DNA of 62,093 nucleotides from an uncultured bacterium. GTDB lineage: Bacteria; Zixibacteria; MSB-5A5; GN15; FEB-12. Positions within the stretch are counted from its first letter, which is position 1; each line of letters starts with the position of its first letter. The stretch spans positions 1-62,093 of the forward strand of contig CBDVDR010000020.1 in NCBI GenBank assembly GCA_965372795.1. Reading direction: 5' to 3'. This document shows positions 1-62,093 of this stretch, in pieces. The position numbers were made by a program, and so were the translations under genes. The notes beneath the pieces are model-generated. The model was not told the DNA's origin. It was given only the letters and a program-made list of their open reading frames with translations, and ran no database searches.

Positions 1-1
1 G

Positions 2-142
2 ACTGACCCGACCGCCAATCATGCCGAGTGGAATATGATTACTCGTAACACTCAGCTGACAGTCTCAGGACTTTATTACTGGACGGTTGAAAATATTGAT
101 ACGGGTGAAGTGCAAATAGGTAAACTTGTAATTATTATGTAG
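2..142 (+). CDS. 3' end of a T9SS-type secreted protein (partial, paralogue of the next gene)
   Basis: Frame 2 reads TDPTANHAEWNMITRNTQLTVSGLYYWTVENIDTGEVQIGKLVIIM*, matching the C-terminus of 150..2756 (DPTASHDEWDMITRNTQSIVSGLYY...GKFVIIK). Confidence 0.85.
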   Translation, partial: TDPTANHAEWNMITRNTQLTVSGLYYWTVENIDTGEVQIGKLVIIM

Positions 143-149
143 AGAACTA

Positions 150-2756
150 ATGGCATTAGTTTTAACAAATACAAAGAGTCGACATAATATTATTGTATTG
201 TCGACTCTTTTTATATTCTGTTTTCTATTGTATCCTTCTGTTAATGCAGAAACTTATAATCCAAAAAGTAATTATAAAGCTAAATTAAATCGCCCTCCAT
301 TATCCTTAGAAAGTTTACCGATTGTTGAATATGCTGCTCATAATCGAGGGAATATTCAATTAGTAATTGCTAATAACGGCACCTTTGGTACTGAAGGGAA
401 TACAGTAATAGATCCTTTTACTGGCATTGCCATCCAATCCTGTGTTTACCCCAAAAACAGTGATATAGTTTTTCTCTGGGTTGGAGGATTATGGATTGGA
501 GCCATAGTCGGTCGTGATACGTTAGTATCCAGTGCTACAGATGACTACTATGAGACGAAGGAGTTTTGGCCTGATATCAAACCTAAAGGCGATATCATTA
601 AAACGTCCATTGATCCTGATGATCTGAACTATTCAACGGACGCCTATTCAGAAGAAGATATTCTTTGTGTTTATTATGATACAATTACAAACCCTTCATT
701 AGTTGAAATGGATTCACGTGATCAGCGCCCTCATCAACCTTTAAATATAAAAGTAACCCAACGATCGATGGCTTGGAGTTATTCATATGCTGATGATTTT
801 ATTCTATTTGATTATTCAATAAAGAACATTGGTTTTGAAGATTTGGAAAAAGTTTATTTTGGAATCTATGTAGATGCCGATGTATGGCATACAACTAGAA
901 AAAATCCTGAAGGCTGGAGTGATGACATTGTAGGTTTTTATCGGGAGACTAAACCAGAAGGCGATTGTGGTTTTATTGATACCGTAAATATTGCATTTAC
1001 TGCTGATAACGATGGTGATCCAATCGGTAATAGTTGGGATTATCGTTCTACTCTTGGAGTAGTAGGCACTCGAGTGGTTCGAACACCGTCAGATTCTTTA
1101 AAATACTCTTATAACTGGTGGATAATAAATTCTGAAGTATCAAGAGATTTTGGTCCCCGCCAACAACACACAGCAGATGATCCATTTCGTAATTTTGGAG
1201 GAAGATTAGGAACCCCTCTGGGAGATTTGAATAGATATTATATTATGAGCCATGAAGAATTTGACTATGACCTAATGTACGCTGCTGTAGATCATAGTGA
1301 ACAAGGCTGGTTGAGTCCTCCTCGATTAGCAACTGAGTATGCGGAAGGATTTGATACTCGATACTTATTATCATTTGGACCATTTAATATAAACCCCGGA
1401 CAGGAACTACCAATAACATTCTGCTGGGTTGGTGGAGAAGATCTCCATACAGGACCTAAAGATTATGAAAATTATTTCGATCCATATAACCCTAACGAAT
1501 TTTACAATCATTTAAATTTTGATAATCTTGCAAAAAATTCTCTTTGGGCATCCTGGGTTTTTGATAATCCCGGAATAGATACTGACAATGATGGCTATCG
1601 TGGTAAATTCAGAGTTTGTGATGATGACACGATCTACTATGAAGGTGATGGCGTTCCGGATTTCAGGGGTGCTTCTCCCCCGCCAGCGCCAAAATTCTGG
1701 GTCGAACCATCGGTTGGCGAGCTTTATATTCGATTCAACGGTTTTCGCACGGAAACAACAAAAGATGCCTTTGCAAATATCCTGGATTTTGAGGGATATC
1801 GGGTTTATCTAAGTCGTGATGACCGTGCCTTTAGTTATGCTCTGGTTACTTCGTTTGATATAGAAGATTTCAATAAGTACATTATCGATATTGATGCGGA
1901 CACGACTTTCTATTTTAGCGACAAGGGTGATACTATTGGTTTTAATGTCTCTACCAGTTCTGACATTAAACTAAAAGATCCTCCTTTTGAAATAAGCGAT
2001 CTGAGGTGTCTTTATGCACCTGATGGCTGTGACGATCAGATTTTCGATCCGTACAATCATCCCAGAAACAATCCATTGCAAGTTGGTGATTCGTTATTCT
2101 ATTTTGAACCGCAGGATTTTAACGCTTCACTGCCCGGGATAAATACAAGAATTTATAAAATTTACCCTGACCAGCCATACCCATCAACCCTTGTAAAATC
2201 AGAGGTTGATCCATCGGAATTAACCGATGACGGTTACTTTAAATATTTTGAATATGAGACGCTGATTGAAAACCTTCTTCCCACCGTACCCTATTATGTC
2301 AATGTTGTTGCTTTTGATTTTGGCTCGCCCAAAGCCGGTTTAGCCTCTTTAGAATCATCTGTCACGATTGGATCAGTAGTTGCCTACCCACTTAGTTCTG
2401 CCGGTGAAGTGTCGGACCGGAACCTTAAAGCCTACGTCTATCCTAATCCATATATTATTGAAGATGAATACGCCATTGCAGGATTTGAAAATCGTAAAGG
2501 CAACCTTGCCACCGAACGAGCCAGAAGGCTGAACTTTGCAAACCTTCCGGCAAAATGCATAATTCAAATATTCTCACTTGACGGAGATCTAATCCGCGAA
2601 ATAGATCACGACAAAGACCCATTGGACCCTACCGCATCACATGATGAATGGGATATGATTACCCGCAATACTCAATCAATTGTATCGGGATTATATTATT
2701 TCGTTATTGATTCAGGAGAAAAATCACAAGTTGGAAAATTCGTGATTATAAAATAG
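150..2756 (+). CDS. Large secreted protein with T9SS-like C-terminal sorting domain
   Basis: N-terminal signal peptide; C-terminal VYPNPY...IFSLDGDLIREI...WDMITRN...SGLYYF...GKFVIIK pattern. Confidence 0.8.
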   Translation: MALVLTNTKSRHNIIVLSTLFIFCFLLYPSVNAETYNPKSNYKAKLNRPPLSLESLPIVEYAAHNRGNIQLVIANNGTFGTEGNTVIDPFTGIAIQSCVYPKNSDIVFLWVGGLWIGAIVGRDTLVSSATDDYYETKEFWPDIKPKGDIIKTSIDPDDLNYSTDAYSEEDILCVYYDTITNPSLVEMDSRDQRPHQPLNIKVTQRSMAWSYSYADDFILFDYSIKNIGFEDLEKVYFGIYVDADVWHTTRKNPEGWSDDIVGFYRETKPEGDCGFIDTVNIAFTADNDGDPIGNSWDYRSTLGVVGTRVVRTPSDSLKYSYNWWIINSEVSRDFGPRQQHTADDPFRNFGGRLGTPLGDLNRYYIMSHEEFDYDLMYAAVDHSEQGWLSPPRLATEYAEGFDTRYLLSFGPFNINPGQELPITFCWVGGEDLHTGPKDYENYFDPYNPNEFYNHLNFDNLAKNSLWASWVFDNPGIDTDNDGYRGKFRVCDDDTIYYEGDGVPDFRGASPPPAPKFWVEPSVGELYIRFNGFRTETTKDAFANILDFEGYRVYLSRDDRAFSYALVTSFDIEDFNKYIIDIDADTTFYFSDKGDTIGFNVSTSSDIKLKDPPFEISDLRCLYAPDGCDDQIFDPYNHPRNNPLQVGDSLFYFEPQDFNASLPGINTRIYKIYPDQPYPSTLVKSEVDPSELTDDGYFKYFEYETLIENLLPTVPYYVNVVAFDFGSPKAGLASLESSVTIGSVVAYPLSSAGEVSDRNLKAYVYPNPYIIEDEYAIAGFENRKGNLATERARRLNFANLPAKCIIQIFSLDGDLIREIDHDKDPLDPTASHDEWDMITRNTQSIVSGLYYFVIDSGEKSQVGKFVIIK

Positions 2757-3980
2757 TTAATCAATTTTATAATTAAATTCTTTAGGAAGCTTCCTTTTAA
2801 AAAGTAAATAACCTGAAGCGGAAATAATCGCCAAAGAACTGATCAACAACCAGGCTACTTCCGGCTGATTTTTGAAAGAATCAAGGATCAACCCGCCATA
2901 TAACGGTCCAAACGACCAGCCGGTAGCTACAAAGAATCCATAAATCCCCATGTATCTCCCCATCCGACCCGGAGGCGCCAAACGCGATGTAAGGGCGAGC
3001 GATGGCGGTGACATTGCCATCTCACCAATGGTAATGATTATCATCATCAGGACAAAGAAATTGAAGCCCACAAAATACCCGATAAAGCCATAGCCAATAA
3101 TATAAAACATACTTCCTAAAGCTAATTGAGTTGTAAAGGCATGTTTTGATAATAACTTTGTAAGTGGAATCTGAAAGGATACCACCAATAATCCGTTAAT
3201 GGTATACAAGTATCCTAACTCTGTTTGAGAGATGCCAACCATATCAACGGCATAGACAGAAAAAGGAGCCATCAACTGACTTACGACCAGATAAAGAATA
3301 AATATTAATGAACAATGAATCGCCAGGTTGGGATCATCTTTAATAGCAATCAAATCTTTGAATTGAAAACGCTCGGTTGGGGATTCTGTCTTTGGGGATA
3401 TTAACATAAATCCAAATACAAGGGTTGATGATAAAGTGATAACAGCAGACATAAAAAAGAGAATACTATAAGAAGATGCGGCTAAAAAACCGCCTAATGC
3501 CGGTCCCACAGCCCATCCAAGATTTCCGGCAGCCCGGGTGATGGCATAACCATCCAGACGTTGAAATTCAGGGAGTATATCTGAAACCATGGCGTTTGCA
3601 ACCGGTTGAAAAATCGCGCCAAAAATTGAGGCTACAATCAAAGCTCCGGCTATCGGAATTAAGCCCCAATCGAAATAAATAAAAACCGCTAATGCAAAAA
3701 ATGAGGCTGATCTGAATAATTGAGAATAAATCAGGAGAACTCTTCTCTCCATTCGGTCGGAAATTTCACCCCCTAAAAGTTGAAATACAGACCGGACAAT
3801 TGCCATCCCTCCGAAGAATAAACCGATTTGAGACATCGACAGTTCTAAATGTGAATGAAAATAAATTGCAATAAATGGAATTGAAACGGCAAACCCCAAA
3901 GCACTGACAAACCACCCAAATGATAATACCCATAGATTTTTTTCAAACTGACGGACATAGTGAAGTGCTTTTGAGACCAT
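2757..3980 (-). CDS. MFS transporter
   Basis: About 12 hydrophobic segments, motif A-like GGEISDRMERR; ATG at 3980 preferred over the TTG at 4016, which overlaps a -35 box. Confidence 0.9.
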   Translation of the reverse strand: MVSKALHYVRQFEKNLWVLSFGWFVSALGFAVSIPFIAIYFHSHLELSMSQIGLFFGGMAIVRSVFQLLGGEISDRMERRVLLIYSQLFRSASFFALAVFIYFDWGLIPIAGALIVASIFGAIFQPVANAMVSDILPEFQRLDGYAITRAAGNLGWAVGPALGGFLAASSYSILFFMSAVITLSSTLVFGFMLISPKTESPTERFQFKDLIAIKDDPNLAIHCSLIFILYLVVSQLMAPFSVYAVDMVGISQTELGYLYTINGLLVVSFQIPLTKLLSKHAFTTQLALGSMFYIIGYGFIGYFVGFNFFVLMMIIITIGEMAMSPPSLALTSRLAPPGRMGRYMGIYGFFVATGWSFGPLYGGLILDSFKNQPEVAWLLISSLAIISASGYLLFKRKLPKEFNYKID

Positions 3981-4044
3981 AGTCAGAGAATATATATGGA
4001 TGGTCTCTATAATCAAGCACTTGATAGAAACATTATATAAGTAA

Positions 4045-7002
4045 TTAACCGGTTAGTTTAGACAACCTTTGCTTAGTATCGGTAATCTCTTTTATCTGGA
4101 TATCCGCATTCCCCCAATAGGCTAGAATTTCTTCATAAACCTCAATAGCCTGCCGGGTTTTTCCGACACCTTCGTATGATCGACCAAGATAATAATGAGC
4201 CTCAAGCCATAATCTGGCAACAGTTGGATCCTTTTTTAAGGAAGTATTTATTAAAATCAATTCCAGAGCATCCTGATATCTGCCGGTTTCAACCATAAGA
4301 TAAGTGGCTTCAGAATTATCCCCATTTAATCCTTGTAATTCTGATAATTTTAAAAAAGCATCAATTACCGCAGAAGTATCATATTCACTATACCCATTAA
4401 AAACTAAGTTCAGTTGATCAACAACAATCCAAAATTTTGAAGGAACTTTAGATTTAAAAACTTCTGATGCTTCTTCAAATATTGGACGAACAATTGGGGC
4501 TGTTGCCGGAAATCTTTGTACTATAGTAATAGGATAATTAATCTGGTTCATATTTTTGGTCCATTTCAAAGCATGCTGGCTTAAACTGAGTGAACTATCT
4601 TTTTCACCAAGCCAATAATAATAAGTCGCTAACGATGAATATGCCGAGGTGATTGAATTACTATCTTTCGTCTCCAGAGCGTAATCCAAAGCTATGTGGC
4701 GATCTTCAATTCCCTTTTTAAATTTCCCTCTCCAATTGTTCAGATTAGATAAACTATGATAATATGACATTAATTTATAAGGGTCATTTTTAAGATAACT
4801 TTTTACATTTTCAAGAACTTCCTGAGCTTTCACAAAGTCCTTCTTTTTGATATAAAGAGCCGATATGTTCCTGACAGACCGTAACTTACCAGGGCTTATT
4901 TCAAGTGCCGCATTAAACTCCTCGATGGCTTTATCTATTTCACCCATCTCTGAATAAATATAAGCCAGAGTCTCAATACCGGACACGACTTTGGGATGGT
5001 ATTTTTTTATTTGCAAGGCTATTTCTTCGGCTCTTACATAATTGTTATTTGCCATTTCTATTTCAGCATAATTACTAAGAACAAAAAGATATGAAGGATC
5101 GGTGCTTAAAACCGTATCAAATTGTGCGAAAGCTTTTGTAGTGTCTCTATCAAAAAGATTGATAAATAATCCATAAATAGTTCTAACTTCTTTATCGTCG
5201 GGGTAGTTGCTGATAAACGTTTGTATTTTTGTATACGCTGAAGAGAAGTCCTGATCTACCCAAACATCATTATAAAAATCAACCATATTCCGCTCTCGAA
5301 GCGGCAGGCTCTTTTCTCTTTTTTTGGCTTCTAAAAGATATGGCAAGCCCAATTGATTTTTATTACTGAATATATAAGCCATTCCGATTCTGAGATACGG
5401 CAAGATAAATGTGGAATCAATTTCAATTGCTTCCTTAAAATTTGCAATCGAAGAGTCGTATTCGCCTGTAAATAATTTTTCAAGCCCAATCTGGTATAGC
5501 TTGTAAGCCGCAGGTGAAGAAGCAAATTCAAAGACCGATTGTTTTTCGTTATAAGAATCTTGAAGGTTTAAAGAAACTATTATCTTTGAAGTTAACGAAT
5601 CTATCAGCGGAAACGGGTCGTCCCCAACAACCTTTTCAGCAAGAATTATCTTTCCAGTGGTTAAATCTTCAAGTCTGGCATCTATTCTTATTTTATCGCC
5701 GAATTTATAAAACGAACCCGATAAAAGAGAAACTGCTCCCAATGATTTGGCTGCTTTAACACAATCATCAAAAGAGTGTTTTTTAATCCGATCAGGGAAG
5801 CAATCGAGAATCCGTTCACGACTGATCAAATTGATAACATTGCTTTGAGCCAGATCGGTAAGCATAATTTCCGGCAGTCCGGTTTCGAGCCAGTCCAGTT
5901 CGGAATCTCCGGTTTTATTTTCAAAGCCCAAAATTGCAAGAGATTGTGCTTGGGCAGCAACTTGACTACTATCCGGATTAAATTCGATATTAACCCCGCT
6001 AAAAATAATAGTTAATAAAATTGCCAAGCCTACAATAATCAACGAAGCCTTTGTTTTGCTTAATTCGAATGATTTTTTAATTTTAGGGCGGTCAGTAATT
6101 GTACTGATTGTATCAGTGATACCACTGTCAAATTGTCTTCTTAAATTCCTTAAGTCGACGACCAAATCGCGAGTATCCTGATATCGATCATTGGGGTCTT
6201 TTTGAAGACATTTATCAATTATTCTTTCCATCTCCAGAGGGATAGACTCGTTTTTCAACCGGGGTGATTCATGACGGGTTTCTAATATTTTTGCTAAAGT
6301 CGAAACCTGAGTTGCCCCGGTAAATGGAAATACTCCGGTGGACATACGATAAAAGAGAACTCCAAATGAAAATATATCAGAACGAATATCAACCGGTTCA
6401 CCTTTTGCCTGTTCAGGAGACATATATGAAACTGTCCCCATAATTTTACCGGTACTCGTAAGCTCCTGTGAGACTGTCCGAGTAAAGTCGCCTTCTTTGG
6501 AAATGAACGGGTCTAACGGTTTTGCTAATCCAAAATCAAGAATTTTTGGTTCACCGTTATGATCGATAATAATATTATCACTTTTAATATCCCGATGTAC
6601 GATATTTAATTTGTGCGCTGCTGATAAACCGGTAGAAATTTTTTCAGCAAGCCTAATTATACCGCCTATATCAAGCTTTTTTGCACTTAAATGATCAGCA
6701 AGAAGATTTCCCTCAATATATTCCATGACCAGATAATGGATTTCCTGACCGTTTTCATCTTTTACAAAATCAATATCATAAATGCCCATTACATTTTGAT
6801 GAGAAATCTGGGCTACCATTTTAGCTTCACGATGAAATCTTTCAAGGCGTTCTTTATTATCAATCAAATCAGCCGGAAGAACCTTGAGGGCTACTTTCCG
6901 CTTTAGCTTAAGGTCTTCGGCAAGATAAACTACCCCCATACCTCCCACGCCAAGCAGTTTGACAATAGTGAAATGTGCAAATTTTTGTCCGGCTTCGAGC
7001 AT
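4045..7002 (-). CDS. Hanks-type Ser/Thr protein kinase with TM helix, TolB-N-like domain and TPR repeats
   Basis: LGVGGMGVVY, VALK, HRDIKSDN, DFGLAK, GTVSYMSPEQ; TM around aa 320-340; SLAILGFEN motif; TPR-like C-terminus. Confidence 0.93.
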   Translation of the reverse strand: MLEAGQKFAHFTIVKLLGVGGMGVVYLAEDLKLKRKVALKVLPADLIDNKERLERFHREAKMVAQISHQNVMGIYDIDFVKDENGQEIHYLVMEYIEGNLLADHLSAKKLDIGGIIRLAEKISTGLSAAHKLNIVHRDIKSDNIIIDHNGEPKILDFGLAKPLDPFISKEGDFTRTVSQELTSTGKIMGTVSYMSPEQAKGEPVDIRSDIFSFGVLFYRMSTGVFPFTGATQVSTLAKILETRHESPRLKNESIPLEMERIIDKCLQKDPNDRYQDTRDLVVDLRNLRRQFDSGITDTISTITDRPKIKKSFELSKTKASLIIVGLAILLTIIFSGVNIEFNPDSSQVAAQAQSLAILGFENKTGDSELDWLETGLPEIMLTDLAQSNVINLISRERILDCFPDRIKKHSFDDCVKAAKSLGAVSLLSGSFYKFGDKIRIDARLEDLTTGKIILAEKVVGDDPFPLIDSLTSKIIVSLNLQDSYNEKQSVFEFASSPAAYKLYQIGLEKLFTGEYDSSIANFKEAIEIDSTFILPYLRIGMAYIFSNKNQLGLPYLLEAKKREKSLPLRERNMVDFYNDVWVDQDFSSAYTKIQTFISNYPDDKEVRTIYGLFINLFDRDTTKAFAQFDTVLSTDPSYLFVLSNYAEIEMANNNYVRAEEIALQIKKYHPKVVSGIETLAYIYSEMGEIDKAIEEFNAALEISPGKLRSVRNISALYIKKKDFVKAQEVLENVKSYLKNDPYKLMSYYHSLSNLNNWRGKFKKGIEDRHIALDYALETKDSNSITSAYSSLATYYYWLGEKDSSLSLSQHALKWTKNMNQINYPITIVQRFPATAPIVRPIFEEASEVFKSKVPSKFWIVVDQLNLVFNGYSEYDTSAVIDAFLKLSELQGLNGDNSEATYLMVETGRYQDALELILINTSLKKDPTVARLWLEAHYYLGRSYEGVGKTRQAIEVYEEILAYWGNADIQIKEITDTKQRLSKLTG

Positions 7003-7066
7003 CTATCCTCTTTTCAAATTAGTTGAAAAATTATTAATAATATTTTTTATACTATGCCTCAGCAAA

Positions 7067-8728
7067 TTATTCATTCCTTTTTACAATCAACATTGTTATA
7101 TCGTCAGACTGTGGTGATGACCCGGCAAAGGTTTTAATATCCTGCATAAGAGTCGACGCAACCTTATCAGGATCAATATCTAAGTTATTCTTTATAAATT
7201 GCTCTAATTTCTCTTCGCCATATTGACATTCCGGACCCTCTGCTTCTGTCACTCCATCGGAGTAGACAACAACCAGATCACCGACATTTAAATTAACTTT
7301 GGTTTCCGTCCACTCCATCAATGGAAATGCTCCAATCATTATTCCGGAAGGATCAAGGTATTCAATTGTTTTATTTTGCCTCATAAGTATCGGCGGATTA
7401 TGTCCGGCGTTCACAAAGGTCAGTTCATTGGACTTCGGGTCAATGACTCCCATAAATAATGTTGCAAAATCTTCCTGAGCAGAATGAATGTATAATTGGT
7501 TAGAGACCTGTTTCACAGCCTCTGACAATTCAAATTTCTTATTATTAAATAAAATCCTGAATGATGCCAGGATATTAGACATCAATAGCGCCGCTCCCAT
7601 TCCTTTGCCGCTGACATCAGCAACCATAAAGATCAGATGACCCTCTAATGAGAGGCAAATATCAAACATATCTCCGCCGACAGAACGACACTGCTCCTGC
7701 AAAGCACAAATTTTATAGCCGGGAATCTCAGCTTGCGGCATATCCAAAAGTTTCTTTTGAATTGAAGAGGCTCTTTTGAGTTCTGCCTCAATCAGCTGTC
7801 TATCGGCTCTAATATTTAAAAGGGCATAGTTGACTAATCGTGAAGCAATAATATTTCCGAATGCACCGAGTAATTTCAGATAATCATTATTATAACGGTG
7901 CAGAGGATTTGTCGTATCAACATATAAAATCCCCAACACCTCTCCCTCGTCAAAAAGCGGCACTGCCAAAGCTGATTTCATTTCAGACATAATTATTGAT
8001 TGCTGATTTGCAAAATGCGGATCATCCATCGGGTTGCCGATCAGGATGGCATTTTTATTGGTTAAAATATCATTGATAATTGTTTTTGATAAAATCAGAT
8101 TACCAAGTTCCTTCTCGCTTGTATTCAAACTGGCTGCAATTATCACTTCATCAGAATTTTTATCTTTATTATCTTCAGTAGTTAAAATGGCTAATCTTTC
8201 TGCAGGAATTACTTTTGAGATTAATTCCAGAGAACGCTTCAACATAACTTCCTTTGGCTCTGGCAGAACCAAAGTTTTCGCCATTTCAAATAAAGTTGGT
8301 AAGACATTCGGAAGTTCGATTACTTTTGCCGGCAATGGCTTAAGAACTTCTTTTATAGAAAGAAAAACTGATTTTTCCGGGTCATGGTCAGCTAAACGGG
8401 TAGTAATTGAAGGCGATATATTGATACTTCCGTTTTCACCTGACCCAATTTTAAACTCTGCTTCTCCAAAACAAATGCGATCTTTACCGTTTATCTCAAC
8501 TTTATCGGTCACCGGCATCTGATTAACAGTCGTACCATTGTGACTGCCCAAATCAGTTATAAAATATCGATGATCATTAGTAACTTCAAACTCAACATGC
8601 TTGCGGGAAACAGTACTATTTAATATTGAAAATTCACAATCAGGACTTCGACCTAATGTATATTTTCCCGGGTATAGATCCCATGAGTATAATCTATTAC
8701 CATCAGAACCTTTTAACTGCTTTATCAT
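7067..8728 (-). CDS. FHA-GAF-SpoIIE (PP2C) phosphatase
   Basis: FHA (LGRS...VSRKH...DLGSHNGT), GAF (SALAVPL...GILYVD), PP2C (VGGD, ADVSGKG, NAGHNPP, YSDGVTEA, DDIT). Confidence 0.92.
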   Translation of the reverse strand: MIKQLKGSDGNRLYSWDLYPGKYTLGRSPDCEFSILNSTVSRKHVEFEVTNDHRYFITDLGSHNGTTVNQMPVTDKVEINGKDRICFGEAEFKIGSGENGSINISPSITTRLADHDPEKSVFLSIKEVLKPLPAKVIELPNVLPTLFEMAKTLVLPEPKEVMLKRSLELISKVIPAERLAILTTEDNKDKNSDEVIIAASLNTSEKELGNLILSKTIINDILTNKNAILIGNPMDDPHFANQQSIIMSEMKSALAVPLFDEGEVLGILYVDTTNPLHRYNNDYLKLLGAFGNIIASRLVNYALLNIRADRQLIEAELKRASSIQKKLLDMPQAEIPGYKICALQEQCRSVGGDMFDICLSLEGHLIFMVADVSGKGMGAALLMSNILASFRILFNNKKFELSEAVKQVSNQLYIHSAQEDFATLFMGVIDPKSNELTFVNAGHNPPILMRQNKTIEYLDPSGIMIGAFPLMEWTETKVNLNVGDLVVVYSDGVTEAEGPECQYGEEKLEQFIKNNLDIDPDKVASTLMQDIKTFAGSSPQSDDITMLIVKRNE

Positions 8729-8782
8729 ATATATTAATACACCTTTTATGTATAAATTGTTGCTTAGTATTATCGATTATTT

Positions 8783-9985
8783 TTATCTATTTTGGGAACA
8801 ATAACTAATCAAATAATCGGAAATTTTATTGAATCCGTCAATCTTAAATTTACCCCAGCCCAATTTTGCCATTTCAATCAATTTATTGCGATCCCTCGAC
8901 AAATTAAGCAATTCACCAAGCCCATTGGCTGTCCTTTCAGAATCTATATTTATTGATACGTTTTGATCTGATAAAAACTTGGAGTTTAAAGGCGAAAAGG
9001 TACCGATACAGGGACCGATTACAAACATTGGCAGACCTAAGCCGATTGCCCAGTTGGTTCTTTCATGTGACGGGGCAGCAAAAAAATCGAATTGCCTAAA
9101 TAACTTTGTCGTATAGAGAGATTCTTCTTTCCTGCTTGAAAATCTAACTATTGTAACCGGGGCCAAATTATCAATTGAATCTGAAGGGCTTTTTAGAATT
9201 CGATAAATTATATTTTTATTGTTTAATTCAATTTTAACCTGTTTTTCAAAGGCTCCATCGTGCTTTACAAAAAAGATCGATTTCCCCCCATGCTGAACCA
9301 GCGATATTCCGGCAGCAATTAGTTTTGAAATATGAATATCCGGTTCGGCTCCTGATGAATAAAATGCGCCAATCAGTATATCGTTATTTTTTAAACGATA
9401 CAATCTTTGCTCAAAAGATTTTTGTGCAAGATTCACCAATGAATTTTCAATACATAGTCCGGACACAAACAGATCATCTTCATTGTATCCATACTCTATA
9501 AACTTTTGGGCAACTTCACTGGTAGGCACAATTATTTTCTGAGCCCCCTTAACAAAGGCTTCCTTAGGTGCAATGACTTCCCCGTGCTGATAGATGAGAT
9601 CCTTTTTTCCTTTTAGTATTCCTACTAACAGCGGATGCCCGACAACAATCGGCACATTACCATTGGCAAAATGACTTTTTAAATTACGTCCCAGAATCGA
9701 AAGCATAATACTTTGGTTATTATAGTTTGTACCGGATCTAATTCTGCTGTAAATCTGATTTATAAAATTGTCTGATGAACCTTTACGATAAAGCCAATAG
9801 GCAAGTTTCCAGGCTGCCAGAGAAATTCCACTCGATATTTGAAAAACATCATTCACTGAATGCGTTAAGGCAACTTCATTCTCTCTTAGCAGGGCTTCCT
9901 TTATACCATCAAGATAAAACGGATGGCCTCTACCGATATTGGTATAAAGAAATTTTATCTGGGTTAGATTTTTAACCATTTTCAA
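8783..9985 (-). CDS. Hypothetical protein, possibly GT-B glycosyltransferase-like
   Basis: 400-aa ORF; N-terminal IGRGH and C-terminal PSHERTNWAIGLGLP resemble GT-B fold motifs. Confidence 0.5.
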   Translation of the reverse strand: MKMVKNLTQIKFLYTNIGRGHPFYLDGIKEALLRENEVALTHSVNDVFQISSGISLAAWKLAYWLYRKGSSDNFINQIYSRIRSGTNYNNQSIMLSILGRNLKSHFANGNVPIVVGHPLLVGILKGKKDLIYQHGEVIAPKEAFVKGAQKIIVPTSEVAQKFIEYGYNEDDLFVSGLCIENSLVNLAQKSFEQRLYRLKNNDILIGAFYSSGAEPDIHISKLIAAGISLVQHGGKSIFFVKHDGAFEKQVKIELNNKNIIYRILKSPSDSIDNLAPVTIVRFSSRKEESLYTTKLFRQFDFFAAPSHERTNWAIGLGLPMFVIGPCIGTFSPLNSKFLSDQNVSINIDSERTANGLGELLNLSRDRNKLIEMAKLGWGKFKIDGFNKISDYLISYCSQNR

Positions 9986-10058
9986 TTATAAATTCTTAAT
10001 AAGAATGTTAATTAACTGCTTTAATTATAATTTATAATATAAATCTGAAAAATAGAAA

Positions 10059-10089
10059 TAAAAAAAAGCCGGCAATATTGCCGGCTTTT
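10059..10089 (-). terminator. Intrinsic terminator after cheW
   Basis: Palindrome AAAAGCCGGCAAT-ATTGCCGGCTTTT with a U-tract on the minus strand. Confidence 0.8.
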
Positions 10090-10105
10090 CCTCTCTTTGC
10101 TAACC

Positions 10106-10603
10106 CTATTTCGTAATCGAAGAAACTTCTGAAACATCAATTGCTTTGGAAAGATCGAGAAATATTAGTAGACGATCTTCTAATTTAGCCACACCCTTGA
10201 TATATTCGGAATTGATTCCTGTAACGATTTCCGGAGGCGGCTCAATTGTATTAGCTTGAAGTCTTAAAACTTCTGAAACCGAATCGACAACCATACCGAT
10301 AATATTACCTACAATATCGACTACAACGATACGGGTATTTTTATCGTATTCTTTAATTTCAAGATTAAACCTTTTTCTCAAATCAACAATCGGAATAACT
10401 TTCCCGCGAAGATTAATTACTCCTTCAACATAGGTAGGAGCTTGAGGCACTTTGGTGATTTCAACCATCCGATTGATCTCCTGCACCTTTAAAATATCAA
10501 CGCCAAATTCTTCATTACCAATATTAAATGACACAAGCTGTAAAAGCTCCTCACCGGCGCCTGAAAATTGATCTTGTTTTTTTCCTAACGTAGCGGCATC
10601 CAT
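10106..10603 (-). CDS. cheW: Chemotaxis coupling protein CheW
   Basis: EEFGVDILKVQEI, GVINLRGKVIPIVDLR, GMVVDSVSEV. Confidence 0.95.
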   Translation of the reverse strand: MDAATLGKKQDQFSGAGEELLQLVSFNIGNEEFGVDILKVQEINRMVEITKVPQAPTYVEGVINLRGKVIPIVDLRKRFNLEIKEYDKNTRIVVVDIVGNIIGMVVDSVSEVLRLQANTIEPPPEIVTGINSEYIKGVAKLEDRLLIFLDLSKAIDVSEVSSITK

Positions 10604-10686
10604 GATAACCCCTTATTCAATTTTTAATTTCTATTCTTCAATTTGGGCATAAATATCAAAAAAGAAGATAAATTGCCATAGTAAAT

Positions 10687-10713
10687 GTATCGGAATATTA
10701 TTAAACAGCTTTA
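10687..10713 (-). promoter_or_regulatory. Putative sigma28 (FliA) promoter of cheW
   Basis: Minus strand TAAA-N15-TCCGATAC versus consensus TAAA-N15-GCCGATAA. Confidence 0.65.
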
Positions 10714-10780
10714 GAGCCTAACTACTCCACATCGCAATCCGGCTCAAAGTAACACTTTGCACAACTATACAAAGATTACT

Positions 10781-11551
10781 TTATACCAATTCTGCCGGAC
10801 CGGAGAGTTTTTCAATCAAGGAATAAGCTGTCGATGGAGCATGTCCTGAATAATGATTATTAAAATAGGCGTATATTTTTTTATTAAGTGACTCTTCTCT
10901 GGCGATAAAATCACCCCACCAGGCAATATCTTCTTCGCGACTGAATCTGACATAACTAAAATCATTATCAATTTTTTTGCGATCACCTAAGAAACGGATA
11001 TAATGAAAATCAGCTGTACATATTTCTTTGCGGGGCATCCAGGGATGATCGATCAGACAAAAAGCTATATTTCTTTTCTTAAAAAGATCAAAAATAGAAT
11101 CAACATCCAGCCATTGTTTATTTCGTAATTCAACAGCAATTTTTATATCAGAGGGTAATTCTGAAATCAATTCAGATAACAAACTTTCTCTATCCGGTTT
11201 AAAACTATATGGAAATTGCAACAATAATGGTCCCAGTTTTGGACCCAGATTTTTCATCACATTTATAAAATGATGAGCATTATTAATCCTGGATTCGATC
11301 TCCCCTTCGTGGGTAACTTTATTAGGGAATTTGGCTGAAAAAATAAACTTTTCACAGCTGATTTTAGCCCATTTTCTTACGGTTGCTTCGGTTGGAATTC
11401 TATAAAAGGTAGAGTCCAATTCTACGGTTTTAAATTTTGAATTATAAAATTTAAGAAAATCCGCCGGAGGACAAAACTGAGGATAAAAATTGCCAAGCCA
11501 ATCTTTGTAACTAAACCCCGATGTTCCAATTTGGATATTATTTGTTATCAT
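10781..11551 (-). CDS. DUF72 family protein
   Basis: IGTSGFSYKDW, VELDSTFYRIP, LLQFPYSF, YAYFNNHYSGHA. Confidence 0.9.
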   Translation of the reverse strand: MITNNIQIGTSGFSYKDWLGNFYPQFCPPADFLKFYNSKFKTVELDSTFYRIPTEATVRKWAKISCEKFIFSAKFPNKVTHEGEIESRINNAHHFINVMKNLGPKLGPLLLQFPYSFKPDRESLLSELISELPSDIKIAVELRNKQWLDVDSIFDLFKKRNIAFCLIDHPWMPRKEICTADFHYIRFLGDRKKIDNDFSYVRFSREEDIAWWGDFIAREESLNKKIYAYFNNHYSGHAPSTAYSLIEKLSGPAELV

Positions 11552-11686
11552 CAACTTAATAACAAGGGCAAGCTTCAAAAGTTCAACTATTCTTTAATTA
11601 AACCAAAGCTCTTTTTACCTCTATAGTTGCGCTGTTTAAACGAATTTACTATCTTCTGGAATTAACGATTATATGAAAGGTTGAAA

Positions 11687-12820
11687 ATGAAAGATAAACG
11701 TAATGAAATCCTTGCTAAAAATCTAATTGAATACTCTGTCAGACTGCAAAAGGGTGAAGTGTTATACCTTGAGATTAAAGGAAAAGAGACCCTTGAGCTG
11801 GGCAAAGAAATTATTAAATACGCCACTTTAAAAGGCGGAATTCCCTTTTGGTACTATAACGACGAATCGCTCAGTCGTAATTGGATCAAAAATGCTAATG
11901 AAGAGCAGTTCAAAGCTCAGGCTGATTTACACCTCCATTTGATGCAAAAAGCTGATGCCTATATCGGTCTTCGAGGTTCTGACAACCCGTTTGACTTAGC
12001 AGATATCGATCAATCCCAAATCGACAAACTCGGCAAAAACTTTTACAAACCGGTTCATCTTGATGAACGGGTCAAACGCACCAAATGGGTTGTACTGCGC
12101 TATCCTAACAATGCGATGGCACAACTTGCCGAAACATCTCAGGAAAATTTTGAAAAATTCTATTTTGATGTCTGCTGTCTTGACTATAACAAAATGTCAG
12201 ATGCCCAGAGCAAACTTTTAGCATTAGTTGATGCTACTGACAAAGTTTATATCAAAGGTCCCGGAACTGATCTTACTTTTTCTATAAAAGATATCGGCGT
12301 TATAAAATGTGATGGTTTGCGCAATATTCCTGATGGTGAGGTTTACACTGCCCCGGTGCGTGATTCTATCAACGGCACGATCACCTATAACTGCCCGTCC
12401 CTTTATCAGGGTGAAGTTTACAACAATATCAGTTTCACCTTTGAAAATGGTAAAATTATCAAAGCTACCTGTGATGGCAACGTTGAGAAACTAAACAAAA
12501 TTCTCGATACTGATGAAGGCGCCCGCTATATCGGCGAGTTTGCAATCGGTGTCAATCCGTATATTATGAAACCGATGAAAGACACTCTCTTTGATGAAAA
12601 AATCGCCGGCTCTTTCCATCTCACTCCGGGACAATGCTACGATGAAGCTCCGAACGGCAACGACTCTACCATCCATTGGGACCTCGTACTTATCCAGCGT
12701 GCCGATTACGGCGGCGGAGAAATCTGGTTTGATGATAAACTGATTCGCAAAGATGGTATCTTTACCGATGCTGAAATGGAAAAATCTTTTTCAAAAGAAA
12801 ATCTCGCCGGAGATTTCTAA
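11687..12820 (+). CDS. Aminopeptidase, M29 (thermophilic metalloprotease) family
   Basis: NIPDGEVYTAP, GEFAIG, LFDEKIAGSFHLTPG, IHWDLV. Confidence 0.9.
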   Translation: MKDKRNEILAKNLIEYSVRLQKGEVLYLEIKGKETLELGKEIIKYATLKGGIPFWYYNDESLSRNWIKNANEEQFKAQADLHLHLMQKADAYIGLRGSDNPFDLADIDQSQIDKLGKNFYKPVHLDERVKRTKWVVLRYPNNAMAQLAETSQENFEKFYFDVCCLDYNKMSDAQSKLLALVDATDKVYIKGPGTDLTFSIKDIGVIKCDGLRNIPDGEVYTAPVRDSINGTITYNCPSLYQGEVYNNISFTFENGKIIKATCDGNVEKLNKILDTDEGARYIGEFAIGVNPYIMKPMKDTLFDEKIAGSFHLTPGQCYDEAPNGNDSTIHWDLVLIQRADYGGGEIWFDDKLIRKDGIFTDAEMEKSFSKENLAGDF

Positions 12821-12827
12821 ATATAAT

Positions 12828-12855
12828 TAGCCGGGTTCACCCCCGGCTATCTTTT
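12828..12855 (+). terminator. Hairpin / probable terminator
   Basis: TAGCCGGG...CCCGGCTA followed by TCTTTT. Confidence 0.5.
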
Positions 12856-12868
12856 ACTGGAGAACAAA

Positions 12869-13378
12869 ATGGATATATTTGATTTTGCCATGAAAATGGA
12901 ATTAGATGGTAAAAAATATTACGAAACCAAAGCCGCCGAAACCAAAGAAAAAAGCCTTAAAGAAATTTTGCTGACCCTTGCCGAAGAAGAACTGAACCAT
13001 TTTAACTTTTTTAAAAAAATGAAAGATGGCGAAATTGAACAAGCGGCGGCACAGATCAACACTAAGACTGATACTCTAAACAAAATCCAGAATATCTTTA
13101 TTGATTTGTCAAAAAATAATGACAAAAAATCTTTTGGTGAAGATGATATTTCAGTCTGGACCGAGGCTCTTAAAATTGAAGAAAAAGCGGAATCTTTTTA
13201 TCGCGGAAAAGCGGTTTCGGAACCTGATAAGGCTAAGAGTAAACTGTTGAATTTAATTGCTGATGAAGAACGCAACCATGTCCACATGATTGAAGGTGTT
13301 CTTTCTTATTTGAAATTCCCTGATGCTTTCGCCCAATCGGCACAGTTCCAGAATTTCCAAAGCTTAGAGGGCCATTAG
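12869..13378 (+). CDS. Ferritin-like / rubrerythrin family protein
   Basis: AMKMELDG..YY, EELNH, ALKIEEKAESFY, EERNH diiron motifs. Confidence 0.85.
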   Translation: MDIFDFAMKMELDGKKYYETKAAETKEKSLKEILLTLAEEELNHFNFFKKMKDGEIEQAAAQINTKTDTLNKIQNIFIDLSKNNDKKSFGEDDISVWTEALKIEEKAESFYRGKAVSEPDKAKSKLLNLIADEERNHVHMIEGVLSYLKFPDAFAQSAQFQNFQSLEGH

Positions 13379-13391
13379 GAATAATTAGAAA

Positions 13392-13964
13392 TTATTTGGA
13401 TGCTTTTGTAATCTCTTTTTCAAATTCTTTAAGGCGATCCCACTCATACTTGAGCACGTCCTGAGAAAGTTTTATGATTTCTTTTCGTTTATCCCGAAAT
13501 ATATCAAGATCTAAGTCTTTTAGACTTATCTGTTGTATTGCACAAATTAATGTTAAATGTAATTCAACGTGAGGGTTAAGAAGTAAATCTACTCTATTAA
13601 GATTCAAGAATATCTCCCTTGACAACTTTGACATTACATTATCTTCTTTTACTTTTGCAGAAAGTTGTATATGATAAAGTGTATATGATGTTATTATTTC
13701 TGAAATTGTATCTCTTAATTTTTCAATCCACTCCTGTTTCATTTGAATTGCAAATTTATTTTTTTCTACATTAAATTGATCAGATGATAAATTCAATTGT
13801 CTTTTAGCTAGTACATGTTGTCTTTTCCCAATAATATATTGAATCAAAGGTCCTACGATTACTGCTATTAGAGCTGTCATTGCTGATATAAAAGGGATTG
13901 ACTTAAGTAATTGTGTCATTCCACCAGTTGATGCCATTGCAGAAGTTACTGTTGTTGAATCCAT
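13392..13964 (-). CDS. Hypothetical membrane-anchored protein (AT-rich)
   Basis: 190-aa ORF with one TM segment then a helical domain; SD-like AGGCAGGG upstream. Confidence 0.65.
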   Translation of the reverse strand: MDSTTVTSAMASTGGMTQLLKSIPFISAMTALIAVIVGPLIQYIIGKRQHVLAKRQLNLSSDQFNVEKNKFAIQMKQEWIEKLRDTISEIITSYTLYHIQLSAKVKEDNVMSKLSREIFLNLNRVDLLLNPHVELHLTLICAIQQISLKDLDLDIFRDKRKEIIKLSQDVLKYEWDRLKEFEKEITKASK

Positions 13965-14037
13965 TTCTACCCTGCCTTATTGTTTATAGATTATTTTATT
14001 ATAATATATGTAAATATCTATTTAATTCAATAAGAAA

Positions 14038-14931
14038 TCAAACCTCGGCGATGATCACCCCAACCAACGCGATACTTCCCCCAACAACAAACGCCAATCC
14101 CAACGGCTCACCTAACCAGAAAAATGCCACCACCGTAGCAAGAACCGGTTGGATATTATGATAAACCGCAATCCGGGAAGCATCCATATATTTCAAAACC
14201 CAATACCAGAGCACATACGCCGCAACCGATGTCATCAACGCCATATAAAACACCGATGCCCATCCGCCAGCGGTTGCCTGCGAATAATCAAAGGTCATGG
14301 CTTTGTATAATCCAAATGGAAAATAAGCCACCGAACCGGATGCTAACGCATAGGTTGTTACTCGTATTGCCCCATATTTTTGCACTAACGGTTTGCCCAG
14401 CACCGTATAATACGCCCAGGCAATGACAGCGATCAGAATTATAAAATCACCATACAGATATTCTTTGCCAAACTCTATCGCGCCGGAAAACATAATTATC
14501 AACACCCCGGCCATGGCAACAATAATCCCTATAATCCTCCGCCATACTAATTTTTCTTTAAGAATAAATATCGCATTCAAAAATATCCAGATCGGAACCG
14601 TCGCAAACAGAAGCGACCCATGTCCGGCGGCGGTGTAACTCTGACCATAAAGAAACATGACTTGATTAAACGGGATAATTAATAATCCCAGTCTAATAAT
14701 TTTCCAATAATCTTTTTTTTCAATTGCGGGAGTCGGCTTTTGGATTCTCACCATAATAAGTAATACTATTGATGAAATCAGAAACCGATAGAAAGCAAAT
14801 GTAAATGGTTCGATAATATCCAGGCCGTATTTTGAAACAGGAAAAGCCATCGCCCCGAGAACCTGTTGCCCCAACAATGCGAATATTATCAGCTGATTGA
14901 ATTGTTTTGAAGAATTTTTTTGACTGGTCAT
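14038..14931 (-). CDS. DMT/EamA family transporter
   Basis: Ten TM segments in two EamA repeats; LGEPL and NIQPV motifs. Confidence 0.9.
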   Translation of the reverse strand: MTSQKNSSKQFNQLIIFALLGQQVLGAMAFPVSKYGLDIIEPFTFAFYRFLISSIVLLIMVRIQKPTPAIEKKDYWKIIRLGLLIIPFNQVMFLYGQSYTAAGHGSLLFATVPIWIFLNAIFILKEKLVWRRIIGIIVAMAGVLIIMFSGAIEFGKEYLYGDFIILIAVIAWAYYTVLGKPLVQKYGAIRVTTYALASGSVAYFPFGLYKAMTFDYSQATAGGWASVFYMALMTSVAAYVLWYWVLKYMDASRIAVYHNIQPVLATVVAFFWLGEPLGLAFVVGGSIALVGVIIAEV

Positions 14932-14950
14932 GAAACTTTACGAATAATCA

Positions 14951-15730
14951 TCAGATAAGTGATTTGACTACTCCCCCGTCAACGGCAATCGAACTTCCGG
15001 TGATATAAGAAGCTTTGTCACTTGCCAAAAATGCAATCAGTGCCGCCAGTTCCTCCGGTTTGCCAATCCGTCCGGCAGGAATCATCTGGTTGAACCCTTC
15101 GACTACCTGTTCGGGCGTTATTCCTGCTTTTTCAGCTCTTGAGTTAATCAATTCGCTTAGTCTTTCGGTTCCGGTATAGCCGGGACAAACACAATTGGCG
15201 GTGATGCCATACTTGGCATAGTTATTGGAAGTCGTCTTACAAAATCCGGTTACGGCGGCACGAAAGGTATTTGAAAGAATCAAATCATCAACCGGCTGAA
15301 GAACACCGATTGAAGTAATATAAATCAGCCGTCCCCATTTGTTATTTATCATATTATCAATAAACACCCGGGTCAAATTGATAGCGGAAAACATAACCAG
15401 TTCGGAAGCATCCCGCCATTTTTTACGGTCATGCTCGGTCAACTGTCCGGGCGGAGGACCTCCGGCATTCGATACGAGGATATCAATATCGCCAATTTCA
15501 TTTTTGATTCTAACGATGTCATCTTCTTTGGAAACATCACCAACTACAATTTTAACCGTTGCGCCGGTTGCATCATAAATTTGCTTTGCTGATTTTTCAA
15601 GCCGTTTTAAATCACGCCCGTTGATAATCACATCAGCCTTTTCCTCAGCTAATGCCAAAGCTGCTACTGCTCCCAAACCGGAAGAGGCTCCCGTTACGAG
15701 AGCCTTTTTTCCTTTAAGTCCTAAATCCAT
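14951..15730 (-). CDS. SDR family oxidoreductase
   Basis: TGASSGLG, ILVSNAGGPP, ITANCVCPG, ITGSSIAVDGG. Confidence 0.92.
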   Translation of the reverse strand: MDLGLKGKKALVTGASSGLGAVAALALAEEKADVIINGRDLKRLEKSAKQIYDATGATVKIVVGDVSKEDDIVRIKNEIGDIDILVSNAGGPPPGQLTEHDRKKWRDASELVMFSAINLTRVFIDNMINNKWGRLIYITSIGVLQPVDDLILSNTFRAAVTGFCKTTSNNYAKYGITANCVCPGYTGTERLSELINSRAEKAGITPEQVVEGFNQMIPAGRIGKPEELAALIAFLASDKASYITGSSIAVDGGVVKSLI

Positions 15731-17097
15731 TATTTTTTAACTTTTGCCAGTTCAACCGGCAAGGCGGAGGCAGTTTTACAACCCCGCTCAAAATCGACTA
15801 TGCGGAATCGTTCGTTTGGTGAATGAACGTTGTCATCATGTTGCGCAAAGCCGATTAAAAGAGTATCAACGCCGAGGATAGTTTTAAAATCGCCAACAAT
15901 AGGTATCGAACCGCCCTCTTTCATAAAGACCGGTTCTTTGCCAAATCCGGTTTTAATCGCTCTACCGGCCGCCTCCAGCCATGGTCCTTCGGTCGGAACA
16001 ACCACCGCTTTGGCTCCGCCCCATTTGTCAACTTTCACTTTGACTGATTTGGGTGCGATTTTTTGTAAGAATTTTTCGATCTTGTTACAAATATCTTTCG
16101 GATCCATATCCGGAACCAGACGCATTGTAATTTTACAGGAAGCCATCGAAGGTATAATAGTTTTGGCACCTTCGCCTTGATAACCGCCTTTGATTCCGTT
16201 CACATCACAGGTCGGACGAACCCAGGTGCGTTCAAAGGTTGTGAAACCTTTTTCACCATGTAAAGCCGGAACACCTAAACTTGATTTATATTTGGCTTCA
16301 TTGTACGGAAGTGATTTAAACTGATTTTTTTCCCATTTACCGATGTTTTTAACATCTTTAAAAAATCCCGGGATTGCGATTTTTCCGTTTTTGTCATGCA
16401 GCTGTCCAACCATGGAACACAAAATATTTACCGGGTTAGCAATCGCACCGCCAAAACTTCCCGAATGAACGTCGCGCTTGGGACCATAAACTGTGACTTC
16501 AACTGCTGCTAAACCACGCAACCCAAAGGTTACTGCCGGTTGAGTTTTGCTGAATTGAGCCGTATCCGAAACAACGGCAATATCAGCTTGAAGCATCTTT
16601 TTATTTTTCTTTATAAACGCCGGAAGATTCTCACTGGCAACTTCTTCTTCACCCTCGATAAGGAATTTTACATTGATCGGAAGGGTTCCGGTACTTTTGA
16701 TGATCGCTTCGAGCCCTTTGATATGAGTCAGCACCTGACCTTTATCGTCAACTGCGCCACGGGCATAAATATACCCTTTTCTGATTTCCGGTTTGAAAGG
16801 TGCTGTTTCCCAGAGATTAAGCGGTTCCGGCGGCTGTACATCATAGTGACCATAGTACAAAACCGTCGGTGCATTTTTATCGGCCTTATACTCGGCATAT
16901 ACAACCGGGTGTCCTCCGGTCGGATAGACTCTGGCTTTAAAACCGATATCGGCTAGATGTTTTTTTAACCATTCGGCACAGTTTTTCATATCTTTTTTAT
17001 GTTCGGATTTTGCAGAAACAGAAGGGAACTTCAAGAACTCAAAAAGTTCTTTCATTCTTTTTACTTCATTTTTTTTCAGATACTCAAGAGCGGTCAT
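15730..17097 (-). CDS. M20 family dipeptidase
   Basis: YGHYDVQP, RGAVDDKG, EGEEE, DVHSG, HSPNE. Confidence 0.92.
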   Translation of the reverse strand: MTALEYLKKNEVKRMKELFEFLKFPSVSAKSEHKKDMKNCAEWLKKHLADIGFKARVYPTGGHPVVYAEYKADKNAPTVLYYGHYDVQPPEPLNLWETAPFKPEIRKGYIYARGAVDDKGQVLTHIKGLEAIIKSTGTLPINVKFLIEGEEEVASENLPAFIKKNKKMLQADIAVVSDTAQFSKTQPAVTFGLRGLAAVEVTVYGPKRDVHSGSFGGAIANPVNILCSMVGQLHDKNGKIAIPGFFKDVKNIGKWEKNQFKSLPYNEAKYKSSLGVPALHGEKGFTTFERTWVRPTCDVNGIKGGYQGEGAKTIIPSMASCKITMRLVPDMDPKDICNKIEKFLQKIAPKSVKVKVDKWGGAKAVVVPTEGPWLEAAGRAIKTGFGKEPVFMKEGGSIPIVGDFKTILGVDTLLIGFAQHDDNVHSPNERFRIVDFERGCKTASALPVELAKVKK

Positions 17098-17143
17098 ATA
17101 GATTCTCCTATAAACTTTTTATTTTCAAAATCATTAACAACAC

Positions 17144-17167
17144 AAAAAAAACGGGCAAGTCCCGTTT
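17144..17167 (-). terminator. Intrinsic terminator
   Basis: Minus strand AAACGGG-ACTTG-CCCGTTTTTTTT at the stop of 17166..17681. Confidence 0.6.
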
Positions 17168-17681
17168 AACTTTTTCTCTTTTTAAACCAATCAACCGGAT
17201 CTTTAACAAATTTCAGACATGAGTTAATCAACCGGGAGTGCATCGATTCTTCAATTATCAACCACTGGTAAAATCTTTTAATTTTAAGGTTATCGGTCTT
17301 ATCAAGCATCTCCTGATAGAAATCCTCGGCCCCGCCTTCAAATTCTAATGCCATTTCATAAGCTTCTATATCTGACTCCGTTGCTTTAAATTCATCTTTG
17401 ATGTTCTCAAGTTTTCTATTAAAAGCTTCAAGTTTTTCCTCGGCATCAGAAACTTCAACCTCAATAATATCCTGACCATCGGAATTTTCTAAAGATTTAT
17501 AAAACTTCTCAATATGTCTTATATGTTTGTCTTCTTCTTTAGCTAAAAATTCAAATGTTTGACGGGCAAGATCGCTTTTGGTTTTACGGGCTGACTCTAA
17601 GAAGAGTTCCTTACCCTCTTTTTCAAGTTTTAGAGCTATTAAATAGGGCTCTAAAAGTTCATCCATTTTTTTATCAGTCAT
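17166..17681 (-). CDS. Ferritin-like / rubrerythrin family protein
   Basis: ALKLEKEG, EEDKH, ALEFEGGAEDFY, EESMH; paralogue of 12869..13378. Confidence 0.85.
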   Translation of the reverse strand: MTDKKMDELLEPYLIALKLEKEGKELFLESARKTKSDLARQTFEFLAKEEDKHIRHIEKFYKSLENSDGQDIIEVEVSDAEEKLEAFNRKLENIKDEFKATESDIEAYEMALEFEGGAEDFYQEMLDKTDNLKIKRFYQWLIIEESMHSRLINSCLKFVKDPVDWFKKRKS

Positions 17682-17732
17682 AATGATTTAATAAATAATC
17701 TTCCGAGGTAAATTGCAATTAGAAACTACCTA

Positions 17733-18524
17733 TTAGTAATTCTTTTTTCTGAAAATGATAATTGAAGCTAATAGCACTATTAAAGATGTTAAAAGGGTTG
17801 TATAAAAATCCGACCAGTTTTGGACATCTCTTCCTAAGGCTAATTTTCCCCCGATTTCAAAGAACTCGGAATTTTTTGGTACTATAAAATAAAGAGACTC
17901 CATTACGGCTTTCAATGATTGAGAATCAAAGAAATCCTCAAATGTTTTATAAGAAGACAAAACTTTATGAAGTGCCCAAACCAGGAATGCGGCTGTTATA
18001 CTCATTGATTGCGAACCGGTTATAATGGATGCGAAAAATACAATCGTTAACCAGACAAAGAAACTCAATAAGGCAAAAATGAACAGGTAGATAACACTAA
18101 TCTCAAATCCGCCATGAACCAGAACAATTGCCAGATATGTCAAAGCCCCGCAAACCAAAATCAATCCGCCATAGGTCAGCCAAACCCCAAATAGTTTGTT
18201 AAGCAGTAACGAGGTTCTTGAGATCGGCTTTGATAAATAATAATCTGCTCTGCCCCTTATTAACATATTAGGGAGCAAACCGGCTGATCCTAAAACTCCG
18301 ATAAAAACAAGGAACGATAAGAACCAGGCGAAAAACTTCATCAATGGATTTCCAAATGCCTCATTCAATTCGCTTAATTCCATCCCTCCGCTACCAAAAG
18401 AATGAAATTCAACCTGGACGGTAAATAGAATGCCAACAATAACCAATAGAGTTATAATTCCAAACAGATAGAATATTTTCCGGTCAAACATCTCGACAAT
18501 GCAATCTCTGGTTATGCCTCTCAT
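17733..18524 (-). CDS. ABC-2 type transporter permease
   Basis: Six TM segments, LSKPISR..LLLNK motif, overlaps the ABC ATPase gene. Confidence 0.85.
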   Translation of the reverse strand: MRGITRDCIVEMFDRKIFYLFGIITLLVIVGILFTVQVEFHSFGSGGMELSELNEAFGNPLMKFFAWFLSFLVFIGVLGSAGLLPNMLIRGRADYYLSKPISRTSLLLNKLFGVWLTYGGLILVCGALTYLAIVLVHGGFEISVIYLFIFALLSFFVWLTIVFFASIITGSQSMSITAAFLVWALHKVLSSYKTFEDFFDSQSLKAVMESLYFIVPKNSEFFEIGGKLALGRDVQNWSDFYTTLLTSLIVLLASIIIFRKKNY

Positions 18525-19450
18525 TTGGAAGCCTCCTGAGAAGTGACAGTTTCAATAAATGACTGTTCCAGAGTTATCTTCATCGGCTTGACCGATTTAA
18601 TACTAATTTTTTTTACTCTTAATAAATCAATCACGTAATTGATCATTTCCGGCTCTACCAGTTCAACAATAATGCTTTTAGCAGCGATTGATATTTTTTT
18701 ACCGATTTTTTCGGGAATGTCTATCAGCTTTGAACCGATATCAGCTTCAATTTCATATTGACTTTTACGGCTGGTTAGTTCTTCCACCGACCCGATTTTA
18801 ATAAGTTTGCCTTGAGACAATATCGCGACCCGATCAGCAACCGACTCAACCTCTGATAATAGATGAGAATTTAAAATAATCGACTTCCCTTGATCTCGTA
18901 TCTTTTCTAAAACTTCTCGTATTTCAATTTTCCCAACCGGATCAACCCCGTCAGTTGGTTCATCAAGAAAAAGAATATCTGGTTCTGTTACCATGGCCTG
19001 GGCAAGCCCGATTCTTTGGAGCATTCCTTTTGAGTAGTTTTTAATCTTGGTACTCCCCCATTTATCCATGCCGACCACCTGAAGAAGAGATTCGATATTG
19101 ACTTCAAGATCAGACTCTTGAAGGCTGTGAAGGCGCAATGTAAGCTCAAGCAGCCCGATTCCGGTTAAATGATTAGGGAATCTATGGTTTTCAGGCAGAT
19201 ACCCGACTTTTGCTCTTGAGAGCGGATTTGATGGTGGAAGCCCTGAGATAGTACATATGCCATTGCTCGGAGTAGTTATATTTAATAGAACTTTAAACAG
19301 GGTTGTCTTCCCGGCTCCGTTTGGTCCCAGCAATCCAAAAATTTCACCTTGATTGATAGAAAGGCTGACATTATTAAGAGCCACGATGTCGCCCTTTTTC
19401 ATGCCGGTATGATATATTTTAGTCAGTTCCTGTACATCAACTATTGTCAT
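18521..19450 (-). CDS. ABC transporter ATP-binding protein
   Basis: GPNGAGKTT, YSKGMLQR, LDEPT, NSHLL. Confidence 0.95.
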   Translation of the reverse strand: MTIVDVQELTKIYHTGMKKGDIVALNNVSLSINQGEIFGLLGPNGAGKTTLFKVLLNITTPSNGICTISGLPPSNPLSRAKVGYLPENHRFPNHLTGIGLLELTLRLHSLQESDLEVNIESLLQVVGMDKWGSTKIKNYSKGMLQRIGLAQAMVTEPDILFLDEPTDGVDPVGKIEIREVLEKIRDQGKSIILNSHLLSEVESVADRVAILSQGKLIKIGSVEELTSRKSQYEIEADIGSKLIDIPEKIGKKISIAAKSIIVELVEPEMINYVIDLLRVKKISIKSVKPMKITLEQSFIETVTSQEASK

Positions 19451-19817
19451 AATTATAAATACGTAGTTTTATCAGATAGTTTCCACTAAAATTTTTAAAT
19501 TTTTACAAAAAGCATCATAGCCATTATTAATCTCTTTTATACATTATAGAATACTTAATTAAACTCACAAAAAGCTTGCATACATAGATTTATTAATCTA
19601 TTATATAATTACAAAACGCATAAATACGCAAATGGGAATAGTAACGGCAGGAATTCTGGAGTTTACGAGTCAATTATAGTTTTAATTTTTTGATTAAAAT
19701 ATTTCCTAAATAAGAAATCTCTTTTCAATTGACAGAAAGGAGGAATTTATCGAAAAATAAAATTCTTTGTGATTTGCATCAGATTCACAACTACTTGCAT
19801 TTACAGGAGGTTATAAA

Positions 19818-22085
19818 ATGCAACTTTTAAAAACTCGTAGGGTCTTTTCGTTTTTATCTATTTTAATTTCTTTTGTTATGATTTCTTCGGTCTGGTCTAC
19901 AGTCGAAATCCCTCTTGATGAGGAACCAAGACCGAACCCATTGCAAAACTATTCAAGTTCTGACCTGTATTTCCAGTTAACCGATGATATCGCTTTTATA
20001 AAATACACAAGAACCAATAGCGATGATACAAAAGCTACGGTTGACTTTAATATGAAAGCTGATACCACTTTTATTACAAACGCTTTGTTAACTATGCAGG
20101 CGTGTATCGAATACGATCCGGATAGTCTTGAATTTCTTACTGCCTATATGGATTTAGACTCTCTATGGGATGGAGAGTTTACTTTTATCGAGGACAATAC
20201 TGGAGATTTATTCAAAGTTTATCTGGATTTTACCGGAGGATCAATAACTGCTCCAACTGTATTTACTACTTATGCTCAAGTTGAATTTCGACCGTTATGT
20301 CAACCAGAGCTGAATACTGTTGGTTTAGATGTGAGGCAAGGGGATTTTTATTCTTTTGTCACTGATAGTGAAGGTGATAAGTATGTTCCTATTGAAAATT
20401 GTATAGACGATGGAACTGTTTCAACACCGGATTATATATCTGAATTTTTTATTATCGATAGTACCATCTCAGGTAATGTCGGTGATGATATTTGGCTGGT
20501 AGTCAATGGGACTATAAATAGTTTGTCTTATGTTGTTGAATTTTGGGTTAGTTATGATCCTGATATGTTAGAATTTATAGAATATGACCTTTTATCAAAT
20601 TGGGATCATGATCTCGTAAATATAAAGGGTGACACAGCTGTTAGAGTAGCTTTTTATGACATGCAAATAAATCACCCTGAAGAATTTGATGAAGACTTTT
20701 TTAAATTAAAATTCAGATTAAAATGTGATATAGTTGATACAACAACGACTTTATCATTTCTGGATACTTCCTTTGCTTATTTAAAATATGAAATGTCATG
20801 TGCCATTTTGGATAATGGTGAAGATTTTACTGATACCGGAGTAATTGCATTAAATACTTCTTCAGCAGTTAAATTAGCTTATACCGGAAATCCGCTTTCA
20901 AAATCTAATGATGGCGATTCATTGGACTTTGAGATACAAACGAAAGGTACTTTTGAAACCGGTATGGCAAATTCGAGTGACACTGGAATTGCTGTGAATA
21001 TACAATATCCATCCAATTACACCTTCAGCAGTGAAAATGGATCAATTGATATGGGGTGGCAAACAAACGAAGGCTATTATCTATCTTTGGAACAGAATTG
21101 GAATGTTGCATATGATTCCACCTGGCAGTCTTCGGATACATTTATTACCAGGCATCACGTATATTTTGATTGGGATAATAGCAGCTATACGCCTGACTGG
21201 GATGATCAATATATCAGAACCAGCCCTCATGTAGTTGGCGATTATGCTTCTTCCCAGAATAAAACACAATTGCCAAATGTCTTAGGGTGCTTTACACATG
21301 ATTCTGCAAATACAAAACTTACTATCACTGAGACCGATTCAATCCCAGTAATGATGGGTCAGATAGCTGGTGGTATCGGTTATGGCAACGAAGGCTGTCC
21401 AAAACAGAATATTTATGTGAAAAATAATTTCCCATTGGATTCGTTCAGCTTTAATGTCAGTTGTAATTCAAATTTTACAATTATAGGCGTAACTACTTAT
21501 GGTACCGGAGTCTCTTATAGTTCTATAAGTAATCGTAATAAAAAGTTCTACACTACTGGTAGTTTCGCAGGTTTTTCGGCTTCTCAGGATTCGATCAAAG
21601 TTGCGATGATTCAATACTCATGCGCAGAGCTATGTGGCGATGGTTGCGGTGTTGGTGTTTCAATATTTAATCGAATTATGCTGGATTCTGCAAATGCCGA
21701 AGAACAGTATGTTGATTATTATAATGGATCTGTCTCGGGTAATTGCCAATATTGGTCAACCTGCAGTATCGGAGTAGAAAAACAAGTTGAAGAAGAGACT
21801 GGAATTGAAAACAATGGTCTCCCAACCGTGTTTGCTCTGCATCAAAACTATCCTAATCCGTTTAATCCGATAACCACTATCAGCCTTGATCTACCAAAGT
21901 CAAGTGAGTGGACTATTACGATATATAACATCAAAGGACAGATAGTGAAATCATTTGATGGTAATTCACCAGCCGGAACTATATCGGTTGAATGGGATGC
22001 CTCAAATCATGCCTCAGGTATTTATCTATATCGAGCAAATGCCGATGCTTTTGTTGAAACCCGGAAAATGATCTTAATAAAATAA
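19818..22085 (+). CDS. Secreted protein with cohesin-like repeats and T9SS type A sorting domain
   Basis: Strong SD (CAGGAGG), signal peptide, repeated (I/V)xYDPDxLEF, C-terminal LHQNYPNPFNP...ASGIYLYR...RKMILIK. Confidence 0.85.
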   Translation: MQLLKTRRVFSFLSILISFVMISSVWSTVEIPLDEEPRPNPLQNYSSSDLYFQLTDDIAFIKYTRTNSDDTKATVDFNMKADTTFITNALLTMQACIEYDPDSLEFLTAYMDLDSLWDGEFTFIEDNTGDLFKVYLDFTGGSITAPTVFTTYAQVEFRPLCQPELNTVGLDVRQGDFYSFVTDSEGDKYVPIENCIDDGTVSTPDYISEFFIIDSTISGNVGDDIWLVVNGTINSLSYVVEFWVSYDPDMLEFIEYDLLSNWDHDLVNIKGDTAVRVAFYDMQINHPEEFDEDFFKLKFRLKCDIVDTTTTLSFLDTSFAYLKYEMSCAILDNGEDFTDTGVIALNTSSAVKLAYTGNPLSKSNDGDSLDFEIQTKGTFETGMANSSDTGIAVNIQYPSNYTFSSENGSIDMGWQTNEGYYLSLEQNWNVAYDSTWQSSDTFITRHHVYFDWDNSSYTPDWDDQYIRTSPHVVGDYASSQNKTQLPNVLGCFTHDSANTKLTITETDSIPVMMGQIAGGIGYGNEGCPKQNIYVKNNFPLDSFSFNVSCNSNFTIIGVTTYGTGVSYSSISNRNKKFYTTGSFAGFSASQDSIKVAMIQYSCAELCGDGCGVGVSIFNRIMLDSANAEEQYVDYYNGSVSGNCQYWSTCSIGVEKQVEEETGIENNGLPTVFALHQNYPNPFNPITTISLDLPKSSEWTITIYNIKGQIVKSFDGNSPAGTISVEWDASNHASGIYLYRANADAFVETRKMILIK

Positions 22086-22103
22086 GTAATAATCTAACCT
22101 AAG

Positions 22104-22138
22104 AAAAAAACCGGCTAGTTATTGGTCGGTTTTTTTTT
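22104..22138 (+). terminator. Intrinsic terminator, probably bidirectional
   Basis: A7-CCGGCTAG-TTA-TTGGTCGG-T9. Confidence 0.75.
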
Positions 22139-22231
22139 GCAAACCACTGTACCCCAAAGCATACCGTAATTAAATCAGTTATATTGAAATTTTATCCTGA
22201 TAATCATTTAAGGAGGGACTAAAAATTTAAA

Positions 22232-22304
22232 AGCCGGTGACAGGAATCGAACCCGTGACAGGATGATTACAAATCATCTACTCTACCAACTGAGTTACAC
22301 CGGC
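22232..22304 (-). tRNA. tRNA-Thr (anticodon TGT), CCA not encoded
   Basis: GCCGGTG acceptor stem, D-arm ACTCAGTTGGTAGAGT, anticodon arm GATGA-TTTGTAA-TCATC, T-loop GTTCGATTC; TTGACA-N16-TATTAT promoter at 22320-22347. Confidence 0.95.
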
Positions 22305-22386
22305 ATTTAACAGGACAGAATAATACAGTTTTTTCTCATTCTGTCAATACTTAATATTTAATTATTAAAAATAATCTTAAAAATAA

Positions 22387-23790
22387 TTATTTTCTTTTCC
22401 ATTTAACTCCCTGAGCTGTATCCTCAAGGATTATTCCCCGCGCAAGAAGGTCATCTCGGATTTTATCTGCTAAGGCAAAATCTTTGTTTTTTCTGGCATC
22501 GGTTCTTTGAACAATAAGTTCTTCTATTTCATCGTCAATATTTTCATCTTCTTTATTTTCAAAAGTAAAATTCAAGACGGTGTCAATTTTTAGCATCGCC
22601 GCCATTGCCTGATCTCTTTCATCGGCGGAAATCTTATTCTCAGCAATATGACGATTAATATCCCTGACAAAATCAAAAATTGCACCGAGTGCCTCGGATA
22701 TATTCAGATCATCATCAAGAGCTTCCTCGAAGCCTTGAGAAACCTTCTCAATCGCTTTAGCAACCGCTCCACCAGAGTCTTCCCCGCCCGGGAAATCCTT
22801 CAGATGAGCCACAAAATTATTGTACCTCGCCAGAGCCGCCGTAGCAGCATCAAGCCCCGAAAAAGTAAAATTCAGTTGTTGACGATAATGGGTTGCCATA
22901 AGTAAATACCGAACCGCAACATTTGAGTAACCTTTTTCAATAACATCTCTCAAAGTAAAATAATTGCCCAAAGATTTTGACATCTTCTTGCCGTCAACGA
23001 TCAAATACTCACTATGCAGCCAGTAATTGACAAATTTTTCACCTGAAGCACCCTCCGACTGTGCTTTCTCATTTTCATGATGAGGAAACATATTATCAAC
23101 ACCGCCGGTATGAATATCAAAGTGCTGTCCAAGATACTTAACTGACATCGCCGAACATTCAATATGCCAACCGGGGCGACCTTTACCGATATCTGTTTCC
23201 CAGAAAACATCCCCGTCTTTTTCATCCCATGCTTTCCAAAGCGCAAAATCGGAGACTGAATCTTTCTCATATTCATCCGAGGCAACCCGGGCGCCGGCTT
23301 TTAGACCGTCCATATCGAGATTGGCAAGTTTCCCGTAATCAGGAAAGGCTGAAATTTTGAAATAATAATTTCCTTTAATTTCATAAGCCAATCCTTTATC
23401 AACCAGCTTTTTGATAATCTCAACCATTTCCGGAATATGATCAGTTGCTGCCGGATAATGTTCCACCCGTTCAATCCCCAGAGTATCGACATCTTCAAAA
23501 AATGCTTTGATATACTTATCAGTAAATTCCTTTAATGAAATCCCCTGAGACTGTGAGTCACGAATTGTTTTATCATCAATATCCGTCAGATTCATAACCT
23601 GAGTAACATCATATCCTTTATATTTCAAAAACCTTCTGAGAAGGTCTTCAAACATATAAGTTCGAAAATTTCCGATATGAGCAAAGTTGTAGACCGTAGG
23701 CCCACAGGTATACATCCTCACTTTGCCGGATTCAATCGGATTGAATTCTTCTATTACTCTGTTAAAACTATTTTTAAATCTAAGTGCCAT
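22387..23790 (-). CDS. cysS: Cysteine--tRNA ligase
   Basis: CGPTVY, HIGN, GRPGWHIECS, KMSKS. Confidence 0.98.
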   Translation of the reverse strand: MALRFKNSFNRVIEEFNPIESGKVRMYTCGPTVYNFAHIGNFRTYMFEDLLRRFLKYKGYDVTQVMNLTDIDDKTIRDSQSQGISLKEFTDKYIKAFFEDVDTLGIERVEHYPAATDHIPEMVEIIKKLVDKGLAYEIKGNYYFKISAFPDYGKLANLDMDGLKAGARVASDEYEKDSVSDFALWKAWDEKDGDVFWETDIGKGRPGWHIECSAMSVKYLGQHFDIHTGGVDNMFPHHENEKAQSEGASGEKFVNYWLHSEYLIVDGKKMSKSLGNYFTLRDVIEKGYSNVAVRYLLMATHYRQQLNFTFSGLDAATAALARYNNFVAHLKDFPGGEDSGGAVAKAIEKVSQGFEEALDDDLNISEALGAIFDFVRDINRHIAENKISADERDQAMAAMLKIDTVLNFTFENKEDENIDDEIEELIVQRTDARKNKDFALADKIRDDLLARGIILEDTAQGVKWKRK

Positions 23791-23798
23791 TTAAATCT

Positions 23799-24875
23799 TT
23801 AAGCCTCGGTAAGAGAATTAACTGTTTTCTTGTTAAGCTTTTTGACCAGCTCACAAATCAATTTAACTGTATTATCATAATCGGTACGATTCAAAATTCC
23901 ATTATGACTGTGAATATATCTTACCGGAGGACCTATCACCACGGTTGGAACGCCGGTACGATTCATATGAATCCGGGCTCCATCGGTGCAGCCACCTTCC
24001 ATATAAGTCAGATGGAAAGGAATCTTTTTGGATTCTGCGGTTGAAATAACCAAATCTCTTAATTTCAGATTTGGAATCATACAGGCATCAAAGATCAGAA
24101 CCGCCGGACCGCCGCCCATTTTTTCAGCTTTTTTAAATGTGTTTGGTGGAATATCCTGTCCGATTCCCGTATCAACAACAATGCAAACATCCGGTTCACT
24201 CATTTGTGCAACTGTTTGAGCTCCGCGAAGACCGACTTCTTCCTGCACCGAAGCGCCGGCAAGAAGCATATTCGGATGACTTACTTTTTGGAATTTTTTC
24301 AGCACATCAATAGCCACCGCACAACCGACACGGTTATCAAAGGCTTTCGACAAATACATTTTCTGATTACCCATAATAGTAAATTCACTTACCGGAATAA
24401 TCGGGTCGCCTAATTTGATCCCAAGTTTCTTTTTAACATCAAACTTTTCCTGACAGCCAACATCAATAAACATCTCTTTAATTTTCAAAACCTTTTCTCT
24501 GTCTTTGGCTTCCAATAAATGCGGAGGTGTCGAACCGATCACTCCAAGTACGGGACCCTTCGAGGTCATAATTTTCATTCGCTGTCCCAGAGCTACGTGA
24601 CCCCACCATCCTCCCAGAGCTAAAAACTTGATATAACCTTCAGGAGTGATCTCTTTGACCATGAACCCGATCTCATCCATATGACCGATTACCATGACTC
24701 GCGGATCATTACTTGCGCCGGCTTTTGAAGCCATGATTGAACCCATTTTATCACATTCAACAGAATCAGAAAATGGTGACAATTCACGTCTCATTAGCTT
24801 TCTGACTTCATCTTCATAACCGGATACACCGCTCGCCTCAGTAATTTCTTTAAGTAAAAGTTCTGTTTTGTCCAT
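23799..24875 (-). CDS. M42 family metallopeptidase (TET-like)
   Basis: GHMDEIG, KAFDNR, QEEVGLRGA, RYIHS. Confidence 0.93.
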   Translation of the reverse strand: MDKTELLLKEITEASGVSGYEDEVRKLMRRELSPFSDSVECDKMGSIMASKAGASNDPRVMVIGHMDEIGFMVKEITPEGYIKFLALGGWWGHVALGQRMKIMTSKGPVLGVIGSTPPHLLEAKDREKVLKIKEMFIDVGCQEKFDVKKKLGIKLGDPIIPVSEFTIMGNQKMYLSKAFDNRVGCAVAIDVLKKFQKVSHPNMLLAGASVQEEVGLRGAQTVAQMSEPDVCIVVDTGIGQDIPPNTFKKAEKMGGGPAVLIFDACMIPNLKLRDLVISTAESKKIPFHLTYMEGGCTDGARIHMNRTGVPTVVIGPPVRYIHSHNGILNRTDYDNTVKLICELVKKLNKKTVNSLTEA

Positions 24876-24945
24876 GATAATCCTCTATGAGTTACAGTTC
24901 AATTTTTCATTTAGTTTTGAATATACAAAAGAGACAAGGCTACGT

Positions 24946-25686
24946 CTACTCTAAATCAATATGATTTTTAAGTTCGCTCAAATTATCAATAATGCGATTT
25001 GCCAGTGGCATTTTATCAGGATATTCTCTGCCCTCTTTTTGTTTTAAAATCCCCGGCATTCCAACCCGGTTTGGTCCTTCAATATCTTCATAATACCTGT
25101 CGCCGACATAGACACATTCTGTTGGATCACAACCGGCTAATTCGGCGCCCTTAAGAAATATATCTTTATGAGGTTTCCTAAGTTTAAAGCTTGAGCTGAA
25201 AATTTTAAAATCAAAATAATCTATTAATTCAAAACGCTCAAGTTCCCCAAGATGAGCTTCCGCAGGAAATATCGTATTTGAAATCAACCCGATCGTGCCG
25301 ATTTTATCTTTGATCTGTTTCAAAGTTTTAACCGTGTCATCATATACAAACAGTCGTTCTTTGACTCGTAAATAATAAGCCTCAAAAAATGTAGCCACAA
25401 GATTATCACTATTGGAGACATTCAAAACTTCAAATAATTTGTGAGTCGCTTCCGGGATACTCCATTCAATCAGATGTTCGCTGGCTTGTTTTCGGAAACC
25501 TGATTTAACCTGATCAAATATTTCGATAAACAAATCTTCATCCGGCATTTGAAAACCAAGCGAAATCAAACTTTCACGAGCCGACGCCGAACAAAGAATA
25601 TTCAATTCATCCCAGGGGATCACTTCATACTCAATAAGCGTGGAACCTAAATCGAAAATCACGGCCTTTGGAGTTAGTTTTTCCAT
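24946..25686 (-). CDS. HAD family hydrolase
   Basis: IFDLGSTL, ISNT, RKPH, VGDRYYEDI. Confidence 0.88.
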   Translation of the reverse strand: MEKLTPKAVIFDLGSTLIEYEVIPWDELNILCSASARESLISLGFQMPDEDLFIEIFDQVKSGFRKQASEHLIEWSIPEATHKLFEVLNVSNSDNLVATFFEAYYLRVKERLFVYDDTVKTLKQIKDKIGTIGLISNTIFPAEAHLGELERFELIDYFDFKIFSSSFKLRKPHKDIFLKGAELAGCDPTECVYVGDRYYEDIEGPNRVGMPGILKQKEGREYPDKMPLANRIIDNLSELKNHIDLE

Positions 25687-25690
25687 CTTC

Positions 25691-26710
25691 TTAACTTGCC
25701 ATCGCTGATTTTATAATTTGCATAAGTAACTCATCAAATGATATTCCTGCCGCCTTCGCCGCCATTGGGACTAACGAAAGTTCGGTCATGCCCGGTAAAG
25801 TATTTATCTCAAGACAATAGAATTCGTTGTTTTCATCCAGGATGAAATCAACTCTCGCGATTCCGGTGGCGCCGATTATGTTATAAGCTTTCAATGCTGC
25901 TTTTTGTAATTCCTGAGTAAGATCCTTATTTATCTTCGCCGGCACAATATAATCTGATTTACCTTTGGTATATTTTGATTCATAATCATAAAGTTCATTA
26001 TGTGGTTTTATTTCTACAACCGGGAACGCTTTACCATCCAAAATAGAAACGGTAACTTCTCTCCCTTGAATAAATTCTTCAACAAGAATACTTGAGGTGG
26101 AAATACCGGCTTTTTTTAAAGCCGCCAGCAAATCTTTTTCATCATTAACTTTGGAAAGCCCTACCGTCGAACCGCCATCATTCGGTTTAACAATAATCGG
26201 ACAATGGAATTTATGAGAAATTTCCGTTACCAGCCGATCATCAATATGATCATGTCGCAAATGATAAACTGACCAATTGGGCGTTTTGATATTTTCGGCC
26301 ATCATAAGTTTTTTTGTAATCGCTTTATCCATCGCTATTGCCGAGGCGGTCATACCCGACCCGGTATATTTTTTTCCGGCAAGTTCCAGCAGACATTGCA
26401 TGGTACCGTTTTCCCCGATACCCCCATGAAGGGCTAAATAAACAACATCTATATCCTGAAATCCGGGAGAACTGATTGTCGTTACAATTGTCCGGACATC
26501 TACTTTGCCGTTGCTATTTAGTTTTAAATCTTCATTTGCCGTAAAATCCAAATACTGCCCGTCATTGCCTACCAGCGATTTATTAGTCGCCGGATCAATC
26601 GCAAAAACTGTATGCTCCTGATTCATCAACGATTCATATATTGCCTGACCGGTAGTTAATGAAACTTCCCTTTCATTTGAATTTCCACCGGCAAGTAAAA
26701 GTATCTTCAT
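25691..26710 (-). CDS. ddl: D-alanine--D-alanine ligase
   Basis: GGNSNEREVS, LHGGIGENG, YDYESKY, LEINTLPGMT. Confidence 0.96.
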   Translation of the reverse strand: MKILLLAGGNSNEREVSLTTGQAIYESLMNQEHTVFAIDPATNKSLVGNDGQYLDFTANEDLKLNSNGKVDVRTIVTTISSPGFQDIDVVYLALHGGIGENGTMQCLLELAGKKYTGSGMTASAIAMDKAITKKLMMAENIKTPNWSVYHLRHDHIDDRLVTEISHKFHCPIIVKPNDGGSTVGLSKVNDEKDLLAALKKAGISTSSILVEEFIQGREVTVSILDGKAFPVVEIKPHNELYDYESKYTKGKSDYIVPAKINKDLTQELQKAALKAYNIIGATGIARVDFILDENNEFYCLEINTLPGMTELSLVPMAAKAAGISFDELLMQIIKSAMAS

Positions 26711-27339
26711 GCTGTCCCCTGTTTGACTTTCTTTATCTTACTAATTATAAACCAGAGAATTATGAAAATCAATATCGGCCAAAAAATTAAATTATATGTC
26801 TTTACATAATATGTTATTTTATCGAAATTTTCAACCAGCGCAATTGCGATATACATCAACAGTCCGCCAAATAAGATATACGATATAATCGAATAAATAA
26901 GCATCAGAAATCCATTAAACTTACTTATCCCCGAAACTATCGCCAATCCTGACCGAATCCCGATTACAAACCTTGAAAATATTATTATCAGCACGCCCCA
27001 TTTATGGAATTTCTCTTCCATCACAAAAATATCTTTAGCTGAGAAATATTTGTAATCTTTCTTAACAAAATATTCCCGTCCATATTTAGTACCGAAAAAA
27101 TATAAAACCATAACCGAACTGACTCCTCCGGCGATGATTGTCAATGATGCGGTTACTAAATCAAGTCGATCAACGGCGACCAACCCCCCGGCGGCTAAAA
27201 TAAAGGTATCACCCGGAAAGGGCGGAAAAATATTTTCAATAAAACAGGCTATAAAAATTACCGCATAAACTGTGAATGCTCCAAACGCAAAGAAATAGTC
27301 CAGATACTCATTTATTTGTACTAAACTTTCGCCCATCAC
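26707..27339 (-). CDS. DedA family membrane protein
   Basis: [18 protein letters not shown]. Confidence 0.9.
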
Positions 27340-27809
27340 TTTGCAATCAGACAGATTGCCGAGACTGCGATGCCCTCTTCTCTGCCGGTGAAACCTAATT
27401 TTTCGGTGGTAGTTGCTTTAACACTAACCTGATCCAGATCAAGCCGTAAAATTTCTGCGATGCGCTGACGGATTGAAATAATATGCGGAGCAAACTTCGG
27501 CTGTTCAGCCATGATCGTAGAATCAATATTTATAATCTTATTGTAACCATTTTCTGATAAAATTTTATGCACTTCTTTTAATAACTTCGCTGAATCAGCA
27601 TCTTTGAACTTCTGATCCAAGGGTGGAAAATGCTGCCCAATATCCCCCAATGCTGCCGCTCCCAGAAGAGCATCCATTATCGCATGAAGCAACACATCGG
27701 CATCGCTGTGACCCTCAAGACCTTTTTCAAACGGAATAGTCACTCCGCCGATAATCAGCTTGCGATTCTCTACTAACCGATGAACATCAAATCCGTAACC
27801 GACTCTCAT
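27336..27809 (-). CDS. ispF: 2-C-methyl-D-erythritol 2,4-cyclodiphosphate synthase
   Basis: [28 protein letters not shown]. Confidence 0.97.
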
Positions 27810-28501
27810 TATTGACCTGTCTCTTTTTTAAGGATCGCCTCAACAATCAGCAGATCCTCAGAATTAGTAACTTTCATATTCAAACCGGAGGGCTCGACAA
27901 TTGTCACTTTAAACCCTCGCTGTTCAATTAACGAAGCGTCATCGGTAAAGTCGACTTTTTTATTTTCAGCCTCTTTATGAGCTTCCATAATCAGATCGTA
28001 TTGAAAAACCTGCGGAGTTTCGGCATTATACAGATTTTCGCGGTCAACTGTTGAGATTATATGATTTTCAACCACCCGTTTCATGGTGTCTCTGGTTTTT
28101 GAGGCTATTATCACTGCCCGTTCGGTTTTGGCGGTTTCGATAGCTCGGTCTATATCATTCGGTTGAATCAACACTCGGGCGCCGTCATGGATCGCTACCA
28201 CCGAAGTCGAGGTCGGGATTGCCTTGAGTCCGTTTAGGACCGATTCCTGTCTGGTTTCTCCACCTTTGATAATTTTGGATACTTTACTGAACCCGTACGG
28301 ATCGACAACATGTTCTGAGGTATACAACAGATAATCTTCCGCTACGACTAATACGATATTGTTAATTTGACTGGCTTTTTCAAATCTTTCGATTGCCCAT
28401 GATAGAAGTGGTCGACCGCAGACGGTTTTGAACTGTTTGGGAACCTCTCCCCCGAATCTTTTACCTGATCCGGCGGCAACGATAATGGCAGAATTCTTCA
28501 T
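27809..28501 (-). CDS. ispD: 2-C-methyl-D-erythritol 4-phosphate cytidylyltransferase
   Basis: [37 protein letters not shown]. Confidence 0.96.
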
Positions 28502-28571
28502 ACTCCGAATATGAAACGATATGGCGTATAAGTCAACTTAAGAGATATGAAGGTGATATTTATTGAACTAA

Positions 28572-28958
28572 TCAAATAAAGTAAAATACTAATACTAATA
28601 TTTCAAAACATACAACTGGATAAATGAAAATTTTCTTTTTTCTTTTCAAATTAGATAAGCAATATTCTATTCTATCTGGTATATTTAATTTTTCTACCCA
28701 CATTATAATATTTACTATAAAAAAAAGTATAACCATAATTATATTAATTATCATTATAGTATCTTTCATAAGTTGTTCTAAAGATTTTTCAGCCAAAATT
28801 TCTTCTAAAATCACCGGAATTCCAATTCGTCTTCTGATAAAAATATAAATTCCTAAAAGAAATAATGAACTTAAATACATGAAGATTGTAAATACTATCT
28901 CTTTAAATTTTCTTACGTGTTCATCTTGAATTGTATTTTCACTTTGTTTGTTTTCCAT
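28572..28958 (-). CDS. Hypothetical membrane protein (array 1 cargo)
   Basis: AT-rich, three TM segments; start reassigned to ATG 28958 (SD AGAGG) because the longer ORF runs into the repeat. Confidence 0.65.
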   Translation of the reverse strand: MENKQSENTIQDEHVRKFKEIVFTIFMYLSSLFLLGIYIFIRRRIGIPVILEEILAEKSLEQLMKDTIMIINIIMVILFFIVNIIMWVEKLNIPDRIEYCLSNLKRKKKIFIYPVVCFEILVLVFYFI

Positions 28959-28982
28959 CGAACCTCTATATCTCTGTGACCC

Positions 28983-29054
28983 GCAGACGCCCTCGTCTGC
29001 CCCTTTCAATAATTGTCAGAAGCACATCCGCCTAGGCGGACTGACCTACTCAAC
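28983..29054. repeat. REP-like doublet R1
   Basis: GCAGACG-CCCT-CGTCTGC hairpin plus GTCAGAAGC...CTGAC-CTAC-TCAAC, with nested palindrome TCCGCCTAGGCGGA. Confidence 0.85.
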
Positions 29055-29056
29055 TA

Positions 29057-29962
29057 TTACCACTTTATCGGAACAAATTCTGATTTAAATGTGTTATCAT
29101 CTATATTTCCGATGATAATAACAAGTGTATCTCTGGCTTCTGCAAATGAGTTTATCCAAAAGGGTGATTTATAATTTGTTATTTTTTCTAATCCTTTATC
29201 TTTAGAATACATCCAAATGTTAGCTAAATCATCGTCAGTAAAATTTCTTCTAAGAAATAAAACAGGAAGGTTAGAGTTTTTTTGGTAAGGTCCAACATCA
29301 TGCGTTTGAGTAAAATAGGGTACATCTAAATAGTTTTTATTAATATCATAAATTCCAATATTGGAATAAGATTCATCTCCATCTGGATTATCTACACTTA
29401 TTTCCAAGAGTAAATTTTTCCCATCTCCAGAAAAACCTGAAATATTTGTATTATCAACAGAAAGTAATGTATCAACACTCTCTTGTCCAATTTTAACTAA
29501 TAATGTTCCTCCTTTTAAACCTGTTGTAGAAAAAGTTATCAAAGAGTCTTTCATGTTTACATCATAAATATCCGTAAATATTTGAAATCTATTCGAATCA
29601 GTCATGCATGAAGTGAAAAAAGTATCAATGACATTAGACTCAGAAATTGTAAGCTCAATGAAATAATAACAATATTCATCATCATTAATATAATAAAATT
29701 TATTAGGATCTTTTCCTACAATTCTTGAATCTGTATAAATAGAATCAAGAACAGTATAATCGATATAATTGTTTGAATCATATTCGACTACATAATATTT
29801 ATTTAATTCTGTCTTAGAATCCCTTTCTTTAAATAAAAAGACATATTTTATTTTCACAAATTCTCTTAAGTTAATAGAGTTTTCAGTAGAACAAGCGATA
29901 ATATTTATTAAGAGAGATATAATAAATAATATATAATATTTTCTAATGCATTTGATTTTCAT
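29057..29962 (-). CDS. Hypothetical lipoprotein (array 1 cargo)
   Basis: SD GGAGG before ATG 29962; signal peptide with lipobox-like IIAC; beta-rich body. Confidence 0.7.
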   Translation of the reverse strand: MKIKCIRKYYILFIISLLINIIACSTENSINLREFVKIKYVFLFKERDSKTELNKYYVVEYDSNNYIDYTVLDSIYTDSRIVGKDPNKFYYINDDEYCYYFIELTISESNVIDTFFTSCMTDSNRFQIFTDIYDVNMKDSLITFSTTGLKGGTLLVKIGQESVDTLLSVDNTNISGFSGDGKNLLLEISVDNPDGDESYSNIGIYDINKNYLDVPYFTQTHDVGPYQKNSNLPVLFLRRNFTDDDLANIWMYSKDKGLEKITNYKSPFWINSFAEARDTLVIIIGNIDDNTFKSEFVPIKW

Positions 29963-29976
29963 AACCTCCGTTATTG

Positions 29977-30043
29977 GCAGACGCCCTCGTCTACCCCGTT
30001 CTCTTATGATGTCAGGAGCGCACGGCTCCAAACCTACTCAAAC
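29977..30043. repeat. REP-like doublet R2
   Basis: GCAGACG-CCCT-CGTCTAC plus GTCAGGAGC-GCACG-GCTCCAAAC-CTAC-TCAAAC. Confidence 0.85.
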
Positions 30044-30055
30044 TAAATTTTAAAT

Positions 30056-30220
30056 TCAATTTCTATTTAAAAAGGATCCTAGTAATACTAGAACAAATGT
30101 AATACTAAATAGAATAATTCCTATATAGTTAGGAGGGGATAATATTATTATCAAACAGAAAAATATTGTACTAATAATTAAAGTAGCTAATATTATAAGC
30201 AGTCTTTTTTTTTGATCCAT
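30056..30220 (-). CDS. Small two-TM membrane protein, 54 aa, not in the ORF track (array 1 cargo)
   Basis: MDQKKRLLIILATLIISTIFFCLIIILSPPNYIGIILFSITFVLVLLGSFLNRN*; fills the interval between R3 and R2; purine-rich GGAAGAAGA before ATG. Confidence 0.6.
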   Translation of the reverse strand: MDQKKRLLIILATLIISTIFFCLIIILSPPNYIGIILFSITFVLVLLGSFLNRN

Positions 30221-30236
30221 TCTTCTTCCATAGTCA

Positions 30237-30300
30237 GCAGACGTCCTCGTCTGCCCCGTTCAATAATTGTCAGGAGCACACGGCTCTTGACCTACTCGAC
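30237..30300. repeat. REP-like doublet R3
   Basis: GCAGACG-TCCT-CGTCTGC plus GTCAGGAGC-ACACG-GCTCTTGAC-CTAC-TCGAC. Confidence 0.85.
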
Positions 30301-30329
30301 TATATTTAATTGCTGTAATTTCATTTTCA

Positions 30330-31010
30330 TTATTTTAATAATTCATCTTCCCACTTTTTTTGACTTTCATTCAATTCTATAACAATATCATCTAACTCAT
30401 TATATTCTATAAATATCTTGTTATATTCTGATACATCCAGAATTGGTTTTAATGTTGGACCGATTACATACAGTATTTTCATTGACATAATCATTAGTCT
30501 TATTAAAATTTGTCCCAATGATAATATTAACATGTCATCTATTACTGGATTCATTCTTGAAACAGAAGAACATTTCTCTACAAACCGTGAATTAGCATGA
30601 GTTACATCACTCCAATCAGAATATGTGTCCTCCCAAGTAGGTATCCCTTGACTTTCAAAGAATTTACCAATAGTCTGGGGTCTAATTTCTTTGCCTCTTA
30701 ACCATTTTTCATATTCATCGCTGTTTTTTGAAAGATAAAAGAATAGGTGAGCATATTCCAAATACCACCTTAGCAAAACGATAGATTCAGAAATGTTACC
30801 ATTCTTTAGAATTAATATAATTGCATCTGTTGATTCGTAGCTTATTCGATTAAACTGCAGTGCCGTTTCAATAAAATTGTCATTTTTGTGGCCGTTCTCT
30901 TTAATAATTTTGGATAGAGTTTTTCCACATAAATTTGTTAGTTTCTTAATTCTTTCTACTGTCTCAACCAATTCAGAAAGTTCAGATTGAAGTATTTTTT
31001 CAAATTTCAT
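30330..31010 (-). CDS. Hypothetical protein, DUF5677-like (array 1 cargo)
   Basis: LLRWYLE and Y..WSDVTHAN motifs; start at MKFEKIL behind AGAAGGAAAG. Confidence 0.6.
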   Translation of the reverse strand: MKFEKILQSELSELVETVERIKKLTNLCGKTLSKIIKENGHKNDNFIETALQFNRISYESTDAIILILKNGNISESIVLLRWYLEYAHLFFYLSKNSDEYEKWLRGKEIRPQTIGKFFESQGIPTWEDTYSDWSDVTHANSRFVEKCSSVSRMNPVIDDMLILSLGQILIRLMIMSMKILYVIGPTLKPILDVSEYNKIFIEYNELDDIVIELNESQKKWEDELLK

Positions 31011-31038
31011 TTCTTTCCTTCTTTCAAAAACTACTATT

Positions 31039-31959
31039 TTAATTTTCAAGCATCGAAAACAGTGAAACTATATGTTCTTCTTCTTTTTCAAAACATGTAT
31101 GCAATTTGTAGTCGGAGATTATAGCTTCTAGAAAGTCTCTTCTTCCATGTGCTACAAATCGTTTTGCTCGTTTAATCATTCCTGAACCAAGTTGAATAAG
31201 GAATTCAGGTGGAAGCGTTTTACTAATGGATTTGTCCGTTGCAACGACCATAATCCTTCCTGATATTGGAAAGATGAACTCATTTAAACACCTTTTTAGA
31301 TCATGGTCATATACACTTCTTGTCACAATTGGATTGTCACCGACTAAATTCCAATTACTCCCATCACCAGCATATAAAAACTTCCAATTTCGTAATTGAT
31401 CTGACCAATTTTTCTCAATAAACGGTGCAAAAGGTGCTATCAACCTTGTGTTTTTTTTGAAAGCTGGTGACTCTCTGAGCTTAGCTTTTACTTCCTCAGG
31501 AGCATCTTGTCCTTGCTTATCTGTCAAGGAAACAAATGGTAGCTCACCATTCATATTGAATATTTCATTTGACAACTTATCTATATGTTTAGAATTACTC
31601 GGTAATCTCCAATGAAGAATTAGCAGAAAATTGAATAGATGCATTTTATCAGGAAGTTCAATTGCTTTTTGGGGTTGTGATTCTCGAATTCTATCAAGTG
31701 TTTTCCAAAAACTATTCTCGGTTTTTGTATATAGTTTTTCCAAAGAGTCTGATTTCTCACCATTCTCAAGAACAATGGTATTCAGATCGTTCATAAAAAA
31801 TAAATTACCAGGCGGCAATGGATCCGGTAAAATTCTGTCTTCTTGTTTGTCATAGACATATAGAAGATTTTGAGAATTTGTAAAACCCTCAAGGTAATAT
31901 CTGGGTAAATAATGATGCTTTTTACTTCGATTATTTTTTTTAGATTTTTTCATAGTCAT
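31039..31959 (-). CDS. DUF4238 family protein (array 1 cargo)
   Basis: N-terminal KKHHYLPRYYLEGF, later GDNPIV and FPIS motifs. Confidence 0.8.
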   Translation of the reverse strand: MTMKKSKKNNRSKKHHYLPRYYLEGFTNSQNLLYVYDKQEDRILPDPLPPGNLFFMNDLNTIVLENGEKSDSLEKLYTKTENSFWKTLDRIRESQPQKAIELPDKMHLFNFLLILHWRLPSNSKHIDKLSNEIFNMNGELPFVSLTDKQGQDAPEEVKAKLRESPAFKKNTRLIAPFAPFIEKNWSDQLRNWKFLYAGDGSNWNLVGDNPIVTRSVYDHDLKRCLNEFIFPISGRIMVVATDKSISKTLPPEFLIQLGSGMIKRAKRFVAHGRRDFLEAIISDYKLHTCFEKEEEHIVSLFSMLEN

Positions 31960-32062
31960 AATTCATTTTCCCCCGACTACCCCACCACTTGCTATGGCAT
32001 AAGTAATTATCTTCACACTTTTTCACCGAATTAATCCTCCTGCGTATTCTCATCATGTGATA

Positions 32063-32091
32063 AATATATAAAAAATAGAATAAAACATCAA
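32063..32091 (-). promoter_or_regulatory. Putative sigma70 promoter heading array 1
   Basis: Minus strand TTGATG-N17-TATATT. Confidence 0.5.
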
Positions 32092-32110
32092 CTTAATAAC
32101 ACAAGTTCAA

Positions 32111-32171
32111 GTATGGCAGCATCCCTGTGATGCTGCCAAAAAATGGCGGGATCGCAGGGATCCCGCCCTAC
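32111..32171. repeat. Inverted REP doublet (REPIN-like)
   Basis: GTAT-GGCAGCATC-CCTGT-GATGCTGCC-AAAAAAT-GGCGGGATC-GCAGG-GATCCCGCC-CTAC. Confidence 0.85.
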
Positions 32172-32190
32172 TTAAGCAATCACTCCTGTG

Positions 32191-32269
32191 CAAATTCACT
32201 ACCTAATCATTGATGATTACGATTCTATCACCCTTTATAAAAGGAGGCACGAAGAGCTATGTCCAAAAT
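32191..32269. repeat. Conserved array-leader block, copy 1
   Basis: Ungapped match to 53271..53349; the last 39 nt are 31/39 identical by manual count. Confidence 0.7.
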
Positions 32270-32346
32270 TCTAACCACAAAAATTGAGAAACCAAACTAA
32301 ATGAAAAACACAAAATGTTCCTTTAAAGTACTTTAAGTACAAAAGT

Positions 32347-32399
32347 GAGCAAACGAACCCATTTCTGCGTATTCAAATGAAGCCGTATAAGTTACATGG
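32347..32399. repeat. 53-bp conserved site, copy 1
   Basis: GAGCAAACGAACCCATTT-N4-GTA-N20-TTAC; also at 53601 and 53814. Confidence 0.75.
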
Positions 32400-32455
32400 A
32401 AAAACAATGAAGATTTGATATAAAAACACACACAATGTGTGTCACACGAAGTGTG

Positions 32456-33493
32456 CTATAGGATCAGCATTGCATCGCCATAACTATAAAACCGCATCTC
32501 GTTTTTGATCGCTTGTTCATAGGCTTCGATAATCTTCTCACGCCCTGCAAATGCTGAAATCAATATCAACAGCGAAGATTTTGGCAGATGGAAATTTGTT
32601 ACCAGATGATCGACAACTTTAAATTTATAACCCGGCTTGATATACAAATTAACCAATCCACTATGAGGTTGAATCATGTTCGATACAAACGGAGCCGACT
32701 CAATATTCCGCACTGAGGTTGTCCCGACGGCGAAAATTTTTCCTTTGTTTTGTCTGACTTTGTTAATCGTATCTGTTGCCGACTTTGTCAACTCGGCCAT
32801 TTCCGGATCAACGCTGTGATCATGAATATTATCCACCGACACCGGCTTGAATGTCCCCGGTCCGACATGAAGGGTCGTCTGCACAATCTTCACACCCTTA
32901 CTATTCAAACTATCAATTATCGGCTTTGTAAAATGAAATCCGGCTGTCGGCGCGGCAACTGCCCCGACTTTTTCTTTATCAGCAAACAGCGTTTGATACC
33001 GCCTGATATCGGAGGTCGCATCGGTCCGTTTGATATACTGTGGCAAAGGCACATGCCCGAATTTCGAAATTATTTTCTCACGCTGATTAGTCGAATCAAA
33101 TCGTATCTGCCAGCGCCCTTCCCCCAAATTTTTCAAAAGCTCCAACGAATATTTTTCAAAACAGATCCGTTCGTTTTCTTTTAACCGTCTCGAGGGTCTC
33201 GCCAAACACTCCCAAATTTCCTCCTGCGATTCTAAATTCCGTCTGACCAGAAAAATCTCAACCTCGGCTCCGCTCTCACGATTCCCGATCAGTCTCGCTT
33301 TGAAAACTTTGGTATTATTAATAACCAGCGCATCCCCTTCAGAAAGATAATTTAAAATATCTTTAAAAGGATGGATTTCAATCTCACCGCTTATCCGGTT
33401 GAGCACCATCAAACGCGATTCATCCCGTTTCTGAGTTGGAAACTGGGCGATTAGTTTATTGGGCAGCTGATAGTCGAACTTTTTAATATCCAT
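32456..33493 (-). CDS. queA: S-adenosylmethionine:tRNA ribosyltransferase-isomerase
   Basis: LIAQFP, GHVPLPQYI, AAPTAGFHF, LHVGPGTF, TNFHLPKSSL, FYSYGDAM. Confidence 0.97.
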   Translation of the reverse strand: MDIKKFDYQLPNKLIAQFPTQKRDESRLMVLNRISGEIEIHPFKDILNYLSEGDALVINNTKVFKARLIGNRESGAEVEIFLVRRNLESQEEIWECLARPSRRLKENERICFEKYSLELLKNLGEGRWQIRFDSTNQREKIISKFGHVPLPQYIKRTDATSDIRRYQTLFADKEKVGAVAAPTAGFHFTKPIIDSLNSKGVKIVQTTLHVGPGTFKPVSVDNIHDHSVDPEMAELTKSATDTINKVRQNKGKIFAVGTTSVRNIESAPFVSNMIQPHSGLVNLYIKPGYKFKVVDHLVTNFHLPKSSLLILISAFAGREKIIEAYEQAIKNEMRFYSYGDAMLIL

Positions 33494-33572
33494 AAATCGA
33501 AATGAACATAAAATTGAACGTAATACAACAATTTTTTGAGAAGATTAAAATAATCGGATAGTATCAAACAGC

Positions 33573-33866
33573 CTATGGGTGCTTTTGGAAAATGGTCAGC
33601 CGGTCAATCCAGATTTGTGCCAGACTTTTCTGTTCCATTGATAGAGATTTGGGAAGTACATCACTTTTTATATATTCTTCGAGTCCCTCAAGAGCCACTC
33701 TGGTATCTTCAACCGTTAAAATCTCTCCGGTCGACTCTTTTAATTTATCCCGAAATTTGATCGTTTCAGTGATTAATACAGCCACGGTCCCTGATGGATC
33801 AGTAGCCTTTTCAAAAATCTGTTCCCCCAACACCCGCATCATAAATTTTATCTTATCATTTGACAT
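33573..33866 (-). CDS. Hypothetical protein
   Basis: 97-aa ORF with SD AGAGGA, co-oriented between ruvB and queA. Confidence 0.6.
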   Translation of the reverse strand: MSNDKIKFMMRVLGEQIFEKATDPSGTVAVLITETIKFRDKLKESTGEILTVEDTRVALEGLEEYIKSDVLPKSLSMEQKSLAQIWIDRLTIFQKHP

Positions 33867-33987
33867 ATATTCCTCTAAGTGTAAAGCAATATATCATATC
33901 GTCATTACGCAAGATAATTCAAAAAGGATTGTCAGTTTGGGTAAGTAATTGATACTGCTTTTAAATCAATTGTTCAATTAATGAACT

Positions 33988-35016
33988 TTAGAAAAGACTT
34001 TCCTGCGATCCCTTGTCAGAAATTGTCATTCCGAGATGTTTGGCCGCGGCTGAAGATGCCATTCTACCCCGTTTTGTCCGCTGAACAAACCCGATTTTCA
34101 GAAGATACGGCTCGACCATATCGACCAGAGTATCAACTTCCTCATTCAAAGTCGCCCCAAGCGCTTCAATTCCGACCGGTCCGCCTTTGTAGTATTTGAT
34201 AATAATCTCAAGCAGCTTACGGTCGAGATCATCCAGACCAATCGAGTCGATTCCCTCGGCGTCAAGAGCTTTCACAGCCATCTCAACCGAAATTTTACCA
34301 TCCCCTTTAACTTCGCAATAATCCCGCACCCGTCTTAAAAGCCGATTAGCAATTCTTGGCGTTCCCCTTGACCGCACCGAAATCAATCCGGCGGCCTCGA
34401 TTGTAATCTCTGTTTTAAGAAGTTTCGCTGAACGAATTATAATTTCCTGAAGGTCTTCTGGAGGATAAAAATCTATATGATAGTAAAGCCCGAACCTGTC
34501 TCTTAGAGGAGCCGAAAGCATCCCGGCGCGGGTGGTAGCTCCAACTAATGTGAATCTTTGTAACGGAACATTTATTACTTTGGCAAAGGCGCCTTTATCG
34601 ACGACAAAATCAACTTTGTAATCTTCCATTGCCGGATACAAAAATTCTTCAATTACCGGCGACAACCTATGGATTTCATCAATAAACAAAACATCCGTTT
34701 CCTTGAGATTAGTCATGATCCCCATCAGATCACCGGTACGCTGCAATGCCGGACCGGAGGTGATGTATATCTTGGAACCCATCTCTTTTGCCATGATATG
34801 AGCCAGCGTAGTTTTCCCCAACCCGGGCGGACCATAAAACAAAACATGCTCAATAGCCTCATCCCGACCTTTAGCAGCTTGAATTGATACTTTAAGTTTT
34901 TCGCATAACTCTTTCTGCCCCACCAACTCATCAAGCGATTGCGGACGAAGGGATAAATTCACCGATTCTTCTTCGGGAGTGATAGGGATGGGAGATACGA
35001 TTCGTTCACGGCTCAT
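33988..35016 (-). CDS. ruvB: Holliday junction branch migration helicase RuvB
   Basis: GPPGLGKTT, FIDEIHRL, GATTRAG, RGTPRIANRLL. Confidence 0.98.
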   Translation of the reverse strand: MSRERIVSPIPITPEEESVNLSLRPQSLDELVGQKELCEKLKVSIQAAKGRDEAIEHVLFYGPPGLGKTTLAHIMAKEMGSKIYITSGPALQRTGDLMGIMTNLKETDVLFIDEIHRLSPVIEEFLYPAMEDYKVDFVVDKGAFAKVINVPLQRFTLVGATTRAGMLSAPLRDRFGLYYHIDFYPPEDLQEIIIRSAKLLKTEITIEAAGLISVRSRGTPRIANRLLRRVRDYCEVKGDGKISVEMAVKALDAEGIDSIGLDDLDRKLLEIIIKYYKGGPVGIEALGATLNEEVDTLVDMVEPYLLKIGFVQRTKRGRMASSAAAKHLGMTISDKGSQESLF

Positions 35017-35040
35017 TTATTATATCCTGATCGTGTTTTC

Positions 35041-35685
35041 TTAATTGCTATCATGTTGACTCTTGAAGATAATAGAAATCAGGTCCTCGGCGCTACTAAT
35101 TTTTGGATTAGCTTTTACCGCCTCATCAATCATTTGCACCGCCTCATGTTTTTTGTACTGAAGCTGCAGTAACACCTCAAGGGCATCCTGTTCAAACGGT
35201 ACTAACAGTTTGGAGACTTTTTCTATCGCAAGCGGTTCGCCGGTTTTCGAAAGGGCAAACTTAGCCGTTTTCCCATTTAACTCGGCTATTATCTTATCCG
35301 CCATTCTCCCCCCGACACCGGGTAATCCGGTCAGAGCCGAGGCATCTTTTATCTCAATCGCGGCGGCAATATCCTTAATCGGAATAACCAGGCATTTTAA
35401 GGCTTTTTTGACACCCATCCCGGAGACCGATGTAAACAGCGAGAAAAATTCGCGGTCGATTTCATTTAAAAACCCGACTAATCTCGGATAGTGACTCGAT
35501 TTTTTATCACCGGCTTCTATGTAGTATACCGTTTCAAAAGTAATTTCATTATTAATATGACCGTTTTCTTTTAAGCGTTGTGCTAAACCGGACGGTACCA
35601 TGATCTCATAGAATATCCCATTATTTTCAACCAGAGCTTTCTGGTCAACCACCCTGCTTAAATTTCCTTTAATCCGGCTTATCAT
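35041..35685 (-). CDS. ruvA: Holliday junction branch migration protein RuvA
   Basis: OB fold, SVSGMGVKKAL, LPGVGGRMADKII; lies between ruvC and ruvB. Confidence 0.93.
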   Translation of the reverse strand: MISRIKGNLSRVVDQKALVENNGIFYEIMVPSGLAQRLKENGHINNEITFETVYYIEAGDKKSSHYPRLVGFLNEIDREFFSLFTSVSGMGVKKALKCLVIPIKDIAAAIEIKDASALTGLPGVGGRMADKIIAELNGKTAKFALSKTGEPLAIEKVSKLLVPFEQDALEVLLQLQYKKHEAVQMIDEAVKANPKISSAEDLISIIFKSQHDSN

Positions 35686-36176
35686 TGCGGCACCATCTTA
35701 TCAACCGTAACAGCCCGACAATGACACAAAGCGACCGCCAAGGCATCGGCAATATCCGGCGGTTCGGGCACCTCAGCCAATCCAAAAGTCGAGCAGACCA
35801 TTAATTGCATCTGTCGTTTTGGGGCTCTTCCATTTCCGGTCAGCGATTTTTTTATTCGGGTTGAAGCATATGGTGTTACCGGAATACCGACCTCGGCAGC
35901 TTTCAGGAAAATAATCCCTCGGGCATGCCCCATTATAATTGAAATCTTGGGATGGTCATAATGCGAATACAAATCCTCAACCGCAACCGAATCCGGTTTG
36001 AACTGGGATATGATTTCATCAAGTTGCGTTGAAATTTCAAGCAGCCTTATTTCCATTTTATCTTTTGGTTTGGTGCGAATTACTCCGGCTTCAACAATAG
36101 CCATTTCGCCATTGTTAGAATCGATAATACTGTAGCCGGTTATATGTAATCCGGGATCTATTCCAAGTACTCGCAT
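35682..36176 (-). CDS. ruvC: Crossover junction endodeoxyribonuclease RuvC
   Basis: LGIDPG, AVED, TGNGRA.K, DIADALAVA. Confidence 0.96.
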   Translation of the reverse strand: MRVLGIDPGLHITGYSIIDSNNGEMAIVEAGVIRTKPKDKMEIRLLEISTQLDEIISQFKPDSVAVEDLYSHYDHPKISIIMGHARGIIFLKAAEVGIPVTPYASTRIKKSLTGNGRAPKRQMQLMVCSTFGLAEVPEPPDIADALAVALCHCRAVTVDKMVPQ

Positions 36177-36247
36177 AACTGTTAGATAGCTGTTTTGCTT
36201 TCAGAATCAATTAAAAAAGGTGAATTCCATCAAATTGTGATTGAAAT

Positions 36248-37030
36248 TTATATAAGACTTGTTAAAGCTTCTACCGAATCAATTACCAGGTCAGGCTTAA
36301 TTTCTGATTTTGCCACTAACTCTTTTCGGTATTTTCCGGTCTTGACCATTATCCCCATACATCCAGCTCCTTGCGCACCACCCACATCGTTAATAATATC
36401 ATCACCGATCATAGCAACCTCGGCTGGTTCGAGCCCAATATGTTCAAGCGCCATATTGAAAAACTGAACCGATGGCTTTCCAAAAACTAACGCCTCCTGT
36501 GAAGTCACATATTCCAGCCCGGCTACAAACGCCCCAATATCCATTCTGAGCCCGTCGGGCATCTGCCAGAAACGACCTTTATGAAGTGCCAACAATTTAG
36601 CCCCTCCCAAAATCATCCGGAAAGCATCATTCATCACATCATAGTTCCAATCCTGCTTGGCAAAATCTCCAATAACCACAAAATCCGGATTTATACTGTT
36701 CTCTCTGAATTCTGAAAAATCCTGTTTTGGATCATCAGTCAAAAGGAAATGACAGGTGATATGATCACCTTGTTTCACTCTTTTCCTTAAGTAGGCAACT
36801 GCGGCTATAGTAGGAAATATTATCTCATCTTTTTCAATCGGCAGTTCAAGTTTGATTAGTTTCTCATACATTGATTCATGAGATTTGGTTGTTGTATTGG
36901 TTAGAAACCGACAGGGTATATTTTTATTTTTTAGATACTTAATACAAGCGACGGCACCATCAATCGGGCTATCGCCCATATAAAGAGTGCCGTCAAGATC
37001 GAACAAAAAACCTTTAATATTGCTTAACAA
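36248..37030 (-). CDS. HAD-IIA family hydrolase
   Basis: FDLDGTL, LTNTT, GKPS, IGDDIINDV, VKTGKY; TTG start. Confidence 0.9.
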   Translation of the reverse strand: MLSNIKGFLFDLDGTLYMGDSPIDGAVACIKYLKNKNIPCRFLTNTTTKSHESMYEKLIKLELPIEKDEIIFPTIAAVAYLRKRVKQGDHITCHFLLTDDPKQDFSEFRENSINPDFVVIGDFAKQDWNYDVMNDAFRMILGGAKLLALHKGRFWQMPDGLRMDIGAFVAGLEYVTSQEALVFGKPSVQFFNMALEHIGLEPAEVAMIGDDIINDVGGAQGAGCMGIMVKTGKYRKELVAKSEIKPDLVIDSVEALTSLI

Positions 37031-37050
37031 ATTATTTCCTAACTATCAAA

Positions 37051-37803
37051 TTAGGCAAACAATTTTTCTAAAAGTGCTGTATCAATATCAAAGTTAGTAT
37101 AAATCTTCTGAATATCTTCGTTGTCTTCGAGAATATCATACAGCTTTAGCATTGAACTGGCTTCTGATTCCTTCTCAATTTTTACCGTATTAGTTGGACG
37201 CATCAGAACCTCAGCCGACACCATCGGGATGCCCTTAGCTTCGATGGCCGAGCGAACATTATCAATTTCAGCCGGATCGCAAAGAACTTCAAATGAACCT
37301 GAATCAGAAATTATATCCTCGGCGCCGCCTTCGATTGCAACATCCATAAGAGTATCCTCATCAGTAGCATCAAGTTCAACGGTTATGACGCCGCTTTTTT
37401 CAAACATCCATCCGACACAGCCGTTTGACCCAAGATTCCCGCCATACTTTGATAAGGCATGTCTTATCTCGGCAACGGTGCGATTTTTGTTATCAGTTAG
37501 AACTTCCATATAGATTGCCGAACCACCGGGACCATAACCTTCATAAACGATAGATTCGTAAACAACTCCGGGAAGCTCGCCAATACCTTTTAAGATACCG
37601 CGTTTAATATTATCAGCCGGCATATTACTGCTTTTGGCCGTGGCGATAGCAGTTCTCAAGCGTGGATTTGTTTCGGGGTCTCCTCCACCTTCACGGGCAG
37701 CAATAGTAATTTCTTTAATTAAGCGGGTAAAGATTTTACCGCGTTCAACATCAGCTTTACCTTTTTTCCGTTTTATAGTCGACCATTTCGAATGTCCGGA
37801 CAT
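37051..37803 (-). CDS. yebC: YebC/PmpR family protein
   Basis: MSGHSKWSTIK, YEGYGPGG, TDNKNRT. Confidence 0.96.
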   Translation of the reverse strand: MSGHSKWSTIKRKKGKADVERGKIFTRLIKEITIAAREGGGDPETNPRLRTAIATAKSSNMPADNIKRGILKGIGELPGVVYESIVYEGYGPGGSAIYMEVLTDNKNRTVAEIRHALSKYGGNLGSNGCVGWMFEKSGVITVELDATDEDTLMDVAIEGGAEDIISDSGSFEVLCDPAEIDNVRSAIEAKGIPMVSAEVLMRPTNTVKIEKESEASSMLKLYDILEDNEDIQKIYTNFDIDTALLEKLFA

Positions 37804-37958
37804 TTAACTTCCTCCTGATCTATCTCTAATATTCAAATCCAAACTTATAATATTATAAATAAATTTAATCAAATTCATGATATTTGGCAAGTGTCTGGTT
37901 CAAGAGAAATCATCAAAAATTAGTTGTGTTTATCTGACATAACCGATTCTTTCAATTT

Positions 37959-38294
37959 ATGGCTTCAATATTTAGAAAAATAATCAATCGGGAGATTCCG
38001 GCGAAGATTTTCTATGAAACTGATGAAGTGATCGTTATCGCCGATCATCGTCCAAAAGACAAAATCCACCTTCTTTTAATTCCCAAGATCGAAACCCTAA
38101 ATTTTTATAAAACCGGTCAGGAAACTCTAAGCATGCTTGATGCGACCGTTAAAATTGTGGCAGAAAAACTGCACCTCGAAAGTCATTTCAGGATTTTGAT
38201 AAATAATGGCTATGGACAGGAAGTTGATCACATACATTATCATTTTCTATCTAACCGGGAATCAGAATATTTGAAGTATATTGAAATTACTTAG
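37959..38294 (+). CDS. HIT family protein
   Basis: SIFRKII..EIPA, HLLLIPK, GQEVDHIHYH. Confidence 0.9.
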   Translation: MASIFRKIINREIPAKIFYETDEVIVIADHRPKDKIHLLLIPKIETLNFYKTGQETLSMLDATVKIVAEKLHLESHFRILINNGYGQEVDHIHYHFLSNRESEYLKYIEIT

Positions 38295-38310
38295 AAAATA
38301 AGTATAGAAG

Positions 38311-39099
38311 TTAATGCTTAGCTTCTTTATGCCTAAAACCCCATAACACCGCCCACCAAAACAGACCAGCCCAAACTGATAAAACTGCCGTTATGAATCC
38401 TAAAAACAGATAGTAACCTGCAAAAATTTTCCAGCTGAAAATATAATTGTAAAATGAAATCGCAACAAAGGTAAGCATAACTGTAAACCCCATACACCCA
38501 AACCAATACTTTAGCTTTTCAGCCTTATTGCGTTGTACTGCTACCACTTGCCTGCTGACTATATTTTTATCGAATAACAAATAGTACAGGAGCACCAGCC
38601 CTCCGCTGAGTGAACTTAGATGCTGAATGATGCGACAAATCTTCCTTGAAGTTCCGAATAATGTAATTGATTCATTTAATATTGGATAAGCTTGCACAAT
38701 GGCACCATCCGGATGAGTAATTGAATCCCAGCCAAAGTGACTTAAGGCTCCGATAAGCACCGAAACAACAAGCACAAACCAATCCCTACTCCCCTGTATC
38801 GTCCACTTTGATTTAGCTAATCCGGCAAGCGATTTATCCAGAGGAGACGGAAGATGCGTTATAAAGGGCTTTTTGAACCAGTTATGAAAAACAAAGCTGA
38901 AGATAACTCCTGCCGGAAGACAAAACAGAAAAAGCCCCAGCCACGTATGGCTGAGATATCGCCACTCGGTTGTCAGCATCACAAAATAAATCAGGTCCGG
39001 CGCCATAGCCCCAGCCATCAATCCGCTCAAATTTACCCAATTTGGCATTATTTTTTTTAATGGTATAACAATCGCTGTATGAGAAGTTGTAAAAGGCAT
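38311..39099 (-). CDS. DUF4184 family membrane protein
   Basis: MPFT.SH, GAMAPD, SHFGWDSITH, QHLSS. Confidence 0.85.
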   Translation of the reverse strand: MPFTTSHTAIVIPLKKIMPNWVNLSGLMAGAMAPDLIYFVMLTTEWRYLSHTWLGLFLFCLPAGVIFSFVFHNWFKKPFITHLPSPLDKSLAGLAKSKWTIQGSRDWFVLVVSVLIGALSHFGWDSITHPDGAIVQAYPILNESITLFGTSRKICRIIQHLSSLSGGLVLLYYLLFDKNIVSRQVVAVQRNKAEKLKYWFGCMGFTVMLTFVAISFYNYIFSWKIFAGYYLFLGFITAVLSVWAGLFWWAVLWGFRHKEAKH

Positions 39100-39278
39100 G
39101 TTTTATTATATTGTCATAATATCAATTAGTTCAAACTAAAGATTTATATTATTTCAATTATTCTCATAAAAATGCGTAAATTAGTCATATAGATGTTGAC
39201 AACATTCAGAAAACCAATAACTTACCGATAGAATTGATCTATTTGAATTTTTTATATTTTTTGAGGAGGTGAATTACC

Positions 39279-39476
39279 CTGACTGGAGTAATAATTCGTA
39301 ACGACGAATCTTTTGAAAAAGCATTAAGAAGATTTAATAAGTTTTGTGAAAAAACTGGTATCCTCAGTGATATAAAAAAACATCAGCATTATGAAAAACC
39401 GTCCGAAGCAAAAAAACGTAAAATGGCAGCTGCCAGACGTAAATCAAGACGGAATAGAATGATGGAAACCTACTAG
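39279..39476 (+). CDS. rpsU: 30S ribosomal protein S21 with CTG start, missed by the ORF track
   Basis: (M)TGVIIRNDESFEKALRRFNKFCEKTGILSDIKKHQHYEKPSEAKKRKMAAARRKSRRNRMMETY*; SD GGAGGT 8 nt upstream; followed by yqeY. Confidence 0.93.
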   Translation: MTGVIIRNDESFEKALRRFNKFCEKTGILSDIKKHQHYEKPSEAKKRKMAAARRKSRRNRMMETY

Positions 39477-39491
39477 GCTTATATATATAAT

Positions 39492-39953
39492 ATGTCTCTT
39501 TTAAAACATATTGATGAAAATCTGATTAAGGCCCTTAAGGCCGGTGAAAAAGATAAACTCACCGTCCTTAGGGGTCTTAAATCTGACTTAAAATACAAAC
39601 AAATCGACAAAGGTGATGATCTTACAAAAGAAGAGATTATTGCTGTGCTTTCTTCCGCTGCTAAAAAAAGACGCGAATCTATCGAGCAGTATACTCTCGG
39701 GAACCGGGATGATTTAGTTAAAAAAGAATCCTTCGAGCTTGAGATCATCAAAGCCTATCTTCCTGAACAAATGAGTGAAGAAAAAGTCCGTGAAATTGTT
39801 GTCGCCGCTATTGAAGAGACCGGAGCCGATTCTCCACAGAAAATCGGACTCATCATGAAAGTTGTCATGCCTAAAGTAAAAGGGCAGGCGGATGGCAAGT
39901 TGATAAATAAAATCGCAATTGAATTACTCGCAAAAACTGACCAAAACGACTGA
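39492..39953 (+). CDS. GatB/YqeY domain protein
   Basis: KKRRESIEQY, YLPEQMSEE, VKGQADGK. Confidence 0.92.
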   Translation: MSLLKHIDENLIKALKAGEKDKLTVLRGLKSDLKYKQIDKGDDLTKEEIIAVLSSAAKKRRESIEQYTLGNRDDLVKKESFELEIIKAYLPEQMSEEKVREIVVAAIEETGADSPQKIGLIMKVVMPKVKGQADGKLINKIAIELLAKTDQND

Positions 39954-40049
39954 TTTTTCTGCAAATTGTTATTAAATTAAAACTTGTTATTGTATTGCAC
40001 TACTATCTATATTTTGCTGTAATTTGAAGGAAAACTATGGGAGCAGCTT

Positions 40050-40688
40050 ATGAATATTGTAGATATAATTTTAATAGTTCTTTTATTAGCCTCTGTGATC
40101 GTTGGTTCTAAAAAAGGATTGATTCGGGAATTGATGGCTTTTACAATCTTTTTTGCAGCAATCATTGTATCTGTCAACTACATAGATGATTTTGCGATTA
40201 TCGTCCATTCAAAACTTGGCGGTTCGACCCTTATCTCGGCATTTCTATCATTCGTCGTCTTATTAGCACTAACTTATGCTGCTTTCAAATTAACAGGATT
40301 GTTATTTTATAAAATTGCTAATTTGAAATCCAACCCCAAACGCGATCAAATGGGCGGTGCCTTGATTGGTTTTCTCCGAGGATGGGTTGCGGTCGGCTTT
40401 TTGACCTTTTTAACTTTCCTCCTCCCTATGCCTGACCGGTATTATGAAGAATTTGAAGATTCTTTCTTTGGACCGGCAATCGCTAAAACTATCCCATTAA
40501 TGTTTGAAACCACGACTGTCTTACACCCCAACACTCCTGATTTTATCGGTCAAATTGAAAAAACCCTCTTAGGTGATGGTAGTAATAACCAGATCAGTCA
40601 AGGGATGATGAAAGAAGAACGCCAGCAGGTTTACCGGGTTCTTTATCGGATGGAAAAATTCTTCAAAACCGGACTTGAGGAAACTTAA
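40050..40688 (+). CDS. CvpA family protein
   Basis: DIIL...G.KKGLIRE, DQMGGALIGFLRG. Confidence 0.85.
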   Translation: MNIVDIILIVLLLASVIVGSKKGLIRELMAFTIFFAAIIVSVNYIDDFAIIVHSKLGGSTLISAFLSFVVLLALTYAAFKLTGLLFYKIANLKSNPKRDQMGGALIGFLRGWVAVGFLTFLTFLLPMPDRYYEEFEDSFFGPAIAKTIPLMFETTTVLHPNTPDFIGQIEKTLLGDGSNNQISQGMMKEERQQVYRVLYRMEKFFKTGLEET

Positions 40689-40724
40689 AAGCGATATTGT
40701 TTTTACAAACGATCTACGTATATT

Positions 40725-40748
40725 AAACCGGCATAAGCCGGTTTTTTT
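40725..40748 (+). terminator. Intrinsic terminator after cvpA
   Basis: AAACCGGC-ATAA-GCCGGTTTTTTT. Confidence 0.7.
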
Positions 40749-40770
40749 ATTTTTGAAATTATGGGATGAA

Positions 40771-43134
40771 ATGATAGATAAACATACCTTACAAACCTTA
40801 GAATTCCCGAAAGTAATATCTCTTATTTCTGGAAAATGCCTCACCCCGTTCGGCAAGAATGAAGTCCTGGAAATTAAACCACTATATGATAAACCGGCAA
40901 TAGTCAGACGCTTAAAAGAAGTCTCCGAAATGAAAGATATTTTAAATTTTGGCGACCCCTTCCCTCTTACGCGCGTTGATGATTGTCACGAGGAAATTAT
41001 ACAATCTGATGTTGAAGGTCATCACCTGATCCCTGAAGATATAATTAAAATATTACAGCTCATAAATCTCTCAATCGAACTCAACAAATACAGCCGGGAA
41101 GAACATGAAAAATTTCCATCAATCGCAGAATATCTGACCACTATCAGAGCCTTCCCGGAACTTAAAAAAGAAATTCTCCGAACTATCGATGAAAATGGTG
41201 ACATTCGCGACAATGCCTCTCAGGCTCTTAGAAAAATACGTTCCGAACTGTCTGAGACCCGGCGTCGAATTATCGGACAACTCGATAAAATAATTTCCGG
41301 TCAAAAAAAACAGGCTGGCTGGCAGGATGATGTCGTTACTATTCGCAACGATAGATATGTCATCCCGGTTCCGGCAAACAACTACCGTTCTGATATCGGT
41401 ATCCTTCATGACCGTTCCCAATCGGGTGCAACCTTCTTCATCGAACCGCAACAGACCGTTGAGATGAATAACCGCATCCATCTATTGATTCAGGAAGAAA
41501 AATATGAGATCACCAGAATCCTGATCGCTCTGACAAAAGAGATTGCCATTCGAAAAGAACCTCTATTAGAAAATTGCCGCTTGATAGGCGTAATTGATTC
41601 AATTCATGCCTGTGCTCAGTTCTCAAATCAAATATCAGGATTGGCTCCGGTTATTACCAATGAAACCGCTGAATTTGATTTTATAAATATCCGCCATCCG
41701 CTTTTAATAACCCAGTTCGGTTCTATTAAAAAAGTTGTTCCCAATAATCTTAATCTTAATAAAGACCGACAGGCAATCCTTGTTACCGGACCAAACACCG
41801 GCGGCAAAACTATCTGCCTGAAAACAATCGGACTCTCAATTGCCATGGCCCAATCGGGTTTGCATATCTCAGCTGAAGAAAACTCAAGCATTGGACTTTT
41901 TGATAAAATTTTTGCCGACATCGGTGATGAACAGTCCATCGAACAATCGCTCTCGACTTTCTCATCTCATATCAGAAATATTATTACCGGGATCAAAAAT
42001 GCCTCCGAATCCACCCTGCTTCTTTTTGATGAAATCGGTGCCGGCACCGATCCCAAAGAAGGCTCTGCCCTGGCAGAATCAATTATTATTTACACCCTTG
42101 AAAAGGGCACCCGGATGCTGGTCACCACTCATTATTCCCAACTAAAAACTCTGGCCATGGAATATCCTCAAATTGAAAACGGATCATTTGAGTTTAATCG
42201 GGAAACTCTCTCCCCAACCTTTGAAATTAGAATCGGAATGCCCGGGTCATCTTATGCGGTTGAGATTGCCGGAAGATTGGGGATGCCGGATGAAATTTGC
42301 AAAAATGCCTCGGACTTAGTCGGCAGCAGTGAAAAATCTGTTTCGGCCCTAATCGCCTCGCTTGAAGCCGAGCTGTTGCAGGTTAAAAACGATAAACTTA
42401 AATTATCAGAACAGCTAACCAATGCTCAGGAACTTGAAGATTACTTGAAAACAGAAACTGATAAAATAAAGAATAATTCGGAAGAAGTTTTAAAAAATTC
42501 GGTTCAGGATACCGAGAAATTCCTTGAGGATATGCGTAAAGATATCGAACATCTGGTCCAGGACATCCGCTCTTCTCAAGCCTCCAAAGAATCGTTAAAA
42601 ACATTCCATGAAAAACTTCGTCACAGCGAAAGCGAAGTTAAAAAACAGAAAAAGAAGTTATCCAAAAAAACCGAAATCGACCCGTCAACTTTTGATGTCG
42701 GTGATTCAGTCGAAATTATCAGTCTGGGACATAATGGCGAAATTGAAGAATTAATCGGGAATGATCGTGCCCGTATTAGAGTCGGTAATATCTTAACGAC
42801 CGTTGAAATAAGAAATCTCAGAAAAACCGACAGCGCAATTAAATCTCCAAAAAAAATTAAAACCAGCTTATACAATATACAGGAGACAGAATCGAACCAG
42901 ATCCATCTTCGCGGGATGACTGCTGATGAAGCGACTGAAGCTTTGGAAAGATTTTTGGATCGAGCTGTTATTATAGGGTTTGAACAGGTTTATGTAATTC
43001 ATGGCAAAGGCACGGGAAGATTAAGAAATTCTTTGACTAAATACTTGAAAGGTAGAAACGAAGTTGCTTCATTACGACTGGGTGATTTCAACGAAGGCGG
43101 AGCCGGAGTAACTGTCGTCAAACTTTATAATTGA
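40771..43134 (+). CDS. mutS2: Endonuclease MutS2
   Basis: LEFPKV, TGPNTGGKT, STFSSH, DEIGAGTDP, C-terminal Smr domain (HLRG, IHGKGTG); start moved to ATG 40771, downstream of the terminator. Confidence 0.95.
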   Translation: MIDKHTLQTLEFPKVISLISGKCLTPFGKNEVLEIKPLYDKPAIVRRLKEVSEMKDILNFGDPFPLTRVDDCHEEIIQSDVEGHHLIPEDIIKILQLINLSIELNKYSREEHEKFPSIAEYLTTIRAFPELKKEILRTIDENGDIRDNASQALRKIRSELSETRRRIIGQLDKIISGQKKQAGWQDDVVTIRNDRYVIPVPANNYRSDIGILHDRSQSGATFFIEPQQTVEMNNRIHLLIQEEKYEITRILIALTKEIAIRKEPLLENCRLIGVIDSIHACAQFSNQISGLAPVITNETAEFDFINIRHPLLITQFGSIKKVVPNNLNLNKDRQAILVTGPNTGGKTICLKTIGLSIAMAQSGLHISAEENSSIGLFDKIFADIGDEQSIEQSLSTFSSHIRNIITGIKNASESTLLLFDEIGAGTDPKEGSALAESIIIYTLEKGTRMLVTTHYSQLKTLAMEYPQIENGSFEFNRETLSPTFEIRIGMPGSSYAVEIAGRLGMPDEICKNASDLVGSSEKSVSALIASLEAELLQVKNDKLKLSEQLTNAQELEDYLKTETDKIKNNSEEVLKNSVQDTEKFLEDMRKDIEHLVQDIRSSQASKESLKTFHEKLRHSESEVKKQKKKLSKKTEIDPSTFDVGDSVEIISLGHNGEIEELIGNDRARIRVGNILTTVEIRNLRKTDSAIKSPKKIKTSLYNIQETESNQIHLRGMTADEATEALERFLDRAVIIGFEQVYVIHGKGTGRLRNSLTKYLKGRNEVASLRLGDFNEGGAGVTVVKLYN

Positions 43135-43135
43135 T

Positions 43136-44857
43136 ATGATACCTCAGGAAACCATAGATCAGATTCGTCAAGCAACTGACATTGTCCAGTTGATCGGTGA
43201 ATATCTGCGTCTGAAAAAACGTGGACGAAACTCATTGGCTTTGTGTCCTTTCCACACCGAAAAGACACCCTCGTTTAATGTTTCCTCTGACAAACAAATA
43301 TTTCATTGTTTCGGGTGCGGCAAAGGCGGCAATATTTATACCTTCCTTATGGAACATGAAAAAATGTCCTTTGTCGAAGCCGTACGATTTTTAGCCCAAC
43401 GGGCAAATATTACGATTCAGGAAGAAAAAGAAACCGATTATAATCGTGAAAGATTTGAACGTCTTAATTTTGCCAATCAGGTTGCCGTAGAATTTTACCA
43501 TAACCAGCTTAAACTCCCCCGATATAAAGCTGTCCTTGAAGATTATCTAACCGCAAAAAGAAACATCTCGGCCGATGCCATTGAATATTTCAAACTCGGA
43601 CTTGCCGGTGAAGAATGGGATGGGCTGTTAAACTATGCCTCTAAAAAAGGTTTAAAAGCTGAAGACCTGATGGATGCCGGACTGGTTTTAAAATCTGAAA
43701 AAAAACAAAATTATTTCGACCGCTTCCGCACCCGCCTCATGATCCCTATTTTTAATCTTAGCCGTAAACCGATTGCCTTTGGAGGAAGAACTCTCAAAAA
43801 AGGCGAACCGGCAAAATATATGAATTCGCCCGAGACCGCTTTGTATATCAAAGGAAATATATTATACAACTTGATCAATGCCCGCGACAGTATCCGTAAA
43901 TCCAAACAGGTTTTTGTTGTCGAGGGTTACTTTGATGTTATCTCGCTCTGGCAGATTGGAATTGAAAACGTCGTCGCTTCATCAGGCACAGCCTTCACCC
44001 AGCAACAGGCGCGGCTGTTGGCACGATTTGCCGAGGAGGTTTATCTTTTCTTTGATGCTGACTCTGCCGGACGAAACGCAGCTTTAAAATCTGTTGACTC
44101 GCTCTATGATGCCGGACTGGAAGTAAAAGTAATCGAACCGCCGGATGGTGAAGACCCTGATTCAATCGCCCAAAAATTCGGTCCTGAAAAAATTGAAGAA
44201 CTTAAAACAAACGCCATCGGCTTTATACCTTTCCGGGTAAGAAACCTTGATCTTAAAACAACCGGAATAATCGGCAAAGAAAAGCTGATAAAAGAACTTT
44301 CACTAATCGGAACTAAAATAATAGATCCTACCAGAAGAACTTTGTTTTTCCAGGAAGCATCAGGATACTTAAATGTTGACCCCACTATTTTCAATGTCGG
44401 GCAAAAAGGACAGACAATTTCTAATATTCCCCCTTCGCATTCAAAAAAATTCGACCCCTATGAGTCAGAGCTGTTATCTCTTCTATTTAACAACCCGGGA
44501 AATATTGATAGTGTCCTTAGTAAAATTTCAGAAGAGGATTTCGATTCCCGTGATCTTGCCCGGGTGTACGCTGCCATCACCACCCAATATAATTCGTCCG
44601 GAGTAGTTGACGCTCAAAAGCTGATTGACAACAATCCTGATGTAGAATTTATCTCTCTGATAACAAAAATAGCTTCCAAAGAATGGGATCACACTATCAT
44701 TGATTCTGAAACCACTAAAATGGCAACTCAGATTCTTGAAAATAAAAAACGAAGAATTAGAAATTCTCTTAAACAACAATTAGCCGATGCTGAAAATGCC
44801 GGCGACAACGATAAAGCCGCTTCCATACAGGAAGAAATTAAACGGTACGGATTTTGA
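43136..44857 (+). CDS. dnaG: DNA primase
   Basis: CPFH.EKTPSF, CFGCG, KYMNSPET, VEGYFD, FDADSAG. Confidence 0.97.
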   Translation: MIPQETIDQIRQATDIVQLIGEYLRLKKRGRNSLALCPFHTEKTPSFNVSSDKQIFHCFGCGKGGNIYTFLMEHEKMSFVEAVRFLAQRANITIQEEKETDYNRERFERLNFANQVAVEFYHNQLKLPRYKAVLEDYLTAKRNISADAIEYFKLGLAGEEWDGLLNYASKKGLKAEDLMDAGLVLKSEKKQNYFDRFRTRLMIPIFNLSRKPIAFGGRTLKKGEPAKYMNSPETALYIKGNILYNLINARDSIRKSKQVFVVEGYFDVISLWQIGIENVVASSGTAFTQQQARLLARFAEEVYLFFDADSAGRNAALKSVDSLYDAGLEVKVIEPPDGEDPDSIAQKFGPEKIEELKTNAIGFIPFRVRNLDLKTTGIIGKEKLIKELSLIGTKIIDPTRRTLFFQEASGYLNVDPTIFNVGQKGQTISNIPPSHSKKFDPYESELLSLLFNNPGNIDSVLSKISEEDFDSRDLARVYAAITTQYNSSGVVDAQKLIDNNPDVEFISLITKIASKEWDHTIIDSETTKMATQILENKKRRIRNSLKQQLADAENAGDNDKAASIQEEIKRYGF

Positions 44858-46509
44858 TGCTTCAAAGTTTATCTATAGAAAACTTAGCCTTACTTAAAAA
44901 AGCTGAACTGACCTTTGAAAATGGGATGTCGGTTTTAACCGGTGAAACCGGTGCGGGTAAATCTGTAATTATAACTGCCCTCTCCCTCGCTCTCGGTGCC
45001 AGAGCTGAAAAAGAATGGATCAGGCATGGCGCCAAATTTACTTCGGTTGAAGCAGCTTTCGATATATCATTTCTACCGTCTTCGTTGAAATCTTCATATA
45101 AAGAATTAATGAGTGACAACTCTCTGAAAATCTATCGTGAATTTTCAACTGAAGGTTCATCAAAAATAAAAATAAACGGACAATCAGTTTCATTGACCCG
45201 CTTAAAAGAGATTACCGCATCAATTGCAGAAATTCTTGGTCAACACGCCAATCAGGAACTAATGAACGAAAACAATCATCTCAGGTTTCTTGATCGGCTG
45301 GCAAAACTGGATAAAGATCGTGATTTGGTGACTGAGATTTATAACCGATGGCGAAAATCTGCTGATGAATTAAAAAAAATAATAAACCGTCAGGAACAGC
45401 TCATGAATGAGCGGGAGCTTCTGCTGTTTCAAAAAAATGAAATCGAAAACTCAAGCATACAAATCGGAGAAGAAGAAAAATTATCCGCCGAGTTGAAAAT
45501 CCTAAGTTCAGCCCAAAACCTGATAACCTCTGCCTCGCTGGTTCAAAATATTTTAAATAGTGAAGAAGATTCATTAACCGACCGGATTTCAAGATGCAAA
45601 AAAGAGATTAGCAAAATGTCGGAAGTTGATCAGACACTTGAAAAGCAAGTTGAAGAATTAACCGATCTTGAATACCGGCTTGATGATTTCCGCCGATTTA
45701 TCGAACAGTATGGTTCATCAATTGTAGATAATCCGGCTCGAATCGAAGAGATAAATCTGAGACTTGATGAAATTTACAAACTAAAAAAGAAATATGGCGG
45801 CTCGGAACCTGCCATACTTGAATCATTAATCCTAATTAATGAAAAATTAAAAAATAATCCCGATGTTAAAGGGCTGATCGAAACCCTTGAACTTGAAACT
45901 CATAAACTATTTAAAGAATATTCACTATCAGCCTTAAAACTTTCAAACGATAGAAAAAAAGCAGCCGGTAAACTTGAGAAACTGGTTCTGAAAGAACTCA
46001 AAGAGCTTGCGATTGATAATGGCGGCTTCAAATTTGAATTTATTTATGAAGCTGACCCGCAAGGCGTTATTATTAACGGAAAAGCGGTCAAACCATTTCC
46101 ATCGGGTCTTGAAAACGGACGAATCCTGTTTTCAGCAAACCCGGGCGAACCTCTGAAATCTCTGGTGAAAACAGCCTCCGGCGGTGAAATTTCAAGAGTT
46201 CTTCTCGCCTTAAAATCTGCCGAATCAGCCCAGAATAAAAAACATCGACCGGTTTTAGTTTTCGATGAAGTTGATGCTGGCATTGGCGGTAAAACCGGGA
46301 TAGAGGTTGGCAAAAAATTGAAAAAACTATCGAATAATGGCCAGTTAATTGTTGTAACTCATCTGCATCAAATTGCCCGACTTGCCGACCATCATTATCT
46401 TGCTGAAAAATCAGGTAAAAGCCGAAGTCTGATAAATGTCAAAAAATTAACCCAAAACGAGATAAAAGATGAACTTAAGCGGATGGTTGCTCTGCCTGAG
46501 CCTGCTTAA
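44857..46509 (+). CDS. recN: DNA repair protein RecN
   Basis: TGETGAGKS, ASGGEISR, FDEVDAGIGG, VTHLHQ; TGATG overlap with dnaG. Confidence 0.96.
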   Translation: MLQSLSIENLALLKKAELTFENGMSVLTGETGAGKSVIITALSLALGARAEKEWIRHGAKFTSVEAAFDISFLPSSLKSSYKELMSDNSLKIYREFSTEGSSKIKINGQSVSLTRLKEITASIAEILGQHANQELMNENNHLRFLDRLAKLDKDRDLVTEIYNRWRKSADELKKIINRQEQLMNERELLLFQKNEIENSSIQIGEEEKLSAELKILSSAQNLITSASLVQNILNSEEDSLTDRISRCKKEISKMSEVDQTLEKQVEELTDLEYRLDDFRRFIEQYGSSIVDNPARIEEINLRLDEIYKLKKKYGGSEPAILESLILINEKLKNNPDVKGLIETLELETHKLFKEYSLSALKLSNDRKKAAGKLEKLVLKELKELAIDNGGFKFEFIYEADPQGVIINGKAVKPFPSGLENGRILFSANPGEPLKSLVKTASGGEISRVLLALKSAESAQNKKHRPVLVFDEVDAGIGGKTGIEVGKKLKKLSNNGQLIVVTHLHQIARLADHHYLAEKSGKSRSLINVKKLTQNEIKDELKRMVALPEPA

Positions 46510-46610
46510 TTGTTATTTTTTAATTGAATTATCTCTCTATTTTATCAAAATTATAAAAAATCGTAAAAAAACGAATAATTCTGTGAATATTTTTTGGATC
46601 AGTCGGTAAT

Positions 46611-47189
46611 ATGAATAGAAATGAAACTTACAGTTCGGGCAATGATATGGATCGGACATTGATAATGCAGATTAAATCCGGCAACAAAAAAGCTCTGGGA
46701 CAGCTTGTTGATCGCCATAAAAAATTGGCTTTTCAGGTTGCCCTCGGACTGGTCGGAAACAGAGATGATGCCTACGATATTTCTCAGGAGGCGTTTTTAC
46801 GCGTTTATAAATCTGCCGATACTTTTGACTCTGAAAAACCTTTCCTCCCCTGGTTTTATACAATCATCACCAACTTGAGTAAAACCTGGCTTCGTCGCCG
46901 GGCTAACAAAGAAAATAAATCGGTTGATATTGATGATGTCTCATTCCTGATGATTACCGATGACAACCCTGAAAAAGAACTGATCCGAAAAGAAACTATC
47001 TCACGATTAAGAATAGCCTTAACCGAATTATCTTTTGAAGACCGGGAAATTATCAATCTGCAGCATTTTCGCAGCATGTCTTATGATGAAATTGCGGCGA
47101 TGCTTGATATTCCAAGAGGCACAGTCATGTCACGTCTTTACTATGCTCGAAAAAAACTTGCCCAGTTGATGGGAGAAAATGATGAATAA
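46611..47189 (+). CDS. ECF RNA polymerase sigma factor
   Basis: DAYDISQEAF, PWFYTI, SYDEIAAML.IPRGTVMSRL; true start may be a later ATG. Confidence 0.92.
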   Translation: MNRNETYSSGNDMDRTLIMQIKSGNKKALGQLVDRHKKLAFQVALGLVGNRDDAYDISQEAFLRVYKSADTFDSEKPFLPWFYTIITNLSKTWLRRRANKENKSVDIDDVSFLMITDDNPEKELIRKETISRLRIALTELSFEDREIINLQHFRSMSYDEIAAMLDIPRGTVMSRLYYARKKLAQLMGENDE

Positions 47190-47625
47190 CCGTATCGAAG
47201 AAATGCTTGCCGGATACGTCGACGGGGAACTCTCCGAGGAAGAAAAACACACTTTCGAAGAAGAACTCCAACGCAACCCGCAACTGCAGGCTGAATTAAA
47301 AAAGTTTAACGCCCTCAAGGAGGTGACCGGTTTGATTAAATATGCTGATCTCCCTGAAGAAGTTTGGGAGTCATATTGGCAATCGCTTTATAAAAAACTC
47401 GAACGTGGAATTGGATGGATATCCCTCTCATTAGGAGCTATCATTCTCGTCGGCTATGGATTGTTTGAATTCTTTAGTCAGCTATATATTGACCCCGAAG
47501 TTCCGATCATTATCAAAATCGGAGCCTCAGCATTAACCGTCGGACTGGCAATTTTATCGGTCTCTTTAATTCGTGAAAGATTTTTTGCCTACCGCCGTGA
47601 CCGTTACAAGGAGGTTTCTCGATGA
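47179..47625 (+). CDS. Putative anti-sigma factor with two TM segments
   Basis: LAGYVDGELS N-terminal motif; overlaps the ECF sigma gene. Confidence 0.8.
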   Translation: MMNNRIEEMLAGYVDGELSEEEKHTFEEELQRNPQLQAELKKFNALKEVTGLIKYADLPEEVWESYWQSLYKKLERGIGWISLSLGAIILVGYGLFEFFSQLYIDPEVPIIIKIGASALTVGLAILSVSLIRERFFAYRRDRYKEVSR

Positions 47626-47942
47626 TCATAACCAGCTGTGAAAACATCTCAGGTAAAAAAATTGTCAAAACTATCGGCCTCGTCAAAGGCAACACTATCC
47701 GTGCCCGTCATATCGGACGTGACATCGCCGCCGCCCTCCGCGGAATTATCGGCGGGGAAATTGTCGAATACACCAAACTGATCGCCGAGTCGAGAGAACA
47801 ATCAATCGACCGCATGGTTGTCGATGCCACCAAACAAGGCGCCAATGCTATCATCATGGTCCGTTTCTCAACCTCCGAAATCATGAAAGGCGCCGCCGAA
47901 CTCCTTGCCTATGGCACAGCTGTGATTATCGAAGACGAATAA
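47622..47942 (+). CDS. YbjQ family protein
   Basis: GRDI.A.LRGIIGGEI.EYT, GANAII, AYGTAV. Confidence 0.92.
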   Translation: MIITSCENISGKKIVKTIGLVKGNTIRARHIGRDIAAALRGIIGGEIVEYTKLIAESREQSIDRMVVDATKQGANAIIMVRFSTSEIMKGAAELLAYGTAVIIEDE

Positions 47943-47981
47943 GCATTTTTAAGATTGTAACAAAACCTATCCTATTAAATT

Positions 47982-48027
47982 TCACCCTGAGCGGAGTCGA
48001 AGGGTGACAGACTCCGCTCGAGATGAC
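47982..48027. repeat. Palindromic intergenic element of a second type
   Basis: TCACCCT-GAGCGGAGTC-GA-AGGGTGA-CA-GACTCCGCTC; two interleaved inverted repeats. Confidence 0.55.
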
Positions 48028-48098
48028 TATCCATAACTTTATCGTTAGTCTTGTGTCTAAAACTTGACATAGAGACAACTCTTGTCTTTTATTTACCT

Positions 48099-50177
48099 AT
48101 GTCTAATTTATCCTTTTCAAAAAAAACCAAGCTGTCCTATATCTACCCCAGCCTGTTTTTATTCTCAACCTACCTCCTCAGCCTGCTCCTCTTTTTCACC
48201 TACCGCCTCTATTTCATCCAATCCTTCGCAGACCGCTTGCTTGATGAAACACTCTGGGAAATCGCCGACTGCTTCCTCACCGGACTGCGGTTCGACACCC
48301 TCATCACAGCCTATTTCCTTTTCCCGTTAGTTCTCGTTTTCCCCTGGCTCAGACTTCAAAACAAATATGTCAAAATCCTCACTCTGATTTACCTGCCCGC
48401 CATCTTCTCCTTCACAACTATCGCCCTTCTTGCCGATGTCGGTTTCTACCGCTTCTTCGACACCCACTTAAACTACCTCGCCTATGAATACATCGGGGAG
48501 GGCGCCCTGTTTGCTGATCTGGTCGTATCATCCCCCAACTATTTTGAACGATTAGTCGCCTGGGTAATCATTTCAATAATTCTATTTTTCGCTATAAAAT
48601 TCCTTTATAACTATTTCAAAAACCGCGAACCGGTCAATGCCCCTTACAAAATCACCCCTCGCCTATTTATCTGGCTGGCACTGATTGTACTCTCTTTCAT
48701 AGGTGCGCGCGGAAGACTCGGACTTGCCCCTTTAGACTGGGGAGCCGCCTTCAAAAGCCAAAACCACTTCGTCAATCAAATCCCCCTCAACGGCTTATAC
48801 ACTCTCTCCCGCTCCTACCTTGAGGATGACCACGACCCGCGCCTTGTCTATCTGGATGAAAACGACCGCTTCCCATTCATCGACTCAGACTCAGCCTTAA
48901 ACTATGTCAGGGAAACATTAATTAACGACAATGAAAATTATTTAGATGATACCAGTCTATTTCGGACTGTTAATTCATCTGATTTATACGGGCATGATTT
49001 CAAAGTCAATGTTGTGATTGTCCTGATGGAAAGCTGGCCTGCGCGCAACACCGGACTGTTGGAACGACGAGATCAACCGTTGAACCTCACCCCCAATTTT
49101 GACCGGCTTGCTTCTGAGGGGATTTTGTTCACCAATTTTTATGCTAACGGTACCCGCACCAACTATGGACTCGGCGCCACGCTCTGCTCTTTCCCATCCC
49201 TGCCCGGTCGTGCGATTCTGAAACGATACAACGCCAACCATCCTTTTAGAACCCTGTCCGAGATACTTAGCGAACGGGGTTATTTCAATCTGTTTGCCTA
49301 TGGCGGTGATCTGCTTTTTGATAATGTCGAGGGCTTTTTTAAACAGAAAAAATATGACCGTTTTCTCAGTGTCGATGATTTCGGGTCGGAAAATGAATTT
49401 TCAAAATGGGGTATCCCCGATCAGATTCTTTTTGAAAAGGTTGCCCTGCAATTTGACTCGCTCCCCCGTCCGTTCAATCTCACCATGCTGACGTTGTCCA
49501 ACCATGAACCGTTTGACCTGCCCGATTCTTCGATGCGGAGATTCATGGATAACTCGGACAGTTCCAAAATTTACAACGCCCAGATTTATGCCGACTTCGC
49601 TTTAGGCGAGTTTATTGAATTGATAAAACAACACCCCGTGTCTGATAGTACGATTTTTGTTCTCACCGCTGACCATTGTAAACTTCTCCCCCATCAACGG
49701 TTTTTGATCCCCGACAATTTCCACATCCCCCTTCTTATTTACTCACCTAATAAGAATTTAATTAATGATAAACGTGACGAAGTCACTAATCAAAGTAACG
49801 CAGTTACAGGAAGCCAAGTAGACTTACTCCCGACAATCATGGGATTGCTAGGCGGTGAGTATACGCATTCTAATTGGGGACGCGACTTATTGAACCTTCC
49901 CGGTCGTAAAGAAGACATTGAAAATAATAATACGATTAATAATCGTCGAGGGTTTGCAATTTTCAATTCAGCTAATCGGATTGGTTATGTTGATGACGAA
50001 TTCTTTTATGCTGAACGCTTGGGCATCGTGACCGAGTTTTACGAACTGGAAAGTTTGCGTAATCGGATTTATGAGGATGTGACGGATAAATATCCAGATA
50101 GATTTAACTGGATTCAGAGTAAAATCCATAACTACATGCAGACCGCCGACCAACTCTCCACACCGAGAACGCAATAA
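48099..50177 (+). CDS. LTA synthase / sulfatase-like membrane protein
   Basis: N-terminal TM domain (GLRFD), NVVIVLMES, NGTRT, TLSNHEPF, TADH, HIPLLIY. Confidence 0.9.
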   Translation: MSNLSFSKKTKLSYIYPSLFLFSTYLLSLLLFFTYRLYFIQSFADRLLDETLWEIADCFLTGLRFDTLITAYFLFPLVLVFPWLRLQNKYVKILTLIYLPAIFSFTTIALLADVGFYRFFDTHLNYLAYEYIGEGALFADLVVSSPNYFERLVAWVIISIILFFAIKFLYNYFKNREPVNAPYKITPRLFIWLALIVLSFIGARGRLGLAPLDWGAAFKSQNHFVNQIPLNGLYTLSRSYLEDDHDPRLVYLDENDRFPFIDSDSALNYVRETLINDNENYLDDTSLFRTVNSSDLYGHDFKVNVVIVLMESWPARNTGLLERRDQPLNLTPNFDRLASEGILFTNFYANGTRTNYGLGATLCSFPSLPGRAILKRYNANHPFRTLSEILSERGYFNLFAYGGDLLFDNVEGFFKQKKYDRFLSVDDFGSENEFSKWGIPDQILFEKVALQFDSLPRPFNLTMLTLSNHEPFDLPDSSMRRFMDNSDSSKIYNAQIYADFALGEFIELIKQHPVSDSTIFVLTADHCKLLPHQRFLIPDNFHIPLLIYSPNKNLINDKRDEVTNQSNAVTGSQVDLLPTIMGLLGGEYTHSNWGRDLLNLPGRKEDIENNNTINNRRGFAIFNSANRIGYVDDEFFYAERLGIVTEFYELESLRNRIYEDVTDKYPDRFNWIQSKIHNYMQTADQLSTPRTQ

Positions 50178-50224
50178 CTTTTATAGTGACACACCTCATT
50201 TGATATGAAATTCTGTTGACGGTA

Positions 50225-51655
50225 TTATGAATCAATTACTTCTGTCCATTGCGAATAATGTTTCTTAGTTGATAAATCAGTTGCTTTTTTATTAAGCTTT
50301 CCGGTCATGGCCAATGCTTCTAATTTCCATGAAATTTCATATTGATAATTTTTGTTGTCTTCTTTTAAAAGTAAGTATCCTTGTTTAGAGTAACTTCTTA
50401 GAAGTGTATCAAAGCCAGATGCAGATTTGTAGCCAAATATTTTATAATTATAATTGGAAACAAACCCTTTTAAATATAATTTTGATAATATTTTCTTATC
50501 TTTAGGTTTCATTATAAGTTCAGAAGTTTCTTCTTCACAAAATTCAAATAAATATCTAAATGTATCATCAATTGATAATTGGTCATATAAAATAATATAT
50601 TGAAAGGCTCTAAATGTTAAATCTGTGTATATTCGAAATGTTTCCCTAAGTTCAAAATGAGCAAATTCATAGATCATCAAGTGAGATTTTTCATCTAGTG
50701 GAGTCATGAATTTGTAATTATTTGTGTATTCAAGATGATATCTTTTTTTTCTAATTTTGTTCTTTTGACTAGTGATTTCTTTAATCATTTCAGGATCATT
50801 AATGCTAAACATTCTTGATCTTGTATCAATTGCGGTAAGGAAAGCTTTATTCGACAATCGATTAAGTCTTATTTGAGTACCGGTAAAAAAACCTCTCAAA
50901 CGTCGACTTCTCACATTTAAATTGTTCCCTAACTCTCTGTTTCCAATAAGAATCCAATGGACGTTTTCTTTTATCAAAAAATCATCTCTAATCTCATCAA
51001 GAATATTGACTATTTGATTACTATCAACAATATCAAGGTTATCAATCAAAAGAAAGACACCATCATATCCACTATATTTTAAGAAAATTTGTAAAATAAA
51101 ATCAAAAGCATAAATAGGATCTCTCAATTCCTGAAATGAATAAGTCGCTGATTGTTTCGAAAATTGTCCGCCAGATCCTAAAAAAGTAGCACCTAATGAA
51201 CCACTAGTAGTTGAAACTTGTTTTTTTATTTTTATCCAATATTCTAAATGATCTAATAGTTCATCAGGGATATCTAATTCATTTTCTCTGTAGTAATTAT
51301 AGATATTATTTGACAGAACTTTAGTAATTTTATAAGTAAATGATTCATAGTTATCATCATTATTTATTTGAATTGATCGAAATGAAGGTAATATTAATTG
51401 ATTTTTTTCAATATCAAGTTCTCCATTTATTTGTGGTCGATAACATATATATTGGCAAATATTTATAAAGCTCGTTTTCCCTACTCCTACATCATCACTT
51501 ATTATCTTTATAGATCTTTTTTCACCTAAAATTTCAGAAATATAAGTATTGATTTCAATTTCCCTTCCCAACAATAACTTCTTTCCATCTGCATTTATTT
51601 GAAGAGGGTCACAGAAATAGATATTTTTATTAAATCCTAGTAATTTCCAATTCAT
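50225..51655 (-). CDS. P-loop NTPase with probable C-terminal winged helix (array 2 cargo)
   Basis: LLGRE, Walker A-like SDDVGVGKTS, Walker B LLIDNLD; AT-rich. Confidence 0.7.
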   Translation of the reverse strand: MNWKLLGFNKNIYFCDPLQINADGKKLLLGREIEINTYISEILGEKRSIKIISDDVGVGKTSFINICQYICYRPQINGELDIEKNQLILPSFRSIQINNDDNYESFTYKITKVLSNNIYNYYRENELDIPDELLDHLEYWIKIKKQVSTTSGSLGATFLGSGGQFSKQSATYSFQELRDPIYAFDFILQIFLKYSGYDGVFLLIDNLDIVDSNQIVNILDEIRDDFLIKENVHWILIGNRELGNNLNVRSRRLRGFFTGTQIRLNRLSNKAFLTAIDTRSRMFSINDPEMIKEITSQKNKIRKKRYHLEYTNNYKFMTPLDEKSHLMIYEFAHFELRETFRIYTDLTFRAFQYIILYDQLSIDDTFRYLFEFCEEETSELIMKPKDKKILSKLYLKGFVSNYNYKIFGYKSASGFDTLLRSYSKQGYLLLKEDNKNYQYEISWKLEALAMTGKLNKKATDLSTKKHYSQWTEVIDS

Positions 51656-51698
51656 GATATCCTACATATTTTTCAAGGTGTTTATTCTCTTAATCTTC

Positions 51699-51760
51699 GT
51701 AGGTCGAAACCCCTGCGGTTTCGACAATTGTTCGGCAGGATCGCAAGGATCCTGCCCTAC
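51699..51760. repeat. Intact inverted REP doublet (REPIN-like)
   Basis: GTAG-GTCGAAACC-CCTGC-GGTTTCGAC-AATTGTTC-GGCAGGATC-GCAAG-GATCCTGCC-CTAC. Confidence 0.9.
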
Positions 51761-51776
51761 ATGGTCTGACCTTTAT

Positions 51777-52394
51777 CTAATCTTTTCTATATAATTCTAT
51801 TGTAACAAATTCATCTTCTATCTTTGTACAATAAATATTGAAAACCATATCTCCTATTATCAAAGGACTATATTTATTGAGAGAGAGAGGTAAAAAATAA
51901 CGATATACCACACAATTTGAATCTAAAGGATCACTGAAATACAAATCATAACCATAACATGTATCAATGTATATTGTTAAATGACTATAACCTTCTTTTC
52001 TCTTTTGACAGGCACCCGTTAAAATCTTACCATAAATTGAAATTTTGTCATTTCCAAAAGGTACGTCAAATTCTCCCCATAGTGTACCGAAGTCACGCAT
52101 TTGTTCGATTGAGTCTTTAAAAATATTAACTTCCGTTGTCATTTGTGACACTTGTTTCTGTAGACCATCTATTTTTGTGTCTTGATCAAGATAAATGCGG
52201 TCATATGACTTTCTTGTTTGGTCCAAAACAGATGGTAAAAATAAATACCAAGAGATTACTGCAGCTAAGCCAAATCCTGTAATAAAATACCAAGCTCTAT
52301 GTCGCTTACCGAACCAAATGTCTGTTTGTTTTGAAAGAGGATGTTTATCATATTCATTTTGATGAGAATCGAGTTTATTGTTTTCATCTTTCAT
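51777..52394 (-). CDS. Hypothetical membrane-anchored protein (array 2 cargo)
   Basis: 205 aa, one TM segment plus coiled coil; SD AAGGAG. Confidence 0.7.
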   Translation of the reverse strand: MKDENNKLDSHQNEYDKHPLSKQTDIWFGKRHRAWYFITGFGLAAVISWYLFLPSVLDQTRKSYDRIYLDQDTKIDGLQKQVSQMTTEVNIFKDSIEQMRDFGTLWGEFDVPFGNDKISIYGKILTGACQKRKEGYSHLTIYIDTCYGYDLYFSDPLDSNCVVYRYFLPLSLNKYSPLIIGDMVFNIYCTKIEDEFVTIELYRKD

Positions 52395-52450
52395 TCTTTA
52401 ACAATTCTCCTTAATAATTCTTCCTTAAGTACGACTATTTACAAACACTC

Positions 52451-52484
52451 GTAGAGCAGACTCGTTTGAGCTATTCTGACAATT
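52451..52484. repeat. Degenerate GTAG-footed REP
   Basis: GTAG-AGCAGA...TCTGAC-AATT between two cargo genes. Confidence 0.45.
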
Positions 52485-52511
52485 CCTTTTTAAGAAATAA
52501 ACAATATTTTA

Positions 52512-53141
52512 TTATTGTGCTATAAATTGTAAAAATGTAACTGTTCCAAAAAATAATGTTAATATCACGCCAATTATTGATATTGAAAAAGATACTTTAT
52601 TTCTACTTGTTTGTTTGATAATATTACCTTCCAAAACTTCTATTTCATCACCTAATTGTTTTAAAGAATTTAATGCTAAACCTTCATTTTTTATATCAAT
52701 GGAATGTTTTAGCATATTTAACAGATTACCTTGCTTACTTGAGATTGATGAAAATGGTTGAATTTTTTTTATCATATTGTAAATCTCAATTATTCTCTCT
52801 CTTAATTCGACTGGAGGTTCAATTTTAAAATTTTCTTTAAAAACTCTACTATCAGTTGTATCTATTGTTACTATTAAATCTTCTAAAATTTCAGATGAAG
52901 AGCGAAAATGCTCATTCAAATTGCTATATTTTTCTGCTAATCTTTTATGAAGCATTAGTACCTGATCTACACATTTTTCATTAACTTGGCAATTACTTAG
53001 TATTGAAATAATACCTTTACAAAATCGCCTTCTTGCAAATTTTGTTTGAAATTTCTTTTTAGTTATAAGAAATAAAGGTATATAAAACATCAGAATTACA
53101 ATAACTGTTAGATAAATCGCATAAATGGGTTCTCTATTCAT
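52512..53141 (-). CDS. Hypothetical membrane protein (array 2 cargo)
   Basis: 209 aa with N- and C-terminal TM helices; SD AAGGGG. Confidence 0.7.
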   Translation of the reverse strand: MNREPIYAIYLTVIVILMFYIPLFLITKKKFQTKFARRRFCKGIISILSNCQVNEKCVDQVLMLHKRLAEKYSNLNEHFRSSSEILEDLIVTIDTTDSRVFKENFKIEPPVELRERIIEIYNMIKKIQPFSSISSKQGNLLNMLKHSIDIKNEGLALNSLKQLGDEIEVLEGNIIKQTSRNKVSFSISIIGVILTLFFGTVTFLQFIAQ

Positions 53142-53216
53142 TTTTCCCCTTTCATTATTCTGATCAGTTAGATTTTTGTAGCATAAAATATAAAATTATC
53201 CCACGATTTAATTACA

Positions 53217-53245
53217 AATATACCGAAAATCACCCAACCTGTCAA
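53217..53245 (-). promoter_or_regulatory. Putative sigma70 promoter heading array 2
   Basis: Minus strand TTGACA-N17-TATATT. Confidence 0.65.
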
Positions 53246-53270
53246 CGTTATATTATCCCCCATCGCATTA

Positions 53271-53349
53271 CAATTTCCCCACATTATCAATGGTGAATGA
53301 GAACTCGCTCCCCTATATAAAGAGAGGAACGGGAAGTTATGTCCAAAAT
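53271..53349. repeat. Conserved array-leader block, copy 2
   Basis: Ungapped match to 32191..32269. Confidence 0.7.
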
Positions 53350-53374
53350 CGTATGTCTAAAAATCAATATTTAA

Positions 53375-53924
53375 GTGGGGTCGAGTCTGCCTGGGCGGGC
53401 TCGACGCCTTCAACATTAATGGCTGTCAGGCAGAGTCGCCTCACAGTTTTCGTAGGGCAGAACCCCGCCTTTGGCGGACTATTAGCCTTTAGTGGTTCTG
53501 CCAATCCGTCAGGAGCACAGAGCACCTGACCTACTCAACCTACAAAGAGAAAACCACACGAAGTATGCGAAGTATACAAAAACATGCAAAACATAAAAGT
53601 GAGCAAACGAATCCATTTCGCTGTACTGGACAACCCTCCAATGACTTACAACGATTTATTGTCGAAACTGCAGGAGTTTCGACCTACTCAACTACGAAGA
53701 TTGGGGCAGACGAGCACACGATGTGTGGTTGGCGTCTGCCGCCCACGAAAACATCGTCAGAAAAAAACACACGAAGTGTGCGAAGTATACGAAGTGTGCG
53801 AAAGTGTAAAAATGAGCAAACGAACCCATTTCGCTGTTAAAGCATGTCAGAGAATATGTTACAGCGAAAAATACCTATTATAGGAAAATTGGCAGATGTC
53901 AGGAGCACAGGGCTCCTGACCTAC
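53375..53924. repeat. Dense cluster of REP-like hairpins with two 53-bp sites
   Basis: REP hairpins at 53375-53405, 53452-53534 (doublet), 53661-53687, 53703-53746 and 53898-53924; 53-bp sites at 53601-53653 and 53814-53866. Confidence 0.85.
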
Positions 53925-53950
53925 TCAAGAAATCAAACAGGCTATGCCTG

Positions 53951-55474
53951 CTATCCCAAACTGCCGATTTCGGATTCGACCTCTTTGAGAATCTCGCAGG
54001 ATTTGACCAGCGCTTTCATATTGGTATGGTCGGGATACAATGGTCGGTCAATATCCAAAAACTCAACATGTCGCCGTACAACCTCTTTTGCTTTGGTCAC
54101 ACCTTTCCCAAAATTGTATTCGCGGAAATCCAAAGCCTGAGCCGCCGCCATAAACTCGATCCCCAACACGCCATAAGCATTATCAAGAATCTGGAAATTT
54201 TTAATGGCGGTGTTCATCCCCATCGAAACAAAATCTTCCTGATCAGCCGCTGCCGGAATCGATTGAATAAATGCCGGAGCCGACAAAATCCGCTGTTCGA
54301 CAATCTGCGCATCAGCGGTGTACTGACTCAGCATCATCCCGGAAAACATCCCGGCACCTTTAGTCAAAAACGCCGGTAACCCGACATTCAGAGCCGGATT
54401 ATTCAGACGGTTCATCCGCCGTTCCGACATCACACTAATCATCGTAATAGCCGCGCCGATCATATCCACCGGCATCGAAACAGGCGTACCCTGGAAATTG
54501 GCACCGGAAATCTGGGTGTTGTCTTCAGGGAAAAATATCGGATTATCCCCCACCCCGTTCAGTTCGATCTCGACCTGTTTGCGGGCGTATTCAATAGCAT
54601 CATGCACCGTCCCAATCACCTGCGGCGTGGACCGCATCGAGTAGGCATCCTGAACTTTACACGGGACTCTACCCTCTTCAAGGTCCCCGCCGGCAACCAG
54701 CATTTTGATTGCCTTAGCCGAACGTACCGCACCTTTGAACCCGCGGGCTTCATGAAGACGTGCCGAATATGGTTTCATGTTGGCTTTTAGAGCCTCAAGT
54801 GACATCGCGGCGGCAATTTCCGCCTGTTTGAGCCAACGTTCCGAGTCATACAGGAACAAAGCACTCATTGCAGTCAGCACATTTGAACCGTTAATAGTTC
54901 CTAAGCCATCACGCGCCATTAATCCGGGGGCTTTGATACCGGCTTTGTCGAGCGCATCTTTACCTTCTAAGAGTTCACCTTTGTAATAAGCCTTACCTTC
55001 CGCCATAAGAAGCAGCGCAATTTGTGACATCGGCGCCAGATCACCGCAGGCACCAACCGAACCAACCTGGCAGACAAACGGGGTGACACCCTTATTGAGC
55101 ATCTCAACTAAAGTCATAGTGATTTCAGAACGGATACCGGAATTTCCATGAGCATGAACATTGATCCGCCCCGCCATTGCACCGCGAACATATTCGAGTG
55201 GCATCGGATCGCCGATTCCGGCGGCGTGGTTGTAGATCAGATATTTCTGGAAGTCCTTGACCTGATCGTCATCGAGCACGACTTCTGAAAATTCACCGAT
55301 CCCGGTGTTGACACCGTACATGATTTCTTTAGCGTTGATTTTTTTCTCAACCATTGCCCGGCATTTTTTAATTCGGGCGAGCGCTTCGTGGTGAAGTTCG
55401 ACCGGTTCGTTGTTTCTGGCGATTGCAACCAGATTTTCGATTGTTAAATTTGATCCATCTAAAATTATAGCCAT
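53951..55474 (-). CDS. Aromatic amino acid ammonia-lyase (HAL/PAL/TAL family), MIO triad Ala-Cys-Gly
   Basis: YGVNTGIG, GSVGACGDLAP, QDAYSMR, DNP, GANFQG, QEDFVSMG. Confidence 0.92.
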   Translation of the reverse strand: MAIILDGSNLTIENLVAIARNNEPVELHHEALARIKKCRAMVEKKINAKEIMYGVNTGIGEFSEVVLDDDQVKDFQKYLIYNHAAGIGDPMPLEYVRGAMAGRINVHAHGNSGIRSEITMTLVEMLNKGVTPFVCQVGSVGACGDLAPMSQIALLLMAEGKAYYKGELLEGKDALDKAGIKAPGLMARDGLGTINGSNVLTAMSALFLYDSERWLKQAEIAAAMSLEALKANMKPYSARLHEARGFKGAVRSAKAIKMLVAGGDLEEGRVPCKVQDAYSMRSTPQVIGTVHDAIEYARKQVEIELNGVGDNPIFFPEDNTQISGANFQGTPVSMPVDMIGAAITMISVMSERRMNRLNNPALNVGLPAFLTKGAGMFSGMMLSQYTADAQIVEQRILSAPAFIQSIPAAADQEDFVSMGMNTAIKNFQILDNAYGVLGIEFMAAAQALDFREYNFGKGVTKAKEVVRRHVEFLDIDRPLYPDHTNMKALVKSCEILKEVESEIGSLG

Positions 55475-55557
55475 TATCTTAACCTCTGAATATTATATTT
55501 TAATTAATAAAAAAGAGAAATCGTGACTTTGTCACTTTAGTAAAATTGAGAAATTTC

Positions 55558-55668
55558 CTAAGTGTCTTGAAGACCGGAGGCGGATGTCGGCGTATAGCGG
55601 GTCATGACTTTTGTCGCCGGTTTGATCGGAGATTTTTTGATCTGATAACTCGATTTTAATCTACTCAT
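55558..55668 (-). CDS. Putative 36-aa leader or small protein upstream of the ammonia-lyase
   Basis: GGAGGAAAT-ATG; MSRLKSSYQIKKSPIKPATKVMTRYTPTSASGLQDT*; TTGACA-N16-TATCTT at 55684-55711. Confidence 0.4.
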   Translation of the reverse strand: MSRLKSSYQIKKSPIKPATKVMTRYTPTSASGLQDT

Positions 55669-55739
55669 ATTTCCTCCGCCTTAAAGATATTGAAATAAAA
55701 GCAGTTGTCAAGACGGAATAAATTAATCATATTGACTCT

Positions 55740-56597
55740 ATGTTTAACGGTGACAATTTGAGTTCATTTCTTAAAAATCAGATTTTTGTTTCCTTTGATA
55801 CAGAGACGACCGGTTTATGGGCTCCGGCTAATCGAGTAATTGAAATCGGGGCGGTTAAGTTCCGTTTAGGGTCTTCAGATAAGGAAACTTTTCAGACATT
55901 GATAAACCCTGAGCGAAGTATCCCTGAGGAAGTGATCAAAGTGCACGGAATAACCGATGAGATGGTTTCGGAGGCTGAGACAATAACACCGGTACTTAAT
56001 AGATTTATAGAATTTAGCGGTGATGATTCGATTTTGATTGCTCATAATGCGCCCTTTGATATTTCGTTTATCAGTTGTGAACTTGAACGGGCTGAATTGA
56101 ATTTTGGGAATAACCCGATCATTGACACGATTGATATTTATAAGCGGTTTGTACTTGAGTCAAAATCGATGTCGCTTTTGTCATTATCAAAACAATTCAA
56201 TATTGCTGATTTTCAAAATCATCGGGCGTTAGCAGATGCGGAGTTGGTGCGGGGACTATTTGAAAAAGCAGCTTCCCGATTTCCAATAGTTGAAAATCAG
56301 ATAGATTTTTTGAAACATCTGACAACTTATACAATGTCGGATTGGAAACAGACGATTACAGAGCTGCCTGAAACATATCAGCCTTTGGTTGACGCAAAAG
56401 ATACGAATCAGAAAGTTCGGATATTTTATGCCCGCGAGGGAGAGAAAACCCATCTTAGAGATGTCTGGCCGAAGCAATTTTATGGGTTAAAATCAAAGTA
56501 TTATATGAGAGCTTTTTGTGAAAAAGCGAATCATGAACGCACATTCAGGCTTGATCGAATTAAAGATATAGAATTTCCGGTTAAAAACAATCTTTGA
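55740..56597 (+). CDS. DEDDh (DnaQ-like) 3'-5' exonuclease fused to a C-terminal WYL domain
   Basis: FDTETTG, AHNAPFD, HRALADA; C-terminal IFY...RDVWP...YMRAFC...RTFRLDRI. Confidence 0.9.
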   Translation: MFNGDNLSSFLKNQIFVSFDTETTGLWAPANRVIEIGAVKFRLGSSDKETFQTLINPERSIPEEVIKVHGITDEMVSEAETITPVLNRFIEFSGDDSILIAHNAPFDISFISCELERAELNFGNNPIIDTIDIYKRFVLESKSMSLLSLSKQFNIADFQNHRALADAELVRGLFEKAASRFPIVENQIDFLKHLTTYTMSDWKQTITELPETYQPLVDAKDTNQKVRIFYAREGEKTHLRDVWPKQFYGLKSKYYMRAFCEKANHERTFRLDRIKDIEFPVKNNL

Positions 56598-56811
56598 GTC
56601 ATAAGATAATAACGCTGCCCTCCCCTGCAATTTTATCATTTTTGATAAGACTATAGAAGCCTATTACTTTTTTTTAAAGGTTCGCACTTCGAAATCTGGA
56701 TCGTTATATAATTCGAGTTAGAGGTCGGTTGAAATAATTAAAGACACCAGTTAGTAAACAAGTATTTATAATATTTGACAATTGCCTACTTAGTTTTATC
56801 TTTTAGATATC

Positions 56812-58866
56812 ATGGAACAGAATAGTAATACTCAACCGAAATCAAATCATAATCTTCCAATATATTTTATTTATACCTGTACCCTGATTGCTTTTTTTGT
56901 CGCTTCATTTTTCCCTGAGAACAGAATATGGGGATTCAATAATTACGCCTACCTTCCGGATCTTTGGAAATACAGTTTGTTTCTATTTTTTCTGATTGTA
57001 CCTGTTCTTATTACATTTTTTTTAAACAGAGGACTCTCTACTGAGCTTAAGAAAGAATTATCAGACAGATATTTCTATATCATAAGTGGGTTGATAACAG
57101 CAGTTTTTGGGATTCTTTTTTATTTTTTCAGGGCAACAACTCATTTTTTAGGTGATGGTTATACAGTACTTTCAAATTTATCATCAGAAAATCCAATTCT
57201 TAAATTCCGTGAAATTGGTGAGTCTTTAACACACTTATGGGTTAAGGACATAATAGGAACGGGAGAAATTGCTGCCTTATTAAGTTTTCAAATAATTTCA
57301 ATTATTGCAGGTATATTATTCATTCTATCAACGATTTATTTTTCTCATACTTACTTCAATAATAGTATAAAGAGATTACTCTTTAGCGTTGGAATTCTAT
57401 CATGTGGTTATATGTTACTTTTCTTTGGATATGTTGAGTACTATTCCCTGTTTGTTGTTTCAGTATTACTATATACATACACAGGACTACTAATTACATC
57501 TAATAAATTCAATAAATATTTAATCATTCCAGTATTATTTATTTCAATATTTTTTCATGTTATCGGAACAACGTTAATTCCAAGTGCAATCTATTTATTA
57601 CTGAGAAACACAAAATTTGAATACAAAATTAAACACTTATCAGTTCGATTAAAAATCATATTATCATCTTTAATATTATTTTTTCTAATAGTTCTTTATA
57701 ACTATGTGGGATATAAATATTTATTTTTCAGGTTTGCAACGCTTCAACTTTTTGCAGACAATTTCACAGTTGAAGGATATACTCTTTTTTCAACAAATCA
57801 CATTATGGATTTCATTAATATATTTTTCTTTCTAATTCCAGCACTTCCTCTAATGATATTCCTATTATTTAAAAAAATTAGTATTAGAAGTTTTAAAAAG
57901 AACGAATACCGTTTTTTATTATTACTTTCCGTTTCAACTATCCTGGCAGTTTTTATTTTTGACCCAAAACTCGGAATGCCTCGTGACTGGGACTTGTTTT
58001 CATTTTCTGGAGTTCCATTTATGATTATTTTTTTAGTGCTTTATTTACAAGAGTTGAGACCCAGTTTGTCCCGTACAATCATAATCTTATCAATTTCCTT
58101 AAACTTATTTTTATTCATCCCGAAAGTTTATTGTCAAAGAAATTCAAGCGCTGCTATTGAACAGATAGAAATTTTCTTTTCCCTTGATAAAACAAAAAGT
58201 CGTCCGGGCTATAATATTCTGACTAACTATTATAACGATCAAAATAATTTTAAAAAGGCACAAGAGACACAGAAAAAGCTTGAAAATAAATACCCTGAAG
58301 TTCAGATGAACTATAATGCAACAATCTTCTTTGATGAAAATAAATATAACAAAGCTATATCTATTTATGAAAACATCATTTCAATTAACCCCATGTATGC
58401 AGATGCTTATAACAACTTGGGTGATTGTTTTTTATCATTAAATAAATTTGATACTGCAATCGCTTTGTTTAATATCTCATTGGGATTAAATCCACACAGA
58501 GAAATATTTTATTACAATCTTGGGTATGCATATTATTTTAAGAACGATTTTATCAATGCTGAAAACGCATGGCTTAAATCAATCTATTACGATAAGACAC
58601 AATTTGAACCAGTAGTTAATATAGCCCAGCTTTATAAAAAAATGGGTGACAACATTAAATACCTGGAATATTTAAAAAAGGCTGCCGAATTTGAACAAGC
58701 ACCTCATAATGTATTAGTGGAACTTGGGAATTTATATTTGAAAAAGGGTGATTTACAAAACGCCTGTCTTTACTATAAAAAGGCAATCGAAAGAGGATGG
58801 GACAGCAAACAAATTAACCCCTTGATAGAGCAATATCCAAATTTGAAATCGTATTTTTTCAATTAA
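56812..58866 (+). CDS. Multi-TM membrane protein with C-terminal TPR repeats (paralogue 1)
   Basis: Many TM segments, FLGDG, FFGYVE, DPKLGMPRDWDLF, TPR repeats. Confidence 0.8.
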   Translation: MEQNSNTQPKSNHNLPIYFIYTCTLIAFFVASFFPENRIWGFNNYAYLPDLWKYSLFLFFLIVPVLITFFLNRGLSTELKKELSDRYFYIISGLITAVFGILFYFFRATTHFLGDGYTVLSNLSSENPILKFREIGESLTHLWVKDIIGTGEIAALLSFQIISIIAGILFILSTIYFSHTYFNNSIKRLLFSVGILSCGYMLLFFGYVEYYSLFVVSVLLYTYTGLLITSNKFNKYLIIPVLFISIFFHVIGTTLIPSAIYLLLRNTKFEYKIKHLSVRLKIILSSLILFFLIVLYNYVGYKYLFFRFATLQLFADNFTVEGYTLFSTNHIMDFINIFFFLIPALPLMIFLLFKKISIRSFKKNEYRFLLLLSVSTILAVFIFDPKLGMPRDWDLFSFSGVPFMIIFLVLYLQELRPSLSRTIIILSISLNLFLFIPKVYCQRNSSAAIEQIEIFFSLDKTKSRPGYNILTNYYNDQNNFKKAQETQKKLENKYPEVQMNYNATIFFDENKYNKAISIYENIISINPMYADAYNNLGDCFLSLNKFDTAIALFNISLGLNPHREIFYYNLGYAYYFKNDFINAENAWLKSIYYDKTQFEPVVNIAQLYKKMGDNIKYLEYLKKAAEFEQAPHNVLVELGNLYLKKGDLQNACLYYKKAIERGWDSKQINPLIEQYPNLKSYFFN

Positions 58867-58920
58867 TTTTCATTTTAAAATTATCTTTCTAATAAATTTA
58901 AATTTCCTTAACTTCTTAGA

Positions 58921-60975
58921 ATGACAAAAGAACAAACTAACAATGATTTTAAGCTAAATGATAATAAAGCCTATTTTATTTATACCTGTACCCTGATTGC
59001 TTTTTTTGTCGCTTCATTTTTTCCTGAGAACAGAATATGGGGATTTAACAATTACGCTTACCTTCCGGATCTTTGGAAATACAGTTTGTTCCTATTTTTT
59101 CTGATTATACCTGTTCTAATTACATTTTTTTTAAACAGAAAACTCTCTACCGAGCATAAGAAGGAATTATCAGAACGATCTTTTTATATTATAAGTGGAT
59201 TGATAACAGCGTCCTTTGGAGTTCTTTTTTATTTTTTCAGAGCAACAACTCATTTTTTAGGTGATGGATACCAAATAATCTCCCTCTTGGGTAATGCGGA
59301 CCATCATATAAAATATGTTGAGATGGGCGAAGCATGGGCTCATCTTTTGGTTCGGGATTTATTGGGTGAGGTTTCACGAGCTACGGCACTTCAGAGTTAT
59401 CAAGTATTATCTATAATTTCAGGGATGTTATTTCTCTTTGTCACCATTTATTTTTCTAAACAATATTTCATCGACAGATCAAAACAGTTATTTTTCCTGC
59501 TTGGATTAACCTCCGGCGGATATATGCTCCTATTTTTTGGTTATGTTGAGAATTATTCGTTGTTTATTGTTTCGGTATTGGCATTTACTTTAGCGGGACT
59601 TTTGATTGTTGAGAAGAAAATGCCCAAACCAGCCATTGTTCCATTGTTAGCTATTGCCATATTTATGCATGTCATGGGCACAACCTTAATACCAGCGGCG
59701 ATATATATCCTGTGGTATGATACTATAGTATTTAAAAAGTTAAAAAGTATTTCAGTTTCTATTAAAGCAATAAGCGGAATATTAATATTTGTTCTGCTGA
59801 CTTTGTTGTATAATTATTTTTCACATAAGTATCTATTTCTGAGATTTGCCACTCTCCCTTTTTTTGAAGATATATATACAGTTGAGGGTTATACTCTTTT
59901 ATCAAAAAATCATCTGCTGGACATATTAAATTTACTTTTTATACTAATTCCTGCTTTGCCGTTTACATTGTTTCTTAGTTATTTAACCAAACGGTACTGG
60001 GTAGATAAAAGCGAAATTTCCTTTCTTATTCTAATGGCTCTTTCTACATTTGGCGCCGTACTAATATTTGATCCGAAACTTGGGATGCCTCGTGATTGGG
60101 ATTTGTTTTCTTTTTCGGGAATCCCAATAATGGTTTTAACTCTCTTAATCGTATTAAAGAACTTTGAATTACAAAAGAGCCGGCTATTTATAATTTTGAT
60201 CGTTTCTTTAAATATTTATATGTTTATCCCAAGATTATATTGTCAGGTAAGTCCGCTTGATGGGATCGCTCAGGTTGAAAATTATTTTAAATTGGATAAA
60301 ACCAAGAACCGACCCGGTTATGCGGTGCTGATCAATTATTGTCTCGATAACGGTTTGCATGACAAAGCCGAGTCGACCAGAGAGTTTCTTGATAAAAACT
60401 ATCCCGAAATTGAAATGAATAAAAAAGCCAAAGCCTTATTGGATGAAAAGAAACTTCGTGAAGCTATCGATTTGTACGAGCAAATCATGAAAATAAATCC
60501 GATGTATTCGGATGTTTATAATAATTTGGGTAATTGCTATCTTGTGACCGGTAAGTTTGATACGGCGATTGCACTTTTCAATATTTCATTAGGATTAAAT
60601 CCGAATCGAGCTAATTTTTTATATAATCTGGGAAGCGCTTATTTTCGATCTGATGATATTAATAATGCCGAAGAGGTTTGGTTGAAAGCCGCCAAGCTTG
60701 ATAAAACAAGACATGAACCATTGATTGGTTTAGCCGGATTATACAAAAGAAAAGGCGAACTGGATAAGTGGTTTGAATATCTGATTAAAACTTCAGAAAT
60801 TGAGAAAGCACCATATTATATATATGTTGACTTAGGTTACATTTATATAAATAATGGCGACATTAAAAAAGCAGGAACCTACTTCAAGAAAGCAAAAGAA
60901 AAGGGGTTTGATATAAATCAGCTTGGATCTCTTTTAAGTAAATATCCCAAATTAAATTCATACATAGTAAATTGA
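58921..60975 (+). CDS. Multi-TM membrane protein with C-terminal TPR repeats (paralogue 2)
   Basis: Same motifs and same length (684 aa) as paralogue 1. Confidence 0.8.
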   Translation: MTKEQTNNDFKLNDNKAYFIYTCTLIAFFVASFFPENRIWGFNNYAYLPDLWKYSLFLFFLIIPVLITFFLNRKLSTEHKKELSERSFYIISGLITASFGVLFYFFRATTHFLGDGYQIISLLGNADHHIKYVEMGEAWAHLLVRDLLGEVSRATALQSYQVLSIISGMLFLFVTIYFSKQYFIDRSKQLFFLLGLTSGGYMLLFFGYVENYSLFIVSVLAFTLAGLLIVEKKMPKPAIVPLLAIAIFMHVMGTTLIPAAIYILWYDTIVFKKLKSISVSIKAISGILIFVLLTLLYNYFSHKYLFLRFATLPFFEDIYTVEGYTLLSKNHLLDILNLLFILIPALPFTLFLSYLTKRYWVDKSEISFLILMALSTFGAVLIFDPKLGMPRDWDLFSFSGIPIMVLTLLIVLKNFELQKSRLFIILIVSLNIYMFIPRLYCQVSPLDGIAQVENYFKLDKTKNRPGYAVLINYCLDNGLHDKAESTREFLDKNYPEIEMNKKAKALLDEKKLREAIDLYEQIMKINPMYSDVYNNLGNCYLVTGKFDTAIALFNISLGLNPNRANFLYNLGSAYFRSDDINNAEEVWLKAAKLDKTRHEPLIGLAGLYKRKGELDKWFEYLIKTSEIEKAPYYIYVDLGYIYINNGDIKKAGTYFKKAKEKGFDINQLGSLLSKYPKLNSYIVN

Positions 60976-60976
60976 T

Positions 60977-62086
60977 ATGGTCGTAACTGAAAACACAAAA
61001 CAGAAGTCCTCTCAACCGGAATATATTTTTTACATTCTCTATTTTATCACTTTATCAGCTTTTTTTATAAGCTCTTTTTTCCCAAATACCAGATTATGGG
61101 GAATTAATCATTGGAGTTTTTTACCTGATTATTGGCGTTATTTCATTTTAGTTATCGGAATTACTATCCCCTCTCTAATGCTGATACAATTTAAAAAGAA
61201 TGAACATTATGAAAGCTTAAATCAGGATTGTTTTTCTAAAAAGCAGTTTTATATATTCGCCACTCTTTCGATAATTGCATTTGGGTGCATCTTTTATTTA
61301 TTGCGAGTGCAGACATATTTTTTGGGCGATGGTTATACGGTTCTATCGCTGCTTTCATCCGATACGCCTTTGATAAAAAATCGGGAAATCGGTGAAGCCT
61401 TAGCTCATTTATGGGTTAAGGATTTATTTGGTACAGGTGAAACAGCAGCCTTGATCAGTTTCCAGGTAATTTCGATAACTTCGGGAGTTTTCTTTTTAAT
61501 AATCAGTTTTTTTATAGCGCGAGAGTTCACTGAAAGAAGAGATCATCAGATTTTTCTATACTTAGGCATAGCAACCGGTGGGTTTATGCTTCTCTTTTTT
61601 GGATACGTGGAGAATTACTCTATTTTTGTAACCTCGGTAATACTCTTTATTTTAATAGGTCGGTTTATACTGGCAGGACGTTTAAGCCGCTGGTTTATTG
61701 TTCCGTTTTTTATGCTCGCTTTGTTTTTTCATATTATGGGAATCACCCTTTTGCCCGGAATGATTTATATTTTATTTTCCAAAAGTAAAATATCAGATTT
61801 ATTTTTAAAACTTAAACCGTATTGGCAATATTTGCTATGCTCTTTAGTTTTTATAATTCCGGCAATAATTTTCAGTTATTATTATACCAGCAACAATTTT
61901 TTTAAGTTTTCAATCCTACCGGTTACAGAAGCAATCTTCACAGTAGAAAATTATACATTATTTTCCTTCAATCATATTTTGGACATATTAAATTTAATAT
62001 TTATTCTTACCCCGGCATCTTTACTTTTTTTTGGTTTAATTTTTTTTTATGGAAATATTTCAAAGAAAGTGAAAATATTGTGTTGA
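60977..62086 (+). CDS. Paralogue 3, apparently frameshifted at a poly-T tract near the window end
   Basis: FLGDG, FFGYVENY and VENYTLFS motifs; stops at 369 aa, before the RDWDLF motif and TPRs. Confidence 0.7.
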   Translation: MVVTENTKQKSSQPEYIFYILYFITLSAFFISSFFPNTRLWGINHWSFLPDYWRYFILVIGITIPSLMLIQFKKNEHYESLNQDCFSKKQFYIFATLSIIAFGCIFYLLRVQTYFLGDGYTVLSLLSSDTPLIKNREIGEALAHLWVKDLFGTGETAALISFQVISITSGVFFLIISFFIAREFTERRDHQIFLYLGIATGGFMLLFFGYVENYSIFVTSVILFILIGRFILAGRLSRWFIVPFFMLALFFHIMGITLLPGMIYILFSKSKISDLFLKLKPYWQYLLCSLVFIIPAIIFSYYYTSNNFFKFSILPVTEAIFTVENYTLFSFNHILDILNLIFILTPASLLFFGLIFFYGNISKKVKILC

Positions 62087-62093
62087 TGGCAAC

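Follow-up and report, generated by a model that had tools for sequence, protein, structure and literature searches.

Hairpin doublets punctuate three of the junctions among five genes that lie between queA and ispD, raising the question of whether the doublets delimit captured gene cassettes, as in an integron, or are repeats of a more ordinary kind. The analysis of this locus, within the stretch of 62,093 nucleotides referred to here as the window, points to ordinary dispersed REP/BIME-type repeats, and we find no evidence so far of integron-like gene capture.

An AT-rich gene islet interrupts the conserved queA-ispD junction

ORF calls place queA, the five genes (c1 to c5) and ispD in the following order, all on the minus strand:

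32456-33493, minus strand: queA, ORF, conserved upstream flank of the insertion
31039-31959, minus strand: c1, DUF4238 protein of 306 aa (Pfam PF14022, E 8e-26)
30330-31010, minus strand: c2, 226 aa, weak DUF5677 match (Pfam, 25 bits, under the cut-off of 27.1)
30056-30220, minus strand: c3, hydrophobic ORF of 54 aa, without a Pfam family
29057-29962, minus strand: c4, 301 aa, without a Pfam family
28572-28958, minus strand: c5, hydrophobic ORF of 128 aa, without a Pfam family
27809-28501, minus strand: ispD, ORF, conserved downstream flank of the insertion

These coordinates and the base composition bear out the preliminary description of five co-oriented AT-rich genes between queA and ispD, with a GC content of 0.21-0.34 in c1-c5, 0.43-0.44 in the flanking genes and 0.38 in the whole genome. 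A DUF4238 protein has been reported to confer resistance to phage T7 (bioRxiv 10.1101/2021.01.21.427644); PADLOC and PHROGs searches with c1 returned zero matches. The N-terminus of c4 resembles a lipoprotein signal and may act as one, and among 159 other genomes of the order just three yielded matches to this protein, all of them remote (21-25% identity). The single sigma70-like promoter thought to head the array dissolves into background, with 23 promoter-like sites found and 22.9 expected, and an Rfam search of positions 28400-32600 gave zero matches.

Matches to queA at 48-65% identity were found in 30 of the 31 genomes searched. In relatives, ispD(-ispF-dedA) directly follows queA at 28 of 29 loci; the AT-rich block of 3.95 kb is an insertion specific to this lineage, at an otherwise conserved junction. 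Relatives of queA in a metagenome scan were only 39-44% identical, and a same-genus assembly has a contig break inside ispD. The single exception is genome G010, where 3.2 kb with unrelated cargo (HNOB, EamA) have been inserted independently between queA and ispD; B-type hairpins (see below) lie there in direct mosaic repeats of ~150 nt that flank an inserted gene. In G004 and G005, a lone A or B hairpin sits in an otherwise empty queA-ispD spacer. A second junction of the genome under study (G000) behaves alike: two genes that adjoin one another at 13 of 16 loci in the family are here separated by 4.2 kb containing REP patches and an LRR-Roc-COR gene, and a same-genus genome has only B-containing repeats there. 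These loci suggest that the queA-ispD spacer is permissive, or a hot spot, and would have been repeatedly colonised by REPs.

The array junctions carry mosaics of two hairpin modules

The repeats and repeat modules at the locus are the following:

28983-29054, minus strand: doublet r1, c4-c5 junction; its A module is a variant with a nested hairpin
29977-30043, minus strand: doublet r2, c3-c4 junction; GGAGG motif after the B hairpin and before the c4 ATG
30237-30300, minus strand: doublet r3, c2-c3 junction, identified by repeat search and fold
32113-32176, minus strand: head doublet upstream of c1, two inverted GTAG-type hairpins, REPIN/BIME-like
32340-32365, strand not given: copy of the D module (..AAAAGTGAGCAAACGAACCCATTT..), a repeated k-mer patch
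32425-32456, minus strand: hairpins of the E module (CACAC..GTGTG), directly 3' of the queA stop and followed by a T run

The three two-hairpin repeats of 64-72 nt already described were recovered by a repeat search, with 93% and 68% identity to the reference copy across the first 44 nt and 87% identity across 30 nt of the second module. Their spacing also stands as first given: r1, r2 and r3 begin 2, 12 and 29 nt after a stop codon and end 24, 14 and 16 nt before the next ATG. Each folds into two separate hairpins (z -3.3, -2.1 and -3.4 versus shuffles). On the coding strand, r3 reads GAGTAGG and the A hairpin, a spacer and then the B hairpin GCAGACG-AGGA-CGTCTGC; it has its B module and spacer in common with r1 and its A module in common with r2.

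The head doublet (fold -23.6 kcal/mol, z -7.5) is a fourth doublet, of different make-up from r1-r3, which the preliminary description had missed; a T run follows its first hairpin, and a terminator-like site spans 32167-32145. A further terminator-like site (32443-32425) lies in the queA-proximal E hairpins. The seeds of the E and D modules, CACGAAGTGTG and AAAAGTGAGCAAACGAACCCATTT, occur 52 and 54 times in the genome, respectively.

Doublets of the r1-r3 type number four, the fourth being a degraded copy on contig C1 (239868-239928) without residual fold (z 0.03). Each of the four precedes a co-oriented AT-rich ORF by 14-27 nt, a placement that looks more unit-like than random colonisation would predict. 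The sequence joining B, spacer and A is confined to r1 and r3 (two matches in G000 and none in 30 relatives, allowing up to 3 mismatches), and of the four B elements, among 27, that are missing the usual CGTGGGCG flank, three are the array copies. Both observations are consistent with r1-r3 descending from one local doublet that would have been copied as the islet grew.

The position of the doublets invites a reading in which they are selected RNA elements of a polycistronic islet transcript, shielding upstream segments from 3' exonucleases, setting the relative expression of the AT-rich genes and, by avoiding termination, keeping the essential ispD-ispF transcribed. We regard this as rather unlikely. 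It would account for two stable hairpins without a T run between stop codon and RBS at three consecutive junctions, in contrast to the REP and E hairpins just after queA, which have T runs, as well as for the co-orientation of all inserted genes with ispD and the location of all four doublet copies directly 5' of an ORF; an RNA role of REPs has also been proposed (PMC3733652). Against it, the C1 copy no longer folds, and the modules also occur, in both orientations, in divergent (14 of 78) and convergent (21 of 78) REP-bearing spacers, so that the position of the doublets in the array may be incidental.

Modules A and B are REP families dispersed across the order

Genome-wide searches uphold the identification of the hairpins as GTAG-footed REPs, in that module A is a dispersed family of GTAG-footed hairpins with a 9-bp stem and a 5-nt loop (84-91 genome copies), in which GTAGG precedes the stem in the copies listed. 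Module B, a GCAGACG-N4-CGTCTGC hairpin without a GTAG foot, has 27 genome copies. Both families range across the bacterial order. In G000 the A pattern matched 36 times and the B pattern 16 times, with presence in 24 and 18 of 31 genomes, respectively, and the reversed-pattern controls for both gave 0 matches. Covariation is seen in the A stems, against a constant GTAGG foot and CCTGY loop. Among 118 elements (91 A candidates and 27 retained B), 105 lie outside the interior of long ORFs, and 109 of the 111 elements kept fall within 78 spacers. Five of the seven A pairs less than 60 nt apart are foot-outward inverted (HH-type) dimers, and repeat patches combine modules A-E. In make-up, the doublets are BIME-like mosaics of modules from both of these dispersed REP families.

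These features match the GTAG-tagged REPs and BIMEs of Escherichia coli and Pseudomonas as described by Di Nocera et al. (2013; PMC3733652): short, GC-rich imperfect palindromes with an unpaired GTAG foot, dispersed in mostly intergenic positions, forming head-to-head dimers and heterodimers with other motifs, and lying close behind the upstream stop codon in co-directional gene pairs. They differ in their modest copy number (about 85-90 and 27, against typically >100 in classical families), in the order-wide conservation of foot and loop, and in a second module that lacks the GTAG foot.

The genome encodes a RAYT and no integron integrase

Integron cassette arrays and integrase-less attC clusters consist of co-oriented, packed, mostly single-gene units with structured repeats of 60-70 nt. 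The queA-ispD array shares this layout, its units being tightly packed, mostly single-gene and without assigned function. It differs from integrons in its two independent hairpins without attC core sites, in repeats that belong to genome-wide dispersed families, in the lack of evidence for cassette exchange and in the absence of IntI: in the genome (98.65% complete), every TIGR02249 match had an XerC/D-like score, the highest being 86.5 bits where the cut-off is 265. No single bulged hairpin with paired core sites was seen in the doublet folds. On the lack of attC sites, these folds agree with the preliminary description.

The proposal of a RAYT enzyme acting in trans found its candidate on contig C1 (111466-111987; NCBIfam NF047646, REP_Tyr_transpos, 90.5 bits against a cut-off of 80), with HUH and YIHxNP motifs read in its translation. 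Directly on either side of this gene there is a repeat other than the REPs of the array, in inverted copies (GTCGGGTCAC...GACCCAAC), although an A hairpin and a long B are present 166-250 nt upstream. As in the REPIN-RAYT systems described by Bertels and Rainey (2011), the RAYT-type Y1 transposase is single-copy, inverted REP pairs occur (such as 32113-32176) and inheritance looks vertical and lineage-wide. The differences are that the array doublets pair a GTAG hairpin with an unrelated hairpin, instead of two inverted REPs, and that the RAYT lies within long inverted repeats of another family, a TIR-type arrangement in keeping with the unrelated inverted repeats that may flank RAYT genes according to PMC3733652.

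REPs are enriched beside AT-rich genes

The possibility that REPs are equally common between core genes was not borne out. They are enriched beside AT-rich genes, which adjoin 31 of 73 REP-bearing spacers and 173 of 1968 others (odds ratio 7.7, leaving out the array's own locus), yet the remaining 42 of the 73 lie between normal-GC genes. Intervals between neighbouring A elements 0.4-6 kb apart have a GC content of at most 0.35 in 15 of 18 cases, compared with 8.9% of random segments at or below 0.335. At other loci, several AT-rich genes have REPs or direct mosaic repeats on both sides, and the cargo of other REP-bracketed loci looks defence-like (HamA+helicase, NB-ARC, KAP NTPase). For B elements in the relative G013, no AT-rich association was found (gene GC 0.540 vs 0.546, P = 0.27, 55 vs 236 ORFs). 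In Pseudomonas, REPs are described as marking old core regions and avoiding acquired DNA, which forms 'REP deserts' (PMC3390384); the REPs studied here instead favour AT-rich neighbours, a pattern that passive accumulation alone fails to predict.

A more far-reaching possibility, which we consider unlikely, is that REP mosaics serve in this order as recombination substrates that slot single accessory or defence genes into conserved operon junctions, the hairpins being portable attachment sites for a RAYT-type enzyme or short-homology recombination and the queA-ispD array a stack of such insertions.

The cassette-capture idea of the preliminary description, in a somewhat broadened version that we regard as distinctly unlikely, holds that gene-plus-doublet units are inserted or excised at the doublets, either through a Y1/RAYT enzyme that works in trans at the hairpin feet or through Campbell-type recombination of a chromosomal doublet with one carried by a circular molecule; either route would leave direct repeats around each gene. 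The enrichment, the AT-rich A-A intervals and the defence-like cargo favour it, as do the RAYT gene, the direct mosaic repeats around the G010 gene, the common direction of the four array A hairpins, the module sharing of r3 with r1 and r2, and the junction sequence private to the array. The conserved block also ends sharply and identically in the aligned copies; such ends are equally expected from a small mobile doublet inserting three times. Several findings weigh against this version: the c1-c2 (28 nt) and c5-ispD junctions are repeat-free, c1-c5 have no paralogues elsewhere in the genome, the unit was not found in 30 relatives, and in relatives the queA-ispD junction and the second junction hold REPs but no cargo. 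The hairpins of the array have decayed, with 1-2 stem mismatches in module A where many copies elsewhere are perfect, and genes so AT-rich would need to have acquired host REPs beforehand. The flanks of the RAYT gene, the REP-bearing spacers between normal-GC genes and the result in G013 point the same way.

Discussion

On balance, the locus is probably a permissive junction occupied by a small islet of accessory genes, in part defence-like, with BIME-like REP mosaics in its spacers. Its 3.95 kb are inserted between queA and ispD with c1, from a family with a reported anti-phage member, as the first of five co-oriented AT-rich genes, and A/B mosaics occupy the spacers. Lying inside the transcription unit, 2-29 nt past a stop and with space only for an RBS before the next start, the doublets would appear in the RNA as stem-loops between cistrons, as classical REPs do inside operons, because none has a T run, and read-through past them would let transcription reach ispD-ispF. 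Any function may lie at the level of RNA or DNA structure rather than in dedicated cassette capture.

The occurrence of A and B patterns across the order, the covarying stems, the HH dimers and the RAYT support the REP identity, and the independent G010 insertion, the lone hairpins of G004 and G005 and the second junction support the permissive spacer. PMC3733652 describes REPs between co-directional genes as lying near the upstream ORF's 3' end, and also describes heterodimers, possible DNA insertion between dimer partners and a presumed action as RNA elements. The enrichment beside AT-rich genes, the bracketing of such genes elsewhere and the uniform placement of the four doublets sit less easily with this islet reading. 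That the block was misjoined at repeats is highly improbable, since, although a 69-contig metagenome assembly may contain chimeric joins at short repeats, queA and ispD flank it in conserved order and orientation, the doublets (68-93% alike, perfect stretches <30 nt) are too short or diverged to mislead an assembler, and the same pattern recurs at other loci.

In the 'minimal mobile elements' of Neisseria, different whole genes lie between the same conserved pair in spacers rich in mosaic repeats, and exchange is thought to use homologous recombination in the flanking genes after transformation. The queA-ispD junction, with different cargo in G000 and G010 and repeat-rich spacers, shares this arrangement; mosaic intergenic regions of Neisseria are mentioned in PMC3733652.

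As it stands, the REP/BIME family is new and belongs to a poorly known lineage, and the accessory islet itself is ordinary. These REPs cluster beside AT-rich, often defence-like genes, and the junctions they occupy have undergone independent invasions in separate genera, which reverses the 'REP desert' rule of Pseudomonas. To our knowledge, a role of REPs in gene acquisition has long been suspected and so far not demonstrated; if genes were gained and lost in populations exactly at the hairpins, REPs would gain such a role.

An AT-rich islet separates queA and ispD

The assembly that holds the window (contig C20) comprises 3.35 Mb in 69 contigs, with a GC content of 38%. In agreement with the preliminary description, five co-oriented AT-rich open reading frames (c1-c5), called here as longest ORFs with no gene finder, lie between queA and ispD, all on the minus strand and with GC contents of 0.21-0.34 versus 0.43-0.44 in the flanking genes.

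Features of the queA-ispD interval
32456-33493, minus strand: queA, upstream flank of the five ORFs
31039-31959, minus strand: c1, DUF4238 (Pfam E 8e-26)
30330-31010, minus strand: c2, DUF5677 at 25 bits, under the cut-off
30056-30220, minus strand: c3, 54 aa, hydrophobic
29057-29962, minus strand: c4, 301 aa, without family, lipoprotein-signal-like N-terminus as judged by eye
28572-28958, minus strand: c5, 128 aa, hydrophobic
27809-28501, minus strand: ispD, downstream flank of the five ORFs

PADLOC and PHROGs returned no match for c1-c5, and no paralogues of these genes were found in the genome. The family of c1 includes a member that a preprint reports as anti-phage (bioRxiv 10.1101/2021.01.21.427644). 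Across the order c1-c5 are rare, with remote matches to c4 in 3/159 other genomes and to c1 in 1/159, and a collection-wide genome scan with c1 yielded 116 pattern matches, none of which was confirmed. A 97-aa ORF between ruvB and queA (33573-33866) keeps its position in most family members, at 34-64% identity in the relatives' loci compared.

Repeat doublets at the islet junctions

A repeat search recovered the three described repeats at 28983-29054 (c4/c5), 29977-30043 (c3/c4) and 30237-30300 (c2/c3), with the same stop-to-repeat (2/12/29 nt) and repeat-to-start (24/14/16 nt) gaps as first reported, and folding resolved two separate hairpins in each of them. On the coding strand, the doublet consists of TTGAGTAGG followed by a hairpin with a 9-bp stem and a 5-nt loop (module A), a spacer of ~14 nt and a second hairpin, GCAGACG-AGGR-CGTCTGC (module B); mismatches are present in the array hairpins. 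We identified a fourth, previously missed doublet upstream of c1 (32113-32176), made up of two inverted GTAG-type hairpins and very stable (fold z -7.5), while the c1/c2 and c5/ispD junctions carry no repeat, an absence on which the preliminary description did not remark. Two hairpins just downstream of queA (32443-32425 and 32167-32145) precede T runs and are terminator-like. The promoter proposed to head the array could not be confirmed, with 23 promoter-like sites observed and 22.9 expected.

The repeats belong to dispersed REP/BIME-type families

Genome scans bore out the identification of the GTAG-footed hairpins as REPs, revealing a dispersed family with REP/BIME anatomy. The hairpin-validated scan yielded 91 module A candidates (62 simple and 29 under a looser 'nested' rule) and 33 module B candidates, of which 27 were retained; C6:10824 and five candidates with a long loop but no flank motif were left out. 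Among the resulting 118 A and B elements, 105 fall outside deep ORF interiors; seven, deep in ORFs >900 nt, were dropped before counting. IUPAC patterns matched 36 times for A and 16 times for B, and never in reversed-pattern controls, which we preferred over a control on all 256 four-letter feet (GTAG, 59 hairpins; median, 16; AAAA, 495) because AT-rich feet outnumber GTAG. The A stems occur in several covarying versions (GTCAGGAGC, GGCAGGATC, GTCGAAACC, GGCAGCATC and others), with constant foot and CCTGY loop. Further modules (CACACGAAGTGTG, AAACGAACCCA and GTCGGGTCAC), at ~50 copies each, form mosaic patches with A and B; an unfiltered k-mer repeat map, swamped by AT-rich words, was dropped. 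Among 31 genomes of the order, the A pattern is present in 24 and the B pattern in 18, the queA proteins of these genomes being only 48-65% identical. An Rfam search of 28400-32600 gave no match at E values up to 1 and no family fitting the repeats. The anatomy of A, B and the mosaic patches is that of the GTAG-tagged REPs and BIME-type mosaics treated by Di Nocera et al. (PMC3733652), and we conclude that the repeats are REP/BIME-type elements.

Elsewhere in the window, dense mosaic patches of A, B-long, D and E modules (51699-51761 and 53449-53950) surround two AT-rich, family-less ORFs (50225-51655 and 51777-52394). On contig C13 (G000:C13:49730-52347; locus L043, 12731-15348), 225-nt direct repeats with 91% identity, each opening with a B hairpin, bracket a 516-aa gene without family. 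In one relative, two inverted A-type REPs (G004:C47:3750-3813, in locus L020) lie within the queA reading frame, which is open over 392 aa with no stops and gives a match ~40 residues longer than the query, suggesting an intragenic REP dimer that keeps the frame.

Candidate transposases

Three Y1_Tnp matches were found in the genome. One of them, a 173-aa protein encoded by an AT-rich gene (GC 0.29; C1:111466-111987; locus L003, 1387-1908), scores 90.5 bits against a cut-off of 80 for the NCBIfam REP-associated tyrosine transposase (RAYT) model. The preliminary description proposed to look for a RAYT flanked by the array REPs; the enzyme is encoded, but its immediate flanks are inverted copies of a hairpin repeat of ~45 nt, GTCGGGTCAC...GACCCAAC, with ~50 genome copies. 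Slightly further upstream come one A hairpin and one B element of the long variant. Unlike a RAYT flanked by array REPs, this setting matches the 'TIR-flanked' arrangement of PMC3733652 (section 16), and the GTCGGGTCAC...GACCCAAC repeat may be the true cognate of the RAYT. The second Y1 protein (contig C52; locus L001, 562-1536; 324 aa) has a DnaA-C-like helix-turn-helix end and falls under the cut-off of the same model; its gene is flanked by 36-nt inverted repeats. Next to it, where the contig begins, is a truncated N-terminal fragment of a tyrosine recombinase. A search of the genome for an integron integrase found none.

REPs are enriched beside AT-rich genes

Using longest-ORF calls and genes of at least 120 aa, with the queA/ispD locus excluded, we found a flanking gene with GC <0.32 at 31/73 REP-bearing spacers versus 173/1968 other spacers (odds ratio 7.7), or versus 72/716 when only other spacers ≥150 nt are counted (odds ratio 6.6). 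A REP lies within 400 nt of 27/150 AT-rich genes, versus 95/2342 others. Odds ratios drop to 2.3-3.4 when all ORFs and length-matched spacers are used, and p-values overstate the effect because neighbouring elements are not independent. In this genome-wide test, which the preliminary description had called for, REPs are enriched beside AT-rich genes, but 42 of the 73 spacers with REPs have genes of ordinary composition on both sides. The trend is opposite to that in Pseudomonas, whose older regions are the ones marked by REPs, with REP deserts in acquired DNA (PMC3390384). In a replication in the relative G013, with crude ORF calls on 20 windows (14-20 kb each) enclosing B elements, the ORFs beside these elements were not of lower GC (0.540 versus 0.546, p 0.27).

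Of 18 pairs of neighbouring A elements spaced 0.4-6 kb apart, 15 enclose an interval with GC ≤0.35; random segments have GC ≤0.335 in 8.9% of draws. The 27 interval proteins scanned include NB-ARC, LRR-Roc-COR, KAP NTPase, HamA with helicase and HSDR_N proteins, and many without family. The HamA and DEAD/Helicase_C genes form a Hachiman-like pair (G000:C2:291751-294859; locus L049, 1252-4360) with GC 0.29-0.30 and REPs on both sides. The 18 A pairs are oriented foot-outward in seven cases, foot-inward in two and in the same direction in nine, numbers too small for cargo between dimer partners to be inferred from orientation.

Doublets as possible cassette boundaries

From their anatomy, the REP doublets could delimit captured gene cassettes, but with low probability. 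In favour of this reading, the A hairpins of the array share one direction, and the doublet is a conserved block with sharp ends. Its B-spacer-A junction is private to this array, with two matches in the genome and none in 30 relatives, and the three array B copies lack the CGTGGGCG flank carried by 23/27 B elements. The sole other copy of this doublet type, a degraded one (C1:239868-239928), likewise closely precedes an AT-rich ORF whose far end is marked by a REP. These features show that the array doublets are locally related, but they fit three insertions of a small mobile doublet as well as insertion of genes at a doublet. Against the cassette reading, the array hairpins are mismatched, and c1-c5 are without paralogues and scarce in the order.

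The islet occupies a recurrently used junction

Direct succession of queA and ispD-ispF-dedA is the rule in relatives (28 of 29 loci), with a queA/ispD spacer of ~45-60 nt in most of them. The sole exception, G010 (GC ~54%), carries its own 3.2-kb insertion (G010:C2; locus L037, 10800-14005). It comprises an HNOB gene, a small antisense ORF and, on the opposite strand, an EamA transporter, together with two direct mosaic repeats of ~150 nt each that include B-type hairpins. This insertion is independent, in another genus and at the same junction. In two other relatives, G004 and G005, the spacer is free of cargo and carries one lone hairpin, of type A or B. For G001, a genome of the same genus, the search recovered no queA, ispD is placed at the start of a contig, and the DNA matching the islet consists of REP modules only. 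A metagenome scan with queA returned three loci, all 39-44% identical, and there are therefore no strains among the matches.

A second junction shows the same picture: 4.2 kb of REP patches and an AT-rich LRR-Roc-COR gene separate, in this genome, two genes that are adjacent in 13/16 family loci; the same-genus genome has nothing but two B-containing repeats in this spacer. A further synteny test, on contig C9, was set aside, as paralogues of the flanking gene make its result uninterpretable. REP occupancy of the queA/ispD spacer and of the second one therefore occurs with or without cargo. We conclude that c1-c5 form an accessory islet inserted at a junction in recurrent use.

Follow-up and report, generated by a model that had tools for sequence, protein, structure and literature searches.

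Variable cargo and a leader marker at the sulfatase/hutH gap of a Zixibacteria-type genome, and the related ZixP gene

The gap between the sulfatase-family gene and hutH

The window is the whole stretch of 62,093 nucleotides of uncultured-bacterium DNA analysed here (GCA_965372795.1 CBDVDR010000020.1:1-62093). An earlier note had pointed to three co-oriented AT-rich genes next to an ammonia-lyase gene, separated by REP hairpins and headed by a promoter, a leader and a REP cluster, and had taken them as the second array of one architecture. The three genes were confirmed as minus-strand ORFs of a stretch of 28-31% GC (50-53 kb), the flanks having 45% and 50% GC and the genome 38%, and the ammonia-lyase gene was identified as hutH (Lyase_aromatic, 3.4e-156; NF006871, 526.7 bits against a cut-off of 524). 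The features of the gap, followed by those of the first array, are listed below (z, folding-energy z-score against 200 shuffles).

48051-50177, plus strand: sulfatase-family (LTA-synthase-like) membrane gene, left flank; Pfam Sulfatase 3.5e-38; conserved, convergent with hutH
50225-51655, minus strand: cargo gene 1; 476 aa, 27% GC; predicted P-loop NTPase with ORC/Cdc6- and STAND-like fold
51699-51760, no strand: intact REP doublet of two oppositely oriented hairpins, each with a 9-bp stem
51777-52394, minus strand: cargo gene 2; ORFan of 205 aa and 31% GC, with a single hydrophobic segment
52451-52484, no strand: claimed degenerate REP, without hairpin support
52512-53141, minus strand: cargo gene 3; ORFan of 209 aa and 25% GC, with a hydrophobic segment at either terminus
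53217-53245, minus strand: sigma-70-like promoter reading into the cargo genes; 17-nt spacer
53271-53349, plus strand: modA, the leader head, oriented away from the cargo; nhmmer E 2e-19
53375-53540, no strand: REP cluster of three hairpin elements (z -4.6, -3.5 and -4.4), inserted directly after modA
53595-53654, plus strand: modB copy 1; nhmmer E 1.8e-7; repeat family D8
53658-53687, plus strand: REP, matching the left half of the doublet at 51699-51760 in inverted orientation (93%); z -5.22
53767-53781, minus strand: short hairpin and T-run, terminator-like for transcription from hutH towards the cargo (terminator scan)
53809-53870, plus strand: modB copy 2; nhmmer E 3.5e-10
53898-53924, plus strand: REP adjoining the hutH terminator; in the genome-wide REP list, fold z -3.96
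53951-55474, minus strand: hutH (histidine ammonia-lyase), core gene, right flank
28572-32455, minus strand: first array, of the same layout, downstream of queA; modB 32341-32403, modA 32191-32269
Cargo of the first array: DUF4238 protein (31039-31959), sub-threshold DUF5677-like protein (30330-31049), ORFs of 54, 301 and 128 aa

The promoter proposed to head the genes (minus strand, 53245 to 53217) agrees with the consensus at 11 of 12 positions and is the best-scoring site in the region, which being AT-rich holds 28 promoter-like matches against 20.4 +/- 4.6 in shuffled sequences. The GTAG...CTAC doublet was found intact as described (-20.1 kcal/mol, z -5.84, none of 200 shuffles equal), and both its halves are in the genome-wide REP list. 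The second separator, described as a degenerate REP, did not stand, with a folding energy of -2.6 kcal/mol (z -0.16) that 81 of 200 shuffles equal, and the interval 52395-52511 matches itself only and no other repeat of the genome. No REP was found between cargo gene 1 and the sulfatase gene. The head region does carry the reported REP cluster and holds several significant hairpins (z -3.5 to -5.2), while the two 53-bp sites assigned to it are probably the two modB copies of about 60 nt at 53595-53654 and 53809-53870 (D8 and D13). The leader is common to the first array, as had been claimed (repeat families D8 and D9), and there three co-oriented REP doublets (doublet fold z -4.17) lie between small genes. 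The earlier observation was thus largely real, partly confirmed as observation and partly supported in its interpretation.

Neither cargo gene 1 nor cargo gene 2 matched any family of Pfam, PADLOC, NCBIfam or PHROG, and cargo gene 3 gave sub-threshold matches only in the same collections. Cargo gene 1 has only four homologues among 5.8 billion proteins. Its AF2 model (pLDDT 72.8) gave 57 Foldseek matches at E<=1e-3, albeit with low TM scores (0.3-0.47), the best being ORC2 (1w5t, E 2.8e-6), with Cdc6, CED-4 and plant resistosomes next. This ORC/STAND-like fold is the one sign of defence cargo at the present locus, where PADLOC gave no match; the three AT-rich genes are read here as foreign cargo, probably an anti-phage module around an ORC/STAND-like NTPase.

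The leader, its parent gene ZixP and the REP hairpins

The leader is a non-coding element of about 270 nt, made of a head module (modA) and one to four tandem tail modules (modB), the latter always lying downstream of modA in the same orientation; its apparent short ORF lacks codon periodicity. By nhmmer search of this genome, 26 copies of modA and 56 copies of modB were found at 27 loci, so that the layout recurs at far more than the two places first noticed. At the present locus, the alignment to the other leader copies is interrupted at the REP cluster (53375-53540). Around the sulfatase gene no modA or modB signal was detected even with all filters off; the ends lie on the hutH side only.

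A 594-bp duplicate in this genome (C1 versus C2, 91% identity) consists of a modA variant, a real ORF and modB in this order. The ORF, which we name ZixP, has 189 homologues, and at six other loci retrieved modA lies likewise at its 5' end and modB at its 3' end. Comparison of the leader with the full ZixP unit gave only the two ends in common, about 45 nt of the ZixP promoter and 5' end and about 30 nt of the 3' end being retained. The leader is a miniature of the ZixP gene, with modA as its promoter-like region and 5' end and modB as its 3' end. The middle block is common to 15 leader copies, which indicates that one deletion derivative was multiplied. ZixP itself is a protein of about 190 residues, all-helical with a basic N-terminus; it belongs to no known family, and neither a fold match at E<=1e-3 nor a PDB profile match was obtained. 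Nothing marks the protein as an enzyme.

The REPs are short GC-rich extragenic hairpins present in many copies, with a conserved head or tail tetranucleotide and arranged in inverted doublets. Genome-wide, the REP tail tetranucleotide occurs on 73 hairpins, whereas six control tetranucleotides gave 11-38, and the stems fall into at least nine subfamilies with one common tail. One RAYT-like ORF (32.8 bits, cut-off 23) adjoins a REP cluster in this genome, and in the relative G022 a Y1_Tnp ORF (5.1e-9) lies between inverted REPs with the stem type of the 53658-53687 REP. On sequence grounds, the REPs here are of the RAYT type and belong to a RAYT. The cargo is tracked by the leader, a decayed gene, and not by the REPs, which would form a separate layer that has colonised this non-coding DNA as well as the spaces between cargo genes, and would not mark cassette boundaries.

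Marked loci in this genome and in relatives

The 1-kb segment behind modA has 34% GC or less at 17 of 25 copies, compared with 13% of all 1-kb windows (binomial p 3e-10), and the 1-kb segment ahead of the leader at one of 25. The layout is thus tied to low-GC cargo well above chance, in agreement with the proposal of a system rather than coincidence; the marker is carried by only 15 of the 223 low-GC islands of this genome. At intact ZixP genes and miniatures alike, the modA side faces low-GC cargo and the modB side a core gene. Inverted ends flank the cargo at six loci (on contigs 9, 23, 8, 13 and 5, and on contig 1 at 150-154 kb). The cargo at other marked loci includes Gabija (GajA 839 bits, GajB 413 bits), Shedu (SduA 278 bits), Hachiman (HamA 342 bits), a QatA/PDC-S20-type KAP NTPase, PDC-M48B, Dcm+EcoRII+Vsr restriction-modification, two Fic proteins, a Panacea antitoxin, NB-ARC/TPR and LRR-Roc-COR proteins, and STAND NTPases. 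Neither within the marked loci nor next to them was a transposase or recombinase detected, and no rve-type gene was found; four tyrosine and four large serine recombinases are encoded elsewhere, the serine ones adjoining tRNA genes.

The sulfatase orthologue adjoins hutH in eight of the 14 relatives' loci retrieved, and hutH is present in 27 of the 31 relatives searched. Across nine relatives the gap between the two genes ranges from 57 bp (G015) through 82 bp with one REP (G024) to as much as 8.1 kb (G021) and holds unrelated genes. Two species of one other genus differ in their cargo at this site; G005 has a TIR protein with a PDC-S36-type protein there, flanked by inverted ends, and G147 a 145-aa ORFan. 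The earlier note had named a fixed, vertically inherited cargo as the observation that would speak against its view; this objection fails because the cargo at the sulfatase/hutH site is not fixed. The comparison covered one congener, an assembly of 540 contigs.

A 14-nt core of modB was detected in 86 of 159 other genomes of the order, in up to 54 copies, and outside the order in three of 125 genomes as single matches only; the reversed core, taken as control, occurs in no genome of the order and gave single matches in four genomes of other orders. The ZixP profile matches 86 of 160 genomes with one to 11 copies, many of them at contig ends. By hand tally, 67 genomes carry both ZixP and the core, 19 ZixP only, 20 the core only and 54 neither, an association that is inflated by kinship and by the position of the core within the ZixP gene. 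Defence genes were found in relatives, too, on the modA side of ZixP: PifA (213 bits), PD-Lambda-5 (A 411 bits, B 420 bits), PDC-M36 (A 532 bits, B 147 bits), a caspase with a ThsB-type TIR protein, an Old/AriA-like ATPase, PDC-S39, and a pVip-like protein with a dCTP-deaminase-like protein. Five of 20 ZixP loci in relatives have only core-like genes or small ORFans on this side, and G099 carries several A-to-B units between core genes without obvious cargo. In G129 two inverted intact ZixP genes surround 10.4 kb. A scan of metagenome contigs gave two matches, both by chance.

Candidate explanations for the marked loci

We give about an even chance to the reading that the marked loci are non-autonomous carriers of defence genes at a conserved hotspot, composite-transposon-like in the manner of mobile insertion cassettes and not integrons, because the modA side faces cargo, the modB side faces a core gene and six loci have inverted ends. 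The cargo occupies a conserved but variable place where the sulfatase-family gene and hutH face each other with their 3' ends, one of the 27 loci that bear the same leader marker in the Zixibacteria-type genome. The leader retains both ends of the parent ZixP gene, as a MITE retains the ends of its parent element. The carriers would have spread through one Zixibacteria order, inserting or recombining in intergenic DNA downstream of core genes, and the present locus would be a one-ended copy. The ends may serve as cis sites for movement, by the action of ZixP, the RAYT or another enzyme.

Mobile insertion cassettes and MITE-flanked composites hold passenger genes between transposon-type inverted ends and are moved in trans, typically by a cognate transposase that has the same ends and with duplication of the target site. 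The likeness lies in transposase-less cargo between inverted repeats of the shortened unit, observed at the six loci of this genome and also in G005 and G129; in contrast, the parent unit here is without a recognisable transposase, and most loci are one-sided, including the present one with its end on the hutH side.

A recombination hotspot without dedicated mobility, as in the NIME and minimal-mobile-element model of Neisseria, is a less probable account, though one to be taken seriously at perhaps half the weight of the carrier reading. Leader modules, REPs and flanking core genes would supply the homology through which RecA-type recombination swaps the cargo, and the repeats would grow as a by-product. 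The different cargo in the same syntenic gap of relatives agrees with it, as do the leader subtypes common to loci with unrelated cargo and the lack of a recombinase at marked loci. The two arms of one element are only about 75-80% alike, no closer than copies from different loci, which fits recombination as well as transposition. For precedent, the part of PMC1797815 consulted describes short inverted-repeat units with modular spacers lying in intergenic DNA beside variable genes, and alternative small gene sets, including restriction-modification genes, at one syntenic site without a recombinase of their own; nearly all unique restriction-modification genes lie within two such elements, and the NIME arrays, thought there to favour the exchange of adjacent genes, are stated as not seen outside Neisseria. 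Hotspots of this type exchange their gene sets among strains of one species, through transformation and homologous recombination. Here, too, one syntenic site between conserved genes is occupied by differing gene sets (nine relatives; G005 versus G147). Unlike NIME, however, the repeat here comes from the two ends of a protein gene, keeps a fixed polarity to the cargo and often forms inverted pairs, and the hairpins are RAYT-type REPs in a Zixibacteria lineage. The hotspot account leaves unexplained the 26 copies of a single deletion derivative at unrelated sites, the inverted end pairs around cargo at six loci, the 14-nt core, unchanged in every letter across families in which hutH proteins share only about 80% identity, and the patchy copy number of the core within genera.

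A regulatory role, which we regard as unlikely, would make ZixP a DNA-binding regulator divergent from the cargo, and the leaders its operator or promoter together with a row of terminator-like hairpins, which would insulate toxic defence genes from read-through of the upstream core gene; a few intact ZixP copies would control many islands, mobility being incidental. ZixP or modA and the cargo are indeed divergent at most loci, modA contains a short palindrome with both halves co-varying between copies, terminator-like hairpins stand within the leader on the strand from hutH to the cargo (53781-53767 and 53331-53306), and the ZixP model shows a basic N-terminal helix pair with long helices. 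But the cargo is on the other strand at about one third of the marked loci, the leader gave no consensus RNA structure on either strand and no Rfam match, and regulation explains neither why the modB core is conserved at the distal end nor its tandem arrangement nor the inverted pairs.

The integron-like array implied by the earlier note, in which each gene is a REP-bounded cassette behind a common promoter, or in a bolder form a HUH/RAYT enzyme cuts the REP tetranucleotides and shuffles the segments, is very improbable. In integrons and integrase-less attC clusters, co-oriented and mostly promoterless small genes follow one promoter with structured repeats between them; IntI normally lies beside the array, and each cassette is followed by attC, a single imperfect hairpin of about 57-141 nt. 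The three co-oriented genes here, with the best promoter-like site upstream of the first, resemble such an array, and each of three small genes in the first array has a REP doublet behind it, of one type and co-oriented (D4, D2). An inverted pair of same-type REPs (93%, I3) brackets cargo genes 2 and 3 with the leader head in the geometry seen around the RAYT gene of G022, and REPs are enriched both at low-GC flanks (34% GC or less at 35 of 73, against 21.9% of random positions) and within 1.5 kb of marked loci (24 of 73, these loci making up 3% of the genome). Against this, no integron integrase was found in the assembly (98.65% complete), the best TIGR02249 match reaching 86.5 bits against a cut-off of 265 and the matches being ordinary Xer-like genes, as likewise in all 14 control genomes. 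What separates the genes is a pair of perfect hairpins of 7-9 bp, each folding by itself, and not a single imperfect fold of the attC type; one claimed separator does not fold, there is none between cargo gene 1 and the sulfatase gene, and several cargo units are multi-gene operons, such as Gabija and Dcm/EcoRII/Vsr. REPs occur also apart from cargo, 33 of 51 REP loci lying away from marked loci, and self-comparison of the genome gave only paralogous genes and the ZixP unit, with no cargo at two sites with REP-exact borders.

Two further repeat systems and one type of locus share parts of this layout. To our knowledge, REP-RAYT systems do not carry or bound genes, and BOX elements have not been described as gene-derived or tied to defence cargo. 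Pneumococcal BOX elements are modular intergenic repeats (boxA-boxB(n)-boxC), similar to the leader in that a single head module is joined to second modules repeated in tandem a varying number of times, a likeness of layout. REP/REPIN-RAYT systems, so far as the portions of PMC3116915 and PMC3337134 at hand describe them, share the GC-rich hairpins with head or tail tetranucleotide, the inverted doublets and the single REP-flanked RAYT-like Y1 gene, whereas the REPs here are of many stem subfamilies and cluster in leaders and between cargo genes. The core defence hotspots described in the available part of PMC10250203, where defence systems of many kinds gather between core genes at a small number of conserved places in the chromosome, resemble the marked loci in this placement; those hotspots are set by the flanking core genes, whereas here a lineage-specific non-coding marker and a small gene accompany the cargo to many sites.

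Within the carrier reading, it is conceivable, although we consider it doubtful, that the ZixP units of one Zixibacteria order are small mobile elements of a family not described before, in which ZixP, as a helical DNA-binding protein, recognises both the modA and the modB end by itself or together with the RAYT, the miniatures behave like MITEs, and pairs of ends capture and move whole anti-phage systems. If this is true, the lineage would have a dedicated, transposase-poor shuttle for its defence genes.

The locus between the sulfatase-family gene and hutH

The three-gene array described in the earlier note is real and was understated there. Its key feature is the 'shared leader', a non-coding stretch of about 270 nt in the head region. 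This leader is the reduced remnant of a small gene, herein designated ZixP, and the ends of the ZixP gene go with defence cargo across one order of Zixibacteria. The window is one entire 62-kb contig of a 3.35-Mb assembly with 38% GC, assigned to Zixibacteria by the names of its closest homologues, and the array lies in it between two genes of which the 3' ends face each other, as follows.

48051-50177, + strand: sulfatase-family gene
50225-53141, - strand: cargo, three ORFs (476, 205 and 209 residues)
51699-51760: doublet of REP (short hairpin repeat) sequences
53142-53950: head region
53951-55474, - strand: hutH

The three cargo ORFs contain 25-31% GC, compared with 45-50% in the flanks, and none gave a family match in Pfam, NCBIfam, PADLOC or PHROGs. 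For the 476-residue protein, only four homologues were found among 5.8 billion proteins searched. Its structure model (pLDDT 72.8) resembles ORC/Cdc6 and the STAND ATPases (CED-4, plant resistosomes), with a best E-value of 2.8e-6 and low TM scores (0.3-0.47), and the predicted fold may thus fit a defence-type NTPase, short of proof.

The promoter proposed ahead of the cargo is the top sigma-70-like site of the region, agreeing at 11 of 12 positions. The REP doublet is genuine, with two 9-bp hairpins (z -5.84), and the head region indeed carries a REP cluster with several significant hairpins, together with repeats (families D2, D8 and D9) in common with the array downstream of queA. The sequence at 52451-52484, taken for a degenerate REP, forms no hairpin (z -0.16).

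Synteny around hutH is conserved across four families, and the sulfatase/hutH gap differs among the relatives in length and content, from 57 bp in genome G015 to 8.1 kb in G021. It is 82 bp long in G024, where it contains a single REP of the window's type; in four genomes it spans 0.6-1.4 kb and holds single genes unrelated to each other, and in two it measures 2.2-2.7 kb. In another genus, the gap of G005 contains genes for a TIR protein and a PDC-S36-type protein, with an inverted core of modB (the tail module of the leader) adjoining the sulfatase gene, and that of G147 contains an ORFan of 145 residues, with modB in the same position. Cargo that is fixed and inherited vertically, which would have spoken against a system, is not what is observed at the genus level and above. 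For strain comparison, a metagenome pattern scan gave 2 loci, with partial matches at chance level only.

On the other side of hutH, and divergent from it, an RNase T-type exonuclease fused to a WYL domain (55740-56597) is kept as neighbour in 9 of 14 fetched relatives' loci. Further on, two tandem paralogous genes for 684-residue TPR proteins (56812-58866 and 58921-60975; repeat families D1, D3 and D5), up to 91% identical in DNA across the first 300 nt, lie in DNA of 28-29% GC and are followed by a 369-residue ORFan.

A polar marker made of the two ends of the ZixP gene

The head region is built, mosaic-like, from modules that recur at dozens of loci in the genome. The head module, modA (about 80 nt), is present in 26 copies, and modB (about 65 nt) in 56 copies, on the same strand as modA, always downstream and in runs of 1-4, between the members of which REPs are often inserted. 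Both modules together mark 27 loci, and the recurrence of the whole layout, noticed earlier at a second locus, thus holds genome-wide. This marker is polar, with low-GC DNA on the modA side and normal-GC DNA on the modB side: the 1 kb behind modA contains 34% GC or less in 17 of 25 copies versus 13% of genome windows (p 3e-10), and the 1 kb past the modB run does so in only 1 of 25, a gene of normal GC usually having its 3' end there. The converse relation is weak, the marker being found on just 15 of the 223 low-GC islands of the genome.

Self-comparison of the genome identified a duplicated 594-bp sequence, one copy on contig 1 and the other on contig 2, in which a modA variant at the start is followed by a genuine ORF and then by modB at the end, the modB core coding for the C-terminal motif of ZixP. 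The same arrangement, modA at the 5' end of the ZixP gene and modB at its 3' end, was found in six other fetched loci. ZixP (about 190 residues, 189 homologues) has a basic and strongly conserved N-terminus with ten invariant columns in 37 sequences, and its structure model is all-helical (pLDDT 84.6). No family, fold or PDB relative was found, the PDB being searched both by sequence and by fold, and matches in the ESM Atlas were unnamed clusters only. What the leader and the full ZixP unit have in common is confined to the two ends, about 45 nt on one side and about 30 nt on the opposite side, and 15 leaders carry one common middle that is unrelated to the full unit. Because the leader ends match those of the ZixP unit and the middle is the same in all 15, the leader is a single internally deleted derivative that multiplied, a relation like that of miniature elements to their parents.

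Other identities of these sequences were considered. A small peptide gene was ruled out, since substitution entropy is equal at all three codon positions and codon periodicity is absent. As to a structured RNA, neither strand of the leader gave a consensus fold, and the Rfam search gave a tRNA as the sole match in the window and no match close to threshold in five leader loci. Derivation from the IS200-like copies of contigs 52 and 43 was also ruled out, as no similarity was found. The modB core was judged, by eye only, to be unfit in spacing and conservation for a Sigma-54, ECF or Bacteroidetes-type promoter or a dif-like site.

Cargo, spread of the marker and the REP layer

In the source genome, the low-GC side of marked loci carries Gabija, Shedu, Hachiman, KAP-type NTPases and a PDC-M48B-like protein, in addition to a Dcm/EcoRII/Vsr operon, Fic proteins, a Panacea antitoxin, NB-ARC/TPR and LRR-Roc-COR proteins and many ORFans. 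Inverted ends flank cargo at the six loci listed below; at the sulfatase/hutH locus, marker ends are found solely on the hutH side.

Cargo between inverted ends in the source genome
Contig 9: three genes with Shedu
Contig 23: 371-residue ORFan
Contig 8: Panacea pair
Contig 13: Dcm/EcoRII/Vsr
Contig 5: two Fic genes
Contig 1: NB-ARC gene, with a leader on one side and an intact ZixP gene on the other

The NB-ARC/TPR cargo gene of contig 10 (46.8-49.1 kb) has an 85%-identical paralogue, unlike it in the N-terminal part, at a locus of contig 4 without the marker (208.5-210.9 kb).

Of 159 other genomes in the order, 86 contain the 14-nt modB core, in up to 54 copies; of 125 genomes from other orders of the class, only 3 do, with a single match each. 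The reversed control pattern gave no match in the order and single matches in four genomes of other orders. Its distribution is patchy, with 45 copies in one species of a genus and none in seven congeners. The ZixP profile matches 86 of 160 genomes of the order (1-11 copies each, very often at contig ends). By hand tally, 67 genomes carry both ZixP and the core, 19 ZixP only, 20 the core only and 54 neither, a co-occurrence inflated by kinship and by the overlap of the core with the gene. BLAST of the whole leader against 40 relatives matched nothing but the 23-25-nt core.

Among 20 ZixP loci fetched from relatives, the genes on the modA side include PifA, PD-Lambda-5 (both genes), PDC-M36 (both genes), PDC-S39, a caspase with a ThsB-type TIR protein, an Old/AriA-like ATPase and a broken UvrD/PD-(D/E)XK gene; five of the loci have core-like genes or small ORFans only. 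In G129, a stretch of 10.4 kb between two intact ZixP genes in inverted orientation contains dCTP-deaminase-like, pVip-like, methyltransferase and RelA/SpoT-like genes and a GroES/GroEL pair (contig 27, locus L104, 6764-9122). In G099, core genes flank several of the units, and cargo is not evident. This genome (55% GC) also holds the leader in a GC-rich form (loci L079, 7990-8600, and L081, 8080-8680), as regular 114-nt tandem units with the conserved core at the start and a short GC hairpin at the end, the runs often lying just upstream of a co-oriented gene.

The REPs of the source genome fall into at least nine stem subfamilies with one tail common to all. In G022, inverted REPs of the stem type found at 51699-51728 and 53658-53687 surround a Y1 gene resembling RAYT (the transposase-like gene tied to REPs), and the one RAYT-like ORF of the source genome adjoins a REP cluster. 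Low-GC DNA neighbours 35 of 73 REP-like matches, compared with 21.9% of random positions; 24 of the 73 are near marked loci, which make up 3% of the genome, and 33 of 51 REP loci lie away from them. Comparison of broad hairpin families with flanking GC (2-kb flanks) was uninformative. In our reading, the REPs form a layer of their own, driven by RAYT, and settle in leader and intergenic non-coding DNA.

Several other repeats were observed. The RAYT-like ORF of the source genome (L003, 1100-2100; contig 1, about 111.2-112.2 kb) is flanked on both sides by copies, three direct and one inverted, of another and longer hairpin repeat, which also occurs inside two leader loci. In the first array, downstream of queA, three REP doublets (D4, 28983-30299) belong to one composite type; they are 68-93% alike across 44 nt, have the same orientation and each lie 3' of a small gene. 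The composite form is almost restricted to this locus. A further repeat family of 250-300 nt, with 87-93% identity, begins at a REP of this doublet type; its members lie on contig 13 (49.7-50.2 kb), contig 3 (82.2-83.4 kb) and contig 4 (14.66-14.91 kb). Contig 52 (1797 bp), with a Y1-transposase-like frame between 36-nt inverted repeats, is probably a collapsed multi-copy IS and has no relation to the leader.

Possible mechanism and significance

Defence genes cluster and move, and the carriers with a clear mechanism are few, such as prophages, satellites, integrons and Tn7-like elements. Most likely, the cargo and its ends would form composite-transposon-like cassettes, mobilised in trans and residing in hotspots between genes. 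As the main alternative, the repeat arrays would promote homologous exchange instead of transposition, as has been proposed for repeat arrays in Neisseria (PMC1797815), and a purely regulatory role of the leader and ZixP ranks after it. Shuffling of cargo by REPs has low odds; a same-type inverted REP pair (I3) surrounds cargo genes 2 and 3, in its favour, and genome self-comparison found no case of the same cargo at two REP-bounded sites.

Integrons were ruled out, as no IntI and no attC-type fold was found, and several cargo units are operons. The modB core as a tRNA-tail mimic serving as a serine-recombinase landing pad was dismissed, since it is absent from the sense strand of all 47 tRNA/tmRNA genes; the four large serine recombinases of the genome are located at tRNA genes, none at marked loci.

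Our literature search (Zixibacteria repeats and defence; defence hotspots, inverted repeats and miniature elements; core defence hotspots) found no published description of ZixP-marked cassettes. Many small defence islands of an uncultured phylum carry one common and portable signature, which consists of both ends of a tiny gene. Should this signature serve as a site for mobility or regulation, it would be a simple sequence tag by which new defence systems could be discovered in Zixibacteria, because many marker neighbours, the three cargo genes among them, are ORFans, and ZixP would be a candidate new family of DNA-handling proteins. If true, this would be a second case, outside Neisseria, of mosaic intergenic repeats linked to gene exchange.
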